NCBI GenBank assembly: GCA_973895155.1
Contig: OZ316895.1
Location: forward strand, 18,710,408-18,774,407
Length of the DNA: 64,000 nucleotides
From: Marsupella aquatica
Taxonomy: Eukaryota > Plantae > Marchantiophyta
Direction of reading: 5' to 3'
Positions 1 through 64,000 of the stretch are shown piece after piece. The notes under the pieces are model-generated. The model searched no databases, was not told the DNA's origin, and saw only the letters and a program-made list of their open reading frames with translations. The translations under genes and the position numbers were made by a program. Position 1 is the stretch's first letter; each line of letters opens with the position of its first letter.

Positions 1-97
1 AGTTATTTGTATTGCACCAAATTTTATGGATGTTTTGGTTGGGCTGGAACTCCCACATGTTCCAAGTAGGCGGTAGACGTTCTTTTCCTTGAAAGGG

Positions 98-1345
98 GGT
101 TTTTATAAAATAAAATAAGCCACAAAAACCCCACGGCGGGGGGGGGGGAAGCAAACAGGGAATGTTCCATCACAGATAGAATACAATACACATCCCGGCA
201 GGGGTGGTTGTCAAAATCTATGGTCCCATAGAACCGCCTCATCAATCCTATATACAGTGCCATTCCAAGCATAAGGAGCAATCTCCCTGATGCTCAGTCT
301 CCCTTGTGCTATTACCAGCATAATCTCCTGAACTTTGTTCTAAGCCTGGTCCCTATGTCTCTGAAAGTGAACAATCCTAAAGTCATTTCTATAGTTTAAT
401 CTCAGCAGTTCAGCGTTCAGCCAATCCCTTGCTCTTTGCAGTCTGTCATACTTCCTACCCTGAGGGTAACGTCTGCTGACAGCAAACAGGTTGGAAACAG
501 TTTCTGAAAGCACAAGCTAGTTTAAAATCAAAAGCACGCTTATTTAGTTTTTTGAAAACCTGTTCATTCCGTGCTAGCCAGAGAGCCCACAATAGCTGAT
601 ATGTGAGAAATAGTGTGGGTATGTGCTCGTCCGACGGAAGCCTCCAATAGATCCAGAAGACCGTGTCCATAACTAAACAAAAAGCCCTGATCCACTTCAA
701 GCCCAAAACTCCAACATGTGGACGCAAATGGACAATGAAAGAAAAGGTGGGGGATCGTCTCCAGGTGTTCCAAGCAAAAAGAGCAGATCCCTGGGTCCGC
801 CCCGATGGTAAGAGCTCGAGAGCCCATGAAGAGACCTCCCACAATTATTCTCCAGATGAAAGTTTTAGCCCTTGTAAAAAGATCAGATCGCCATAGATTT
901 GCCCAGCATTTCATCCATTGTGTCTCCGTGTACTCTGAGCCCCATATCCTATTCCATCTCTGATAATCAGCCCCTTTTGGCCTCAGCATCTGGTAAATGC
1001 AATGATTGGGTATTTTAAAATACGTCGAAGACCTCTGATCATCAGCCCAACGCCACATTCTTGCACCTGGTTTGTATCCCCAGTCACAGTTGGCTTGGTC
1101 CCGTATCTTTTGAAGAAAGAGCCTGTTGCGGTCCCGGCAAGCCAGGTCAAACCCACGTAGTCTGTGCCACCTTTCTGTTAAAGATCTCTAGGAGTGGGTT
1201 GCCTCATCCCACAGGTCCATAATAGCCTTAATTCCAAGCTTCCCAAGTAGCTTCGTAGTAATTTCCATATGGACGTTTGCTTGATTTAGGTATGGTGCTT
1301 TCTGAGACAGCGGAGAGCCTGTATGCGGTAAGCAGATGCTTGCCC
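98..1345 (-). mobile_element. L1-clade LINE 3' fragment (zf-RVT region of ORF2 + 3' UTR), degenerate
   Basis: ORFs 564..1058 and 455..844 (KTFIWRII..GL...CSFC..HLETIPHLFFHC; LWALWLARNEQVF) parallel the C-terminus of ORF 44075..45793. The 3'-terminal motif at 127-150 is shared with the L1 end at 43735. Boundaries approximate. Confidence 0.8.
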
Positions 1346-1720
1346 CCTGGTAGGGAAAACACCCGTTTGCTCAGGGCTAAAGATAGGATGGATGGCCTGT
1401 GTAGATTATGGCTCAGCTGTGGTGGGGGTTGTATTTTCTCAGGGGATTGACCCCGTCTGCACTTACTAGCTTCTTGCTTAGGGCCCTCCTCACATTTTCC
1501 ACACTGGGGGATTTGGGCCATTTTTGGGGCTTTGGGTACTTTGATCTTGCGGTGGCGCACCCCTTGGAGGAATCCTTTGCTCTCTCCTGGTCTAGGAGGG
1601 ACTGGTGTGGCTGGGGGGCTGCTTTCTCTGTCCCCTTGGGTGTGTGTTCGTGTTTGCCATGTGGCTTGTTTTCCCCGTCCGTGGGGTTTTTTGCGGGCTT
1701 AAAAAACATTTATAAAAAAT
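1346..1720 (+). mobile_element. L1-clade LINE 3' UTR fragment, opposite orientation
   Basis: Ends TTCCCCGTCCGTGGGGTT..GCGG followed by an A-rich tail, matching the reverse complement of the L1 3' end at 43692-43750. Confidence 0.65.
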
Positions 1721-2047
1721 CAATTTCAAGGAAAAGGATTAAGAGAAACAAGCGTACTGAAATTGAATCAAAAATCGGCGGGATGCCAAGATCGGCCGGG
1801 AGCATCTAACAAATCATTGTGTGAATCCCGTGTACGGAACCGACGAGCACTATCTAAGCTCTGTCAACATCGATTCAAGAAGAACTGAAAACCAATAACG
1901 AAAGACATGCCCTAAGTAAACAAAGTCCCGGCGTCACACTAACAAGCGTGTTTGCTTCAAGAATGCCTGGAATTTGCTATAAGAACATGTTGCTAACTCA
2001 AGTAGTACACTAGCCCTAACTACATACCTAGCGGGCATGCAAGGAAC

Positions 2048-3143
2048 ATGCCGATGTGCATAAGAGGCACTGTCCCTCGGCATGACATATGTCATCTAGT
2101 GGATGAGGTAGCCATTATTGGTCCAATGCATGCGCGGTGGATATATTGGGTAGAGCAATTTATGAAAGTGCTCAAGTCTTGGGTGCACCAACCCGCTCGA
2201 CCAAAGGGAAGTATGGCAACAGGGTATATTATGTCGGAGTGCCTATTCTACTCAAGCAAAGTGATAGGGAGTTTGGACACACAGGCTCCCACAGCTTGGG
2301 AAGAGGCACAAGATGATGACAATGGTGGGTTGCGAGTGATGGGCGCGTCAAAGAAGTGATCATTACATGGAGACATTTTTGTCGATAGATCCACAGTTAT
2401 GTGCTGGAAAACCACACCGAGATGTCAAATTGGAGAGAGTTGTATAGGTAGGGACGTAATCCTTCATGTTGAGTCCTACTAAGATTTAAAAAATTAATGT
2501 ACATTCAGGGTTGTAGGCACAAATTAAGGTCTTATGTATTTGTGACCCCGTACTTGCAGGGCATGGGTGGAGCAGCAGCTGATAGGGGCAACACGAGAGC
2601 GTGTTCATGCATCATTTTTCATATGGGCATTGGAGCACATGGAGGGGCTCCTTGCAGTGCATGGCCCTACATTCATTCCATTGATGTACAAAACATCATT
2701 AGGGGGCCTTTGATGTGGGCTATGACTCATACTCACATGTATGAGTCAGGGCACCACTTTCGGACTTGGAGGACAGACCATATGAAGAAGAGTACTTGTA
2801 ACTCTTGAGTATATATGGTGACCAATGTAGGTGATGCTGGCCTTATTGTGGCATTGTCTTGGATATTTTGGATGTTAATTTTGGCTCGTTTACCACCACA
2901 GTGTTAGAGGTGAGGTGGCACAAGTCCATCATGTCACCTCCAGCAAGAGCTACCATGGTGAAGGATGAGTGTGGATTTTATCGTGTGGACTGAGTTTAGT
3001 GACACTATAGTTTTTCCTAGCCAAGTGGATCAATGCATTATGGTTCCAATGCACACCATGGGAGGATGGTCCATTGTGATTCCCATCTTTCCACGTCGTA
3101 GGAAGGACTTCATGCCATCAGCTATTGAAGACAATGAGGATTG
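2048..3143 (+). mobile_element. CACTA/En-Spm transposase C-terminal relic (DUF4218/DUF4216-like), pseudogenised
   Basis: HLVDEVAIIGPMHARWIYWVEQFMKVLKSWVHQPARPKGSMATGY matches the CACTA HL..E...GP...RWMY..ER.M..LK..V.N.ARPEGS...GY motif. Downstream ILDVNFG..VLEVRW..KDECGFYRV..VFPSQVDQC resembles DUF4216. Contains stops and frameshifts. Confidence 0.8.
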
Positions 3144-3727
3144 ACATGATAGACTCACTATCCACATTTGTATTGACTGTTGTCACAGTTTGCATATAAA
3201 CAGACATATTTCATGGCCTAGGCAACTGTCAATTTGGAGAGTGGGATGGGCTTGTTAATCACGTGGTAAAGAAACAAGTAACAACCATACGTTTATGCAC
3301 ATGATCCCTCGGCCTTCTACTACAAGGGATACCGGTCATTAACATTGTCCTTCCAATTTTACGTCGCTGAACAATTGTGTCTAACATCGTTTATAGCTAC
3401 GCACATTCAACATAACACTCTGCAACGTCATGTACTGAACCATTAGCCAATGTTATAACTCCTTTGACGTTATTCTATACTATGTAACCCAGTCAATGTC
3501 GTACTTTAATGATGTATGGCGCGACAAAAGTTGGTTACCACAAGTAGAACGGCATTAATAATTTAGATACGATGTTTCAAACAACGTAACAAATTCGCTT
3601 TGACATTAATCACAGGAAAAAGATGCAACATTCAAACCACACAATTGTTGCAACAAATAACATTCATGGATGTGTTTATTGCTGCACATAGACCAAATAG
3701 AGATACACAATAGCTCTACCATCCTTT

Positions 3728-4450
3728 CTACTGCAAATATAGCCTACATGAGTACGTCATGGTCATCCCTCTACAACCTCCCTCCAGACTGATGTTGATT
3801 AAGGAGTCCCTTCTCCAAACCAGTAGTACTCCTCGTCCGCTTTCCTCTTGTTGTACGAAGCACGCCTTTGGCTGGCATTCCAATTCTCCGGACAACAACT
3901 TCACCGGCCTATAGCCTTTGAGCCTCCACCTTGGCTGCACAACTTTCCTTGTAATCAAACATAGCAATCTGAAGTTTAGTGGGTGACAACTCACATTTAG
4001 ACAAGGTGGGAGGGTAGGCCTCACCATCATCGTCCTCGGGCAAATCTTCCAGACCACGATCACTGCTCGGATGCAACAAGAACTCTCTTGGGTCCAAGTG
4101 CTTGTTGGCAATAATGGACCACTCTACCCACCGAGTAGAGATGAAATGCACGGTTTCAGCAAAAAGCCAGAATAGTCACTGAAATGCTCCACAACCTGTT
4201 TCCACGGATTTGCAATCAAGAAATTGGTCTGTGAGGTACATAGCTTGTCAACAAGCCCTCCATGGCAAAAGAACCCTTGAACCATCTTCTCCTCCTCACC
4301 AAGTGGGAGAAAACAACAATGCACATTTGCAAAGAACTTCTGCACCATAGTTGAACACTTTGCCTCCCACGGTTCAACTTCTCTACACTGAGGACCTTGG
4401 ATGTCTTCACTCGGAAATGCTGGCTATAGGGAGCCTCCCGCCTATAGTTC
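3728..4450 (-). other. Degenerate coding-like fragments of unknown identity (possibly terminal exon(s) of the ParB-MTase gene)
   Basis: Overlapping minus-strand ORFs 4124..4348 and 3909..4151 lie downstream of the 4933 splice donor. No recognisable domain. Confidence 0.25.
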
Positions 4451-4933
4451 AGTCTATCCCCAGCTAATCTGTGGACTTAACATCGTCTCTCCCGATAAAC
4501 TTAAGAACGTTGTCCTATACTACGTTATTAATTATGTTGTATGGGGCCAGATAAGTTACCATGTCTAGTAAGATGTAATATGAGGTACATTGTACAATGC
4601 AAGGTTAATTACTATGCATTCAATGACATAGATTTAACGTCATAGAAAGCAATGTTATCTGCTCCCGTTGGATCTTCGGATGACATCCGACTACCATCCA
4701 AAGATTAACAACATCTAGTCCAACGTTAATCCAAGGAACATAATTTTGGGTTAGATTAAACCTGGTCCCAACATGCAAAAATGTAGTTGTGATATGTCCA
4801 ACCTGAGGGTAAATACCTGCACGCATTGCGATCCAAATTGTAAATTTATCCACCGATAATGTCTTGATGACTACAGGAAACACAAAAGTAGCCCCAGGCG
4901 CTAACAAAAAAGAAGTGACAAAATAATATGTAC

Positions 4934-7900
4934 CTGGATATCAGTCTTTGATCTGTACATGGGCACTAACGTTACAACATTGTGAGAATTGACACAATGG
5001 AACTTTTTTAACTGTTGGCATGCTGCAATGACCTACAAAACCCGGTCGTGGTCATCTAAATACAAGATTGCAAGCATGCCATCATTAGAAAGGAAAGGGT
5101 CCATTGCGCAAAAAAATGCACTAGGAACTGTGTGGTCTAGTACATTCCACTTTGGAACCTGACGGTCCATGAGCATAGGTTTTAGTCCAGTAGGAAGATA
5201 AATGAATCCCGCGTTGACTCCAAATGATCTTTCCTTTCCTCCTTTGATGACTCCTTTTTCTCAGGAACCCGACTTGATTAAGTCCTTTCTCCACTTCTCA
5301 GCATCTGTCACCCACTCTGGTTTCTCTTCTTTGTTGAAAGCACTTTCAATAAATTCTTGTATGCTTGTTTCCACCATGCAATGCCTAAGTGAAGATTTAC
5401 TCTTGAAGTTTCCCACATCTCTCTGGAGACCGGTTCTAGCAGCATTATCCCGGGAAGATTCTCCTACTTGAATGGCCCTTTTCTTCTTCTTCTTTGTACT
5501 TGTTGCATCTAGAGGACAATCTCTTTTGCTTTCTCCACGGGAGTGACAAGGTCTGATTGGGGGTTTCAATAAAGTCTTTTCTATGTTCTATCCCGAGTAC
5601 AAACCGCCCGGAGAAATCTCCTGCAATGAAGGAGCTACCCGCCCCAGCGGTCCAATCCATAAAAGTATCACGAGGTCGGGTGACAAGCTCGATGATAGAT
5701 TGCATAAACCCAACAAACAGACAAGCATTTCCAGCAAACTCCATTTGTGGGAATGGATCGGATTTGAGAGAAGGGAGTCCAATCAAATTGGTGATCAAGG
5801 GGTCTTCACTGATGAAGAGTGGACGGAATTTAGGGTCTTTGGGACTTTTACATTTTCCATTAATTTGACCAAATATGTCCAACCTAAGGGTAAACATCTG
5901 CGGAAAACAATCCAAAGTGTCAGTTGGCAACTCTAGGTTACACGATAGATAACTCAAAACAGGAAAGAGTAAAGAATAGATAATTACCTGACGGTCTATC
6001 TTTGCCGCATACATGGGGACAGACATTACAACATTATGCGTGCATATACATTGGAATCTTCTCGACTCCTGACAGGCAACAATGACTTGAGACATGGGAT
6101 CGTACTCCCCATTGTGTAGAATTGCAAGGAACCCATCATCTGATAAAAATGGATCCATGGATTTGAAAAAAGTTCTAGCCATGGAGTGATCTGGAATGTT
6201 CCATTTAGGAACCTTCTTATCAAGGATTGTTGGTTTGAACCCAGTTGAAAGGTAAATGAAGCCCACATCCACTCCAAACGATCTTTCTTTTCCACCCCTC
6301 ACAACACCCTTCTCTTTTTTTCCCGACTTAACGAGATCCTTCCCCCACTTCTCCACATTACTAACCCATTCAGGTTTTTCCTCCTTGTTGAAAGTTGAGT
6401 CAAAGAATTCAAATAGCCTTGACTCAACCATACAATGCCAAGACATTGTACTCTTGAAGTTTCCAACTTCACGTTGGAGACCAGTTTCTGCAACACTCTC
6501 CCTTGAAGAAGGTCCACCTTCGATAACTCTCTTTTGTTTCTTCCTGGTACTTGTGGCGTCGACTGGAACTATTACCTTCCCTTTGTCGATAGGAGTAATG
6601 GGGTCCGATCGAGCTCCCGTGTTTGCTTCAAAAACTTCAGATGTAGCATCCACTTTAGTATCTCCTATTCCCGCAGTATTAGACTTCCTCCCTCCTAAAT
6701 CAATAGTACAAGGTCATACTTGGAAGATGTAATTCCTGAGTATTGAAACACAGTAGCGCTAGGCGCTAACCAAATAAAAATCACTAAGTGCACTAGAATC
6801 GCACCAGAATCAAGAAAGAAATCTTAATTTGCAAGATAGTTTTAGCCAGCGCCAAGCGCTGGCCAAATTATGGAAACAAATACTCACTTTTCCTCCCAGA
6901 TTTAGTTGACTCGCTTGGTGCTGCTAACTTTGCTTTTGCTTTCGCTCGAGGTTTGCGACTGCGGTCTACATGAACAGTAGTTGTTTCACAGATACTTTGC
7001 AAGTCTGTGGCAGACTTGTCCACATTGTCTAGCAGGCCCTGCTTCATGTCGAACACAATTTTTGCTGGAATGTGGGACTTTGAAAGCTTATGGAATGCAT
7101 CCTTCTCCCTTTGATCAAAAGGCGAATCCCATCTATCTGTATGTAGATGTACCATGGGCAGTGAGTTCTCTCCCATTCTTTCATAGGTCTCGGAGGAAAT
7201 ATGCCCTCCGATGGGTACATGGAATACAAATCAGCTATGGCATCATCCTCATTTATTGTAATCCACTTCATGAAAGCTGCAGGATATGCCCAGAAGTAAT
7301 CACGTTTGGTTACCTCCATGTGCATGTAGAACCTATACAGATACCTTTTAGCCCGCTTCTGGTTTTTCTAGGTGTAGTCTTCTTTGTCTAGATACTTTGA
7401 AAGCCACATAGTGTGAAAGAACTTACTCTTCACAGAATCACCATATCTCTTGAACTCATTTGTAACAAAATGAACGAGATCATCAAACAAACCACAATTC
7501 CACTCTTCTAATCGAGTTGCGGGCATGGTTTGCTCTACTTCACGCAGACACAAATGTAACATGCCGACAACAATTCCCTCCACACTATTCCAAGTGATCC
7601 AAGTGTGACACCATTGTTTCACTAGGTTGTCATTAACACTTGCTGGGTGGAAAAATTGCCTCCGAAGCTCAGGATTGCAATGTGCCACAAGTAGGGTGCT
7701 CCATAACTTTGGGTCTAGTGCAAAAACCGCAGTGAACAATCGGGCGTGGTCCATTGTACATACGACGGTGTCGGGCTTCTTCTCTCTCTTGTTTCTCTCT
7801 ATGACAACATACATTTATGCACATGTACTAAGGAAATCTTCAAATTCAGGACTTAACAAGGGCGTAATTTTGGAAGACTTCACAACCGAGTCTTTGGTTG

Positions 7901-9101
7901 CGTCCTTCATCATTATTGCATGCCATTTGGAAATCTTGTCCACCGACCAGGGGCTCCCTTGAGCCTTGGCTGCATCCATGTCAAGCTTGAATTGGTGCGA
8001 ATAGGACTTTATCTTATTCTCACATAGAATGTAAACAAGAGCTTCTTGTGGCATCTTCTTCGTATACCATGATCCCTTCCGAGTCTTCAGCCAAATGCTC
8101 TCAAACTTCTTGAAATTAGCTGGGTCAATCAGTTTACTGTAATACTCAAGGTCATGCGCCAAAATTCTTTTGATTCTATCTGCATCTAGGATCCAGGAGG
8201 GCTCAACAACGGCTTGGCCAAGCCTACAAGAATAAACGCAGTTAGTTAGAGTCAAAGTACAATTGATCTATAACCAGCGCCGGGCGCTCTTAAATCAAAC
8301 ACTCCTAAGATTCAAGGAAGGAACCGAAAAGTTACGAGAACTTATTGATTGACGGTGTGCATAGCTACCTCAATTTCAATAAGAGATCCCTTGTCTCCCT
8401 TAAAAATTGCGCAGAGCACATGAGGATGGTATTTTGGATTGTCGAGGTTCTCCTTGGTAACAAGCGTCCATGAGTACAGATTGTGATTTCCATCAAAGAC
8501 AGAGAACATCTTATCCTTCAACACGAGAAAATTTGGGTCGGCCTCACATTCAACCTCAAACTTCTCATTCTCCAATTGCCAGATTGGATCCCATGTATCA
8601 CAAACTCCTGGGTACAGGCCAGAAGAATTTTGTTCTCGTCCGTTGGTTGCACATAGAAATGCATTCCTATGGATGAATTGTAAGTAACCCATACTACAAA
8701 ACGAGTCTTTGAGCTTCTCAATGGAAGAGTTGTCTTTCTGCAAAGTACAAACCACCTCCATGTGAACCAATCAACATAGAGGGATTCGAGGCGGCTCCTT
8801 GTCAAATCCACGAGAATCCTTCCCAAAAGATATGACACGCTTGGAGATGAGATCAGTCTCCGCGAGCGCGCAATCTGCAACATCTTGGATCGCAAATGTG
8901 TCAAGGTTCTCCATCTTTCTGCGCAAAGGTTTTTGGAACCAAAACACCGCTAACAGAAGTAGGAGGCAACAACTTTGTGGAACGAGTTACACGACGTGTA
9001 TAAATTGAACCAGTAAACAAAGACTGCAAGGATTCAAAATAAGCTTGCTCCTGATCAAGAACTGCACTATACCCTTTGGCCGAAGAGGGGAATACCTCCA
9101 T
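4934..9101 (-). pseudogene. Spliced gene: ParB/Srx-like N-terminal domain + duplicated beta-class N4C/N6A DNA methyltransferase-like fold; disrupted
   Basis: ATG at 9101. KMFSVFDGNHNLYSW (8468-8512) resembles the ParB DGxHR motif. IIELVTRPRDTFMDWTAGAGSSFIAGDFSGRFVLGIE (about 5595-5700) resembles the N6_N4_Mtase motif X/I. FLSDDG resembles motif VI. Probable introns: 8224-8345 (donor mutated), 6736-6887, and donors at 5987 and 4933. Several stops and frameshifts; the 3' end is uncertain. Confidence 0.7.
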
Positions 9102-9573
9102 CGTCTTCCTTCCAAAAATGTACAAACTATCGTACAATGAAATTATGAAACTCTAATCCTTCTTGAACGTGTATTATATTCTAGAAGGAGGGGGTAGTTC
9201 AGCAAAACTTTTCGATTAAAGCGGCAATCTTGTACGTTTGGCGGATTCCAACGTATGTAAATGGAGGACTCAATTATCTAAATCAAGCAGAAGTTCTAAT
9301 ACACACGGAACTCAGAAGTTACCGTTAAATATTACCGTTACAACCCTTCTCCACACTCATTGGGAATACTAGCATTGGGCGCTATTATAAACATAGAACC
9401 TTCAGAGAGATAAATGGAAGGATAGTCATGACAACGCTCGGGACTAGTAATAATAATGGCAATAAAATAGGTCTGAAATCGTGCCTACAGTACATAATTA
9501 TCGTCTTAAGAACCCATATTTTAGGAAATTTCTGTTGTTTTAATTGTTTTTTGAAAACATATCTTCCACTCTA

Positions 9574-9594
9574 TACTAGCGCCCGGCGCTAGTA
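9574..9594. repeat. Palindrome TACTAGCGCC-C-GGCGCTAGTA
   Basis: Perfect 10-bp arms. Family copies at 4889, 6754, 6845, 8276, 9370, 9709, 9775 and 52584. Confidence 0.9.
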
Positions 9595-9708
9595 AAAACA
9601 TGCATTGTTCATCCCTAATTCTGGCAGGTTTCCCATTTTTAGAGAGCGTTATAAGGCAATTACCTCATACTATTTCTGGTTTTCAAGTATATCTGGAGAG
9701 TGAATTCT

Positions 9709-9731
9709 ATACTAGCGCCTGGCGCTAGTAT
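9709..9731. repeat. Palindrome ATACTAGCGCC-T-GGCGCTAGTAT
   Basis: Perfect 11-bp arms; same family as 9574. Confidence 0.9.
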
Positions 9732-10066
9732 GGTATATCAAGATTTGGGACACATTATTTTTTTCGTATTTAGTTGGCGCCTGGCGCTACTCAAATTGTT
9801 CCGAATATGGAATATTTTAGGGTCAATTAGAGCTTTTTGTGGTGTCCTTTTTGAGAGTATATTTGGGTCTGACATCCGGACTTATTGGGGAAAAATGACA
9901 AAATTCATTTATGGCGCCAACAAATCCTATGTCGTCTACGTTTCTTGTCTTATCCAAACGGCTCTGTTAACGTAAAGTTAACAGGTGCGATTGATATAAG
10001 CTCCACATTCCCACAGACTTTTCTTCCTCAAAACATTACAGCCCCCATTATTTGTTTTTGATTGTA

Positions 10067-11934
10067 ATGTCTCGATCGATCGTTCTATCTCGATTTGGAA
10101 CTAGGGATATTGTCACCATCCCCGTCCCTTTGGCAGACACGTACAAGCAGGTCCGAGAGAGATACCTCTACGGGAGATTTGATTTGAACATGAATCCATT
10201 GTTCGAGAGGTTGAATCCAATGATGACATCAAAGATGCTGCAATGTTCAATGTTGATGATGGTGAACGGTTTTGGCATCTTAACGCAAGGATTTCATACT
10301 CACTTTGGGTTAGACAACATGAAGGACTGTCAAGTGTCCCTCAAGTTCCATTTGATGTTGTCAAGATTTCTTCTAGTGAAGATGGAGATCACACTCCAAG
10401 TCCTTTGTTGAAGATGAAAGTCCCGCAACATGTTGTCATTAAAGGTGAGACTTCGGGAAGCTCTAACCAGTTGGAGGTCGTGTATCGGCAAAGTGCAATG
10501 GACACATGCTCAAATCCACTGGTCATGCATAGCAAGTTATCAAGGTTCACATCAGTGGGGGTACACAACATCATCAGTTATCTCAAAAATTTCAGAATCT
10601 CAGTTGAGGAGTTAAGATGGGGCCTTCGAACTTCCGCGCATCTCAGCTGGGCAGTCGAGGTTGACTCAATCTCGGCTGACCTCGCCGAGATGGGCGTACG
10701 GACTGAAAAAAAAATTTAAAAATTCCCCCCCCAAAAAAAATTTGAATTTTTTTCCCCATCTAAGCTGGCCTTGCCGAGATGGGGCGTACGGACCGAAAAA
10801 AAGGGGGAAAAAAACCAAAAATTTGAAGAAATTTTTTTTTGAAAAAAAAGTTCAAATTTGTTTTTCCCATCTCGGCTGGGCTCGCCGAGATATTGTCCGT
10901 ATGGTACGGATGCCTCATATAAAAAAAGTTTTCCTTCAAATTTTGAAAAAAAATTCAAGTTTTTTTTTTCTTCATTTTTTTCTTTTTAGCATCGCAACTT
11001 GGCGGCCTCCTTGAGATGAGGTGACAACTGATATCAGGTACACTGATGAAAGTGACTGATAACTGATGAGATTACTTATCTCATATCAGTGGGTGATTTC
11101 AGACATGAGCAAGTATCTTGTCTGCCAAACAAGTACAACGGGAACGTTGTGTTTGAATTGCCACCAATCGACAAGATGCTCTCTAAAGGATCTAGGCTTA
11201 GGGACATGGACCATGCCAAAGATTGCTACATTTGGACTCGCATATTTCCAACCACCGCAAACGTCCATTCAAAAAAACATTGGCAATTCGATAAGGTTAC
11301 CTGTATGGGATTTATTGAATGTCGGAACAAGTCCTGCAAGTACTTCCAAGGAAGAAGAAGGCAAATGCTAAAGCATGGCATGGTACTCCAAAGCCTAGTG
11401 GTTGGGATCTTTTATCAAAGAGGGAGGTGTTGTACATGTCATTATTGTCAAAAAATTCCTTTTTGTGTCAAGTACTGCCCTGCTCGCTTGTTTTATATGT
11501 ACCTGCAAGTATTACTTGATGCAGAAACATGTAGTCATATGTCTTGTCTGGCAATTCATATAGGTGAGCATAACCATCCAAGTAGAAAAACCTTCTCTAG
11601 GAGTGTAGAGAAGATGGCTGAGGATTTAATTTAAAAAAATCATGAAGCCAATCCTTTGGCAAAACCAATAGGGATCTTGAATTCTGCTATAGGGTCGATA
11701 GTGAAAGCTCTGTGCAAACATGTTGACGACATGGTCGATATTGAAGAAACTGAAATATGGAAGTCTCTGATGGGACTTTCCACTCCCCAAAAGTTTGCAT
11801 TGCTTTGTTGAAGCGTTAGGATAGACCAAAAGGGTTGGGGTGAGTTAGATTTTCTCTCGCAAATGCAAAAGAGGATTAACCTATCGTTTCTCCAAAGGTA
11901 TTTTCTCCCAGGTCAGGGTTGTCAAGACGATAGG
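10067..11934 (+). mobile_element. GCM-like zinc-finger transposase gene, 5' part (GCM/SWIM-type DNA transposon), disrupted and cut by an LTR-type insertion
   Basis: LPNKYNGNVVFELPP...CMGFIECRNKSC...CHYC..IP...CPAR.....IHIGEHNHP is a GCM/WRKY-superfamily Zn-finger pattern. Reading ends at FLPGQGCQDDR where TGTGA begins (11935). Non-coding hairpin region at about 10590-11040. Confidence 0.65.
10597..11018. repeat. Array of ATCTCGGC-N7-GCCGAGAT hairpins separated by A/T tracts
   Basis: Clear copies at 10669-10691, 10754-10784 and 10869-10891; degenerate copies at 10597, 10639 and about 10990. Confidence 0.8.
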
Positions 11935-14900
11935 TGTGATGCGTCCCATGGCTCCCTAAACCCAAGAAACCCCCTTGCACAAGTTGATTCCCATAGGTTT
12001 CGTTCTGGGCGAGGCCGGTTCCACGGCTTATCGGCATGGGATGCTGCTAACTCTCTTCTATTAACATTTTACACACATATACTGGACAGATCCTTCATCG
12101 GGTCATGAGATAAGTAGCCGGCCTATTCTATGCCTTCGCTTCTCTTCCTCTCCTAGTCTTCCTTTAGGTATGTTTGGATTCCGCCGCCGGAATGATCCCC
12201 GATTGGCTTGGGTTAGCCACTAAGACCTCTCTCAGCTCGACACATCCAACTCGTACTACCTGACTTACTTCCCTTCTCTCTTGGTTGATGTGGGCAATCT
12301 TCAAACAAGTTAATGCGACACACAAATAGCAAATTGACTCCTTCTGACTGAGTTATACCATGCACTTGCCATACAAAGAATACTTCTCATACACAAGATC
12401 TGCGAACTAAGTCGTGAGGCCAACTCTATTCATCTCTTAGGCATGAGGAAACATGAATATACACAAGCCAGGGTCACTATATAACTAACCAAGAGCTTCT
12501 TTTACTACTTGATCCCAGCCCTGCTAGTGCACTAAAAACTTGCTAAAGAAGAAGGCCCTGAACTCCCCGCTGCCCAGGTACTTATCCTGGCAATGGATCC
12601 GCCTAATTCCTTGCAACGTAAGCCTAATCTATCCTAACTATAATCTACCTATGTACAACGAGGTAGGAGCACAAGTGTTGCTCTTACCAGTGGATCCGCA
12701 ATCCCACTTATCTAAGTGTCAGGGCCGCCTCTTGGTCTTGATCATAATTTCTAAACTTAGAGATTTGCGCTTGCCTTGCCCACTCATGCCTCCTCCCTCC
12801 ATGTCCGCCCTCCTTAAAAGGAGCGGCCCTCCACCACGGTCATGGTAGCGGTGGCTGATCCTCAATGGACGCTCCCAACACTTCCTCCGCAGCCATTGCC
12901 GTAGATCCGTCCTCTGACAGATTACCTGCCCCAGATCCAGTCAACTCTCCAGCGGCCTGACTGGATCCACCCTCGGCTTTGGCCTCAGCTTTGGCTACGC
13001 CCTCAGATATGGCTACGGCCTCAGATACGGCTAGGCCTCAGATACGGCTACGGCCTCCCTGGCCTGCTCTAGTGGTGGATCCAATACCCCGACTTCATCA
13101 ATGATTGTCCCGGACTCTACCTTGCCATCCCCGCCTTCTAGGATAGTTGAATCCTTTGCCGTGACCCTGCCTGAGGCTGGTGCCGTGTTCTCCCCCTTGA
13201 TCACGGTGGCTTGAGAAGCCGCGTTGCTCCCTGACCCAGAAGGTTTCCGCTTCTTCTTCTTCCTTGGTTCAGCAACTGGTCCCTTCCCCTTGCCACTTAC
13301 CTCTGGCACCGATGCGAGTGTTGCGGCTTGTCCCTCGGCCAGTATTACCCCTAGCAACTTGGTTGCCACAATTGGAGTTTGAACTGATGAAGCCAAGTAC
13401 TTAAATACTACGGCTTGTTTCTTCAGCCACTCTGTTGGGTTGCCGGCCCGCCATTATAAGTTCTCCATCTTCCTCGTGCTTTCCTCAAACTCCTCCTGCA
13501 TTTTGTCTAGTTCCTTGCGCGCCTCCACCAGCTCCTTCTGGGCTTCCTCCAATTCCTTTCTTAAGGCAACCCTCTCTTCTTGGGTTGCTCTTAGCTCCTT
13601 GTCGAGCTCTGTTACGACCTCAGACTCCATCTGGTTCATCTTGGCATAAGTCTGATCGAGTTGGTCATCCTTCTCACGCAGGTCGGCCTTGAAGCTGGCC
13701 GTCAGGAATGCAAGCTCCTATTGCAGCACAATAATCCCTTGATAGGATCTCCCTAACTCAGCCTCCTTCTGTTCAAGGGCTCCGCGGAGATCCTCGAGCT
13801 CCCCCTTCAGCGCCCTCTCCTTCCTCTGTGTCTCCGCCATGGCCCAATTGTTGGTTGCTATGTGGACCTCCTCTGTGTCCTTCAGCTCCCGCTCCCACTT
13901 CTCCTTTTCCTTGATCGCGTCGGCCAACTCCCCTTGGGTCCAAGTCAATTTATCCTTGATAATCTAACTATCAAACTGAGCGGTATCTAGTTGCCCCTGC
14001 ATGATGTTTAGCTCATGCCGCTTAATCCGCAGCTCATCTTGGGCTTTCTTGGCCGCCTTCAGGTCTTTTGCCTTGGCTTCCTTCTCCTTAAGCCGTTGGA
14101 TGAGCTCGTCCTTCTTCCTCCTCTCCAAAGCCACCGCTTCCTCCAATCAATGTTTTTCCAACATCTCCCTCTGGAAAAAGGGTCCCTCCTCCAACTCCTC
14201 CCCAAAGATATTGAGCGCAAGTTCCCCACACATCTCCCCGTACTCCATAGCTCTTTCTTGCGCATAGGTGAGTGAGTAGTAGTCATCGGCATTACCCACC
14301 GCGGCCTTTGTTCCCAAGCCACCTTTTGGATCTCTTCTATCGTGATTGGTAGGCTGCTTTGTCCTTCGGCAAGCCGCCGGATGTCCTTTGGCCATTCTCC
14401 CCTAGGTAAATCCTTCTCCTTGGCCAAGGCTGCCTCCTCTTCTTCCCTGAGTCGCTCCTGAAACTCCTGTGCCGTCTATTTTATCCCGTCAAATCTTGGG
14501 GGAGCGACATCTGGTGGGGGAGACTTGGGGCTGCTCTGCTGGGTGGGGTCCCCTCAAACTACTCTAGGAAGCATGGGGATGAAACGGCCACAGGTCCTTA
14601 CTCCTGGGACATGATGGTCCGACCCGTAGCCGGAGTCGTCATTGCCGTAGTCCTCCACCACCTCCTCCCCGGCTTGGATTATCGGCTCCCCCCGTTGCTC
14701 TCCTAGTCTTGCTGTGAACATGGCCTCCTACCAAACACAGCTCATGGGTCCTGGTTCCTCCTCCGGCTTCCAGGCTGATCTCTCCTTCTCCCTATTGCGA
14801 CCAGGAGCTTTGGGCTGCTCTCCCTCGGCTTCTGGACTTGCGGCTCCCACATACATTCGAACCCCTGGCTTGTGTTCCGGCCTTCTTCTTTCCTTGGCTT

Positions 14901-15700
14901 CGGTAAAGGGTTTTTCCCTTGTAAGTTGGCTGAGACCTACCTCTGGAGCAATGTCCTGTACCAATGTCGTTGCCGTCGCAGCCCTTTTTTCCTTCTCCAG
15001 CAATTTCAAAAGATTTTGCATGCCTGGTTGCTGCATCGGCAAGTCTTCCGTCCTCGGCCTAAACACTTGTTTGATCGTAGGACTACCGGGCTGGTTGGGT
15101 TTCTCTACTGCCGGCCTCTAGTCCGGAACCTCCTCTGGTGCCCTTGTCTGCAGGGGAAGTACTGGGGCAAAGATCTAACTTTGGGCATACCGGCACAACA
15201 ACGGCATGTGATAGCCAAGCCGGGACACACTTCCCTTGCCGATCACCTGCTGTTCCTCCTTCAAGATCTTCTTCAGTTGGGTGAGGAGGTACCCGTTGTA
15301 GTCCCGGCTTGAGTCTGGCCTCTCAGCTAGGTAGACTTGTGCCTTGCGGATCTCTGGCCTCGGTAGGTTGCAGTGCATGGTTACCCGCAAGAAATCAATC
15401 ATCTCCCCAATGTGCGGGTTGGTGCAGGTGTTCCAAAAGAAGCCATTGTTGGTTGATGGCCCTAGGAACGACCGGAACTCCTTGTCTGGCAAGGCCTTCT
15501 TGGTATCTACTTTGGTCTTATTGCCCATTGGCAAGCCAAACACCTCGGCAATCACCTGGGGAGTGAGATAGAAATCCTTCCCATACACCCTTGTGGAATT
15601 TGTCTCGAGATCCCATGATCCCACGAATTCTAATAAGTCAGAATCCGGCACCTCCGATGTCATAAAGAAATGAGTTTTAGAGTTAGAATACCTCACATAG
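11935..15700 (-). mobile_element. LTR-retrotransposon-type fragment with TGTGA terminus, PMD-like ORF and coiled-coil ORFs
   Basis: 11935-12930 is homologous to 35401-36370. Minus ORFs: 15175..15696 (EFVGSWD...LTPQVIAEVFGLP), 13454-14395 (E/K-rich coiled coil) and 13031..13396. Confidence 0.65.
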
Positions 15701-16012
15701 AGTTTCTCACTCCATTAGACATTATTAAAAATTAAATAAAAATAAATAGTGTGACTTAGAGTAGTCATTTATAAATTATTAGATATAATAGACCAAAATC
15801 ATAGAATAGGTGGTCGTGGATCCTAGACGCAGATAGAATCCAAAGGATTCTCTCTCATGATCTAGAGTATTGTAAGTCAATAATTGACAGTGCCAATTAT
15901 GCAAAGTTTGAGTATATCAAACAGAAGACTCGAAAACATTCTTGGTACACACGGAAAATGCCTCTGGAAGCTCTTGTTTATATTTTGTGCGAAAACAAAA
16001 TCAAAGCTTACA

Positions 16013-16644
16013 CTAACCAGAGGATTGGGTTACTGAAGAAGGAGCTGAAGCGGAGCACTGACGGAGCTGACGAGCACTAGGGTGTGGATCTTTGTCAGGG
16101 TTTTGTGTAGGACTGGATGATTTAAAGGTACCTTTAAATCTCCTAGACGGAGGTGTTTCTACTATCAACCGGGCTTTTTTTTTGAGTTTTTGGTATCCGG
16201 AGGACTTTTCCGCAGGAATAGGGCACTGTGCTTGGCCCGTGGCCACGGTTTTGGTCAACCCTAAGGTGGCTGGTGGTTGTGGTCGAGGGAGTGAAAAAGG
16301 CTTATGCGGATGAAGCATCTGGGCGTTGTGAAAGAAGCTATGTGTGGAGTAACTAATCTCGGTACCAACGACTGGTTTAGGGAATCTGTTAAAATTAGCT
16401 TCTGGTTTGGAGGGTCACCTGCTTTTGATTGAAGTGCTGACTTATCCCTGGCATACACGGCACTTGGGTCTGCACCTGGGATCATCATCAGGGGGAGCTT
16501 CTGGCGGGGAGGTGAGATCTTTCTTCTTGAACGCTGTCTGATTTCCATCATCAGTGAGAACTTGGGATGCCGGTGGAGTGCTGAAATTTACTACTTTAGC
16601 CAATCCTCTATCTTTGATCGGAACTTGCACCTATAAAGTGCATC
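16013..16644 (+). mobile_element. Isolated L1 5' UTR fragment
   Basis: Closely matches the reverse complement of 51122-51750, the 5' end of the full-length L1. Confidence 0.85.
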
Positions 16645-17424
16645 AATGTCAAGGTGAATAAAGATCTTGAGCAGAGAAAAAGATGATGAAAAGGGGAAAG
16701 TTGTCAAGGGTGGGAAGAAAATGTTGCGGTGAGATGAAGATGTCAATGTGAAAAAAGATGTCAATATAAAGTAAAGACGTTAAGGAGAAATAAATATGAA
16801 AAGGCAAGAAAAATCAAGAGAAAAATATGTCAAGGCAAGAAAAGATGTCAAGGTGAGACAAAAACATAATTGTAAACTTTGCCGATGTAGTTGTTGAGAC
16901 ATTTTATGTGTGATCCCGACCATACAGATGTTGTGGTCATGTTCAATACACATGTGTTGCACTTAAGATGTTGTGTAAACGATATCATTGCATAAAAGAT
17001 GTCTATATAAAAAAGATGTTGTTACAAAAATAATAGAGGAGAACGTGAGCTAAATAGATGATGGTAACCGAGGCACATGCATTTACGTAACACTAGGTCG
17101 AAGGTGATATCTCCACTCCTCATGGCCTCCTCGCCCCTTTTCTCTTGGGCTGCCCTCCCCCCCCCCCCCCCCCCTCTCCTCTTCCACAACCCAATAAAAA
17201 GCAAGGCTGTCCCTTTTCTCTCCTTTTTCCCTCTTATTCTTTACTTATTTTCTTTATTGTATTTTCATCTCCACTTGCTCCACTTTGTCTCATCTCTTCC
17301 ACCTACATACTTATGGGATGGTAACACAATATATATTGAGCCCCTCACCCATGGCTCCATCAATTAATTTCCCCTCCCTACTTTGAACTTTATGGCTTCT
17401 AGTCTTGTCCCCTCATAATGGTGT

Positions 17425-17494
17425 CCCAAGTGCCCCTATCCCAATGACAACACATGGCACCCAAGTGCCCCCATCCCAATGACAACACATGGCA
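17425..17494. repeat. 35-bp tandem duplication
   Basis: CCCAAGTGCCCC(T/C)ATCCCAATGACAACACATGGCA x2. Confidence 0.9.
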
Positions 17495-18099
17495 TTCACA
17501 TAGAGTGCATGCCATATCTCACTCCTAGAGAATCTCTGTGATATATCAAAATACTTATTTTGTCTCCTTTAGACAAGGGAGATTGCTTTTTGAATAATGA
17601 AAGACCAGGATAAAAGAGAGTATAAATCCAATGGTCAAAAAATATTCTCTCCAAAAGTGAGTTTGTAAACCCACCATACTCCACTTTTGACGGGATAGGC
17701 TATTATAGTAATAGATGTTATGTGTAGAGGGGAGCTCAGTGAGGATGCTATTCTGGAGGAAGGAAAGGGGGGCTCACAATTAGAAGAGAGATCATACAAG
17801 GGGATGGGATTTAGTGAGGAGCTTGGAGAGAGGAGAGTTTAATCTGGGATATTGAGAAAGAGAAATGGGAGGGAAGAGATACAGGGAGCAGTTTGAAGTG
17901 AAGAAAAAGCAGCTCGGTTCATAATGAATTTATGGGGAGAAGGAGGTCTAGGAATACAAGAACAATATGGATAAGTGGGGAGGGTGTCATGGGGAGGGTG
18001 CCGTGGGGAGGAGTAATTGAAACTTCCACCTGAATCAATGAATTCACCTGAATCAATGAATTCTGAAAAACAAAAGCAGGTTATAACGCAGCTTGGGGT

Positions 18100-19250
18100 G
18101 GGACCGCATGCCATTGTGTCAGACCTAAGCAAGCCAGCCAGTAAACAACAAGACATCCCACAAAATCCATCAAAGCCCGGAGGAGCCAATGCTGTCACAA
18201 TCTCAAAACGAAGTAGCAAGGGTGCACCAACATGACATCCTGGCACAACAGAGCTGGCAAAACGGAGCAACACACAAGGGGAGAAGAAAAACCTCTTCTA
18301 CAGTAAGTAGCAATGCGAGCAATGCGAAGGGCTAGTCCTGACTAACTGTTCTAACAAACTCTGCAACATGTAGATTCTCAATCTAAAACAGCAGCAGCGG
18401 AAGTACCTCCTGGCAGACCAGAGCCAACTGTCACAATCCAAAATGCAGCAGCATTGGTGCACCAACATGATATCCTGGCACACGAGAGCCGACCGGTAGG
18501 AACAACACACGAGAAGACAAGAAACCTAATCTGAGGCGCAATACAAAAAGGGGTACTGGAATCCAGTTCTAACAAATTCTTCACCATCTATTACGACGTA
18601 AGCATAGCGAGACCTTAAAAATCTATGATCACTGTGTCAACCTAAAATAGCAGCCGCTGAAGGTTCTCCAACAAGACCTCCTGGCACACCAGAACTGGCC
18701 TAGAGTAGAAAACCTCTGGAAAAGAACACAGAAGAGAACGTTTCGGAGGCCAAGCCCAAGGATAAGAAGGGCCAGCGGAGGTGAATGGAAGGAGGCGTCG
18801 AGGACAACACGAGAAGCCAAAAATAAGTCAGTGGTATAAGATGCAAAAAAATGGTAGAGACAAGTGCAGCAACTTCCAACATGACATCCTGCTAATCAGA
18901 GTTGGCCCGTAGAAGAGAAAAAAAAGAAGGATTACCAATATGAAGTCCTGGCACATCGTAGCCGGCACGTCAAATCAGAGCTAAGAAACCTAGGAATAAA
19001 TCCAAGATGCAGAGCAATGGCTTGAGGCAGTATAATGAACAGAGATGCAAAGCAGAAAGCAGTGGGTGAGAACTAGCCGCAGCAACGACTGGAATGCGAA
19101 CCCGCGCCGGCCAGGGGAGTCAGAAGGGAGCTGTAGATTGGTAAGATTAGACAGAACTAGAGAAACAACAAAAGGAGAAATGCAGAAACATGTTGCACAA
19201 CAGCCTCTGATGATCCAACATGCCATCCTGTCTCATCAGAGCCGGCCCAG
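18100..19250 (+). repeat. Dispersed ~28-bp degenerate repeat CAWGACATCCTGGCACAHCAGAGCYGGC, partly within ~235-bp tandem units
   Basis: Copies at 18231, 18401, 18466, 18672, 18880, 18939 and 19219; they read QHDILAHQSRP-like on the plus strand. Confidence 0.7.
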
Positions 19251-20036
19251 ACTAAAAAGGTGCGTCCTCATCAAGGGGCAGAGACATAGCTTCTAAAGTC
19301 GTGATGAAATCGGACGTTCCACTTTCTTTGTGTACCCCGAGTAAAGTTCGATGTGCTTGAGGTGTTTGAGTACAAATTCAGCCGTTGATGAAGGAGAGAA
19401 TTACCATCTCATCGACGACAAACCGAGTACAAGGCAGATCCAACAGCACTCTTAGCAAGCCAGAGATCCAGTATGTGAAGCAAAGAGCAAGCCAGCAAGC
19501 TGCGGAGAAGGACGGAGAGAGGGGAGTCTTCGGTAGAACCACACCGTGCGATGCAAGGCGCCCGTCGCCTTCGAGCAGAAAATGAAATGGTGATCTTCTA
19601 TGCTGGTCGGGCGACGCTTGCAGAATTAATCTCCGTTTCCGAACCGGTGAGCCCATCGATTGGAATAGAGCACTCCATGAATACTTCTCCTTACACAAAC
19701 TTTCTCTTGGCAGAGATCCGCGCACCAGAGATTGTGTTGTTGCAGTCGCCATTGAGGAGGCCGGGAGTGAATCCAGTGTTCCACTGTATGTTGAGAGCCC
19801 CCAAGTTGGGTGCCGAGAAGTCAATTAATTGTCAGGCAGAGGCTGGCGAGCGTTCGTAGTTGGACTTTGTTGATTCCAGGGCCACAGGCCGGTAAGAAAC
19901 AACATAGACTCCGCAACACAGTTAGAGGATTGAAGTATAGCAAGTGTCTTCCCGAGGGTTGCTTCTCAGCACAAACGGGAATCCGATGAGAGAAAGAATT
20001 TCCAGAGAGCTGCCTGAGAGTCCCCACTTGACATTA

Positions 20037-20267
20037 TTAAACCACACCTGCCACTATAAAACCCTTATTCCATGTCTACCCTTATTCCATGTATCAGTAC
20101 TCACCATAAAAGGTGGAACATTAGCAGGTTTTGTGAAATACTTGTCAAAAAAGGGTTTTGCAATTAGCACCTTTTGTGGAGCTCAAAGTCCATTTCTGAA
20201 CTTCTACTCCTTAGAATGAGAGCTACGGGGTTACCCATAGCCCTTTATAGGGGCAGGTGTGGTTTAA
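20037..20267. mobile_element. MITE-like element with 24-bp terminal inverted repeats
   Basis: TTAAACCACACCTGCCACTATAAA (20037-20060) vs TTTATAGGGGCAGGTGTGGTTTAA (20244-20267): one mismatch. Interior has no recognisable coding domain. Confidence 0.7.
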
Positions 20268-20287
20268 GCACTTTATGTGAACCATAG

Positions 20288-20439
20288 TGTTATAACCCAT
20301 ACCTAAACCTACCCTACCTAGGGTTAAACCCTACTACAGTTAGGCTAATTCCAACCGCCTAACTACCTAGCCTCCATAGGAGCTATATGTAATGGGGAGA
20401 TGATAAATGAAGTGATCAGTTGTTCCACACCTTACAACA
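20288..20439 (+). repeat. 5' LTR
   Basis: Identical to 26051-26202. Confidence 0.97.
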
Positions 20440-20457
20440 CGTTATCAGCACGATGCT
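20440..20457 (+). promoter_or_regulatory. Primer-binding site complementary to the anticodon arm of tRNA-Ile (half-tRNA priming)
   Basis: CGTTATCAGCACGA; its reverse complement TCGTGCTGATAACG matches the tRNA-Ile(AAU) anticodon arm TCGTGCTAATAACG as I recall it. Confidence 0.75.
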
Positions 20458-23400
20458 GGATTTGAATCAATTTTTTTTAGGGATTAGATTTTTTTCCCTC
20501 CATAGCAAGATTTTTTTCCACCATTAAGGGAAGGATTAAAGGCAGACAAAGGTGCAGCGGTGGCCGAAATCATCCCGTGAGACTGGATGTCAATGTTCAA
20601 AATGAATTGGATACAAAATCGGGCAATGAGATAAGAAACTCCAAATTTGCCGAACACGATTTGAAAGTTTATTCTCAATTCCTTCAACTTCACCAATTGA
20701 GATTATCAATAAGAAATTATCCAGAAAAATGTCAACGAATTCCATGGAGAAACTTTTATTTCAACCACTCAGCATCAATGGCGCCAATTACTTGTCCTGG
20801 TCGCTTGATACTGAAGCTCATTTAACTTCAAAGAATCTACAGGATACTGTAATAACTGACAATGGCCTAACTCTCCAGCAAAAGGCACAGGCATTGATAC
20901 TAATTAGACACCATTTGAGCGACTCCTTGAAGCGGCAGTACATGAACAAATACAATCCGAGGATCCTCTGGGAAGAGCTCCAATCCCGCTTCGATCACAC
21001 GTGCACCATATACCTGCCTGCAGCCAGACACGATTGGATCAATCTTAGAGTCCAAGACCATAAGAAGATTGCAGACTACAACTGCGAGTTATTCCTGATA
21101 GTATCACAACTGGCCATATGTGGCCACCCTGTAAATGATGAAGAACAGATTGAGAAAACGCTATCCACCCTCCACTCTACCAATCTCATCCTCTCCACGC
21201 AATACCGCAACATGCGATTCACCAAATACTCCGAATTGATCGCACATATGCTCCTAGCTGAGAAGCATCAGCTATTGTATTACAGAACTCCCAAAAACGA
21301 CCTCCCGGCACCCTCCCCCCAGTCACAAACACAGAATCTCATTAAGTGACAACTCAAAGGGGAGAGGGATCATCTTACCGCGGCCCAGGCAGCTTCAGGG
21401 GGAGAAACACAAATAGAGGTCGAGGAGGTCCCTTCAGAGGAAGCGGGGGCAGAAACAACTCTTTCAGAGGCAGATCTAGGGGAAGATATCAAAACAATGG
21501 ATACAACTTCAGAAACAATGGGCAAAGAGACAATTCTCAACCCCGAGCGAGGATACCTCATCAGCAAAGCGCTCAAAGAGATAAATACGAAAACCCCTCT
21601 ATATGTTTCCGTTGCGGCACTAAGGGCCACATTCAAAAATTCTGCCGTGCCCCTATACACCTTGTACAATTATATAAGAAGAGCATTGAACAAAATGAAC
21701 CCGAGACATATGGGACCTTCTTAGAATCCACTGACCTAATACCATCTATAAATATGACTATATCAAGCGACGACTCTACCATAAAAGAAAATCTATCCCA
21801 CTACATAGTCAACAGCGGTACATCGCATTCCATTTTCAAGCATAAGGAATAATTTAAGTAAATTATACCATCACAAAGAAAACTAACGACTATTATGGAC
21901 CAGCACCAATTGGAAGAGGGATGTGGACCTGCAGTGGTCACCCTACCTGGCGGCACGCCCATTCAGGTGAAGTCTGCCATTTATGCTCCAAAGGCAACCA
22001 GGAACTTACTGAGCTTCGGAGATATCCGTGCTAACAAGCTACACATCAAGACGGGCACCCAAGATGGACGGGAGGTTTTGTACATTACCTCGGGGGAACC
22101 ACCAAACACAAAGATCAAAGAGATCCTATGTGCTTCACCCCCTGGCTGTTATACTACTAAAATCTACAGTTTCCACATTGAAGCACCCCAAGGAACACTT
22201 ACCAAGATCTGGCATAGGAGACTTGGCCACCTTGGAACGATAATGTTCTAGAAGCTCATCAGAGAAATGCAAGGTATATCGGAGAAGGCCACCCCACGTC
22301 CATGAAAGCCCCTTGTTTAGCTTGCTCACAGGGAAAGCTTATAATCCGGCCCTCGCCACCAAAAACTGAACATCAAATCCCACGTTTCCTGGAACGCATA
22401 CACGCTGATCATGTATGCGGACCAATCGATCCCCCTAGCGGCCCATTCCGATTTTTTCTGGCAGTCATAAACGCATCCACAAAATGGAGTCAGATATCTT
22501 TATTATCCACAAGAAACCTGGTATTCTCCAGACTCCTCACCCTACATACTAAAATTGAGAGCTCAATTCCCTTAAAACCAAATTAGAACACTGAGAGTAG
22601 ATAACGCTGGTGAATTTACCTCTAAGACGTTCAAAGATTTTTGCCGTGCCACAGGCATTGATGTTCAGTACCCCGTACCTCATGTCCATTTTCAAAATGG
22701 AATAGCCGAATCCCTGATCAAGCGACTACAGCTGATTGCCAGACCCCTACTAATGCAGATGAACTTACCAACAGCTGCTTGGGGCCACGCCATTCTCCAC
22801 TCTGCTGCCCTACTAAGTTACAGACCATCATCATTTAACTCAACTACCCCTTACCACTTAGCATTTGGGAGCATACCAAATGTCTCTCACCTGAGAATGT
22901 TTGGCTGCAAAGTCATGGTACCCATCTTGGGACCCAAGAGAACCAAGATGGGGCCACAAAGACATGCAGGTATATACATCGGTTTTGACTCAACTTCTAT
23001 AATCAGATATATGGAGCCTACTACATCTGATGTATTCAAAGCACGTTTTGCAGATTGCCACTTCTATGAAGAGATCTTTCCCAGTTTACAAACGAAACAA
23101 CTCGACACAGAGAAGAATACTCACCTTACTTGGCAAATTGATGCTGAATTCTGGAACGACCCACGGGACAGCCACGCAGACACCGAAGTACAACGGATCC
23201 TCCACTTGGCCAGGATGGTAGAACACCTACACGACTCCTTTACAGATGCCGCCCAAGTGACCCGCTCCCACATTCCAGCAGCAAACGCCCCATCAAGAAT
23301 CCAAATGGAGACCCCACCAGCATCAGTCACTGCACCGAAAGCAAAGAGAGGCCGCCCACTGGGATCTGCAGATAGACAGCCAAGACAGCGCAAAACCGCC

Positions 23401-26050
23401 CCAACATCTGCACCAAATACATTGATCAGAGACCAAACCCCAATCCAACCAAATGTACCAGAAGACAATGTAGAGATATCAATCAACTATGGAAGAACTG
23501 GACATGTATGGGACAGAGACCATACCACGATAGACGAACACTTTGCCTTCCACATAGCACAGCAGATCGAAGAGGAATTACCAGATACGAACAATTAAAG
23601 AAGTTGAGGCCCAACCTGATTGGCCTGAATGGGAACAAGCCATTCATTTAGAACTGGACTCATTGATAGCCCGCCAGGTATTCGGACCAATTACAATAGC
23701 AGAACCTGTGGTGCATCTCACAAGCTATAAATGGACACTGGTCAAGAAAAGGAATGCGAAAGGCGAAGTAACCAGACACAAGGCAAGATTGGTGGCCAGG
23801 GGATTCACACAAGTCCCCGGCAGGGACTACGACTTAACATACTCGCCGGTAATGGATGTCATCACTTACCGGTACCTTATCACATTCTCACAACGCCACA
23901 ACTTATCCATGCACCAAATGGATATTGTAACAGCCTACCTATATGGACACTTAGACAAAGTCATATACATGGAAGCTCCACCAGAACTGGTGAAATGAGT
24001 CGAGTATCACAGCAAAGGGAAACAAACACATAAAGCTGGAATCCACAACCAGGCGGAAACATTCAAGCATACAAATTCAGCGATACTCCACAAGACTGCA
24101 GCAAAGATAGCACTAACAGATCCTATCCAACATCAAAGGGACACCACCCGAAGAACTCGATTTGCAGTACAGGTGTTAAGATCCCTATATGGCCTCAAGC
24201 AAAGTGGCCTCACATGGTATAAACGTTTTAAGTCAGAAATGTTGGCCATGGGATTTACAAATGCCGACATTGCACCCTGTTTCTGAAACGGGAAAACAGA
24301 GAATTTATTATAGTAGCCATCTACGTGGACGACCTGAACCTGTTCGGAACAAGAAAAATTATGGCTGAAACTATCATACTCTTAAAACAGGCTTTCGAGA
24401 TGCATGACCTAGGGCAGACTTCTTTCTGCCTAGGACTACAATTTGAGCACCTGCACAATGGCATTTTCCTGCATCAGTCCACGTACATCAAGAAAATCCT
24501 GAAGCAATTCAACATGGACAAAGCCACTGCAGTCAGATCCCCCATGGACATCCGCACACTTGACAAAGAAAAGGATATCTTCCGAAAGAGAAATGAAATG
24601 GAGACATTGCTTGGCCCAAAGAAGCCATACCTATCTGCTATAGGTGTCCTGATGTTCCTTTTGAACCAGACAAGGCCAGATATCGCCTTTGCAGTCAATC
24701 TATTGGCTCGCCATAGTGCCAAGCCAACTATTCGGCATTGGAATGGGATAAAGCGCATTTTCCGCTATCTTGTGGGTACCAAGGATCTGGGACTGTTTTA
24801 CCCATCCGAAACTAATTACTCACTTACAGGATATGCTGATGCAGGTTACCTCTCAGACCCGGAGGACGCGAAGTCTCAAACCAGGTACGTCTTCTTGATG
24901 GGCCAGACCGCAATCTCATGGCGAAGTTGCAAGCAAACACTAACAACTACATCATCAAATCACTCGGAAATTATAGCTCTCTATGAATCAAGCAGGGAGT
25001 GCATTTGGCTACGCAACATCATCAATCACATCCATGAGAACACAGGCATACCTACACTGTCAACACCAACAGAAATTCACGAAGATAACAGAGCCTGCGT
25101 TGAACAAATTCAAGCAGGCTTTATCAAGGGAGATCGAACCAAACACATTGCCCCCAAATTTTTCTTTACGCATGAACAGCAAGGCAATAGCATCGCAGTT
25201 AAATGGATACAAAGCTCCCAAAACATCGCAGATTTGTTTATGAAATCACTTCCCCCTGTACTACACAGACAACATACATTCTCTATAGGATTGCGCAACT
25301 TAACTGCATTGCAGGACTAACACCTTTCGGACTGCTTCCGACCTACTTGTCTCCTGCCCAGGGGAGAATAAAAGTGAACCTTGCAACTACACAACAATGC
25401 GTGAAGGAGCGACCAGAAAATACCACATCAGGGGGAGCAAAAAGCACACAGCACACTCTCACGCCAATGAAGCAGAAAGAATCCAACATTACCACAACTT
25501 GTTTGATGCGCAAGTGCCCCGATCACGAACCACCGAAGAGAAGCGCCCGACATCATCAAGAACGACGATCCTAAAACGCAGCAGCGCATAACCTGATAAC
25601 TGCGAACACGGCAACGAAAGCAGCCCGAACATCGAACGCCACCTCGAACACTCTCGATCAAACAGATGAACCTATCGAATTCCACATAGTTCCACTGCCC
25701 TAAACGCAAACTACGATTAACTTTGGACCTGTAGCACGTAGAGGACTTACACGCAAATTACAGTAGAACCTTACTGTATAAGGCTACTGACCAAACGATA
25801 CGGGTACAAAGTCTATAAGACAACCCACTTAATTTTTTTTAACAGACTACAATAACTTTACATTAACATATAGCTTGGAGAAAATGGTAACACTCTTTCC
25901 CCCTACAAGAAAGGAGAGGGGGTTTTAATGAGGTTACATTTTCATTCCTAACTATAAACCTTTCAAAGACTAGGACATATTACACATTAGAGTAGGTTTT
26001 TCTTAGATGGTTGCAACTTTACCCCGGGTCATGTTACACCCAAGGGGGAG

Positions 26051-26202
26051 TGTTATAACCCATACCTAAACCTACCCTACCTAGGGTTAAACCCTACTAC
26101 AGTTAGGCTAATTCCAACCGCCTAACTACCTAGCCTCCATAGGAGCTATATGTAATGGGGAGATGATAAATGAAGTGATCAGTTGTTCCACACCTTACAA
26201 CA
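26051..26202 (+). repeat. 3' LTR
   Basis: Follows the PPT and is followed by the CATAG TSD. Confidence 0.97.
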
Positions 26203-28212
26203 CATAGCACTTTTTCCTACCTTTTAAAAAACAAACTGAAACTAGGGAAGCTAGGGAGGGTAGTGAGTCATCATATGTTAAGAGAGTTCTCACCTCCGTA
26301 AAAGTACCAAACGAGTCTGCTGTGCACTAGTATTTCCATTTCATTATTAGTTTTGGGAACATTTTCTACCAAATGCCTCAACTACAGTTCTTTTGTATGG
26401 ATAACTCAGAACTTTACTACCCAATTTACCACAAGCAGATCGAGAGCTCTGAATCAGTGCGAAAGCATGAAAACTCTCAACGGCAACTAGTCTTCACAAA
26501 CAATGCAGTAAGATAGTCCAAGATAAGAGAACCAAAGTCTTAAAAACAGCTTTTTCTGACATCAGATACGAAGTTCCCAATTTGGAACTGGCGCATTGGT
26601 GTCAATGAAAGGTCTGAGAGGAAAGGAGTTTTAAGATAAGATTGTACGTTATACAGATTTCATTACATACACAAGACTAGTTCACCCAATTCCTTTATGC
26701 CTAAACCCTAAACCCCTCATTTATAGATTTGCATTTTTTTATATAAATTCTTACAACTATTACATATTACAAACCAGCCAAACACAAATTTGAATGCATG
26801 CTTTTCCTAACCAGTAAATGGCAAGCGAGGAAAGTGTCCAATCCAACAAAGGGAAGCCAGCCCAAAGAAGACTCAAACTGAAAGGCGGCAGAATCAATAA
26901 ACTTTGGTACTGGAAATGCTCAGAAACAATCAGCCTGAAAAGCAGGAGGAACAGATAAAGTAACCTCCTAGCGAACTACAACTTGCACCACCGCACAACA
27001 CCAGTAATAGAAGTAGTCTAACATCTCCCAACCCTGATAGATGATGCAGAGACGTCAGTTACAGCTGAGATCCAGCTTCATTGTCTATGGCTTCCACCTA
27101 AGATATATCCTTCGCCAGCGACACAGAAACAAGATCAGGACTGTACATTCCTATCATCTCAATCGCCTGCTCATTAGAAGCACAAAATCGCCACATTACA
27201 CTACTGAACACCTAACCATACCTCTAATGTGGATATCGTAGCTAAGTCCTAATGCAGATTCCATAGATTCCAAATGAGCTTAGAAACCATTGATGGGAGC
27301 AGAAGGTTTGGCATGGGATCGCATCCTAGTTGATAGCGCAAACTTTATTCTTGTGAGGAACCTTCTATTTGACATCGGAATCATTCAATCAATTTCCTAT
27401 GAGTTTCCTATAACAGTAGAAAGTGACAAAATCGACCATCGACGTCAGCTGAAATCCTTTCTTCATTATCGCTGGGTTGACTTGCTAATTCTTCAATGTC
27501 GTCTGCTCGAACCGCTCCAATCCTTCTTGACTCAGCTTCAGTCCTGTTACTGTTACCCCCTCTTTCAATTTTGTACGAGAAGAAGTTGCTTTTATTACCA
27601 TTTCTGGTTAGATAACAAGCACAGATCGCTTCACCATCAATGCATATAACCTCCTCCCTATGTAAGCCTTCATCCTTGGCCAACTTTCGAACGAATATTT
27701 ATAACCCCCTTCGGCATTTTATCACCTTGTCAGGACGAACTCCTACAAATCCTTGACGGTTGCGCCATTCCTTCCAAATAGGACACTTATCAAAATGTAG
27801 TCATCGCTTTCTGTTCCTTTTCGAAGTGAGAAGAAAATGGACGTCCAACTCATGTAAATGAGCGGACTAGAAAGACCGATTTGCAATGCCATGTCATTGT
27901 ACATCTAACATTTTGCCGCTCAGGATCTCACAATTTTGGGAGATATTATGCTTTTACATAATTGCGTTTAAATACATTCACAATTTACATAGATGAGTCT
28001 TTGCCACAGATAAGAGACACCAAATACACGCTCGATAACAGGAAGAACAAAGCTGAACCGGTGCTAAAAGATGATCTTTTAGCCATTGAAATCAACTTCG
28101 CTTTCCCCGTGTACAAAACCGAACACACCCAATCATGCCTTTACAAGCCACCACAGCTTCCAAGGATTCTCCCCCTGATGAGTTGAGACTGATGCACTCA
28201 CAAAGAAGGAGC

Positions 28213-31200
28213 TCATGCCAAAGGCTTGGCTGTAGAGTCATAGCCTGAGTGAGTATCAATATATTTCCCCAGCAAATGGTCTCCACTTTTAATTGGAGGA
28301 TATCTGCAGACGAGGCAAAAAGAGTAAGAAATCACAATAGCTCGAGCAAGAAACACTGATTCGGCATGATGACGATGATCAAGATCACCATCACCATCAC
28401 CATCATGACATATGTCCTGGTACGATAATTCAACACCCTCCCAAATCAGAAAGTTAAACGTTTTAACGAAGTTAAAGACTGAAGTTTCTTCTGAACCATA
28501 CTCACTTTGAAGGATTACTCGCAGAGCAGCAAGTTGGCAGGCATTCCACAAGGGTATCAAAATTTGGCTCATAGAAGACAGGTACCTGAATTTATGACAC
28601 CGTTGCTAGCTATAAGCCAATACAATATCAAAGGAAGAACAACATGTGAATGAATGTGAACACAGAACGGCAAAACAAATATTTGCGAGTTGTAATATCT
28701 CAAAACATCGTCAGCAGATCCCTTCTGGTCCAATGAGACACAGTGGAGACATAGACCTTGTCACTCAATATCTAACACTTAATAATATATCGTCCAGCTA
28801 CCAAAAACACACGTCGAACGGAATCAACAAATCATCCTTCCTTTCAGGCATTTTGGTTTAGAAATAGGCATTTCGAGATAGGGTACTCACCGAATAGCGA
28901 TCAACTCCATTAGACAGAACCCGATGAAGCGTTGATCTGCCGCACATTGCAGTACGACTTAAATCGATTTATGAGCAAAACACAGAAATCAAACCACGAG
29001 GAAATCAGACCCCGGCAATTTTACGACAACTTATAAGCATTGAGAACCATACCGAAAGAGACCATTGGTCCAGCGTTCCAACATATCTCCCAAATTCACA
29101 ATGAATGCCCTGACAATTTACCAGCATCGGCATAGAATGAGTTCTCAAAAGATATATCAGGGTGATGAACATGCCAATTTCTGACCCATAGATAAGGAAT
29201 GATACAGCATCGTATTGCCGACCATTTTTGCTAATGCTAGCTCTAATTACTCACCCTTGCATCGGTGCCACATCTTCCCATGCCCTTGGCACAGAATCCT
29301 TCTCCTTACAAATCTGTCATGTTCAGTTCATCACTGAGTCGACAAGGGAGACAGTAATTATGACGCAAACCTGGATCCTCAGTTTCTAAATCACTGAACA
29401 GCATCCTAAACAGGCTAGATAAGTGTAAGACATTGTTTGGTGCGTGAACTGAGAGAGCTCGAGCATCAGTAGAAACACAAGAGCACCACCTATCTAACAG
29501 CAGTTCAGTTCTGGTTTCATGCAAACAAAGATGACCTGCAGTCCAGGATTACTGTCTGTTGCAAGAAAGGTAAGTAACCCATAATCTGAGTGCGCTCCAC
29601 ATCCAAATTTTCCTTGCTCAGGCTTTGAAATTTCAGCTGCGCACCATCACATACATAGTAGAGTTACATTTTCACACTCATGGGATCTGGTCCATTGCAT
29701 CTATTACAGCAATTCAATTCCTCATAGAACGGGTGCACAAAACACATCAAAGGCAGGTGAAGAGAGGTTTATTTTCTCTTCACCCACTTGGAGATGATTG
29801 CAGTTACCGTAGAGAACCACTGAAACTAGCACATCCGGAAAAAAAATTATGAGACTCGCTTCCTAGAGTCAACTAGAAAATATTTAAAAATCATCCCTTA
29901 AACTTACTGTCTCAAATTTGAATTGACGGTTTTAGACTATCGCTGTACAACCACCAAGTACATCTATAGCAGAAGAAGAAAAGTGAAAAGGAAATGAACC
30001 AACGACTCAGAAGCCTTCACAAAACGTGTTGCTCAACATATTTCGTCAGAAATTAATGATGAAATGGCAACAAAACTGACCAGTATAGTGCAGCAGGCGG
30101 AGCGCTACCATCGGAGTTGTAAACATGGTTTGGAAAAAGTCACTATCCAATTCAAGGGCCAACGCAATCAATGAGGCCACAGCATGTCCAAGTTTCCTGC
30201 GAAGGATGAAGGAGTATTCATACCTATGAGCTCAGAAACGCTCATAGAAATTACCTTTAAAGCAAGATTGACAAGAGTTGAGTTTCTACAGTGCAAGTAG
30301 AGAGTTAGTCCCAATTAAGAACATGGATAAAGCTCCAACAAAGAAGGATTCACAATCTTACAAGACCTCGAAGTAGTAATTCTGCATGGTCTCCCTCCAG
30401 CCAATCAGTAGTTCTGAGTCCCCTGTATGCAACATCTTATCATGGAAGGCTTTGGTTTCAAGAGCTGTAATGCTGCCTTCCTGATAAGAGATAAGCCCAT
30501 AAAACAGGTAGAATTCCAGAAATGGTATGCACTGATTACGAGCTTAATCTACTAAGCGTCCTCAAAGAAATAAATTGAACGATTTCTCTTACAAATTCAC
30601 CCTTGTACGTTTTATGAAACAGACACCAGTCACTTCTTAAGCTCTCTCTCCATAACGATAAACTTTCAACCTTACAAACGTTCCCAATAGAATGGTGACT
30701 TTTTTACATTTCAAATAAACACCCTTGGACATCCACATATAGTCAACTCACCTTCAGAGGGCCACTGATTGGGACCATGCAGAGGCTTTACTGACAGTGG
30801 ATGGTCAGCAGAAAGGTCCCATCCAATGTAGTAACCCTCCTTTGTGTCTCCTGATCACAAGATAGCGATTAATTATGAGCATAGAACATCGAAGTCAACG
30901 CAAATTGAACCACTGTTGCCCCATGTAGTTGTGAATTGATCGCCCATTAGCAAGAGGGGTCTTACAGTTGGTTCAGAGGGAAGAAGTGACTACGACACCA
31001 ACGGGCGTAGTTAATTTCCGTCGAAAAATAGGAACAGAGTGGTTTAAGGACAACGGAACAGAGTAACGACCGTATGGACGACAGAATCCTTACTTTCCTC
31101 TGCTGCACAATGAGAAGGACCAGAGGGTCGAACTGCTCAACTTACCTTGCTTTGAATTCATGGGATCGAGTATTTCTTCTGCCATTGGTGTATAACCGCG

Positions 31201-31700
31201 GTGATTTATATCATGCGAAACTTTCATTTTCTCATCCAGTGGGAGGTCAAAAAAGCGTTTGCTTTGCACAAATACTTCATCAATCAAGTTTTGATCGATA
31301 CCGTGATTGACCAGATAAAAAAATCCAGACTCAATGCAAGCCTGCCAGGCAACAATAGTATACGCATGAGAGCGAGTTTTCCATTGCCGTGACAAACAAT
31401 GCCTGGACAATTCTTAACAAAACTCTAAGATGCCCTCTAGTGCAGGTCGCTTCAACAACATGTTTCAAACAAATCTAAGACCACACAGTATCAGAACTGG
31501 ATTATCTCTGGGCAGACGAGACTAGCTAATTCAATAATGATATGCGAAGGAAGCAGGACAGGACCATATGTTACTAAGCTTGAGAGTATTAGAGTAAATA
31601 CTTTTCTGATCGTCTTCGCTAGAAGTAGTTTGTCCGGAACAGCCATATCGACAACAGCAAGCTCCTGCCCCTCCAACTTTGACAGAACGGTTCCCTTCAT
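28213..31700 (-). CDS. 2-oxoglutarate/Fe(II)-dependent dioxygenase (DIOX_N + 2OG-FeII_Oxy), 11 exons, 331 aa
   Basis: GT-AG exons 31700-31602, 31341-31146, 30850-30752, 30413-30362, 30196-30081, 29636-29536, 29313-29255, 29109-29053, 28936-28891, 28585-28506 and 28303-28213 join in frame (996 nt). Motifs: ACIESGFFYLVNHGI, GAHSDYG (HxD), STLHRV, RYS. Confidence 0.95.
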
Positions 31701-32089
31701 GATCCGCGAGTTTTGTAAAGCACGAGCCGAGGGAAACGACGAGTTCTTGTACACGAGACTCAACGGCGAGTTAGCTCTCTTGTCTCCCTCCGATGCACAA
31801 CAGTAGTCCCGTTCTCCTCCCTTACTGACAGGCGTGGATTGCAAAACTCGTACGCAAGCTGACTTGTAATAATTATGAGATGAGTCTCACTAACTACATC
31901 AAAATATGACATTTGTGATGTACTACATCAGTCCATGGTAAATATTGTTATTTTCTTCAAATCAATGAGTGCACCACATTTTGATGTGTGATTACCAGTC
32001 ATCACACTGCCAAAAAATGTTGCCCCTTCATTTCAGTTGAAACAAAAATAACGTCGCCCTGGGAGACACGACACTCAAGATATCCAATA

Positions 32090-32575
32090 AAGGGAAGGAC
32101 ACAAGAAAAAACGCCAGGAACCTGGAGATATTCCAGACCTTCTTTCCATTCTCTATCAATTGCTAATATAAATCTACCAAGTTAGTGAGGGGGTAGACTA
32201 AACAATGCATACAAATCTTCACCAAGATCTGAGATGCCAATCTTACAACCTCATAAAACTTGCAAGCAATGAAAACAGGATATTTATTCTCTATACTAAA
32301 GCGACACATAGAGTCACTTGGCAAACCCTATTTTTCCTCTCAATACCTTTCCATCTCCCTTGTTCTACTTCAAGATGGTGTGAACTAAGTCTATAGACAG
32401 CAATCATATGTCTAAGTTGTACTGAAATAGTACTAGATAGGTATTCTTGCTCTCCATTAAATATCCATAGGGTTTTCATCCCTCATGTAGTATTGCAGCC
32501 GTGGGCTAGGATCATGCCAGAGTTTGTGCACAATCCTTTGTTCAAGTGCTGATCTAAGCTTTGTTGGGTGTGTTG
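32090..32575 (-). mobile_element. Diverged 3' fragment of the RTEX-like LINE
   Basis: EQEYLSSTISVQLRHMIAVYRLSSHHLEVEQGRW is homologous to the C-terminus of ORF 60502..63705. Confidence 0.85.
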
Positions 32576-33230
32576 TGTTGGGAAAACCGTCACAAAACAA
32601 TAACAAACACAACCAGCAAGCATGCACACACTGACACCAAGAGATATGTGTGGTTCACCTATGTCAAGGCTACGTCCATGAGAACACACAAGAGCTTGGT
32701 ACTAAGCTTTGGCCACCATGGCCACACAAAGCCTCCTTGCACAAGCTCTCCTCCTAACTCCTAGCTAGCTCCCTCAACAATGAGCATGAGCCTCCAAGAA
32801 GAGCTCTCCCTAGCCCCTCTATATGCTAGATGCAAGGGTTGCGGCTAATCACCATTGACACCCTAATGGCGGTTTAGCCTAAGTAGCAAGAGGTTAACCC
32901 TAACAAACTTGCCCTTGACTCTGGTCTTGGGGTATGTAACATTTGCTAACCATATGAATACTCAACGGGAAGTTCTCAAAAGAAAACCCAAACCAGGTCC
33001 TCCTTATGTACGAAGTTTAACTAGAACTAAGCCGTAGCCATACAAGATAGAGTACGTAATCACATCCAAAGTTACAATAATGCTAGGTCACTTTACTTGT
33101 GCTCCAAAGACAAAACCTGCAATTTTGCATGATGTCTCAAAAAACTCTCCATTATAAGTACTTTGGTAAATGCATCAGCTGGATTGAGCTTACCGTCAAT
33201 CTTGATTAGCTCACTCAACTTATCAAACAT
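32576..33230 (-). mobile_element. Copia LTR-like segment (32576-32941) and copia RNase H end
   Basis: TGTTG...TAACA segment; LIKIDGKLNPADAFTK on the minus strand at about 33160-33210. No TSD or clear PPT found. Confidence 0.55.
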
Positions 33231-34371
33231 TGTTTGCTGGTAAAATGGTACAGACTGGGGCGATGAACAACCTGTCCATTCCCGGGGTACGTGGTGCCTG
33301 TTGCTGTTGCCCGACCTTTGTGCTCAGCGTCAGGGCTGGTGGTGGTGTTGTCATGGGGCTCGGAGTCACACTCATTGCGGGAAATTGTGGAGGAGCGTAA
33401 GGCCACTCCTAGCATTGGGCCAAGCTTGACATGAACTGATCCGTATGTAAGCGTAGACCTTCGCGGGCAAAGGGTCAAAATGGTGTCGGCCTAAGCCGAT
33501 AATTTTGGGCATTCTAAACAAGTAGTCGGGAAGCCAAACAATGGCTTTCCAGGAGCTGTGGAACTTGTCCCCGTCTAAACATAATTTGTTGATGTCCGTG
33601 GTCCTGGTGTATTTTGACTCAAAAGGGAGACAGAGATTTTTGTTGCACCGTTTATAGTCGATCAATCGGATAAGCCCTGCAAATTCCTTCTTGCTCTCCC
33701 ACCTTGACGGGTTGTGTTTGGCAAAAGATGAGGCAATGTGGTATCCTTGGGACATGAAGGAATTCTAGAAGTGGATCGATATATGGGAGTACTGGACATA
33801 ATAGACACAGACATGGGAAGCACTTGACACAACTGGCCGAGGTGCTAAGTGTGGACCCTAATCCCGCAACAACCTGAAAAGAGATGATCAATAACCACAC
33901 AAAGAGGAAGTGGTGTGGATGCTGGTGTGAGTGAGCTGACCAGAGAATAGTGAGTCCAAAGCTTGCGCATAATGACAATGCGATTGAGGAATAGAGGGGA
34001 GGGCTCGGCCCTTTTAAACCCTTGGGCTCTTCCCAAATGTTTGGTCCAAGCATGATGAGTTGCCGGCTGTACTCGGTAGTAATTAGGCCCCCACTTGTTA
34101 GGTCTGGGTCCAAGCGTGACCAAGATCCGACTTGGAATCCATTATACGGATCCAAGTCTCATAGCCATAACATACCCCTAATCATGTTGTCCTTCAGGTG
34201 TTGCACCGCCATCCCGGGGTGTTACCTCCTAATTCATACCTAGCCTAATCATCATTACTAATTAACCAGTTGTTTTTATGCTAATAACTACATACTACTA
34301 TGGCTACTTAAGGCGTACGCTAGATAGATAAGGTCATATTATTGTATACAAGACGCATTGTCGACATCACA
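33231..34371 (-). mobile_element. TGTGA-terminated element fragment (promoter + ORF start), related to 53069-55800
   Basis: Begins TGTGATGTCG at 34371 on the minus strand; TATA-like TTTAAAAG at about 34015. ORF NKNLCLPFESKY matches NNNLNLPFESKY in 53684..53995. Confidence 0.6.
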
Positions 34372-35400
34372 ATAGACAATCAACAAGGAATTACAACATT
34401 CTCTAAAGGAGAGCTAGTACTCTTGTGTAGAAAGAGGGCTCGCATAAAGAAGGGAAATTGAAGTTTAAATGGGAAGGACCTTATACTATTCATAAAGTAT
34501 GGAGTAACAAAACTTTTGAGATTACTAGTCAAGATGGGAACGAACAAAAATTAGTCAACAAAAATAAACTTAAATCTTATCACATCCAAAATGAAGTATG
34601 CCTACAAGAGGTAGAAGAGGCAATTAATGACCACGATGAAGGAGGAGAAAGCAATGTTAGCCACAAGTCAGTACACATGTTAGCCGTTACTACAACGGAT
34701 TACAATCAACACGGACCGGGAGAGCGAGGACAAAATTGACAAGAAGCACAAGAGTACGAGCTATATCATAGGGTGGTTGCGATCATAGATGTGGTCCACC
34801 ACACAAAATCTGTTTATCATCAAAGAATTTGGATGTGTACATAGGGGAAGATTTAGCGTACAAAAAGAAATCAAAGTCTACGGTTGCATTGCGATCATAC
34901 GGTGACACACAACGATCAAACAAAAATGTGGAAATCAGACGATTACTATCCGTGACACGGTGACACCTGAGAGTAACGCGCGGACAGGACCACCAATTGC
35001 ATTTTGCATGGAGAGAGAGAACCAAAGCTCACAATTATGCTCTGCTCCACCCCGCCAAAATTCAATGGAGCAAGAGGCATTTTCTAGAGAGTTCTCCATG
35101 AACAAAGAACAAAGCACAAGAAACAAAATTGAGAGCATGAGTAGTGTTGCTGCATCACCGCTTGGGATGAACATAATGACACATAAAGGGGTTTTGGTTG
35201 TAAAGTAGCAGAATACGTAAACACACCTACACCCTCACTAGGATTTCCAGACTCCACGAGCCAACGCCAAGCTAAATCACTAACACTAGCGAAAGAATAT
35301 CTATCATAGATCTTTATATTAATAATTGGAGGTGCAAAAATCATCAGGTGGCACAAAGATAGGACTGAACCTTTCCATTACCAAGCAATAGTAGTGGGAT
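34372..35400 (+). mobile_element. Ty3/gypsy integrase C-terminal relic
   Basis: KGKLKFKWEGPYTIHKV...VNKNKLKSYH is a GPY/F module. Confidence 0.7.
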
Positions 35401-38170
35401 TGTGACGTGTCCCATGGCTCTCTCACCACAAGAACCCCCTAATCAAGCCGGTTCCTCCCTATTTTGACTTTGCTATGGTTGGTTCCATGGTTTATTGGCA
35501 TGGGATGCTGCTTATCCACATTTATTGGACAGAATCTTTCATCGGGTAAATTATGAGTCATGTTGCCAGCCTCTCCTATTCCTCTTCTACTATCTTTTTG
35601 TTAGGTATGTTTGGATTCCGCCCCCGGAATAATGACCAATTGACTTGGGACCGCTGAGGACCTTTCTGAGCTCGACACATCCAACTCTTACTGCTCTTTA
35701 CTACTTGTCTCCCTTTCTCTCCTTGTAGTTGGTGTGGGCAATGTTCACACAAGTTAATGCAACACACAGATAGGAAAATGACTCTTACTGGCTAAGTTAT
35801 AATAGTGCAACATCCATACAACCAGTACTTCTCATACACAAGATCTGCAAACTAAGTTGGAAGGCCTACTCTATTCAGCTCATGAGTACAAGGAAACATG
35901 AATATACACAAGATCCACTATATAACTAACCGAGAGCTTCTTTTACTAAATGATCCCAGCCTTGCTGGTGCACTAAACACTTGCTTAAGAAAAAAGCCCT
36001 AAACTCCCCTGGGCAGGTATTTATCCTAGTTGCATGCCTTCCATCTCACTATAGAGTAAGCCTAAGTTTATCCTAATTGTAATCTACCTATGTATAGCGG
36101 GGCAAGAGCACAAGTGTTGCTCTTACCAGCGGATCCGCAATCCCAACTAATCTAAGTGTCAAGGCCTCCTCTTGTCCCTAATCTTAATCCTAATCCTAGA
36201 GGGCCATGCTCGCCCCGCCCACTCATGCCTCCTTCCCCCACGTCCACCCTCCCTAAAAGGGATGGCCCTCCCCCACTGTCATGTCAGCGGTGGCTTGTCC
36301 CCAATGGACGCCCCTAATTCTCCTTCTCCTGGCAAATATCGTAGGTCCGTCCTCTGGCAATTTACCTGCTCCAGAGTTGGTCAACCCGGAATCAACGTTG
36401 TTTGGTTAGACCTTGACCTCGGCCTTGGGTTTGACTTTAGCTACAATATTGGCTTGCAAAAGTGGTGGGACCATCATTGCAGCATTGGCATTTGTAGTTT
36501 CAGCATTGGTATCGACAGTCCCAACATTGGTATCGATAGTCTCGACATCTGCCCTTTCCTCCTTGTATTTGCCTTCCTCATAGGCTTGTCCTATGAGGCA
36601 GGTTGTCTCATCTTCCGAAGGTTGCGTTTGATGGACGTCAATGACTGTCCAACAACCTTGAGTCGACTCCAGTCATAGTTTCTCTCAATTGGTCTTCCTT
36701 GCCAACTTCCAACACCGTTACCTTTAATGCCATGGCTATGGTGGCCTGGGGGAGTACGGTGAGGACTTGTACAAGGTTTTTGTTTTTCCTTTTCCTTTGC
36801 TTCCAAGACAGCCAACATCTTCCCTTTTCCCATTACTTTTGGCAAGGGTAGGGATATCTTGGCGGGCCTTTTGACCAGTACAACACCTTGCAACCTTGTT
36901 GTTGCCACAAGGGGCCTACTTGCTGGAGCCGGGGACTTCTTTTCTTTGGCTAGTTTCCTCAACCGCTCCGCTTGATAGTCTGCCCATCGCTGCAAGCTCT
37001 CCACCTTCCGCACGGAGTCTTCCAACTCCTTGTGAGTTCCTCCAACTCCTTTTCCAAAGCTGACTTCTCCTCCTTGGCTTCCTTCAACTCCTTGTTGAGC
37101 TTGATGACAACATCATGCTCCATCTTATTCATCTTCTTGTATTGTCGATCGAGCATGTTGTCCTTTTGATGTCCTCCAAATGGCCCAAAATGGATGTTGC
37201 CGCGAGTTTAACTATAGTTGCTGGGAGCTCCAATCCTTAAACAAAAGCCAAGAGTGCTCCCATGGTAGCCCACTTGAATCCCTTAGCATGCAGCAGGTTG
37301 TGTGTTCAAACCCGGTCGCCGTCCTCTCCCTTGCCTTCATCATTTTGCAGTGCTATAAGCTACACAAAGCAGCACACACATCAACAACCCAATATTAATT
37401 GAATGAAGCAGCAAGATTTCTTTAGCACAAAGAAGTGCGATGCTACTTGCAACTGCACAAGGCAGCTTGATGCTTCTTCTTTTTTCTTTTTCTTTTTTTT
37501 GATCCTTCAATAGCAATCTCTCTTACTCAATTGCAGCATAACAAATCTCCATTCAATAGTGCAATTGCTTCTCAATTCAACAACTCATCACATCTATTCA
37601 GCAGTGTCTCATTCAGCGCAGTTCTCCAGTAGCACAAAAGCTTGGTTTAGCAACACACACAGCCCCTCAGCAATGCTCTTATTCAGCATCACTCTCCTTC
37701 TTAGCAGCTCAGCTCCATCTCAATATCAGCTGCAAAGATCAACAACTCCATCTCAATTTCAGCTGCTCTATATTCAGCAACATGCATGTACCTGCTTCTT
37801 TCCAGTAGTGCAACAAGAAAGAAGTAGCATGATGCTGCTTCAGCATCACCTCCTGGCTCCAGCTTCCTCCTTCAGCAGCATCCTTCAACTCAACAACGGC
37901 AGCACAACAGCCTTTCACACTCAACAATCTCAATTCAGCACCATACAATGACTCTGAATGTAACAAGGCATCGATAGCTCCAGGGAAGCTGAAATTTCCC
38001 TATCTTTAGAGCTCCTTTGAGCACCATAAAGTTTCTCCTGATGGTGAGCTTCAATTCCTTGTCCCTCCCTACCTTACATTCAGCTAATTCTTGTGTTTCC
38101 CCGTCGTTCATGAGTCAACCTTGCCACAAATTTGGTTGTTGAACTCTCCTGAAAGACTCCGTCTACATAG
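35401..38170 (-). mobile_element. Second copy of the TGTGA-terminated coiled-coil-ORF element
   Basis: Homologous to 11935 onward. ORF 36959..37156 (KMEHDVVIKLNKELKE) matches 13454..13639. Interrupted by a CAG-rich segment at about 37350-37966. Confidence 0.7.
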
Positions 38171-41100
38171 CTCCCCCAATTGCCTCCATATCTTGAGTGT
38201 GATGGCAAGCAAAAGGCATGGACTATTGTTGGGGCTCAAGATCTAGAATAGGGAGCAGTCTCTTGTGCATCATAGTGATTTATTTTGCTAGCTTGCATGT
38301 AAATATCGATGACATTATAGTTACAGCAAGTAGCATAGTAATTTTGAGGAAACTTGTTGATAAAAAGTCTCAAAATCCTTAGCAAGATGCAAAAGAGGAT
38401 GTATTTGAGAAAAGAAACTTCTCAACTTCAAAGTATACTCTGATAAATGTTGAAAAGTAATGTTGTTCCCAATCCTTTGCCTCTCAGCAGTGGGGGTGAT
38501 AAAGCGCCAATTCAAAGAATAACAGGTTGTATCACCACTGCTTCATGATTCATCTAAAACTTCCTATTGGTTTGTCTCCTGAACGACTCTATTCGCTTCC
38601 TAAAACTTTCAGTCTCTTTCGCTCCTCATCAGCCGTTCATTTCCGCATGTTTAATAAATACTTTCAAACTTCTCCCGTAATAACATCAACAAATTCACCC
38701 CTCAGCCCGAGCTCTCCATCCACCTTCTTCCTTCAATTCGGAGCACACACGACGCGCCTCTTTCCCTGGAACTCCCGTTTGCTTTCGATTCAAGTTCCCC
38801 TTTTCATATCTGAACGCCTCTTCAAGCACTCCTCTGAAATCCCTTTTCACCATAGCCTCCTGAAATCGAGCTCCTCACAATCTCTTTTAACAGCCACGTT
38901 GTCACTAGAACCCCCTTTTCGACCTTAGCGTCTCTCCTCTCTCGTTGCTTCACTCAAAAAGTCCATTAGTCATAATCACCATCGACTGTTTTCTCCCTGT
39001 GTTTTTTTTCTGAATCTCCATAACTACCCACAACGCTATCCCCCAATCACTCTGTCATCTCCACTTCTTCTTCTCACTCCACTGGATTCCGAATCGCCTG
39101 CACCGACAACAACTTCAAGCACCAAACCACACTGGCTGTGTGTGTCCTTTACCCAAAAGCTCCACACATTCAATAATAGCTCTCTTTCGTGGAAAATCAA
39201 AAGCTCCGTAACATCACCACACTGCACCAACAATCACCTTTCGCCTCCAAAATCCCTGTCCTCCTTTCGCTGAAGTTCTTTCTTTCCTGAAAACTCAATC
39301 TTCCAAAAAAAAAGTCCTTATCTCACAGCAATCACCATCCGTAGCTTCACTCTAATTTCAATCGCTCGCCTCAGTCTTCACCTAAAAAATCCAAAACCTC
39401 CACATTGCAACGACCATCATCCTCGGCTGAATCTCACCAAAAAACCACGAGCACTCTAGCGCGCACCACACTTCTTCGATCTGCCTCCGAACATCACTCT
39501 AACCTCCCTCTCAACTGCAACGTGCACAATGTCCTCATGAAATTCGAATCTTCCCAGCCCGCCACGTGTCTCTTCCACAATAAAAGCCTCAAATTCCTTA
39601 AGTCTAAGTTTCACTTCTCTCTTTTTAATTCCTATTCTGTCTTATTGAACTTTTTCCACAACAACAAAACTCTCACCCAAACTGAATCCCTTCACCAAAT
39701 ACCTCCAACTCAAAAATAGGGCCTTCACTTCCCTTCGTCTATCATTCATCCCGACGACAATGCCATTTCACCCAATTCTCAGATTTGATTGCAGTCATGC
39801 TCCTGGCTGAAAAGAATGACCTCCTCCTTTTGAGGAACTCTCGCGAGCGACCACCAGGCACGCTTCCTAAACCGGAAATACAATTCACGAATACCAATAG
39901 AAGTAATTCCTCTTACAATCGACCCCGTGGCCAATTTAAAGGCAATCCAAGTCGTTTTAATAAATTCCACAAGAGACAACAATTTTGCACAGACAAAGGC
40001 AAAATCTTCAAGCCTCCCATGAATTCTTGGTATCGTAACCCCAACCATATGCCAAATAAACCTACACAGAATTATCCCACAAATAATCAGCCCAAGTGTT
40101 TCCGTTGCGGTGGGACAGGGCATATCCAAAAGAATTGCAAAGTTCAAGCTCACCTAGTCAAACTATACCAGGCCACCCTCACAACATCCAACACCTTAAC
40201 AGCCGCACATCACTTGGAGATCGATGACGATCTCTCCAAATACACGCTTGCACCTCCCCCACCTCTGTTCATATAGTATCACATGAAGTGAATGACACAT
40301 CTCTCGCCGGTGCTGATATTTGCATTCTTGACAGCGGCACTTCTCACTCAATCCTAAAAGACAAATGTTATTTCCAGCACATATACCCATCAAATAGACC
40401 TGTGACTACTATCACAGGTATAAACCAATTAGAGGAAGGCCATGGACCTGCCCAACTTACCCTTCCTCAAGGCACAACCATTAAAATTGCATCTGCCATA
40501 TATGCCCCACTCGCGACACGGAACTTACTAAGTTTCCATGATGTCCGCCAAAACAATCTCCATATATGCTCTGCACCCGACAACCACATAAACTCTCTAC
40601 AGATTTTTCGAGAAACTGATAATGGCCCTATCACACTAGAGACATTACCACTCCATCCCCCCGGCGTTTATGCCACTAAGATCATGTCTTACAATTCCCA
40701 ACGACAACAATTATCCCCAACAGAATTATGGCATATCCGCCTCGGCCACCCAGGCCCAGGGATGTACCATAAAATTATTAAGAACACCATTGGCATACCA
40801 AAAGGAGTACACCCATCCACGAAGTTAGACACTTGCATCCCCTATGCACAAGGCAAATATATCACTCATCCAGCTTCCACTAAGAACACCTATCAAATCC
40901 CTGACTTCCTCTCACAGATCAATGTGGACGTCTGCAGACCTATTGATCCACCGAGTGGACCATTTAGGTTTTTCCTAGTAATGATATGCTCCTCAACCAA
41001 ATGGTCCTCTGTTTCTTTAACTTCCACAAGAAACCTTGTCTTTGCCAGACTGCTAACACAGCTTATACGTCTTCGCACTCAATTCCCTGACTCACCTACC

Positions 41101-43691
41101 AAAATAATTCAAATTGATAATGCTGGCGAATTTACATCACCAGCATTCGATGACTTCTGTCAAATCCTGGGCATCACAATTCAATACTCAGTACCATATG
41201 TACATTTACCGAATGGTACTGCAGAGGCATTAATAAAACGTTTACAGATGATCTCAAGACCTATGCTATTACAGACACAACTCCCACTTACAGCCTGGGG
41301 ACATGCTATACTCCATGGCGATGCACTACTGCGATATAGACCATCGGCTTTTAATATTTACACACCACACCAACTAGCACATGGCTCTATACCAGATATT
41401 ACACACCTGAAAGTGTTTGGCTGCCTTGTTCCAGTACCCATTCTTGGCCCCAAGCACACCAAGATGGGACCACAGCGTCGACGTGGCATCTATGTTGGCT
41501 ACGACTCTCCCTCGATAATAAGGTATCTCGAACCCACCACTGCTGATGTGTTTCGAGCTCGATACCAGGACTATAAATTCTGTGAAGAAATCTTCCCACC
41601 ACTTCTAACTCCAGCACAACTCTCCAAACAGCCTGTCTCAACACACACATTAGAATGGACAACAAAGGATCCATTTTGGAATGATCCTCGTACTCAATTG
41701 ACAAACGATGAAGTGCAACGCATTCTGAATCTCCATCAAATTATGGAGAAAATACCTGACGCATTTAATGATGCTACAAATGTAACGAAATCACATATAG
41801 ATGCAGCCAATACTCCTGCGAGAATTCATATACCAGATACTCGAGCCACAGACCTCGCTCCCAAGGCTAAGCAAGGCAGACCTTTAGGTTCCAAAGACTC
41901 CAGACCACGGCAGAAGACACTTGTATCAACACATTTATCCTTACAATTACCGCCAATCATACAGGATGAGAATGAAGAAATATCCATCCACTATATGCAT
42001 ACTGGACATTTATGGCATCAAAATTTAACTGAACCAGATGAGCATTTTGCTTTCCTTATATCCCAGGATATAACTAAAGATTTACCAGACCCTTGGACAA
42101 TTAAAGAAGCACAACAACGACCAGACTGGCCCAAATGGACTCTGCTATTAACTCCGAGCTTGATTCTCTGATATCTCGCCAAGTTTTTGGAGAACTCTGA
42201 GTTGTCCCTGCTGCACAACACCTAACTGGGTATAGGATTATATTAATACGCAAACATAATGCCGCAGGTGAAGTAATCCGCTACAAAGCCAGACTTGTGG
42301 CTAGAGGCTACACGCAAATATATGGCAAAAATTACGACCTTACTCATTCACCGGTCATGGACTCCATTACCTACCAATATCTGATTGCTTTTGCCCTCAC
42401 ACATCAAATTCGTATGCATCTTATGGACGTGGTAACTGCTTACCTTTACGGTATACTTGATACTGACATACAAATGCAAGCTCCACCTGAATTAATTCAG
42501 AGGGTAATTTTCCACATTAAGGGGGAGCATACAACCTCCCCAACCCCGGACCTAAAGTCGGGTATTGATAAAATTGTCCCTACACAGGACTTTAAGGACC
42601 ACCTCATTCACTCAGGCCAAATGATACCTACTGAAATACATGACTCATCAGCGGTCCAACATAAAAAGGCCCAGCAAATTGCTAATGGTGAACAGTCAGC
42701 GGATTCACCATTGAATTATACTGACTTACTCGCTGAGGTAAATCCTGTTCACCACATAATCAATAAAGCCAAGAAACCAGAGAAAGCATTTGCTGTACAG
42801 GTTCTTAGGTCACTCTATGGTTTAAAGCAGAGTGGCCGCATCTGGTATAAGCGTTTCCGTGCTGAGATGCTTGCACTTGGTTTGGTGAATGAGGACATTG
42901 CTCCTTGCCTTTTTATCAAAAGAGATGGCACTGAGTTTATAATTATAGCAATATATGTCGACGACATTAACCTAATGGGTACTAAACTCATTATGGATCA
43001 AACCATTACCACACTTAAGAGCATATTCGAAATGAAGGATATTGGTCAACCTCTATTTTGTATTGGCATTCAATTCGAACATTTATCCAGCGGTATTCTT
43101 ATTCATCAATCTACATATACCAGAAAACTATTAAAACAATTCAACATGGACAAAAGCTATCCAGTGATGACACCTATGGAAATTTGATCTTCAGACACAT
43201 CCAGAGATCTGTATAAGCGCAGGACCGAACACGAACCAATCTTGGGCCCAGAGAAACCTTACCTCTCTGCTATAGGAGCCTTGATGTACCTGGCGAATCA
43301 AACTCGCCCAGACATCTCTTTCGCTGTTCACTTGCTTGCCCGCCACAGCTCCCAACCAACTATTAGACATTGGAATGGCATTAAGAGGATACTGCGCTAC
43401 CTTCAAGGTACAATCGACACTGGCCTCTATTACCCTAAAGATGTGCCTAACGAATTGATTGGTTATGCAGATGCAAGTTACCTTACAGACCCCGATGATG
43501 CAAAATCCCAGACGGGATATGTATTTCTACAAGGACATACAGCCATATCCTAGAAAAGTACCAAGTAGACTTTGACGACCACATCCTCCAACCACGCGGA
43601 AATCATAGCACTATACGAAGCCAGCCGAGAATGCCTATGGCTTTGACAGCTTATCAATCACATCCAATCGTCTACAGGCCATGCAATTCTT

Positions 43692-46600
43692 TTTTTCTTT
43701 TTTCTTTTTAAATTTGAAATTTATTCCGCGTGAACCCCACGGACGGGGGAAGCAGCAGGCCAGAAGGCAATAGAAGGGGTGCAACAAGGAAAGTGACACC
43801 ACAGCCGGTCAAAGTCAAACCATGCGCAGTGACACAAAGCAAGACAGTGTTAAGACCGGGATTCTAAGTAAGACACAGCAGGTCAATAGAGCACTAAACC
43901 CACCGAGTGATTGGGGCCCTAATGAGTACAGTAATCCACTAGGCAAAACTAGCAAGTAATCAACCAGAGCTACATCTGCAATTACTGTGGGCAGGTAGAA
44001 CCGGATTCAGATTTATGGGTCCGGTAGTATTACAGGTATTCCAGTGCCAACCCGATTTAACCTACACAGCACAATCAGACAGAGAATAGACGTCTCACTT
44101 TGCTCCTGATAATCCTAATCTGTTCCTGCATTAGAGTATGCTTAGCCTGTGTGACCCTAGAAAGCTTATTTTTTGAACTAGTAGCAGCCGCCACCGCAGT
44201 AAGGTGATCCAATGTTTCAGAGATGATCAGTATCTGATCAAAAACCCTTTTTTTGGACAGATCTAACGTCTGATCATTACGTGCATTCCAAATAGCCCAC
44301 AGAATCTGATAAATCAAAAAGAAACAAAGTGTGCTCCAAGGGCTCTTCTCTAGCGATAAGAGGATTAACTCTACCAGATTCCGATGTGGTTGTATGATAG
44401 TACCATTTAACCAGGTCTGAGCTTCCAACCAACAACTCTGTGCATGTCTGCAGTTAGTGAATAGGTGGGGGATAGTCTCAATTCTCCCAGGGCATAAAAT
44501 GCAAATTCCATCTGACTTGGCAATTCTCACTGCTCTGGATCCAGAGAACAGTCCCTGCGCCAGAATCCGCCATAAAAAAGTTTTTGCTTTGGTGGAAAGA
44601 TCTGCCGTCCAGATAGTCAACCAAATTTTGCTCCATTCCTCATCAGTATGGCTTACTTCCCATATTCTGTTCAGCCTGAGGTGGTCCGTTCCTTTAGGTC
44701 GCCGCATTTCGTAAACCCGCCAGTTTGGTAGGCCAAACTGTCTCATCCGTGTGTCCTTGTCAAGCCATTGCCATTGACAAGCGAGGGTATCAAATCCACT
44801 TCCATGGAAAGCAGTTCCATGTACCATCTTGATCAGTGAAAGACATAAGTTACGATCTCCATCGGTAATGCCTCTCAAGCGGTTCAACCTGGTATCCAAG
44901 TGTCTCCAATCATCCGCAGCAAGGGACCAAAAGTCCCCCACCCTCCTGATTCCTAAGCTGCCACAAAGCCGGGTCAATGACACAATGGATGCTTCAGGCA
45001 AATCATAAAAATCCTGAGAGCACCGGAGCAGATCCTCCAAAATCCAGTGTCCCGGGATCGCCTCAGCACCGAGATGGAAGATCAGGTTTTCCCTAGCCAG
45101 TGCCCAAGCACCCCATAGCTGCCCTGTATAAGACAATTTCCCAAAAGATCGTGGTGAACCCAACAGCATTAGATCTGTCATAGAATAGTGATTCCTGCGC
45201 ACAGATCTGTAGTTTCTCCATTTTGTCAGTCGCAAGTTAACAGCAAATAGTTTAGCCCATTCAGTCTCCGGATTATCCAGAGCCCCGGTGAACCACTTAC
45301 AGAGGAGTGCATCTGAATGACTCCTAAAGTCCTTCAGGCCAAGTCCGCCATCATCCTTGGGCCTACACAGTTTATCCCACGCCACCAGGGGTATCCTCTT
45401 ACCCCCTGTCCTGTTAGAACCCCAAAGAAAATTCCTGCTTAATGCGATTAATTTCCTAGCCAGTGCAGCCGGGGAGCGCAAAAACATCATGTGAAAGATG
45501 GGTATAGCCTGCAAAACATGTTTAACCAGCAGGAGGCGACCAGTAAAAGAAAGAAATCGTGCGGACCATGAGGACAGGCATGCGCTAATCCTGTCAAGGC
45601 AGAAGCCATGTAACTGTGCTTCTGACAGTCCAGCGCCCAGAGGGGCTCCCAAGTATTTCTGCACTATCCCTGCTTCACTGATAACACACCCAGTCTCTCT
45701 AAGCCATCTAGGAATGTCATCCAATCCCAAAGGGATGACAATGGACTTTTTAAGATTGAGTTTCGCTCCAGTAGCACATTCATAAGTGTTCAATGTGCTA
45801 CCTGTTCGAAAGCTAGCTCAGTAACCGGGATGAACAGACCCATATCATCCGCAAAGAGTCGAAAAGAAATATTCAGATCCGGAGTAATCTGAAAGCCTTG
45901 TAATCTGCCTACCTTGATTTCCGCATTACAAAAATCCATTAGCGGTTGAGTCGAAATTGCAAAAAGTAACGGAGAGAGAGGGCATCCTTGTCTCACCCCC
46001 CGGCTCAACTGAATATCTTCAGTCCAGATCCCATTTACTAAAGCCTTAGAGTACGCATTGCTTAGTAACGACTTGACCAAAAAGATGAAGTGGGATCCAA
46101 TGCCCAGTAAGTGCATTGTTTCCCAGATGTAGGTATGGTCCACCTTATCAAAAGCTTTCTCAAAATCTAACTTCAGGAATAGAGCTGGTGTATTTGTAAC
46201 GTTGATCCAGTCATTCATCAGCCAGGTAATGGAGATGTTCTCTAGAATGTCTGCCAGGAATGAACCCCGTTTGTTGTGGGCAGATCAGTTTAGAAAGCAA
46301 CGGTTTTAATCATTGTGCCAAGAGCTTGGCAATGATCTTGTAAATGATTGTCAACATCGTGAGAGGTTGCCAGTCCCCCAGCCTTCGTTTATCAGTCTTT
46401 TTAGGGATGAAACGGATGACTCCCTCCTTTATCTTGAATGCCAGATGTCCCGTACGCCAGAAGTCCGATACCATTGCATGCAGGTCATCCTTCAGAAATT
46501 CCCAGCATGCACGAATACCCTCCGCGGTCATCCCATCAATCCCCGGAGCCTTGTCACAAGGTAAAAGTAACAAGGTACAATGCAGCTCCTGTATCGAGGG

Positions 46601-49600
46601 AAGAGCCTCCAGTCTTCTGATTTCAGTAGCCGTCAGTGCAAACCGAGTATGTTCACATAGTATACGTCGGGCAGTCAGCATGGCCGATACATCCTCTGCA
46701 GAGAGCATCGGTGGTGCATATAACTCCTCGTAGTGTCGCTGCACCTCCTGGATCACTGCCCGTTCTTCCCGGATTTCTCTTCCTCCTTCCACCACTAGGT
46801 AAGCCATGTTTTCTCTCTGCCGCTTTGCCTTGACAGTAGCAAAGAAAAACTTTGAAGTTTCTTCACCCTGGCTAGCCATCTGATCCGAGATAGACGTCGA
46901 TTGTGATGTGCCTCCCGTATCTCCATTTCACGTACGTTATCTTCCATGTCCATGAAATTCACAGTGCAGGAGGATGAGTGATCCTCAACAATAGCCAATT
47001 TTAGCAAGCGTAGCCTATCCTTCATTAGCCGCATCTCTTCCTCCTGAGGTAGGGGTGCAGCTTGTAATTCCATATAACATTTCCTTAGCCTTTGAAATGC
47101 CAGTGCGAATCTCAGGTGTGGATCGGTGGGGGGATTGTCTTCCAACCAGGCCCCAGCAAGAACGTCTACATTTCCTTGTTTCTGCAGGACCGCAGGATTG
47201 GCCTTAAAATATGTAGCCCGTCTTTGGTCAGCTCTATCTAGAATTGGTAAGGTAAATCTAAGGGTAAGGATCACTGGATCGTGATCAGAGAGGGCTGATG
47301 TCCCATCGTGTACAAGTGCCAAAACTTCCCCAGTCCAGCTCCCCTTCTCGCTGATGTAGAATCGATCTAGTCGCGACTGTATTAGTCTGCCATGTCTCAC
47401 CCTTCTCCAAGTGAATTTGGACCCCGTAACTTGGCCCAAAATGCCCAACACATCTTGTAAATCTAATCTGGTTGTGAGGAATCGCCAGAATTCTTTCTCA
47501 CGTCCACAGATCAAGGGGGATGGACCAGTTGAATCGCCCCATATTTCTGTCATATTGAAGTCGCCTCCCATGATCCATCGATCCTGAGGAAGAGCATTCC
47601 GAAGATCATCCCATAGTAGCGTCCTTTCACCAGTAGAGGAAGGAGCATACACACAAATTAGTCCAAAATTACCTTCAGTATGTTCCACTTGGATCCAGAC
47701 CGCTCAGCCTTTATCCAGCGTGCCTGAAGTTAGCACCTTGAACATAGAATGCAATAGAATGGCTGTGCCGCCTTTGCCCTCATCCGGGAGAGAGTAAAAA
47801 TGCTGATATGTAGGTAAAATAATCCTGAGAGCAATGTCCAATCTGAGGCTGTCAGCCTTAACTTCTTGGAGCATCAAAGCATCGAGAGGAGGACAGATAG
47901 ATGAAACCCATTTGGACACCACAATTTTTTGATTCGGGTCGCATAGGCCACAAACGTTCCAAGTGGCCACTTTGAAAGTTGTCATTCAGATTCAAGTCGC
48001 GTAGACCACCTTCATGCTCCACCCAGAGGCAAAGCTAGTACTCACCAGTTAGACCTTCTCCTGTAGGGGGCTCACCATTGGCCTAGCAGGTACACGCTGC
48101 AGCATCTCCTCAGGTGATTTCATCAAATGGTTAGGATCCGATGACCGAATCGATACTACCTCACCTGGGGAGTCAACGTTGTGTATCACACCATCAGGTG
48201 GAATGGGGGAGGCCTCAATTGCGCTAGAGATCTCTGGGGTGTCAGTCACTGGGTGCTGCAACTCTCTTCTTCCTCGCCGACCGGGGGTGCACCAGCTGTC
48301 TTCCTCCTGCAAGTGATGATCAGCAACAAATTGTAAGGCTCAAATACATCATGCGTGTAAGAGAGTTGGAGGAAAACAGATTTCCTTTTCATGCCTTGCG
48401 CTCATCTTCAGCTAAAGGGTGGTATGCAGATGTGTGCAGGTGGGCCCATGCTTGGGATTTTCCTGAACATGAATGGCCAACACACCCAACCAAGCTAAGA
48501 GCAAAACTTGAGCAAAAGGCTTTGCACAAACTTTGGCATGAACCTAGCCCACGGCAGCAATACTACATGAGAGATGTGAACCCCATGAAGAAATATCGAG
48601 AACAAGAATACTTATCTAGCACTATCTCAGTACAACTTAGACAACTTATTGCTCAGTATAGACTAAGCTCACACCACCTTGAAGTAGAACAAGGGAGATG
48701 GAAGGATATTGACAGGAAAAAGAGGGTTTGTCAACTATGTGATAGCTCTAGTATAGAGAATGAATATCATGTATTCATTGCTTGCAAGTTTTATGAGGGG
48801 GTTAGGATGGCATCTCAAATCTTGGTGAAAGATTTGTATGCATTGTTTGGTCTGCCCCCTCAGCAAATTGGAAGATATATCTTTGCGGTGGATAGGGAAA
48901 GGAGAATAGGTTTGGAAAATCTTTCAGGGCTCTCTAGGTCCATAGTTTCTTTGAGGACATAGTTGTCCTCTTCTGAGCAATCTCTTTTGGTTGCTCTTTT
49001 CTTTGATTGCATTGTACTTTACTTTTTGTGGCAGCTCCTTTGACTTTCATGGTCCCGGAGCTTATAATACATTACCATTACCATTACCATTACCACATTG
49101 ATTCCTGGCCTTCTTTTCCCCTTTTTCTTTTCATCTGGTGGGGATCGCTTAGCCAATTTCCTTGCCCGGTCCTTTTTAACCGTTATGTGAGAGATGAATC
49201 CTTCATACTCCGACATCTCCATGTCAGAGGGCTTCTCTGCGGCAGACAACCCATCTCCTTCTTCCATTTCCTCTGAGGTTTCTAAATCCGGACGTGGTAA
49301 AACAGGATTCTCATTTGGCGCAGCCACAATGAGAGGAATATCAACAGCCCCTTGTCCCGTCTGATCATCTGAATTAGTCAGATTCTTATTCAAGACCGCC
49401 GAGGCATAATGCATGGATTGAAGGTCCTGCATGACCCCCGAGATAGCGACAACACCAGCCTGAAGATGAAGAGCAACCACTCCCGCCCTTCCCTCATCCG
49501 TGCATTCATCTACCTCCCGCACAATTTCCACCGAGGGGGGCGCAACAATACCCCCCTCTACACTCCCAAATAAAACAAAATCCCCGATACCATTCGCCGG

Positions 49601-51751
49601 TATAGGCACACTATTCACCATCAGCGGAACACTAGTAATAGCCGGTGGCACCACTCCAACTTGCTCCACCACGGAACCGAGTGTCTTACCCAGAGCAATA
49701 GATCCGGTCGTTACCACCTCGGCAGCCACCGGTGGAGTAGTATCCGGAAGATCGACGGGTACAGCATTCGTCGGATCGGCATTCTCATGTAATCTGCAAT
49801 CTCGAGCCAGATGACCTTTTTTGTTGCACTTAAAGCAGTGGAAAGGGATATTTTTAAAGATAATAGGCTGCCAAATTGAGAGGTCCGCCTTAATCTGTAC
49901 CTTCACACTCTGTGGTAGCTCCCTCTGAGTATCCCATAGTATACAAACCCGATCGTGTGGGTAAGAACTCAAATCATCCCCTTGGGTGTAATGCAGTATA
50001 TCTCCCAGGGAGGCAGCCAGCTTGCGACGGCATGGTTCAAGAATAAGAGCCCTGAACGGGATCTCGATCCACACTGGCAGCAACGTAAAGGATTCATTCC
50101 GAATGTCGAAGGAGGGATCCCAGGGAAAAGTAAACACATATTTCTGGTCCAAAAACCAAGGGGCACCCGCCAATGCAAGGTCACGGTGCTCCGGATTTTT
50201 GAAAGCCACCAAATAAAAATTCTTTCCCACAAATTTGATTTGTGTCACCGGCCAGTGCATCTCTTCGACAAAGGTTTTCTCCACCCAGAATTTGAAGGTG
50301 GGTAACATTGGAGCCCTGTCAGTAAAGTAACACATCATGGCACAATTAAAGAGCTCCGTGACGCTAACCGCTGCTTCCTCCAGGGACCATTCGATAGTCG
50401 TGTGCAATTTAGATGGCCAGTCCTGAACAGAGAGGTCAGCAATGCGCCTAAGCAAAGGGACACAGGCCTCCGCTGCTAGCTTATCGGTCTCCACTGGATT
50501 CCCCTGATCCGAAGCAGCATGCCTCCCTGGAGTCCGCACATTAGAGGCAGACCATTGCATTGCATTTGCATTCCTGTCAGCAGATTCTCCAGCAATAGTT
50601 GGCTCGTCCTCCATTCTTTCTCCAATGTCATCATGGAAAGTCGCGCCAGCGTGGTGTGGCCTACGACCTTCTAGATCGTCCATCACTAATCCCTCCTTCT
50701 TCTCCTTGTCCCAGCGAGAGAAGCCATCAGAGTTATCTCCAGAAGGTCGAAGCCCAAACCAGCTCTGGACCGCCACAGCAGGCATGACTGAATAGGCTTC
50801 CTGGTTACCCATGGGTCTAAGCCCACGGTTCCCTTCGGAGCGCGCATCTTGTCAAGAAAATTGATGTTCCATCTCACGACGGGATGTATCATTGGAAGTG
50901 GACGCCGGGAAAGAACATTGAGGTGGTCCCGACTGAACAGTAGGGTCCGCCCAGTATCCAGCACCTCCCTCGGCATCGCGCCGGGAGGTCTTTTCTCTCA
51001 AAAAAGCCGGTCCAGCTCCACGGCCCTGATAGCCATAGTTTGGACGAGTGTGCTCCATATGGTACCAAATGTATCCCGGTCTAGAGGAAAACAACAATTC
51101 CCACCGTTCCAGAGTCAGAAAGATGCACTTTATGGGTGCAAGTTCCGATCAAAGATAGAGGATTGGCTAAAGTAGTAAATTTCAGCACTCCACCGGCATC
51201 CCAAGTTCTCACCGATGATGAAAATCAGATAACGTTCAAGAAGGAAGATCTCACCTCCCCGCCAGAAGATCCTCCTGATGATGATCTCAGATGCAGACCC
51301 CAGTGCCGTGTATGCCAGGGATAAGTCAGCACTTCAATCGATAGCAGGTGACCCTCCAAAGCAGAAACTTATTTTAGCAGATTCCCTAAACCAGTCGTTG
51401 GCACCGAGATTAGATTACTCCACCCAGATTCTTTCACTACTCCCAGATGCTTCATCCGCATTAGCCTTTTCACTCCCTCGACTACACCCACCAGCCACCT
51501 TAGGGTTGACCAAAAACCGCGGCCACGGGCCAAGCACAATGCCCTATTCTTGCGGAAAAGTCCTCCGGGAACCAAAAACTCACCAAAAAAAGTCCTGTTG
51601 ATAGTAGAAACACCTCCGTCTAGGAGATAAGCAAGATTAGTACTTTAAATCATCTAGTCATACATAAGACCCCGACAAAGATCCACACCCTAGTGCTCGT
51701 CAGCTCCGTCAGTGCTCCGCTTCAGCTCCTTCATTCCAGGATCACTGTATC
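43692..51751 (-). mobile_element. Full-length L1-clade LINE with 17-bp TSD
   Basis: TSD CAGGCCATGCAATTCTT at 43675-43691 and 51752-51768; A-rich tail. ORF1 (DUF4283-like, CFKCNKKGHLARDC) starts at 50812. ORF2 47985-44075 (APE: WNVCG, GDFN, SDH; RT: QGCPLSP, FADD; zf-RVT) carries frameshifts. Confidence 0.95.
48339..49096 (+). mobile_element. 5'-truncated RTEX-like LINE copy with (CATTAC)n tail inserted in L1 ORF1
   Basis: Nearly identical to the reverse complement of about 60370-61124; tail at 49070-49096. Confidence 0.95.
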
Positions 51752-52677
51752 CAGGCCATGCAATTCTTACCAAGCCTACTATCATCTACGAGGATAACAA
51801 GCCTTGTGTTGATCAGATCGTTAAGGGCTTTATCAAGGGCGACCGAATCAAACATATTGCCCCCAAATTTTTCCACACGCATGAACAGCACGGGGACCAA
51901 ATCAATGTTCAATGGATACCTTCTAAAGATAATTGCGCTGACCTTTTTACGAAGCCCTTACCTCGCATTCTCCACAAAGCGCATTCGACTGGAATAGGCC
52001 TCCGTAGATTATCGGACTTCACTGAAATCTGACTTCCCCACGATACCTCCTCTGTTCTATGCATATTCTACTGAACGTATGTTCTCCATACTCGAACATT
52101 TCGACACGTCCTATCGAACACTCATTTCGATTCAGCCATACATGATTACACTCCTTTCTTACTATTTTTGACTCATTACATGTAAGGTAGTGACACTCTT
52201 TTTACCCCAGAAGAAAGCGGGGGGTTTTTAATGAGGTCATACCCCAATGAGTTTTTCCATTATACTCATAACTAGGCTTAAATTTATTTCCAAAATGGTT
52301 ACTTTAAGAAACATCAAGTAACCAAGGGGGAGTGTTAGAATATATTTAACCCTTAGTCCATATGATGATACAAAGAGGTATGCAATACCTAGATATAAAG
52401 AGACACAAGACTAGGAGAGGGTAGTTACAACTACCCCAATGTACAATATAAGATAAGCCACATTGGCTTAAGAGAAATTCAATCATCTTTTGTTGGTGTA
52501 TGTATATTTCATAATTTAACAGCTTTGAAGTTAACAAGTGTTAAACCTGTGAAAATGACATTTTTCTTGAAACACTTGATTACTAGCGTCGGGCGCTACC
52601 TAAACTAAAGTTACCATTATGATACAACAAGTCATACATACCCATTGAACGTATACTAAAATGCTATGCCTTACTAT

Positions 52678-53068
52678 AAACCATGAGAATTATGTTTGCC
52701 TAAGATGTAATGCAGTTTTCTAATGGTAAGAATTGGTTGGCTTGGGAGGACATTGTCTACTAGATCAAGCTTGAAGATAGATTTGTAAACCTAGTACAAA
52801 TGCTTACATGGCATGAAAGGTTTTCCTCAAGAATGCCGACGAAAGAAATCCTCACAAGAGCAACAAGCAAAAATGCAAATCTGCACCCAGTAAGTATTTG
52901 CAGTTTGTAGATGTGCATGTGTGCAGATTTGGAATTGTTTTGCGTATGATTTTCCTGATAAAACTTCCATAGCTTTGATAAGAGTCATTGTTTCTTTTGT
53001 TGTTGATTTAATCCTTTTATGGTGTTCTTGAGTGGAATTTGATCTGGAGTTCATCACACGCCCATTCC
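52678..53068 (-). mobile_element. SWIM zinc-finger C-terminus of a GCM/SWIM-type transposase, pseudogenised
   Basis: YWVQICIFACCSCEDFFRRHS*GKPFMPCKHLY*VY is a CxC...CxH SWIM pattern. The family palindrome lies downstream at 52584-52598. Confidence 0.75.
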
Positions 53069-55800
53069 TGTGACGCCGCTAGCACGGTTGGTAATGAGTA
53101 ATATAGCTTAATCCGTGTTAAGCACGTATGAAGTAGACGTAGAAATCCATAGTTATTAGCATAACGACACAAAATTAGCTAGTAATGATGCTTAGGATAG
53201 GTTTTAGTAATAATGGGAGTTCACGCTCAAGCTGGAGGCATGGCACCTGACATATCGTTGGATTAGGGGCGCGTTATGGTTGTCAGCATTGGATGTGTAT
53301 AACTGATCCGGAGGCAGCTCTCTGCTATGCTCTGACCCAGACTAAAGGAGTGATCAATAAGCCTTGTGCATGACAAACTCGGCCTATCGTAAGCAAGAGG
53401 GGCCGACCGATCGATGGACGGCAGGGGTATAAAAGGTGGACTCTTCTCCGTTACAGGTTTACCAATTCTCTCCTTGCGCAAGCTTTGAGCTCGGCCCCTT
53501 TGCGCAGCTTAGTGATTCAGCCATCCCTTGACACTTTGCCATATGTCTGTCACGGTTATGTCCAGTGTTGCTATTTGCTTCTAGTACCAATTCCTATGCA
53601 TTGGTAACCATCTTGCGACCTCACTTGCCAATCATAACCCGCAAAAGTACATAGCCAAAAGGCATTACAAATGGCTTATCCAATTGAATGGGCGCTCTCA
53701 TTACAACAACAACCTCAACCTTCCATTTGAGAGCAAGTACTCTTTGGGTGCACAGATCTCCAAGTTCTTCTTTGAGGGAACCAAGTACCTCGGTTTGGAG
53801 AAGCGCTCCTCTGACTCCCAGATGAGGTTTTCAAGATCCTTGGCACGGTGGACTTACAACGTCATCACTTCAATGACATACCCGCCAGGTTGTAGGCCTT
53901 CCTTGACTGTTGGTTTGGCAATAGTCCAAACTGGGGAGGACCTTCATTCATCACAACATAGCTTGGCTTCCCATCTAGAACTCTGGGCCCCATGACATAT
54001 CCTCCAGCTGCGGCCAACTAACCAGTGCTAGGACAGGCGCAGACGCCGCCCTCAGCACCCTCAAGCCGCTCTTCACCACTGGTTGCACCACCCGTTAGGG
54101 TGCAATCCATGGTGAACGCGGTCAACCTGAGCTCGGAGGACAAGGAAGTTCCTCCACCACTTGTCTGCAAACCGCCAGGAACCCATCAACACAGGACGGG
54201 TAACATGCCACCATCCTAGCAAGCCCACCTCCAAAAGGCGGCCCCGGTGGACAACATGGTGATGGTTGCAGCCCCGACACCAGTATTGATGGCAGTGGCA
54301 ATCCCACCACCACTGGATAAGGAAGACGGGGAGTTGTCCCCCTCAATGAGTCACCCCGGAAACCAATTGCGGGGTAAGAATCCGGCTTTAGTATCCGGCT
54401 TACCCGTTGCCACCGTTGCAGTGGCCAAATTGACCATGCATCGAATGGGGGAGAATGTCCACAAAAACATTCTCCACCCAAAGCATGCATGTTATCTGAA
54501 GACCCAAGGGTTCAAGCACCTTGCCGCCCTCTCCCTTGGAACACTTACAGGTATTACTAGCAAGATATGACGGAGTTCATCCAGAATTTTGACAAGGCCC
54601 GTTAGCAGACCCGTGCGCATGGACAAGTGATGTCCTTCAACGAGGCACAGCTTAAGCTCATCTTTGGCCTACCCAAAAGACAGAATCGGGTAGAATCACG
54701 AGCACTAGGGGGCAAGGGAGCCAAGTACCAGTCCTCAAGCTTCCCACCCAAGGGTTCGGTGGACAACGGCTTCCTCATGCGGACATGCCTCATCCTAGAG
54801 ATAGCGGAGCGGCTGGATTTCTAGAGGTATGTACTCCATATGATGGAGCCACGGGGAGAGATATCTGCCGCCAAGGTGATCCAGGTTAAGAACTACCGGC
54901 CTAGGAAGTGGGCTTCTTTCTTTGTCAAGAAGTTCCACAAGGAAATGGAATGATGAAGGAAGACCTTGTACCTCGGGGGAAATGTGTACCTTGCAAGCCA
55001 CATTGAGATTATCATAGAGTGGTACACCCATTTTGATTGTTGAACCCTTCCTCGGTGCAGCAAGCCTAAACTCACTCTGGCCAGGTGGGTCTTTCTGGCT
55101 CAAGAGAGATGGCCCCAACCTGAGGCCCAAAACCCAGCACCCGTGGCTTCCATCCCCACCCAATCCTGCAACCAACCACTGGAGCCCCTCCTTCCGTACC
55201 GGACGTGGCAGTCATCGCGACCTTGGACGCACAGAACCAAGCCCGAGCAATCATCGCGACCAACCCTATTGCTGACCCCGGGCCGGTAGCCCCAGTTGAG
55301 CAAGCACCTACATCCCCCGCACCGGCACCAATAGAACCTCCTTCCTCCATGGATCTAGCTACCCCTATCTTCATCACCCTAGAGCTGGATTTGTCTGCAC
55401 CCACCCCAACCTAGATAGAAGGAGGTCAGTGCCCAAGAGCCAGCGGCCATGACCTAATGAACCCGGAATACTTTGCTCTGGGTACGTTCTGAATGGGTTG
55501 CTTGATGAGAACCGTAGAAGTCGATTGAGACGTTGGGTTGTTTATGGCCTAAAAGGTGGCGTACTTCTTCAGCCAAAAACTGGTTGCGGCAGTATGGGCA
55601 TGACATGCATAGTCCAAGGCCACAAGGAGGATAGAGCAGTATCGGGTTGAGACAACCTAGCTACTTGACGTGGCCTCAGCCTATGAAACCAAACTACAAC
55701 TTCTCCGGCCCCAGCTTGCAACGGCCTTGGCCCAAATCACCAAAGCCAAAGTCGCCAAATATTCAAACAGGGTCGCCTTGCTTGATTCGCAAACTTTCAC
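53069..55800 (+). mobile_element. TGTGA-terminated element: TATA, FESKY ORF, PMD-like and coiled-coil relics
   Basis: TGTGACG at 53069; TATAAAAG at about 53428. EFIQNFD...SFNEAQLKLIFGLP resembles 15175..15696. Confidence 0.6.
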
Positions 55801-55809
55801 TTTGGACGT

Positions 55810-56020
55810 AGATTAAAGCATTAGACTGCGAGCTTCAATCGCTATGGAAAAGTAGGTTTTTGCTGCGTGGCCAAGGAGGTTTAACCCAGGTTAATGGTAG
55901 ACTCAACCTGGGGTTGTAACACTCCCCCTTGGTTGTACCGTGGAAACATGTTATGGTACAACCAACAAGTCTACCATATATGTGGAGTGTAATTGTTGTA
56001 TCTTTAAGATATGGCCTAAT
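55810..56020 (-). mobile_element. Copia PPT and start of a 3' LTR (fragment)
   Basis: Minus strand reads CAACCAAGGGGGAG-TGTTACAACCC..GGGTTAAACC, like the PPT/LTR junctions at 26041 and 52321. Confidence 0.6.
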
Positions 56021-59000
56021 GAAAAGGAGAAGAAATTGATTTTAGGTGCTGAAGGGAAACTGACGGAGCTGAAGGTGTGTTGGGTGTACTCAAATCTGGT
56101 CTTGTGGATGAGCGTTACGATTGATAGTTGACTGGGTGCTAAGATGCTTACTCCTGTTTAGGGGGGTGTAACTTTTGCGAATGCAGGTGGAAGCGATGGA
56201 AGGGATGCTTGGAGAAGAAAGCTAAAAGAAAAAGTAGGAAGGATTGGCATGGTTTAGGGTCAGTGCTGCTGGTAGATGTAACCGCTGGAGCCCTGCGCAT
56301 GACCCACTACATCTGTTTGAAGAGATAATCTTACTTAGGGAGGTGCGGCATTAGGAAGTGGATTCAGATTACAGCTTGTAAGATTGATTAGCAGCGATCA
56401 GGAAGGACGCGGGGCGGTGCTATTCCAAGGGCGGAGGAAGTATAAGGTGGCGGATGGAAGGTTGCTGAACTTTGTTCGGTTCTAAACATTGAGAGTTGGT
56501 TGGCAATTGCGGGGCGTTATTTGGAGATGTTTACCTTTCTTCAGGGGGGTGCTTTGGCGATTTAGGGTGGGTGGCGGAAGTAAGGGAGATTCTGCTTCAT
56601 TCCGCCTCTTTTCCCTATGATTTTGCGTACACTGAGAGAGAGGAAGTCAAGAGCCATCGCTGAGCAAGTGATTTGGATTAGGGGTCGTGGAACCTAATTA
56701 CACTAGGGTAAGCACGGCCGTGACGGGATCTGGATCGTGACTTCATTTGTAAGGTCGGAGGCGCAACAAGATACGGGACTGACAACTGAGATTAGGATCG
56801 CTGACTGGTGACCCACAGGGAGCTGGGGGGAATTAGTTTTGAGGACCTGAGGGAATTGACAGTAATACCGTTGTCACTGACAACAGGGTAAGACAGGGCA
56901 AAGTAAGAGATCAAAATCTGAAGTATATAGCGGAGAGCAAGGGCAGTGGGCCTTAGAAGCCAAGCGAAGCGGCATGAATCTGACTTAGTAACAGGGATAG
57001 ATTGGGAAAGGAAAAGTTAAAGGGCAGATTGGAAGACCCACAAGGAAAAAAAGGGGAAGTAGAAGCGGTGGGCAGGGGGCACTCACTGTGGGGACTTGCC
57101 ACTGGCGCGGGGAAGGGAAGAATGAACGGCTGACTAACGGGGAGATTACAAAGTAGCAACTCACGGGACAGGGGTGGAGGGACTTTGCTGACACTAGGAA
57201 GGAAGGGCGGATTGAGAGGTGAGAAGGAACCCTCTACTCAAAGTACCATCTAAAATTACTGCTTAAATTATGGAGTTGATAGGGGAGGATAATGCAAGAT
57301 GCTCCTGGCCACCGGCCTTTTTTTGTGGCCCAACAACCCTTTGACTTGTATGCCAATTCCGATCAGGCGCGCAAGCGCCTGGCGGACCCAAAGGAGCCAC
57401 AAGAGAATAGCAATGAGCCTAGGAAGGCAAGAGACAGCGAGATCACATCGGGCCCGACAAAGAGTAGGGCTATTGAGCACGATGCTGAACCTGCCAGAAC
57501 CCCTGGTGCAGGACCTCAGGCCATTGGACCTCAACTGGTCGAGATTAGGGCCCCGACTGAGCGTGAAACACCGGAGAAGGCAGATGGACAGGAAAGGGAA
57601 GGGGTCTCGGATAAATGTATTAACATTTTAAAGGAGATCGCGGACAACACAAAAGGTGATTGGAGCTCTAAGCTATTCACCACGGTGGACTGGAGTCTTG
57701 AGGAAGCAGCGTGCAATGTAAGGCAGTTGTACAACTGTGCAATGTTGTGCTATTTTACTGACTGGACTCCGATGCTGCCAACATTCCGGGCATGGGTGGA
57801 AGACTGGATGGTAGAGAGGCAAGGCAGGTGAAATTCGTTGGGAAAAGTTTCTATATGATTGTATTTGAAAAGGCAGAGCATCGGGATTTGGCTTTAGAGT
57901 GTGCACCGTGGTTCCTGGAGCGGAAATTAGTATTTACCTTCCCCTGGGACCCTTCATTTGATATAAGGTCTGCAAAATTTACTAAGTTACCAGTATGGAT
58001 TGAGCTTCCTTTTCGAGTGCTAGTACTTGAAGGATGTAGGACAAAGATTGCAGAATCACTGGGAAAGCTGCTACATTACATCCAAGGCGATGACTATAGT
58101 TCCTACCCGCACGACAGGGCCTGTATCCTCTGGGATACTGAACGTGAAGTACCTCAAAGTGCACAAGTCAAAATTAGGGAGGATATAATTATCTGGCAAC
58201 CCATCCTGTTTAAGAACATTCCTTTCCATTGCTTTAAGTGCAATAAGAAAGGGCATTTGGCCCGAGAATGCAGGGAAGGTCGGAATGTTGTTGCGGAGGC
58301 TGATCAGGAGAACAAGGGGGAGGCAGCGGATGACACCCCGGAGGAGTTGGATGAGACAGCAGAAGGAGACCCGGAGGAGGTGTTGAGGAGCCAACTAGCA
58401 ATGAATCTTTGGGTGAGATTGGGTGCGGAGGTGGTGGCTACCAGGGAGGATAATACGGTAACTGCGGATATACTAGCGGCGGAATCACTGATGCGAGAGG
58501 AAGCTGCTGCCATGCCAGAGGTTACTAGAGTTGGGAACGGGCAATTAAGCATCTCTAAAGGTGTAGACCCGGGAGAAGGCGACCTGCTGATGCTGCCAAC
58601 TTGCAGAGACGGGGGGACAGCGGAATTGGTTGCACTTACTACACTACCATCTGGGGTGCTTGATGCGGGGCACAAAGCTTTGCACCTGCTGGGATGGCTG
58701 TCTCTACAATTGCTGATTCGATCAAATCACCCAGTGAGGGGGATGGTGCGGACCCAGAAGCCTATTCATATCACGGGGACACGGATGTTGATATGTCAGA
58801 ATATGAAGAGTATGTATCTGGTAAAGGAAAGGAGAGAGCCAGGAAGCTGGACAAGAGGACACCTCCAATTACTAAGAAGGATCGTGCTCCTCAAGAGGCT
58901 AAAAAGCAACGCTCCCTCACTTTCTCATTGTCGTCTGTGCCTGATGTAGGGATCGGAAAGTTGCGGGCACTTGGGGCGATGCAGGATCAACTAACGATGG

Positions 59001-60369
59001 ATATTGCTACTCCAATTGGCACTGATGAAGGGGGGAAATGGAGCGGGCTTCTCCCCACCCGGCGGACTTAGTGATGGAGGAGACAGGGGACATGGATATT
59101 GCAACGCCAAGACGTAGCAGTGGCAGCACCGATTTGGGTACGCCATCGGGAGGGCGGGTACATCTGTAAGCTCAGAGAGAATTGAGGGGGGACCGACTTA
59201 AATGGGTGGGATGCTGAGGGCTGCCTCCTGGAATGTGTGTGGGCTGTGTGAGCCCAACAAAAAGACTACGGTGAAAAACTGGATTGAATCGAGGAAGGAA
59301 AGGCTGGACATTCTAGCACTGCAAGAAATTAAAGTAGATCGGTTAAGGCTGGACATTGCGTTGAGAGCAATCCTGCCTTTGTATCATTGTGTCACGTCTA
59401 TACCGGAGGAGGGACGGGGAGGTACTTCCCTTATGTTACACCCTGACATTAAAGTGGTAGCATCTGGAGTGGTCAATCTCGGGTGTGCAACATGGGCGCT
59501 CGTGGAGTATGAACAGTGCAATTTTGGAATTGTGAGCGTGTACGCTCCCAATTCTTGACGGAGAGCAATTCTATGGAATGAACTAAAGATACTGTTGCCA
59601 CAGTCAAACTGGATTGTTTGTGGGGACTTTAATATGACCGAGAGGCGAGTTGACTCCACTGGGAGCTCGCCCTTTATCCGGGGCCGAGAAGCTGAGTTTT
59701 GGTGATTCTTTAAGGTGAGATTTAATTTGGTGGATGCAATCCTTATGAAGGGGGCAGTAACTAGAGCATGCTTTACCTGGCGTAGGAATAGAAACGGGAT
59801 AATGGTACAATCCCGACTGGACAGGTTTTATTTCAGTGATAATGGGGACTGGATCGAACAGCTACTAGAGCTTGAGCATGACGGAGGTTCAGCCCTTTCG
59901 GACCATGACCCCATTATGGTAGGTGTGCGATTGGTGGGGGGTCTGGGGGGAGACAACAATTGGGTGCGGATTAGACTCTTCAAGGCTAATCCGGCACTGG
60001 TGTTGGTGGAAGGTACCGTGGAGACTCTACAAGAGGCTTGGAATGAGGGGAAAGGCGAGGGCGACGAACCAATATTGGCGTTTGACAAGGCTAGTAGGAA
60101 TCTGAGACGAGCCTACATGGCAAAACAGGCATCACCCAAGGAGCGGGAGGTGGAGATGCTGCTTCTTCGTAATCAGCTGCGGCTGCTTAAGGTGGCAATA
60201 ATGGAAGAAAGCTCAGATAGTGAATTACAGGAATACATTGCAATGGAAGACATATTACATGTAGCGGAATTAGAGGAGGCACATCGAGTAAGACGACTAG
60301 CAAGAATTAAATGGCTGGGAGAGGGTGAGGAGCCCTCCCGATTCTACTTTGCAACGGTAAAGGCCAAAT
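56020..60369 (+). mobile_element. L1-clade LINE 5' part (5' UTR, ORF1, ORF2 endonuclease), interrupted by the RTEX-like LINE
   Basis: ORF1 57292-59071 is homologous to 49019..50812. ORF2 runs from 59202 (ASWNVCGL, GDFN, RLDRFY, SDHDP) to FATVKAK. Confidence 0.92.
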
Positions 60370-60501
60370 GGTAATGGTAATGGTAATGGTAATGTATTAT
60401 AAGCTCCGGGACCATGAAAGTCAAAGGAGCTGCCACAAAAAGTAAAGTACAATGCAATCAAAGAAAAGAGCAACCAAAAGAGATTGCTCAGAAGAGGACA
60501 A

Positions 60502-63500
60502 CTATGTCCTCAAAGAAACTATGGACCTAGAGAGCCCTGAAAGATTTTCCAAACCTATTCTCCTTTCCCTATCCACCGCAAAGATATATCTTCCAAGTTG
60601 TTGAGGGGGCAGACCAAACAATGCATACAAATCTTTCACCAAGATTTGAGATGCCATCCTAACCCCCTCATAAAACTTGCAAGCAATGAATACATGATAT
60701 TCATTCTCTATACTAGAGCTATCACATAGTTGACAAACCCTCTTTTTCCTGTCAATATCCTTCCATCTCCCTTGTTCTACTTCAAGGTGGTGTGAGCTTA
60801 GTCTATCCTGAGCAATAAGTTGTCTAAGTTGTACTGAGATAGTGCTAGATAAGTATTCTTGTTCTCGATATTTCTTCATGGGGTTCACATCTCTCATGTA
60901 GTATTGCTGCCGTGGGCTAGGTTCATGCCAAAGTTTGTGCAAAGCCTTTTGCTCAAGTTTTGCTCTTAGCTTGGTTGGGTGTGTTGGCCATTCATGTTCA
61001 GGAAAATCCCAAGCATGGGCCCACCTGCACACATCTGCATACCACCCTTTAGCTGAAGATGAGCGCAAGGCATGAAAAGGAAATCTGTTTTCCTCCAACT
61101 CTCTTACACGCATGATGTATTTGAGTGTGTGGAAGAGTGCCTCCACCTCCAAAGGAAACAAGCCTGCCTCTGCAAGTGTAAGTGCATATGGGGTTTGTGA
61201 CTTGATCCCAAGCTCCATCTCAAGAAATAGCTTTTGCAGCCCCTCAATCTGTTGCCACCCAGATTTAGACACACCTGCTCCCCAAATTGGTGCTCCATAA
61301 AGAATGACTGGTTTCACCAAAGCTCCAAAGAGATGTTTCCTTAACCTCCAAGTGTGTAGACCAGCTCTTTTGCATTTGTTCATGAATGCATAAAAAGCTC
61401 TGTACCCATTGGCAGCCCTAGATTTTACACATGAGGCCCAACTCAAGTTTTGAGAGAACTCCACCCCAAGGTATTTGTAGGTCCTCACAAATTCCACCAG
61501 ATTCCCTTGGAAGTAGAGCTCTGGATTTTGTCGTGTGCCAATGCCCAAACACTTGGTCTTCTTGAGGTTGACTACCATCCCTGTTGCTTGACAAAACTCC
61601 TCCAAGGCATTGAGATGTCTTTGCAAAGCTTCTTGAGCATGAGCAAGTAGGACCACATCATCTGCAAATATAAGAAGTTGGAGGACAAACCTACCCAATT
61701 GAGTGCCAACTCCACCATGCTCCTCCAAAATGTTGTGTAGCTGATCAATGAAGATGCCAAATAGAGTTGGTGAGAGAGGACAACCTTGGATCACCCCAAG
61801 AGTGCTCCAGATTTCTTCAGAGGTTTCCTTTGAAAGTTTGATGCGCACTTCTTGGTACAATTTAGAAACAGCCAACCTGAGCTCTTCAGGCACTTCCAAC
61901 TCCACCATCCTATCCCAAAGCTTGGATCGGGAAACTTTGTCAAAGGCCTTGGAGAAGTCCACAAACAAGCAAAATAATGGTTTATGTGGAGATTTGGCCT
62001 TTTCACACAACACCCTCAAGCAGAGAATGTGATCCATAGTGCTGAATTCTCTCCTAAAACTTGCTTGTGAAGGTGCCCTTTTCATCTCACTCTCCAACCA
62101 AGAGCTTAATCTGGCTTCAAGTAGTCCTCCCAAAACTTTAGCAAAAGTATTGCCTACCATGATGGTTCTGTAGTTGTGCACATCGTCCTTGTTGCCTGCC
62201 TTGAAGATAGGCACCACTCTTCTGGTCATCCAAGCTTTAGGTAAACCTAAAGCCATTGCTTGATTCAGCTCATGCACCAAGTTTGTTAGTAAAGAGGGTC
62301 CTCCCCACAAAAGAAGCTCCAAGTTCAGGCCCAACAGATCTTTAGCTTTCCCATGTTGCATGTGGGAAAGATGCACCTTCACCTCCCTCTCTGTAAACTG
62401 AATGGTGTCCCCAAGGGGCAAAGGCATGCCACTAGCATCTGGAAAGAAATACAAGGATGTGACATAGGTTACCAGGTCCTGGTGATCCAAGGGGGGAGTA
62501 GTCTTGCCTGATTGCATTCTCTCCCAAAAACGTTTTGGATGTTTGATGAACTCCTCACATAGTGATTGTTGATGACTCTTCAAGAAGCACCTCTTCTTGT
62601 GTTTGATGAAGTTCTTGTACATAGTGAATGCCAAAAGTCTCTTTTCCCCTGAATGTGATCTTGCTTGCATCCTTGCTCTAGCACAATCCTCGTCAAACCA
62701 AGCCTTCATGTTTTGCTTTCTAGGGGGTTTGGTGGAGAAAGTAGAGGCTGCTGCTTGTGCTATGACTTCTGAGAGCTCAATCTGATCATCCAGGGTATGG
62801 AGAAGATGTTCAAAGTTGGCTTTGAAGATGACTTCTCTATCAGGGTCTAGAAACAGAGGTTTGGGTACTGGCTTTCTATGCACTTTGTTTGGGATTGTGG
62901 TCAGGTCAAGATGGAACAACAAAGGCAAGTGTGAAGACTCTGGTTGTTGATCAAGTATTTGAAAGTCAACCACTCTAGTGGCAGAGGTAGGTGAGGCAAG
63001 AAGGTAATCAATGGTACTACATCCTTGTTTAGATCTAAAAGTGTAACCAGATGATTGGGGAAATCTCTCAAGCCCATTCAATATTCTTAGATTACAAGAA
63101 GCTCCCAAATGCAAAAAGTGACGTGTCATGTCATTTGTTCTGGTGTCAAGAGCCTCTCTCACCCAAGGTATCTCTTCACTACATGATGACCAAGGTAAAG
63201 TTCCTAAGTCCTCACTTTCAGTAAATTGTTCATTAGATACCCTGGCATTAAAGTCCCCCACTATCCATGTCTCCCCTAGTGGTGATATATCATGAATGAC
63301 TTGGATTAACCTATGAAATGGATAATGTGCATCAGCAATTCCCATCTTATAGACATTCATATTAAGGGGAGCAAAGTAGGTGACAATCAGAAATGATGGA
63401 GTACCTCTGGTATGAAGTCTCACCACCATGAACTGCTTGCTGGGATCTTCATGTTCAATAGAGGTGATGTGTTGAAGTTGATTCTTGGTGTAGACAGCAA

Positions 63501-63705
63501 TGCCTCCAAACCCTCTTCCCCGTGTGGTCTTCTTCTCATTGAAGATGGATTGTATGCAAGTAAAGCCTTTAATGCTAGGTAGAGCATTTCCCTCATATTC
63601 CCAAGTCTCCGTGAAAAGCAAGATGTCAAAATTCTCAAACAAAGGTTCCCCTCCAATTGCTGTTTCTATGGAAAGTCCTGAAACATTCCATGCCATGACT
63701 CTCAA
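60502..63705 (-). CDS. LINE ORF2: APE endonuclease + reverse transcriptase + C-terminal Cys/His domain, 1067 aa, uninterrupted
   Basis: AWNVSG, ETW, GDFNAR, TIDY, SSH; QGCPLSPTLF, FADD, YKYLG; RLSSHHLEVEQGRW..RVCQLC..ENEYHVFIAC. Confidence 0.95.
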   Translation of the reverse strand: MRVMAWNVSGLSIETAIGGEPLFENFDILLFTETWEYEGNALPSIKGFTCIQSIFNEKKTTRGRGFGGIAVYTKNQLQHITSIEHEDPSKQFMVVRLHTRGTPSFLIVTYFAPLNMNVYKMGIADAHYPFHRLIQVIHDISPLGETWIVGDFNARVSNEQFTESEDLGTLPWSSCSEEIPWVREALDTRTNDMTRHFLHLGASCNLRILNGLERFPQSSGYTFRSKQGCSTIDYLLASPTSATRVVDFQILDQQPESSHLPLLFHLDLTTIPNKVHRKPVPKPLFLDPDREVIFKANFEHLLHTLDDQIELSEVIAQAAASTFSTKPPRKQNMKAWFDEDCARARMQARSHSGEKRLLAFTMYKNFIKHKKRCFLKSHQQSLCEEFIKHPKRFWERMQSGKTTPPLDHQDLVTYVTSLYFFPDASGMPLPLGDTIQFTEREVKVHLSHMQHGKAKDLLGLNLELLLWGGPSLLTNLVHELNQAMALGLPKAWMTRRVVPIFKAGNKDDVHNYRTIMVGNTFAKVLGGLLEARLSSWLESEMKRAPSQASFRREFSTMDHILCLRVLCEKAKSPHKPLFCLFVDFSKAFDKVSRSKLWDRMVELEVPEELRLAVSKLYQEVRIKLSKETSEEIWSTLGVIQGCPLSPTLFGIFIDQLHNILEEHGGVGTQLGRFVLQLLIFADDVVLLAHAQEALQRHLNALEEFCQATGMVVNLKKTKCLGIGTRQNPELYFQGNLVEFVRTYKYLGVEFSQNLSWASCVKSRAANGYRAFYAFMNKCKRAGLHTWRLRKHLFGALVKPVILYGAPIWGAGVSKSGWQQIEGLQKLFLEMELGIKSQTPYALTLAEAGLFPLEVEALFHTLKYIMRVRELEENRFPFHALRSSSAKGWYADVCRWAHAWDFPEHEWPTHPTKLRAKLEQKALHKLWHEPSPRQQYYMRDVNPMKKYREQEYLSSTISVQLRQLIAQDRLSSHHLEVEQGRWKDIDRKKRVCQLCDSSSIENEYHVFIACKFYEGVRMASQILVKDLYALFGLPPQQLGRYIFAVDRERRIGLENLSGLSRSIVSLRT

Positions 63706-63717
63706 GGTCCCAATCCA

Positions 63718-64000
63718 TCATTTAGAAACAACTCTCTTCTTATTGGTAACAACAGCTTGTCCATTGCACAAGTAGGCTACCAATCCTTGGTCTTTGGCTA
63801 CCCTCACCTTCTCAAGCTCAATTTTCCTTGCTTGGACTTGTGTGGGAGTCAGATCATCATCCAACCAAATCCTTAGCCCTTTAAGCATGCTCCTGTTAGC
63901 CATCACTCTAGCTTTCTCGGATTCAGCTGCAAACTTCACCAAGATTGGACGTGGAAGGTCCCACTTCTTTTGCCCAATCCTATATGCTTGCAAAATGATA
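63718..64000 (-). CDS. LINE ORF1 C-terminal part (Tnp_22/L1-ORF1-like RRM-CTD)
   Basis: AYRIG...PRPILVKF....K......LKG.RIWLDDDLT motif; 5' part lies outside the window. Confidence 0.8.
   Translation of the reverse strand, partial: IILQAYRIGQKKWDLPRPILVKFAAESEKARVMANRSMLKGLRIWLDDDLTPTQVQARKIELEKVRVAKDQGLVAYLCNGQAVVTNKKRVVSK

Follow-up and report, generated by a model that had tools for sequence, protein, structure and literature searches.

A dead copy of a likely Mutator-like transposon with a ParB- and methylase-like accessory gene divergent from the transposase gene

The window analyzed here, a stretch of 64,000 nucleotides of DNA, contains two decayed, divergently arranged genes between positions 4870 and 11934: an accessory gene on the minus strand and a transposase gene on the plus strand. 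Candidate start codons were located where the initial annotation had placed them, at 9101 (minus) and 10067 (plus). As that annotation had also noted, the copy is decayed and has no visible termini; none were found in the window, and the right end is replaced by an LTR element. Mutator-like elements (MULEs) characteristically have long TIRs and target-site duplications of 8-10 bp. The LTR-like repeat of this high-copy element (11935..12935) lies outside the transposon and truncates the transposase gene at 11934. A second copy of the repeat is present at 35401-36375, and no resumption of the transposase gene was found after its end at 36375. The locus is best explained as a dead copy of a repeated, likely Mutator-like DNA transposon, probably from a liverwort-like plant.

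The plus-strand gene, as judged from motifs in its relatives, is likely a Mutator-like transposase gene. The window holds its 5' part (10067..11934), with frameshifts and stops and with the catalytic domain cut off. The transposase-like nature of this partner of the minus-strand gene was borne out by 39-58% identity to the relatives P0083, P0084 and P0086 and by the motifs of the relatives. P0086 and P0085 carry a first D, a second D and a DxxH motif, the latter at 26 and 38 residues beyond the second D, respectively. [quoted passage not shown] In MULE transposases, (C/D)xxH is found 15-45 residues after the second D, and the motif is also known from hAT (PMC5499845). A candidate Cys/His finger of the WRKY-GCM1 type is located at about 11250-11590, with the pattern present in all four sequences covering this region. 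Atlas rows for the finger were below 0.9 for GCM (12% of members), FAR1, FLYWCH and DBD_Tnp_Mut, with low recognition, and it had no Pfam or PDB match. The proposed SWIM domain was seen neither in the window nor in any of four transposase relatives, which end before its expected C-terminal place. C-terminal SWIM fingers are common in MULEs without being universal. The predicted transposase model was unusable (pLDDT 28.4), no relevant Pfam family was found in the four relatives, and no transposase relatives were found in plasmids. Within the gene, a non-coding insertion (10560..11093) is flanked by a 9-bp direct repeat and has its own palindrome family. Other copies bypass it, as seen from a contig joint from 10526 to 11081, and it is absent from the ancestral transposase gene. 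Reading the A/T-rich stretch as an intron of the plus-strand gene was rejected in view of the direct repeats, the different palindrome and its being skipped in other copies.

The accessory gene is spliced, and all of its parts lie on the minus strand. Exon 1 (8346..9101) encodes the ParB-like N-terminal domain, with a frameshift near 8935 and a stop at 8771-8773, and its product is 29-41% identical to liverwort proteins. The DGNH motif reported earlier is present at 8494-8483. Intron 1 (8224..8345) contains a palindrome at 8275 and has a mutated donor at 8345, ATAAGT rather than GTAAGT; the gene models of relatives join or break at its position. Exon 2 (6888..8223), for which 78 relatives were found, encodes a helical region interrupted by two stops and, near 7148, by a 2-base frameshift, and the indel is also visible in other copies among the run contigs. 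A ParB/Noc-type DNA-binding domain is predicted within the first half of this exon. Intron 2 (6738..6887) runs from a good donor at 6887 to an acceptor that is predicted near 6738, and contains palindromes at 6754 and 6847. It is followed by exon 3 (5988..6737), encoding a linker and the first half of a methylase-like domain with YLST at the position of motif IV (6254), and by the palindrome-free intron 3 (5898..5987; 90 bases, in frame, GT..AG), at whose position the open frames and models of relatives stop. Exon 4 (5562..5897) supplies the remaining half of the methylase-like domain, including a SAM-binding motif I at 5660. Beyond 5562, where contigs end loosely, other copies run on differently. 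In the window, the first half of the methylase region is then present a second time, in diverged form (4790..5560), with 68% DNA identity over 5067-5509, YLPT at the motif IV position and an intron of its own (4870-4933, GT..AG) containing a palindrome at 4889.

The accessory family is dispersed, and its named members are liverwort proteins without exception. A metagenome locus carries the ParB exon and, at 1203 bases, is too short to show a partner. A word-based homologue search gave one relative for the methylase region, two for the transposase and four for a longer range. No relatives were found in the viral contigs or prokaryotic genomes searched. No relevant Pfam family was found in 22 accessory relatives, and PDB sequence searches returned nothing relevant.

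The proposed ParB-like domain is supported by Atlas and structural matches, each of them weak alone. Atlas assigned DUF3723 clusters at 0.95 (173-181 shared features) and a ParB_N cluster at 0.92. The predicted model of a Riccia relative had a mean pLDDT of 84.4, falling below 50 at residues 29-58 and 116-130, within the ParB N-terminal domain. Foldseek against two libraries gave no match of this model at E<=0.001, and the best viral structural match was a phage Spo0J/ParB-like protein (E 0.084). In a wide structural search, where unrelated helical fragments ranked at the top, three among the 50 matches listed were ParB-family chains, all weak and short of the Z 8 taken as a guide to significance: Spo0J (Z 4.6, rmsd 2.7, 83 aligned; model 172-351 to Spo0J 116-198), KorB (Z 4.4, rmsd 8.1, 166 aligned) and SopB (Z 4.1, rmsd 4.8, 112 aligned; model 173-387 to SopB 157-271). 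The model regions aligned to Spo0J and SopB would correspond to the central helix-turn-helix DNA-binding domain of the ParB family. A second structural search placed Noc first, likewise below this guide (Z 5.8, rmsd 14.1, 173 aligned; next match 4.4). ParB N-terminal domains, of ParB/Srx fold, carry a GxxR motif; an arginine after GNH (GNHR) is kept in 9 of 13 sequences, and the window copy reads GNHN. No Pfam or PDB sequence match to a ParB-type domain was obtained. The predicted arrangement of N-terminal and DNA-binding domains resembles that of bacterial ParB, Noc, KorB and SopB, whereas the spliced eukaryotic gene, an insertion of ~100 residues in the DNA-binding region and an extra helical domain set it apart from bacterial ParB. 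We consider it highly probable that the N-terminal half forms a full ParB-like module with nucleotide-binding and DNA-binding domains.

A 15-bp palindrome, TAGCGCCNGGCGCTA, was found seven times in the 64 kb at <=2 mismatches, against 0.04 ± 0.20 expected from 100 shuffles. Six of these seven matches lie within 4889-9789, and one copy is far off, at 52584. At <=3 mismatches, 8 of 10 fall within the same interval, all eight of them intronic or in the divergent spacer; introns, spacer and insertion together make up 27% of 4870-11934. The spacer (9102..10066) holds those at 9370, 9577, 9713 and 9775, which are predicted binding sites, and none occur left of 4889 in the window. The idea that spacer and introns share one palindrome family thus stood for the spacer, introns 1 and 2 and the intron of the duplicate, and failed for intron 3. 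The copies carry CG and CCNGG sites, with CCNGG as the core, and CCNGG is the site type of some bacterial 4mC enzymes. ParB/Noc proteins bind palindromic sites and clamp DNA in a CTP-dependent manner. The palindrome is rather likely a parS-like site of the accessory protein, bound by a dimer. High-depth contigs carry variants of the spacer, with joints at 9395-9576, 9756-9867 and 9925-9995 and shorter spacers.

Profile alignment upheld the beta-class amino-methylase-like domain claimed for the minus-strand gene. It is collinear with 74 phage enzymes in the beta-class motif order IV...X-I (hhalign E 2.4e-5, pairwise; probability 75.6), and the motif I region is 42% identical to them over 43 columns. 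The first half scored 18.4 versus 11.6 ± 1.6 (max 15.1) for 60 shuffles; for the second half, the window sequence is the only family member covering it. Of the motifs X and I named in the initial annotation, a motif I-like MDWTAGAG was found starting at 5660, whereas GNACLF stands where phage enzymes have motif X (HPTQKP). Library searches with the methylase region were all sub-threshold (Pfam E 0.03, PHROG 0.04, NCBIfam 0.23, phage 0.7), the Pfam methylase match was not recovered with a shorter query, and PDB sequence searches gave no methylases.

The likeness to phage beta-class N6_N4 methyltransferases in motif order does not extend to motif IV, which is degenerate in the accessory family. 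Its position reads YLST, YLPT, YLPT, DMPS, DMPT, DLPT and SVGT in seven family sequences; none of them has the canonical catalytic motif (D/N/S)(P/L)P(Y/F/W), compared with 67 of the 74 phage enzymes, in which DLPY is the commonest form (35/74). The form (D/S)PP(Y/F) is likewise absent from all seven. Comparison of the two methylase first halves in the window (pS 0.82, pN 0.23, 185 codons) indicates purifying selection. Simple decay was ruled out as the origin of the odd motif IV, which is common to diverged copies under purifying selection. Since the SAM motif is kept, the canonical motif IV is absent and selection is purifying, a conserved pseudo-methylase appears more likely than a 4mC writer. 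The evidence points to early loss of the catalytic motif with retention of the domain, which would probably bind SAM and DNA without methylating.

Alternatively, the protein could be an active 4mC/6mA writer whose catalytic motif is unusual and whose ParB part directs it to its own element to mark it, as has been proposed for an Ectocarpus gene in the accessible part of PMC12477816. This would agree with the purifying selection on the first half, the likeness of the motif I region to phage enzymes and the CCNGG core of the palindrome, and three liverwort members (DMPS, DMPT, DLPT) retain the first D and one P, near DLPY. However, motif IV lacks its aromatic residue in 7/7 sequences and its D in 4/7, the single sequence extending as far as motif X shows no conservation there, and the methylase domains borne by DIRS1 transposons have been called likely inactive (PMC4738411). 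We regard an active writer as unlikely.

The expected repetition of the family was confirmed: both genes and the spacer were at raised read depth in all four runs. Relative to a single-copy stretch, the median summed depth was 61-159 for the accessory gene and 82-154 for the transposase in all four runs, values that come from short contigs and are not copy numbers. Summed depth in the spacer bins never fell below 10x the single-copy stretch in any run. None of the run contigs spans both genes. Since repetition extends over both genes and the spacer in the four runs, the pattern fits one element, and we consider it quite probable that the accessory and transposase genes belong together. The Riccia model R1sor_026403 has a transposase exon fused to accessory exon 2; only 1 of 86 fetched accessory-family proteins contains a transposase piece, and there the two share one strand instead of lying head-to-head.

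To the left, a remnant of an EnSpm/CACTA-type gene (DUF4218, Pfam E=2.6e-16) lies on the plus strand at 2006..3144, tail-to-tail with the accessory gene, and its membership of the element is uncertain. A decayed reading-frame remnant on the minus strand (3728..4423) has no Pfam match and recurs in the runs; it may represent an additional exon or gene of the element. It is conceivable, albeit improbable, that the accessory gene is part of a left-hand EnSpm/CACTA or larger composite element, with the Mutator-like transposase nested or secondary. Depth is raised without a break over 2400-4900 (lowest bins 10-33x single copy), a diverged contig bridges the gap at 3292-3645, and the Riccia chimera has both genes on one strand; red algal accessory genes, too, reside in EnSpm/Plavaka elements and shift between transposon types, as described in the accessible part of bioRxiv 10.1101/2025.02.11.637652. 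Against this, the median depth of the accessory gene is closer to that of the transposase than to that of the DUF4218 piece (26-90), the palindromes cluster in the transposase-facing spacer with none left of 4889, and spacer variants are carried by high-depth contigs.

Our preferred reading, put forward tentatively, is that of a dead Mutator-like copy whose ParB/Noc-type accessory protein would bind the element's own palindromes and protect it from silencing, leaving no methyl mark. The transposase and accessory genes would form one transposon, head-to-head, and the accessory protein would recognize the palindromes through its predicted ParB/Noc-type domain. Once bound, it would occupy the shared promoter and the introns, where the palindromes carry CG and CCNGG sites. 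Such occupancy would keep both genes expressed and shield the element from host silencing without methyl writing. The functional model used here is VANC of the Arabidopsis VANDAL elements, which, in the accessible text of PMC5735166, binds short motifs in the introns of its own element and upstream of the transposase. Both are accessory proteins with motifs in the non-coding DNA of their own element, and by this analogy occupancy of promoter and introns might keep the two genes expressed, an idea we hold with some reserve. The VANC motifs, however, have one orientation and are arrayed in tandem repeats, and anti-silencing is demonstrated there and only inferred here. No Pfam link of the accessory family to VANC domains was found. 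VANDAL is named as the only transposon known for anti-silencing in the accessible part of bioRxiv 10.1101/2025.02.11.637652.

A more specific version, which we think unlikely, is a working ParB/parS-type clamp in bryophyte Mutator-like transposons that loads at the palindromes and spreads, the dead methylase fold covering CG/CHG sites. If true, sequence-specific anti-silencing would have been built in a plant nucleus from bacterial segregation and methylation parts. Still less likely, in our view, the ParB module serves transposition, by pairing or tethering copies or by holding the excised element on chromatin, with the methylase fold as a structural passenger and no role in silencing. The ParB/Noc-like architecture, the arginine after GNH in those 9 of 13 sequences and a divergent layout suited to co-expression with the transposase are in keeping with it, but the palindromes occupy the introns and the promoter spacer, like the VANC motifs as far as described in PMC5735166, and not in end arrays.

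Transposon accessory genes of this kind are already in print for algae, in Ectocarpus Sola1-1_Ec32 and red algal Plavaka elements. According to the accessible part of PMC12477816, the Sola1-1_Ec32 accessory gene encodes 1104 aa with ParB-like and N4C/N6A methylase-like parts on the strand opposite the transposase, and its product was suggested to bind and modify the element that carries it; catalytic motifs and palindromes are not mentioned there. By description, the two are alike in combining both parts in one protein, in size (1191 aa for the Riccia relative) and in opposite strands; they differ in host and transposase, a brown alga with a Sola-1 transposase there and a likely land plant with a Mutator-like one here. 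In Plavaka (EnSpm), the accessible text of bioRxiv 10.1101/2025.02.11.637652 describes PAG2/PAG3 with a ParB-like protein, nearby inverted repeats proposed as its sites and a PF01555 methylase in the cassette, and places homologues in Chondrus Mutator elements as well. As far as described, the fusion partners there are a 2OG oxygenase for ParB and SET for the methylase, and the repeats occur as tandem arrays; here one protein joins the ParB-like and methylase-like parts, and single palindromes are dispersed over the spacer and introns. These algal precedents had been overlooked in the initial annotation. No ParB-methylase transposon gene of land plants was found in the literature searched, which mostly excludes subscription journals, nor any work linking DUF3723 with ParB or treating DNA transposons of Riccia sorocarpa. 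For green algal cases, Iyer et al. 2011 is reportedly the work cited.

Like rotifer N4CMT, the host enzyme MpDN4MT1 is encoded by a eukaryotic gene with a bacterial-type amino-methylase fold, a likeness shared by the accessory family. In the accessible part of bioRxiv 10.1101/2021.02.12.428880, MpDN4MT1a/b is an active enzyme with TSPPY, compared with beta-class enzymes, and ParB is unmentioned. By contrast, the accessory family lacks SPPY (7/7), and its dispersal and decay resemble those of a transposon gene. The suggestion that its protein marks DNA as DN4MT1 or N4CMT does was not supported, motif IV being non-canonical in all seven sequences. The element as a vehicle of plant amino-methylases also found no support; a connection with DN4MT1 or N4CMT was not found, and the accessory family leaves the origin of DN4MT1 unexplained. 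The present case contributes a candidate 15-bp site, a predicted ParB/Noc-type DNA-binding domain and evidence of early catalytic-motif loss with the domain kept. Whether such a protein writes or shields becomes directly assayable, by binding and methylation, in a lineage to which the model liverwort Marchantia also belongs. The window layout, together with the Riccia models P0033 and P0080, which contain both domains, matches the definition of a ParB-methylase transposon accessory gene of the Sola1-1_Ec32 type.

The feature at 4889-11934 is real: as the initial annotation had proposed, two decayed genes point away from each other there, with a 965-base spacer between them. The four-exon accessory gene lies on the minus strand (ATG at 9101). 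The DGNH motif of its ParB-like part is at 8494-8483, the position of the catalytic motif IV reads YLST (6254), and MDWTAGAG at 5660 resembles motif I. It is damaged by stops and frameshifts, and its first splice donor is mutated. The first half of the methylase-like region is present twice, a diverged second copy (68% DNA identity) being located behind the gene. The transposase gene, on the plus strand with its ATG at 10067, encodes the anticipated Cys/His finger and is broken off at 11934, exactly where an LTR-like repeat starts that occurs again at 35401-36375. No more transposase sequence was found beyond 11934 anywhere in the window, and this copy of the element is dead. Within the transposase gene sits an insertion (10560-11093) that is flanked by a 9-bp direct repeat, has a palindrome of its own and is skipped by contigs of other copies. 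Its raised depth makes a repeated non-autonomous element probable. The insertion is MITE-like, shows an inverted match of 12 bp close to its ends, and holds three copies of a second palindrome (ATCTCGGC..GCCGAGAT).

The region was present in four sequencing runs. Relative depth, which is summed contig depth relative to the single-copy stretch 17608-20000 and not a copy number, was raised throughout 2400-11930 in all four, with medians of 61-159 for the accessory gene, 82-154 for the transposase and 24-51 for the spacer (lowest bin 10-13). High-depth contigs carried shortened versions of the spacer, with joints at 9395-9576, 9756-9867 and 9925-9995. These data fit accessory gene, spacer and transposase being one element with many copies. 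No contig covering both genes was found among the contigs of the four runs, and no left end of the element was visible. A decayed repeated reading frame at 3728-4423 (minus strand; no Pfam match; median relative depth 18-139) could belong to the element as its third gene, or could be where the second methylase-like copy ends. An EnSpm/CACTA DUF4218 remnant follows at 2006-3144 (plus strand; median relative depth 26-90), apparently truncated at its 5' end, near 2085, by a repeat of higher copy number. A rival to the Mutator-like assignment described below is an EnSpm or composite element.

The cysteine spacing of the transposase finger resembles that of the GCM structure, and the GCM assignment rests on this spacing and a weak row in Atlas, a resource returning protein clusters; Pfam and PDB searches for a GCM finger gave no match. 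The SWIM domain also attributed to this protein was not seen. Three relatives share 39-58% identity with the finger region, and two of them extend into a domain with two aspartates followed by DxxH 26 and 38 residues past the second. Aspartates with DxxH are a signature of MULE and hAT transposases (PMC5499845), and MULE transposases typically carry WRKY-GCM1 fingers (PMC1702500).

A search with accessory exon 2 returned 78 relatives. The 30 examined, mostly selected by length, included 16 Riccia sorocarpa models, spread over at least six contigs, and two from Calypogeia fissa. A bryophyte host is therefore probable, although identity to the named Riccia and Calypogeia proteins over exon 2 was only about 21-30%, which leaves this assignment tentative. 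Two Riccia models, P0033 and P0080, combine ParB-like, helical and methylase-like regions within a single protein. In a third, R1sor_026403, a transposase exon is spliced to accessory exon 2 (E 2e-13), the only such case among 86 accessory-family proteins tested. This places the two genes near each other in another genome as well, though there they share one strand. A role of the accessory protein in transposition is one alternative to the shielding role favoured below.

For exon 1, Atlas returned DUF3723 clusters (0.95) and a ParB_N cluster (0.92). For 8345-8770, the clusters nearest to the ParB-like exon were fungal DUF3723 proteins and a cnidarian cluster. This proximity suggests that DUF3723 is itself ParB-like; a literature search turned up no paper on the two together. 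A structure model of P0033 (about residues 140-680, from 63 sequences) reached a pLDDT of 84.4 and is weak over residues 29-58 and 116-130. Foldseek gave no match at E 0.001, the best viral structural match being a phage Spo0J/ParB-like protein (E 0.084). Spo0J, KorB and SopB were three among the best 50 of 48,161 chains (Z 4.1-4.6), with unrelated helical fragments ranking above them, and Noc ranked first of 266 re-aligned chains (Z 5.8, rmsd 14.1, 173 aligned). Each of these matches is weak; that they agree, and that Spo0J and SopB align by way of their DNA-binding domains, hints at a full ParB-like module in the modelled protein, potentially a palindrome reader. An arginine follows GNH in 9 of 13 sequences and is absent from the window copy.

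DNA methylase matches from four libraries were all sub-threshold and covered the same 40 residues, and are therefore not independent. The family was also aligned with a profile built from 74 phage beta-class enzymes (81 loci, less seven without a long match), and the alignment follows the expected beta-class motif order, with 42% identity around motif I, the SAM-binding motif. The first half scored 18.4 against this profile, versus 11.6 +/- 1.6 for 60 shuffles. The canonical catalytic motif is found in 67 of the 74 phage enzymes but in none of seven family sequences, which read YLST, YLPT, YLPT, DMPS, DMPT, DLPT and SVGT. The two methylase halves in the window have reached saturation at synonymous sites (pS 0.82) yet differ little at nonsynonymous ones (pN 0.23), which rules out decay of a single copy as the source of the odd motif. 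Exon 2 and a relic of it from another subfamily (15808-16032, plus strand, 71% DNA identity) differ by 0.91 at synonymous and 0.17 at nonsynonymous sites. The relic lies directly after 15656, the cut-off point of the high-copy LTR element, with A/T-rich, intron-like DNA in front of it. The methylase-like sequences are most simply read as those of a conserved pseudo-enzyme; the domain may also have an unusual active site, and the accessory protein as an active writer is the corresponding rival. The suggested tie to the Marchantia methylase DN4MT1 was not borne out: no link was found, and the MpDN4MT1 catalytic motif is TSPPY (bioRxiv 2021.02.12.428880).

The proposal that spacer and introns share one palindrome family held. 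The palindrome TAGCGCCNGGCGCTA has 7 matches versus 0.04 expected. With 3 mismatches allowed there are 10, eight of them within 4889-9789 and all eight of these in introns or spacer; introns, spacer and insertion make up 27% of the region. The palindromes of promoter and introns carry CG and CCNGG sites. Our favoured reading is that the accessory protein would act as a self-targeting shield of its own element, binding as a dimer to the palindromes of the shared promoter and introns so that the element stays open. The protein's methylase fold would bind SAM and DNA instead of catalysing. This reading is modelled by analogy on VANC, the anti-silencing protein of VANDAL elements, whose motifs occupy introns and the region upstream of the transposase (PMC5735166). 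A lone copy of the palindrome lies at 52584-52598 in A/T-rich surroundings, where neither protein matches. In a metagenome relative, another palindrome of 15 bases (L001:529-543) stands upstream of the ParB core, within likely coding region; this single case is possibly of chance origin.

This kind of accessory gene is already published, having been recently described. The Ectocarpus element Sola1-1_Ec32 likewise has a ParB-like and N4C/N6A methylase gene (1104 aa) on the strand opposite its transposase (PMC12477816). Red algal Plavaka elements similarly bear accessory genes with ParB and methylase, and have inverted-repeat arrays as a feature of their own (bioRxiv 2025.02.11.637652). Further eukaryotic methylases with a link to ParB, and transposon-borne ones that are likely inactive, are also described (PMC4738411). 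No land-plant example was found in the literature searched, which for these papers was text passages; plant cases or motif states may be listed elsewhere in them. New are the likely land-plant host and Mutator-like chassis, together with a predicted binding site, the palindrome, and the loss of the canonical catalytic motif from a domain that is nevertheless conserved.

Elsewhere in the window, a 610-base stretch occurs twice in inverted orientation (16038-16644 and 51122-51732, 91% identity). LINE and copia remnants (zf-RVT, DUF4283, RVT_1, copia gag) occupy 85-1280, 20630-25320, 40228-43666, 44075-50851 and 57283-63717, the first being an insertion, since contigs skip it. The inverted pair 48339-49095 and 60369-61125 is 99.6% identical, suggesting recent LINE copying.
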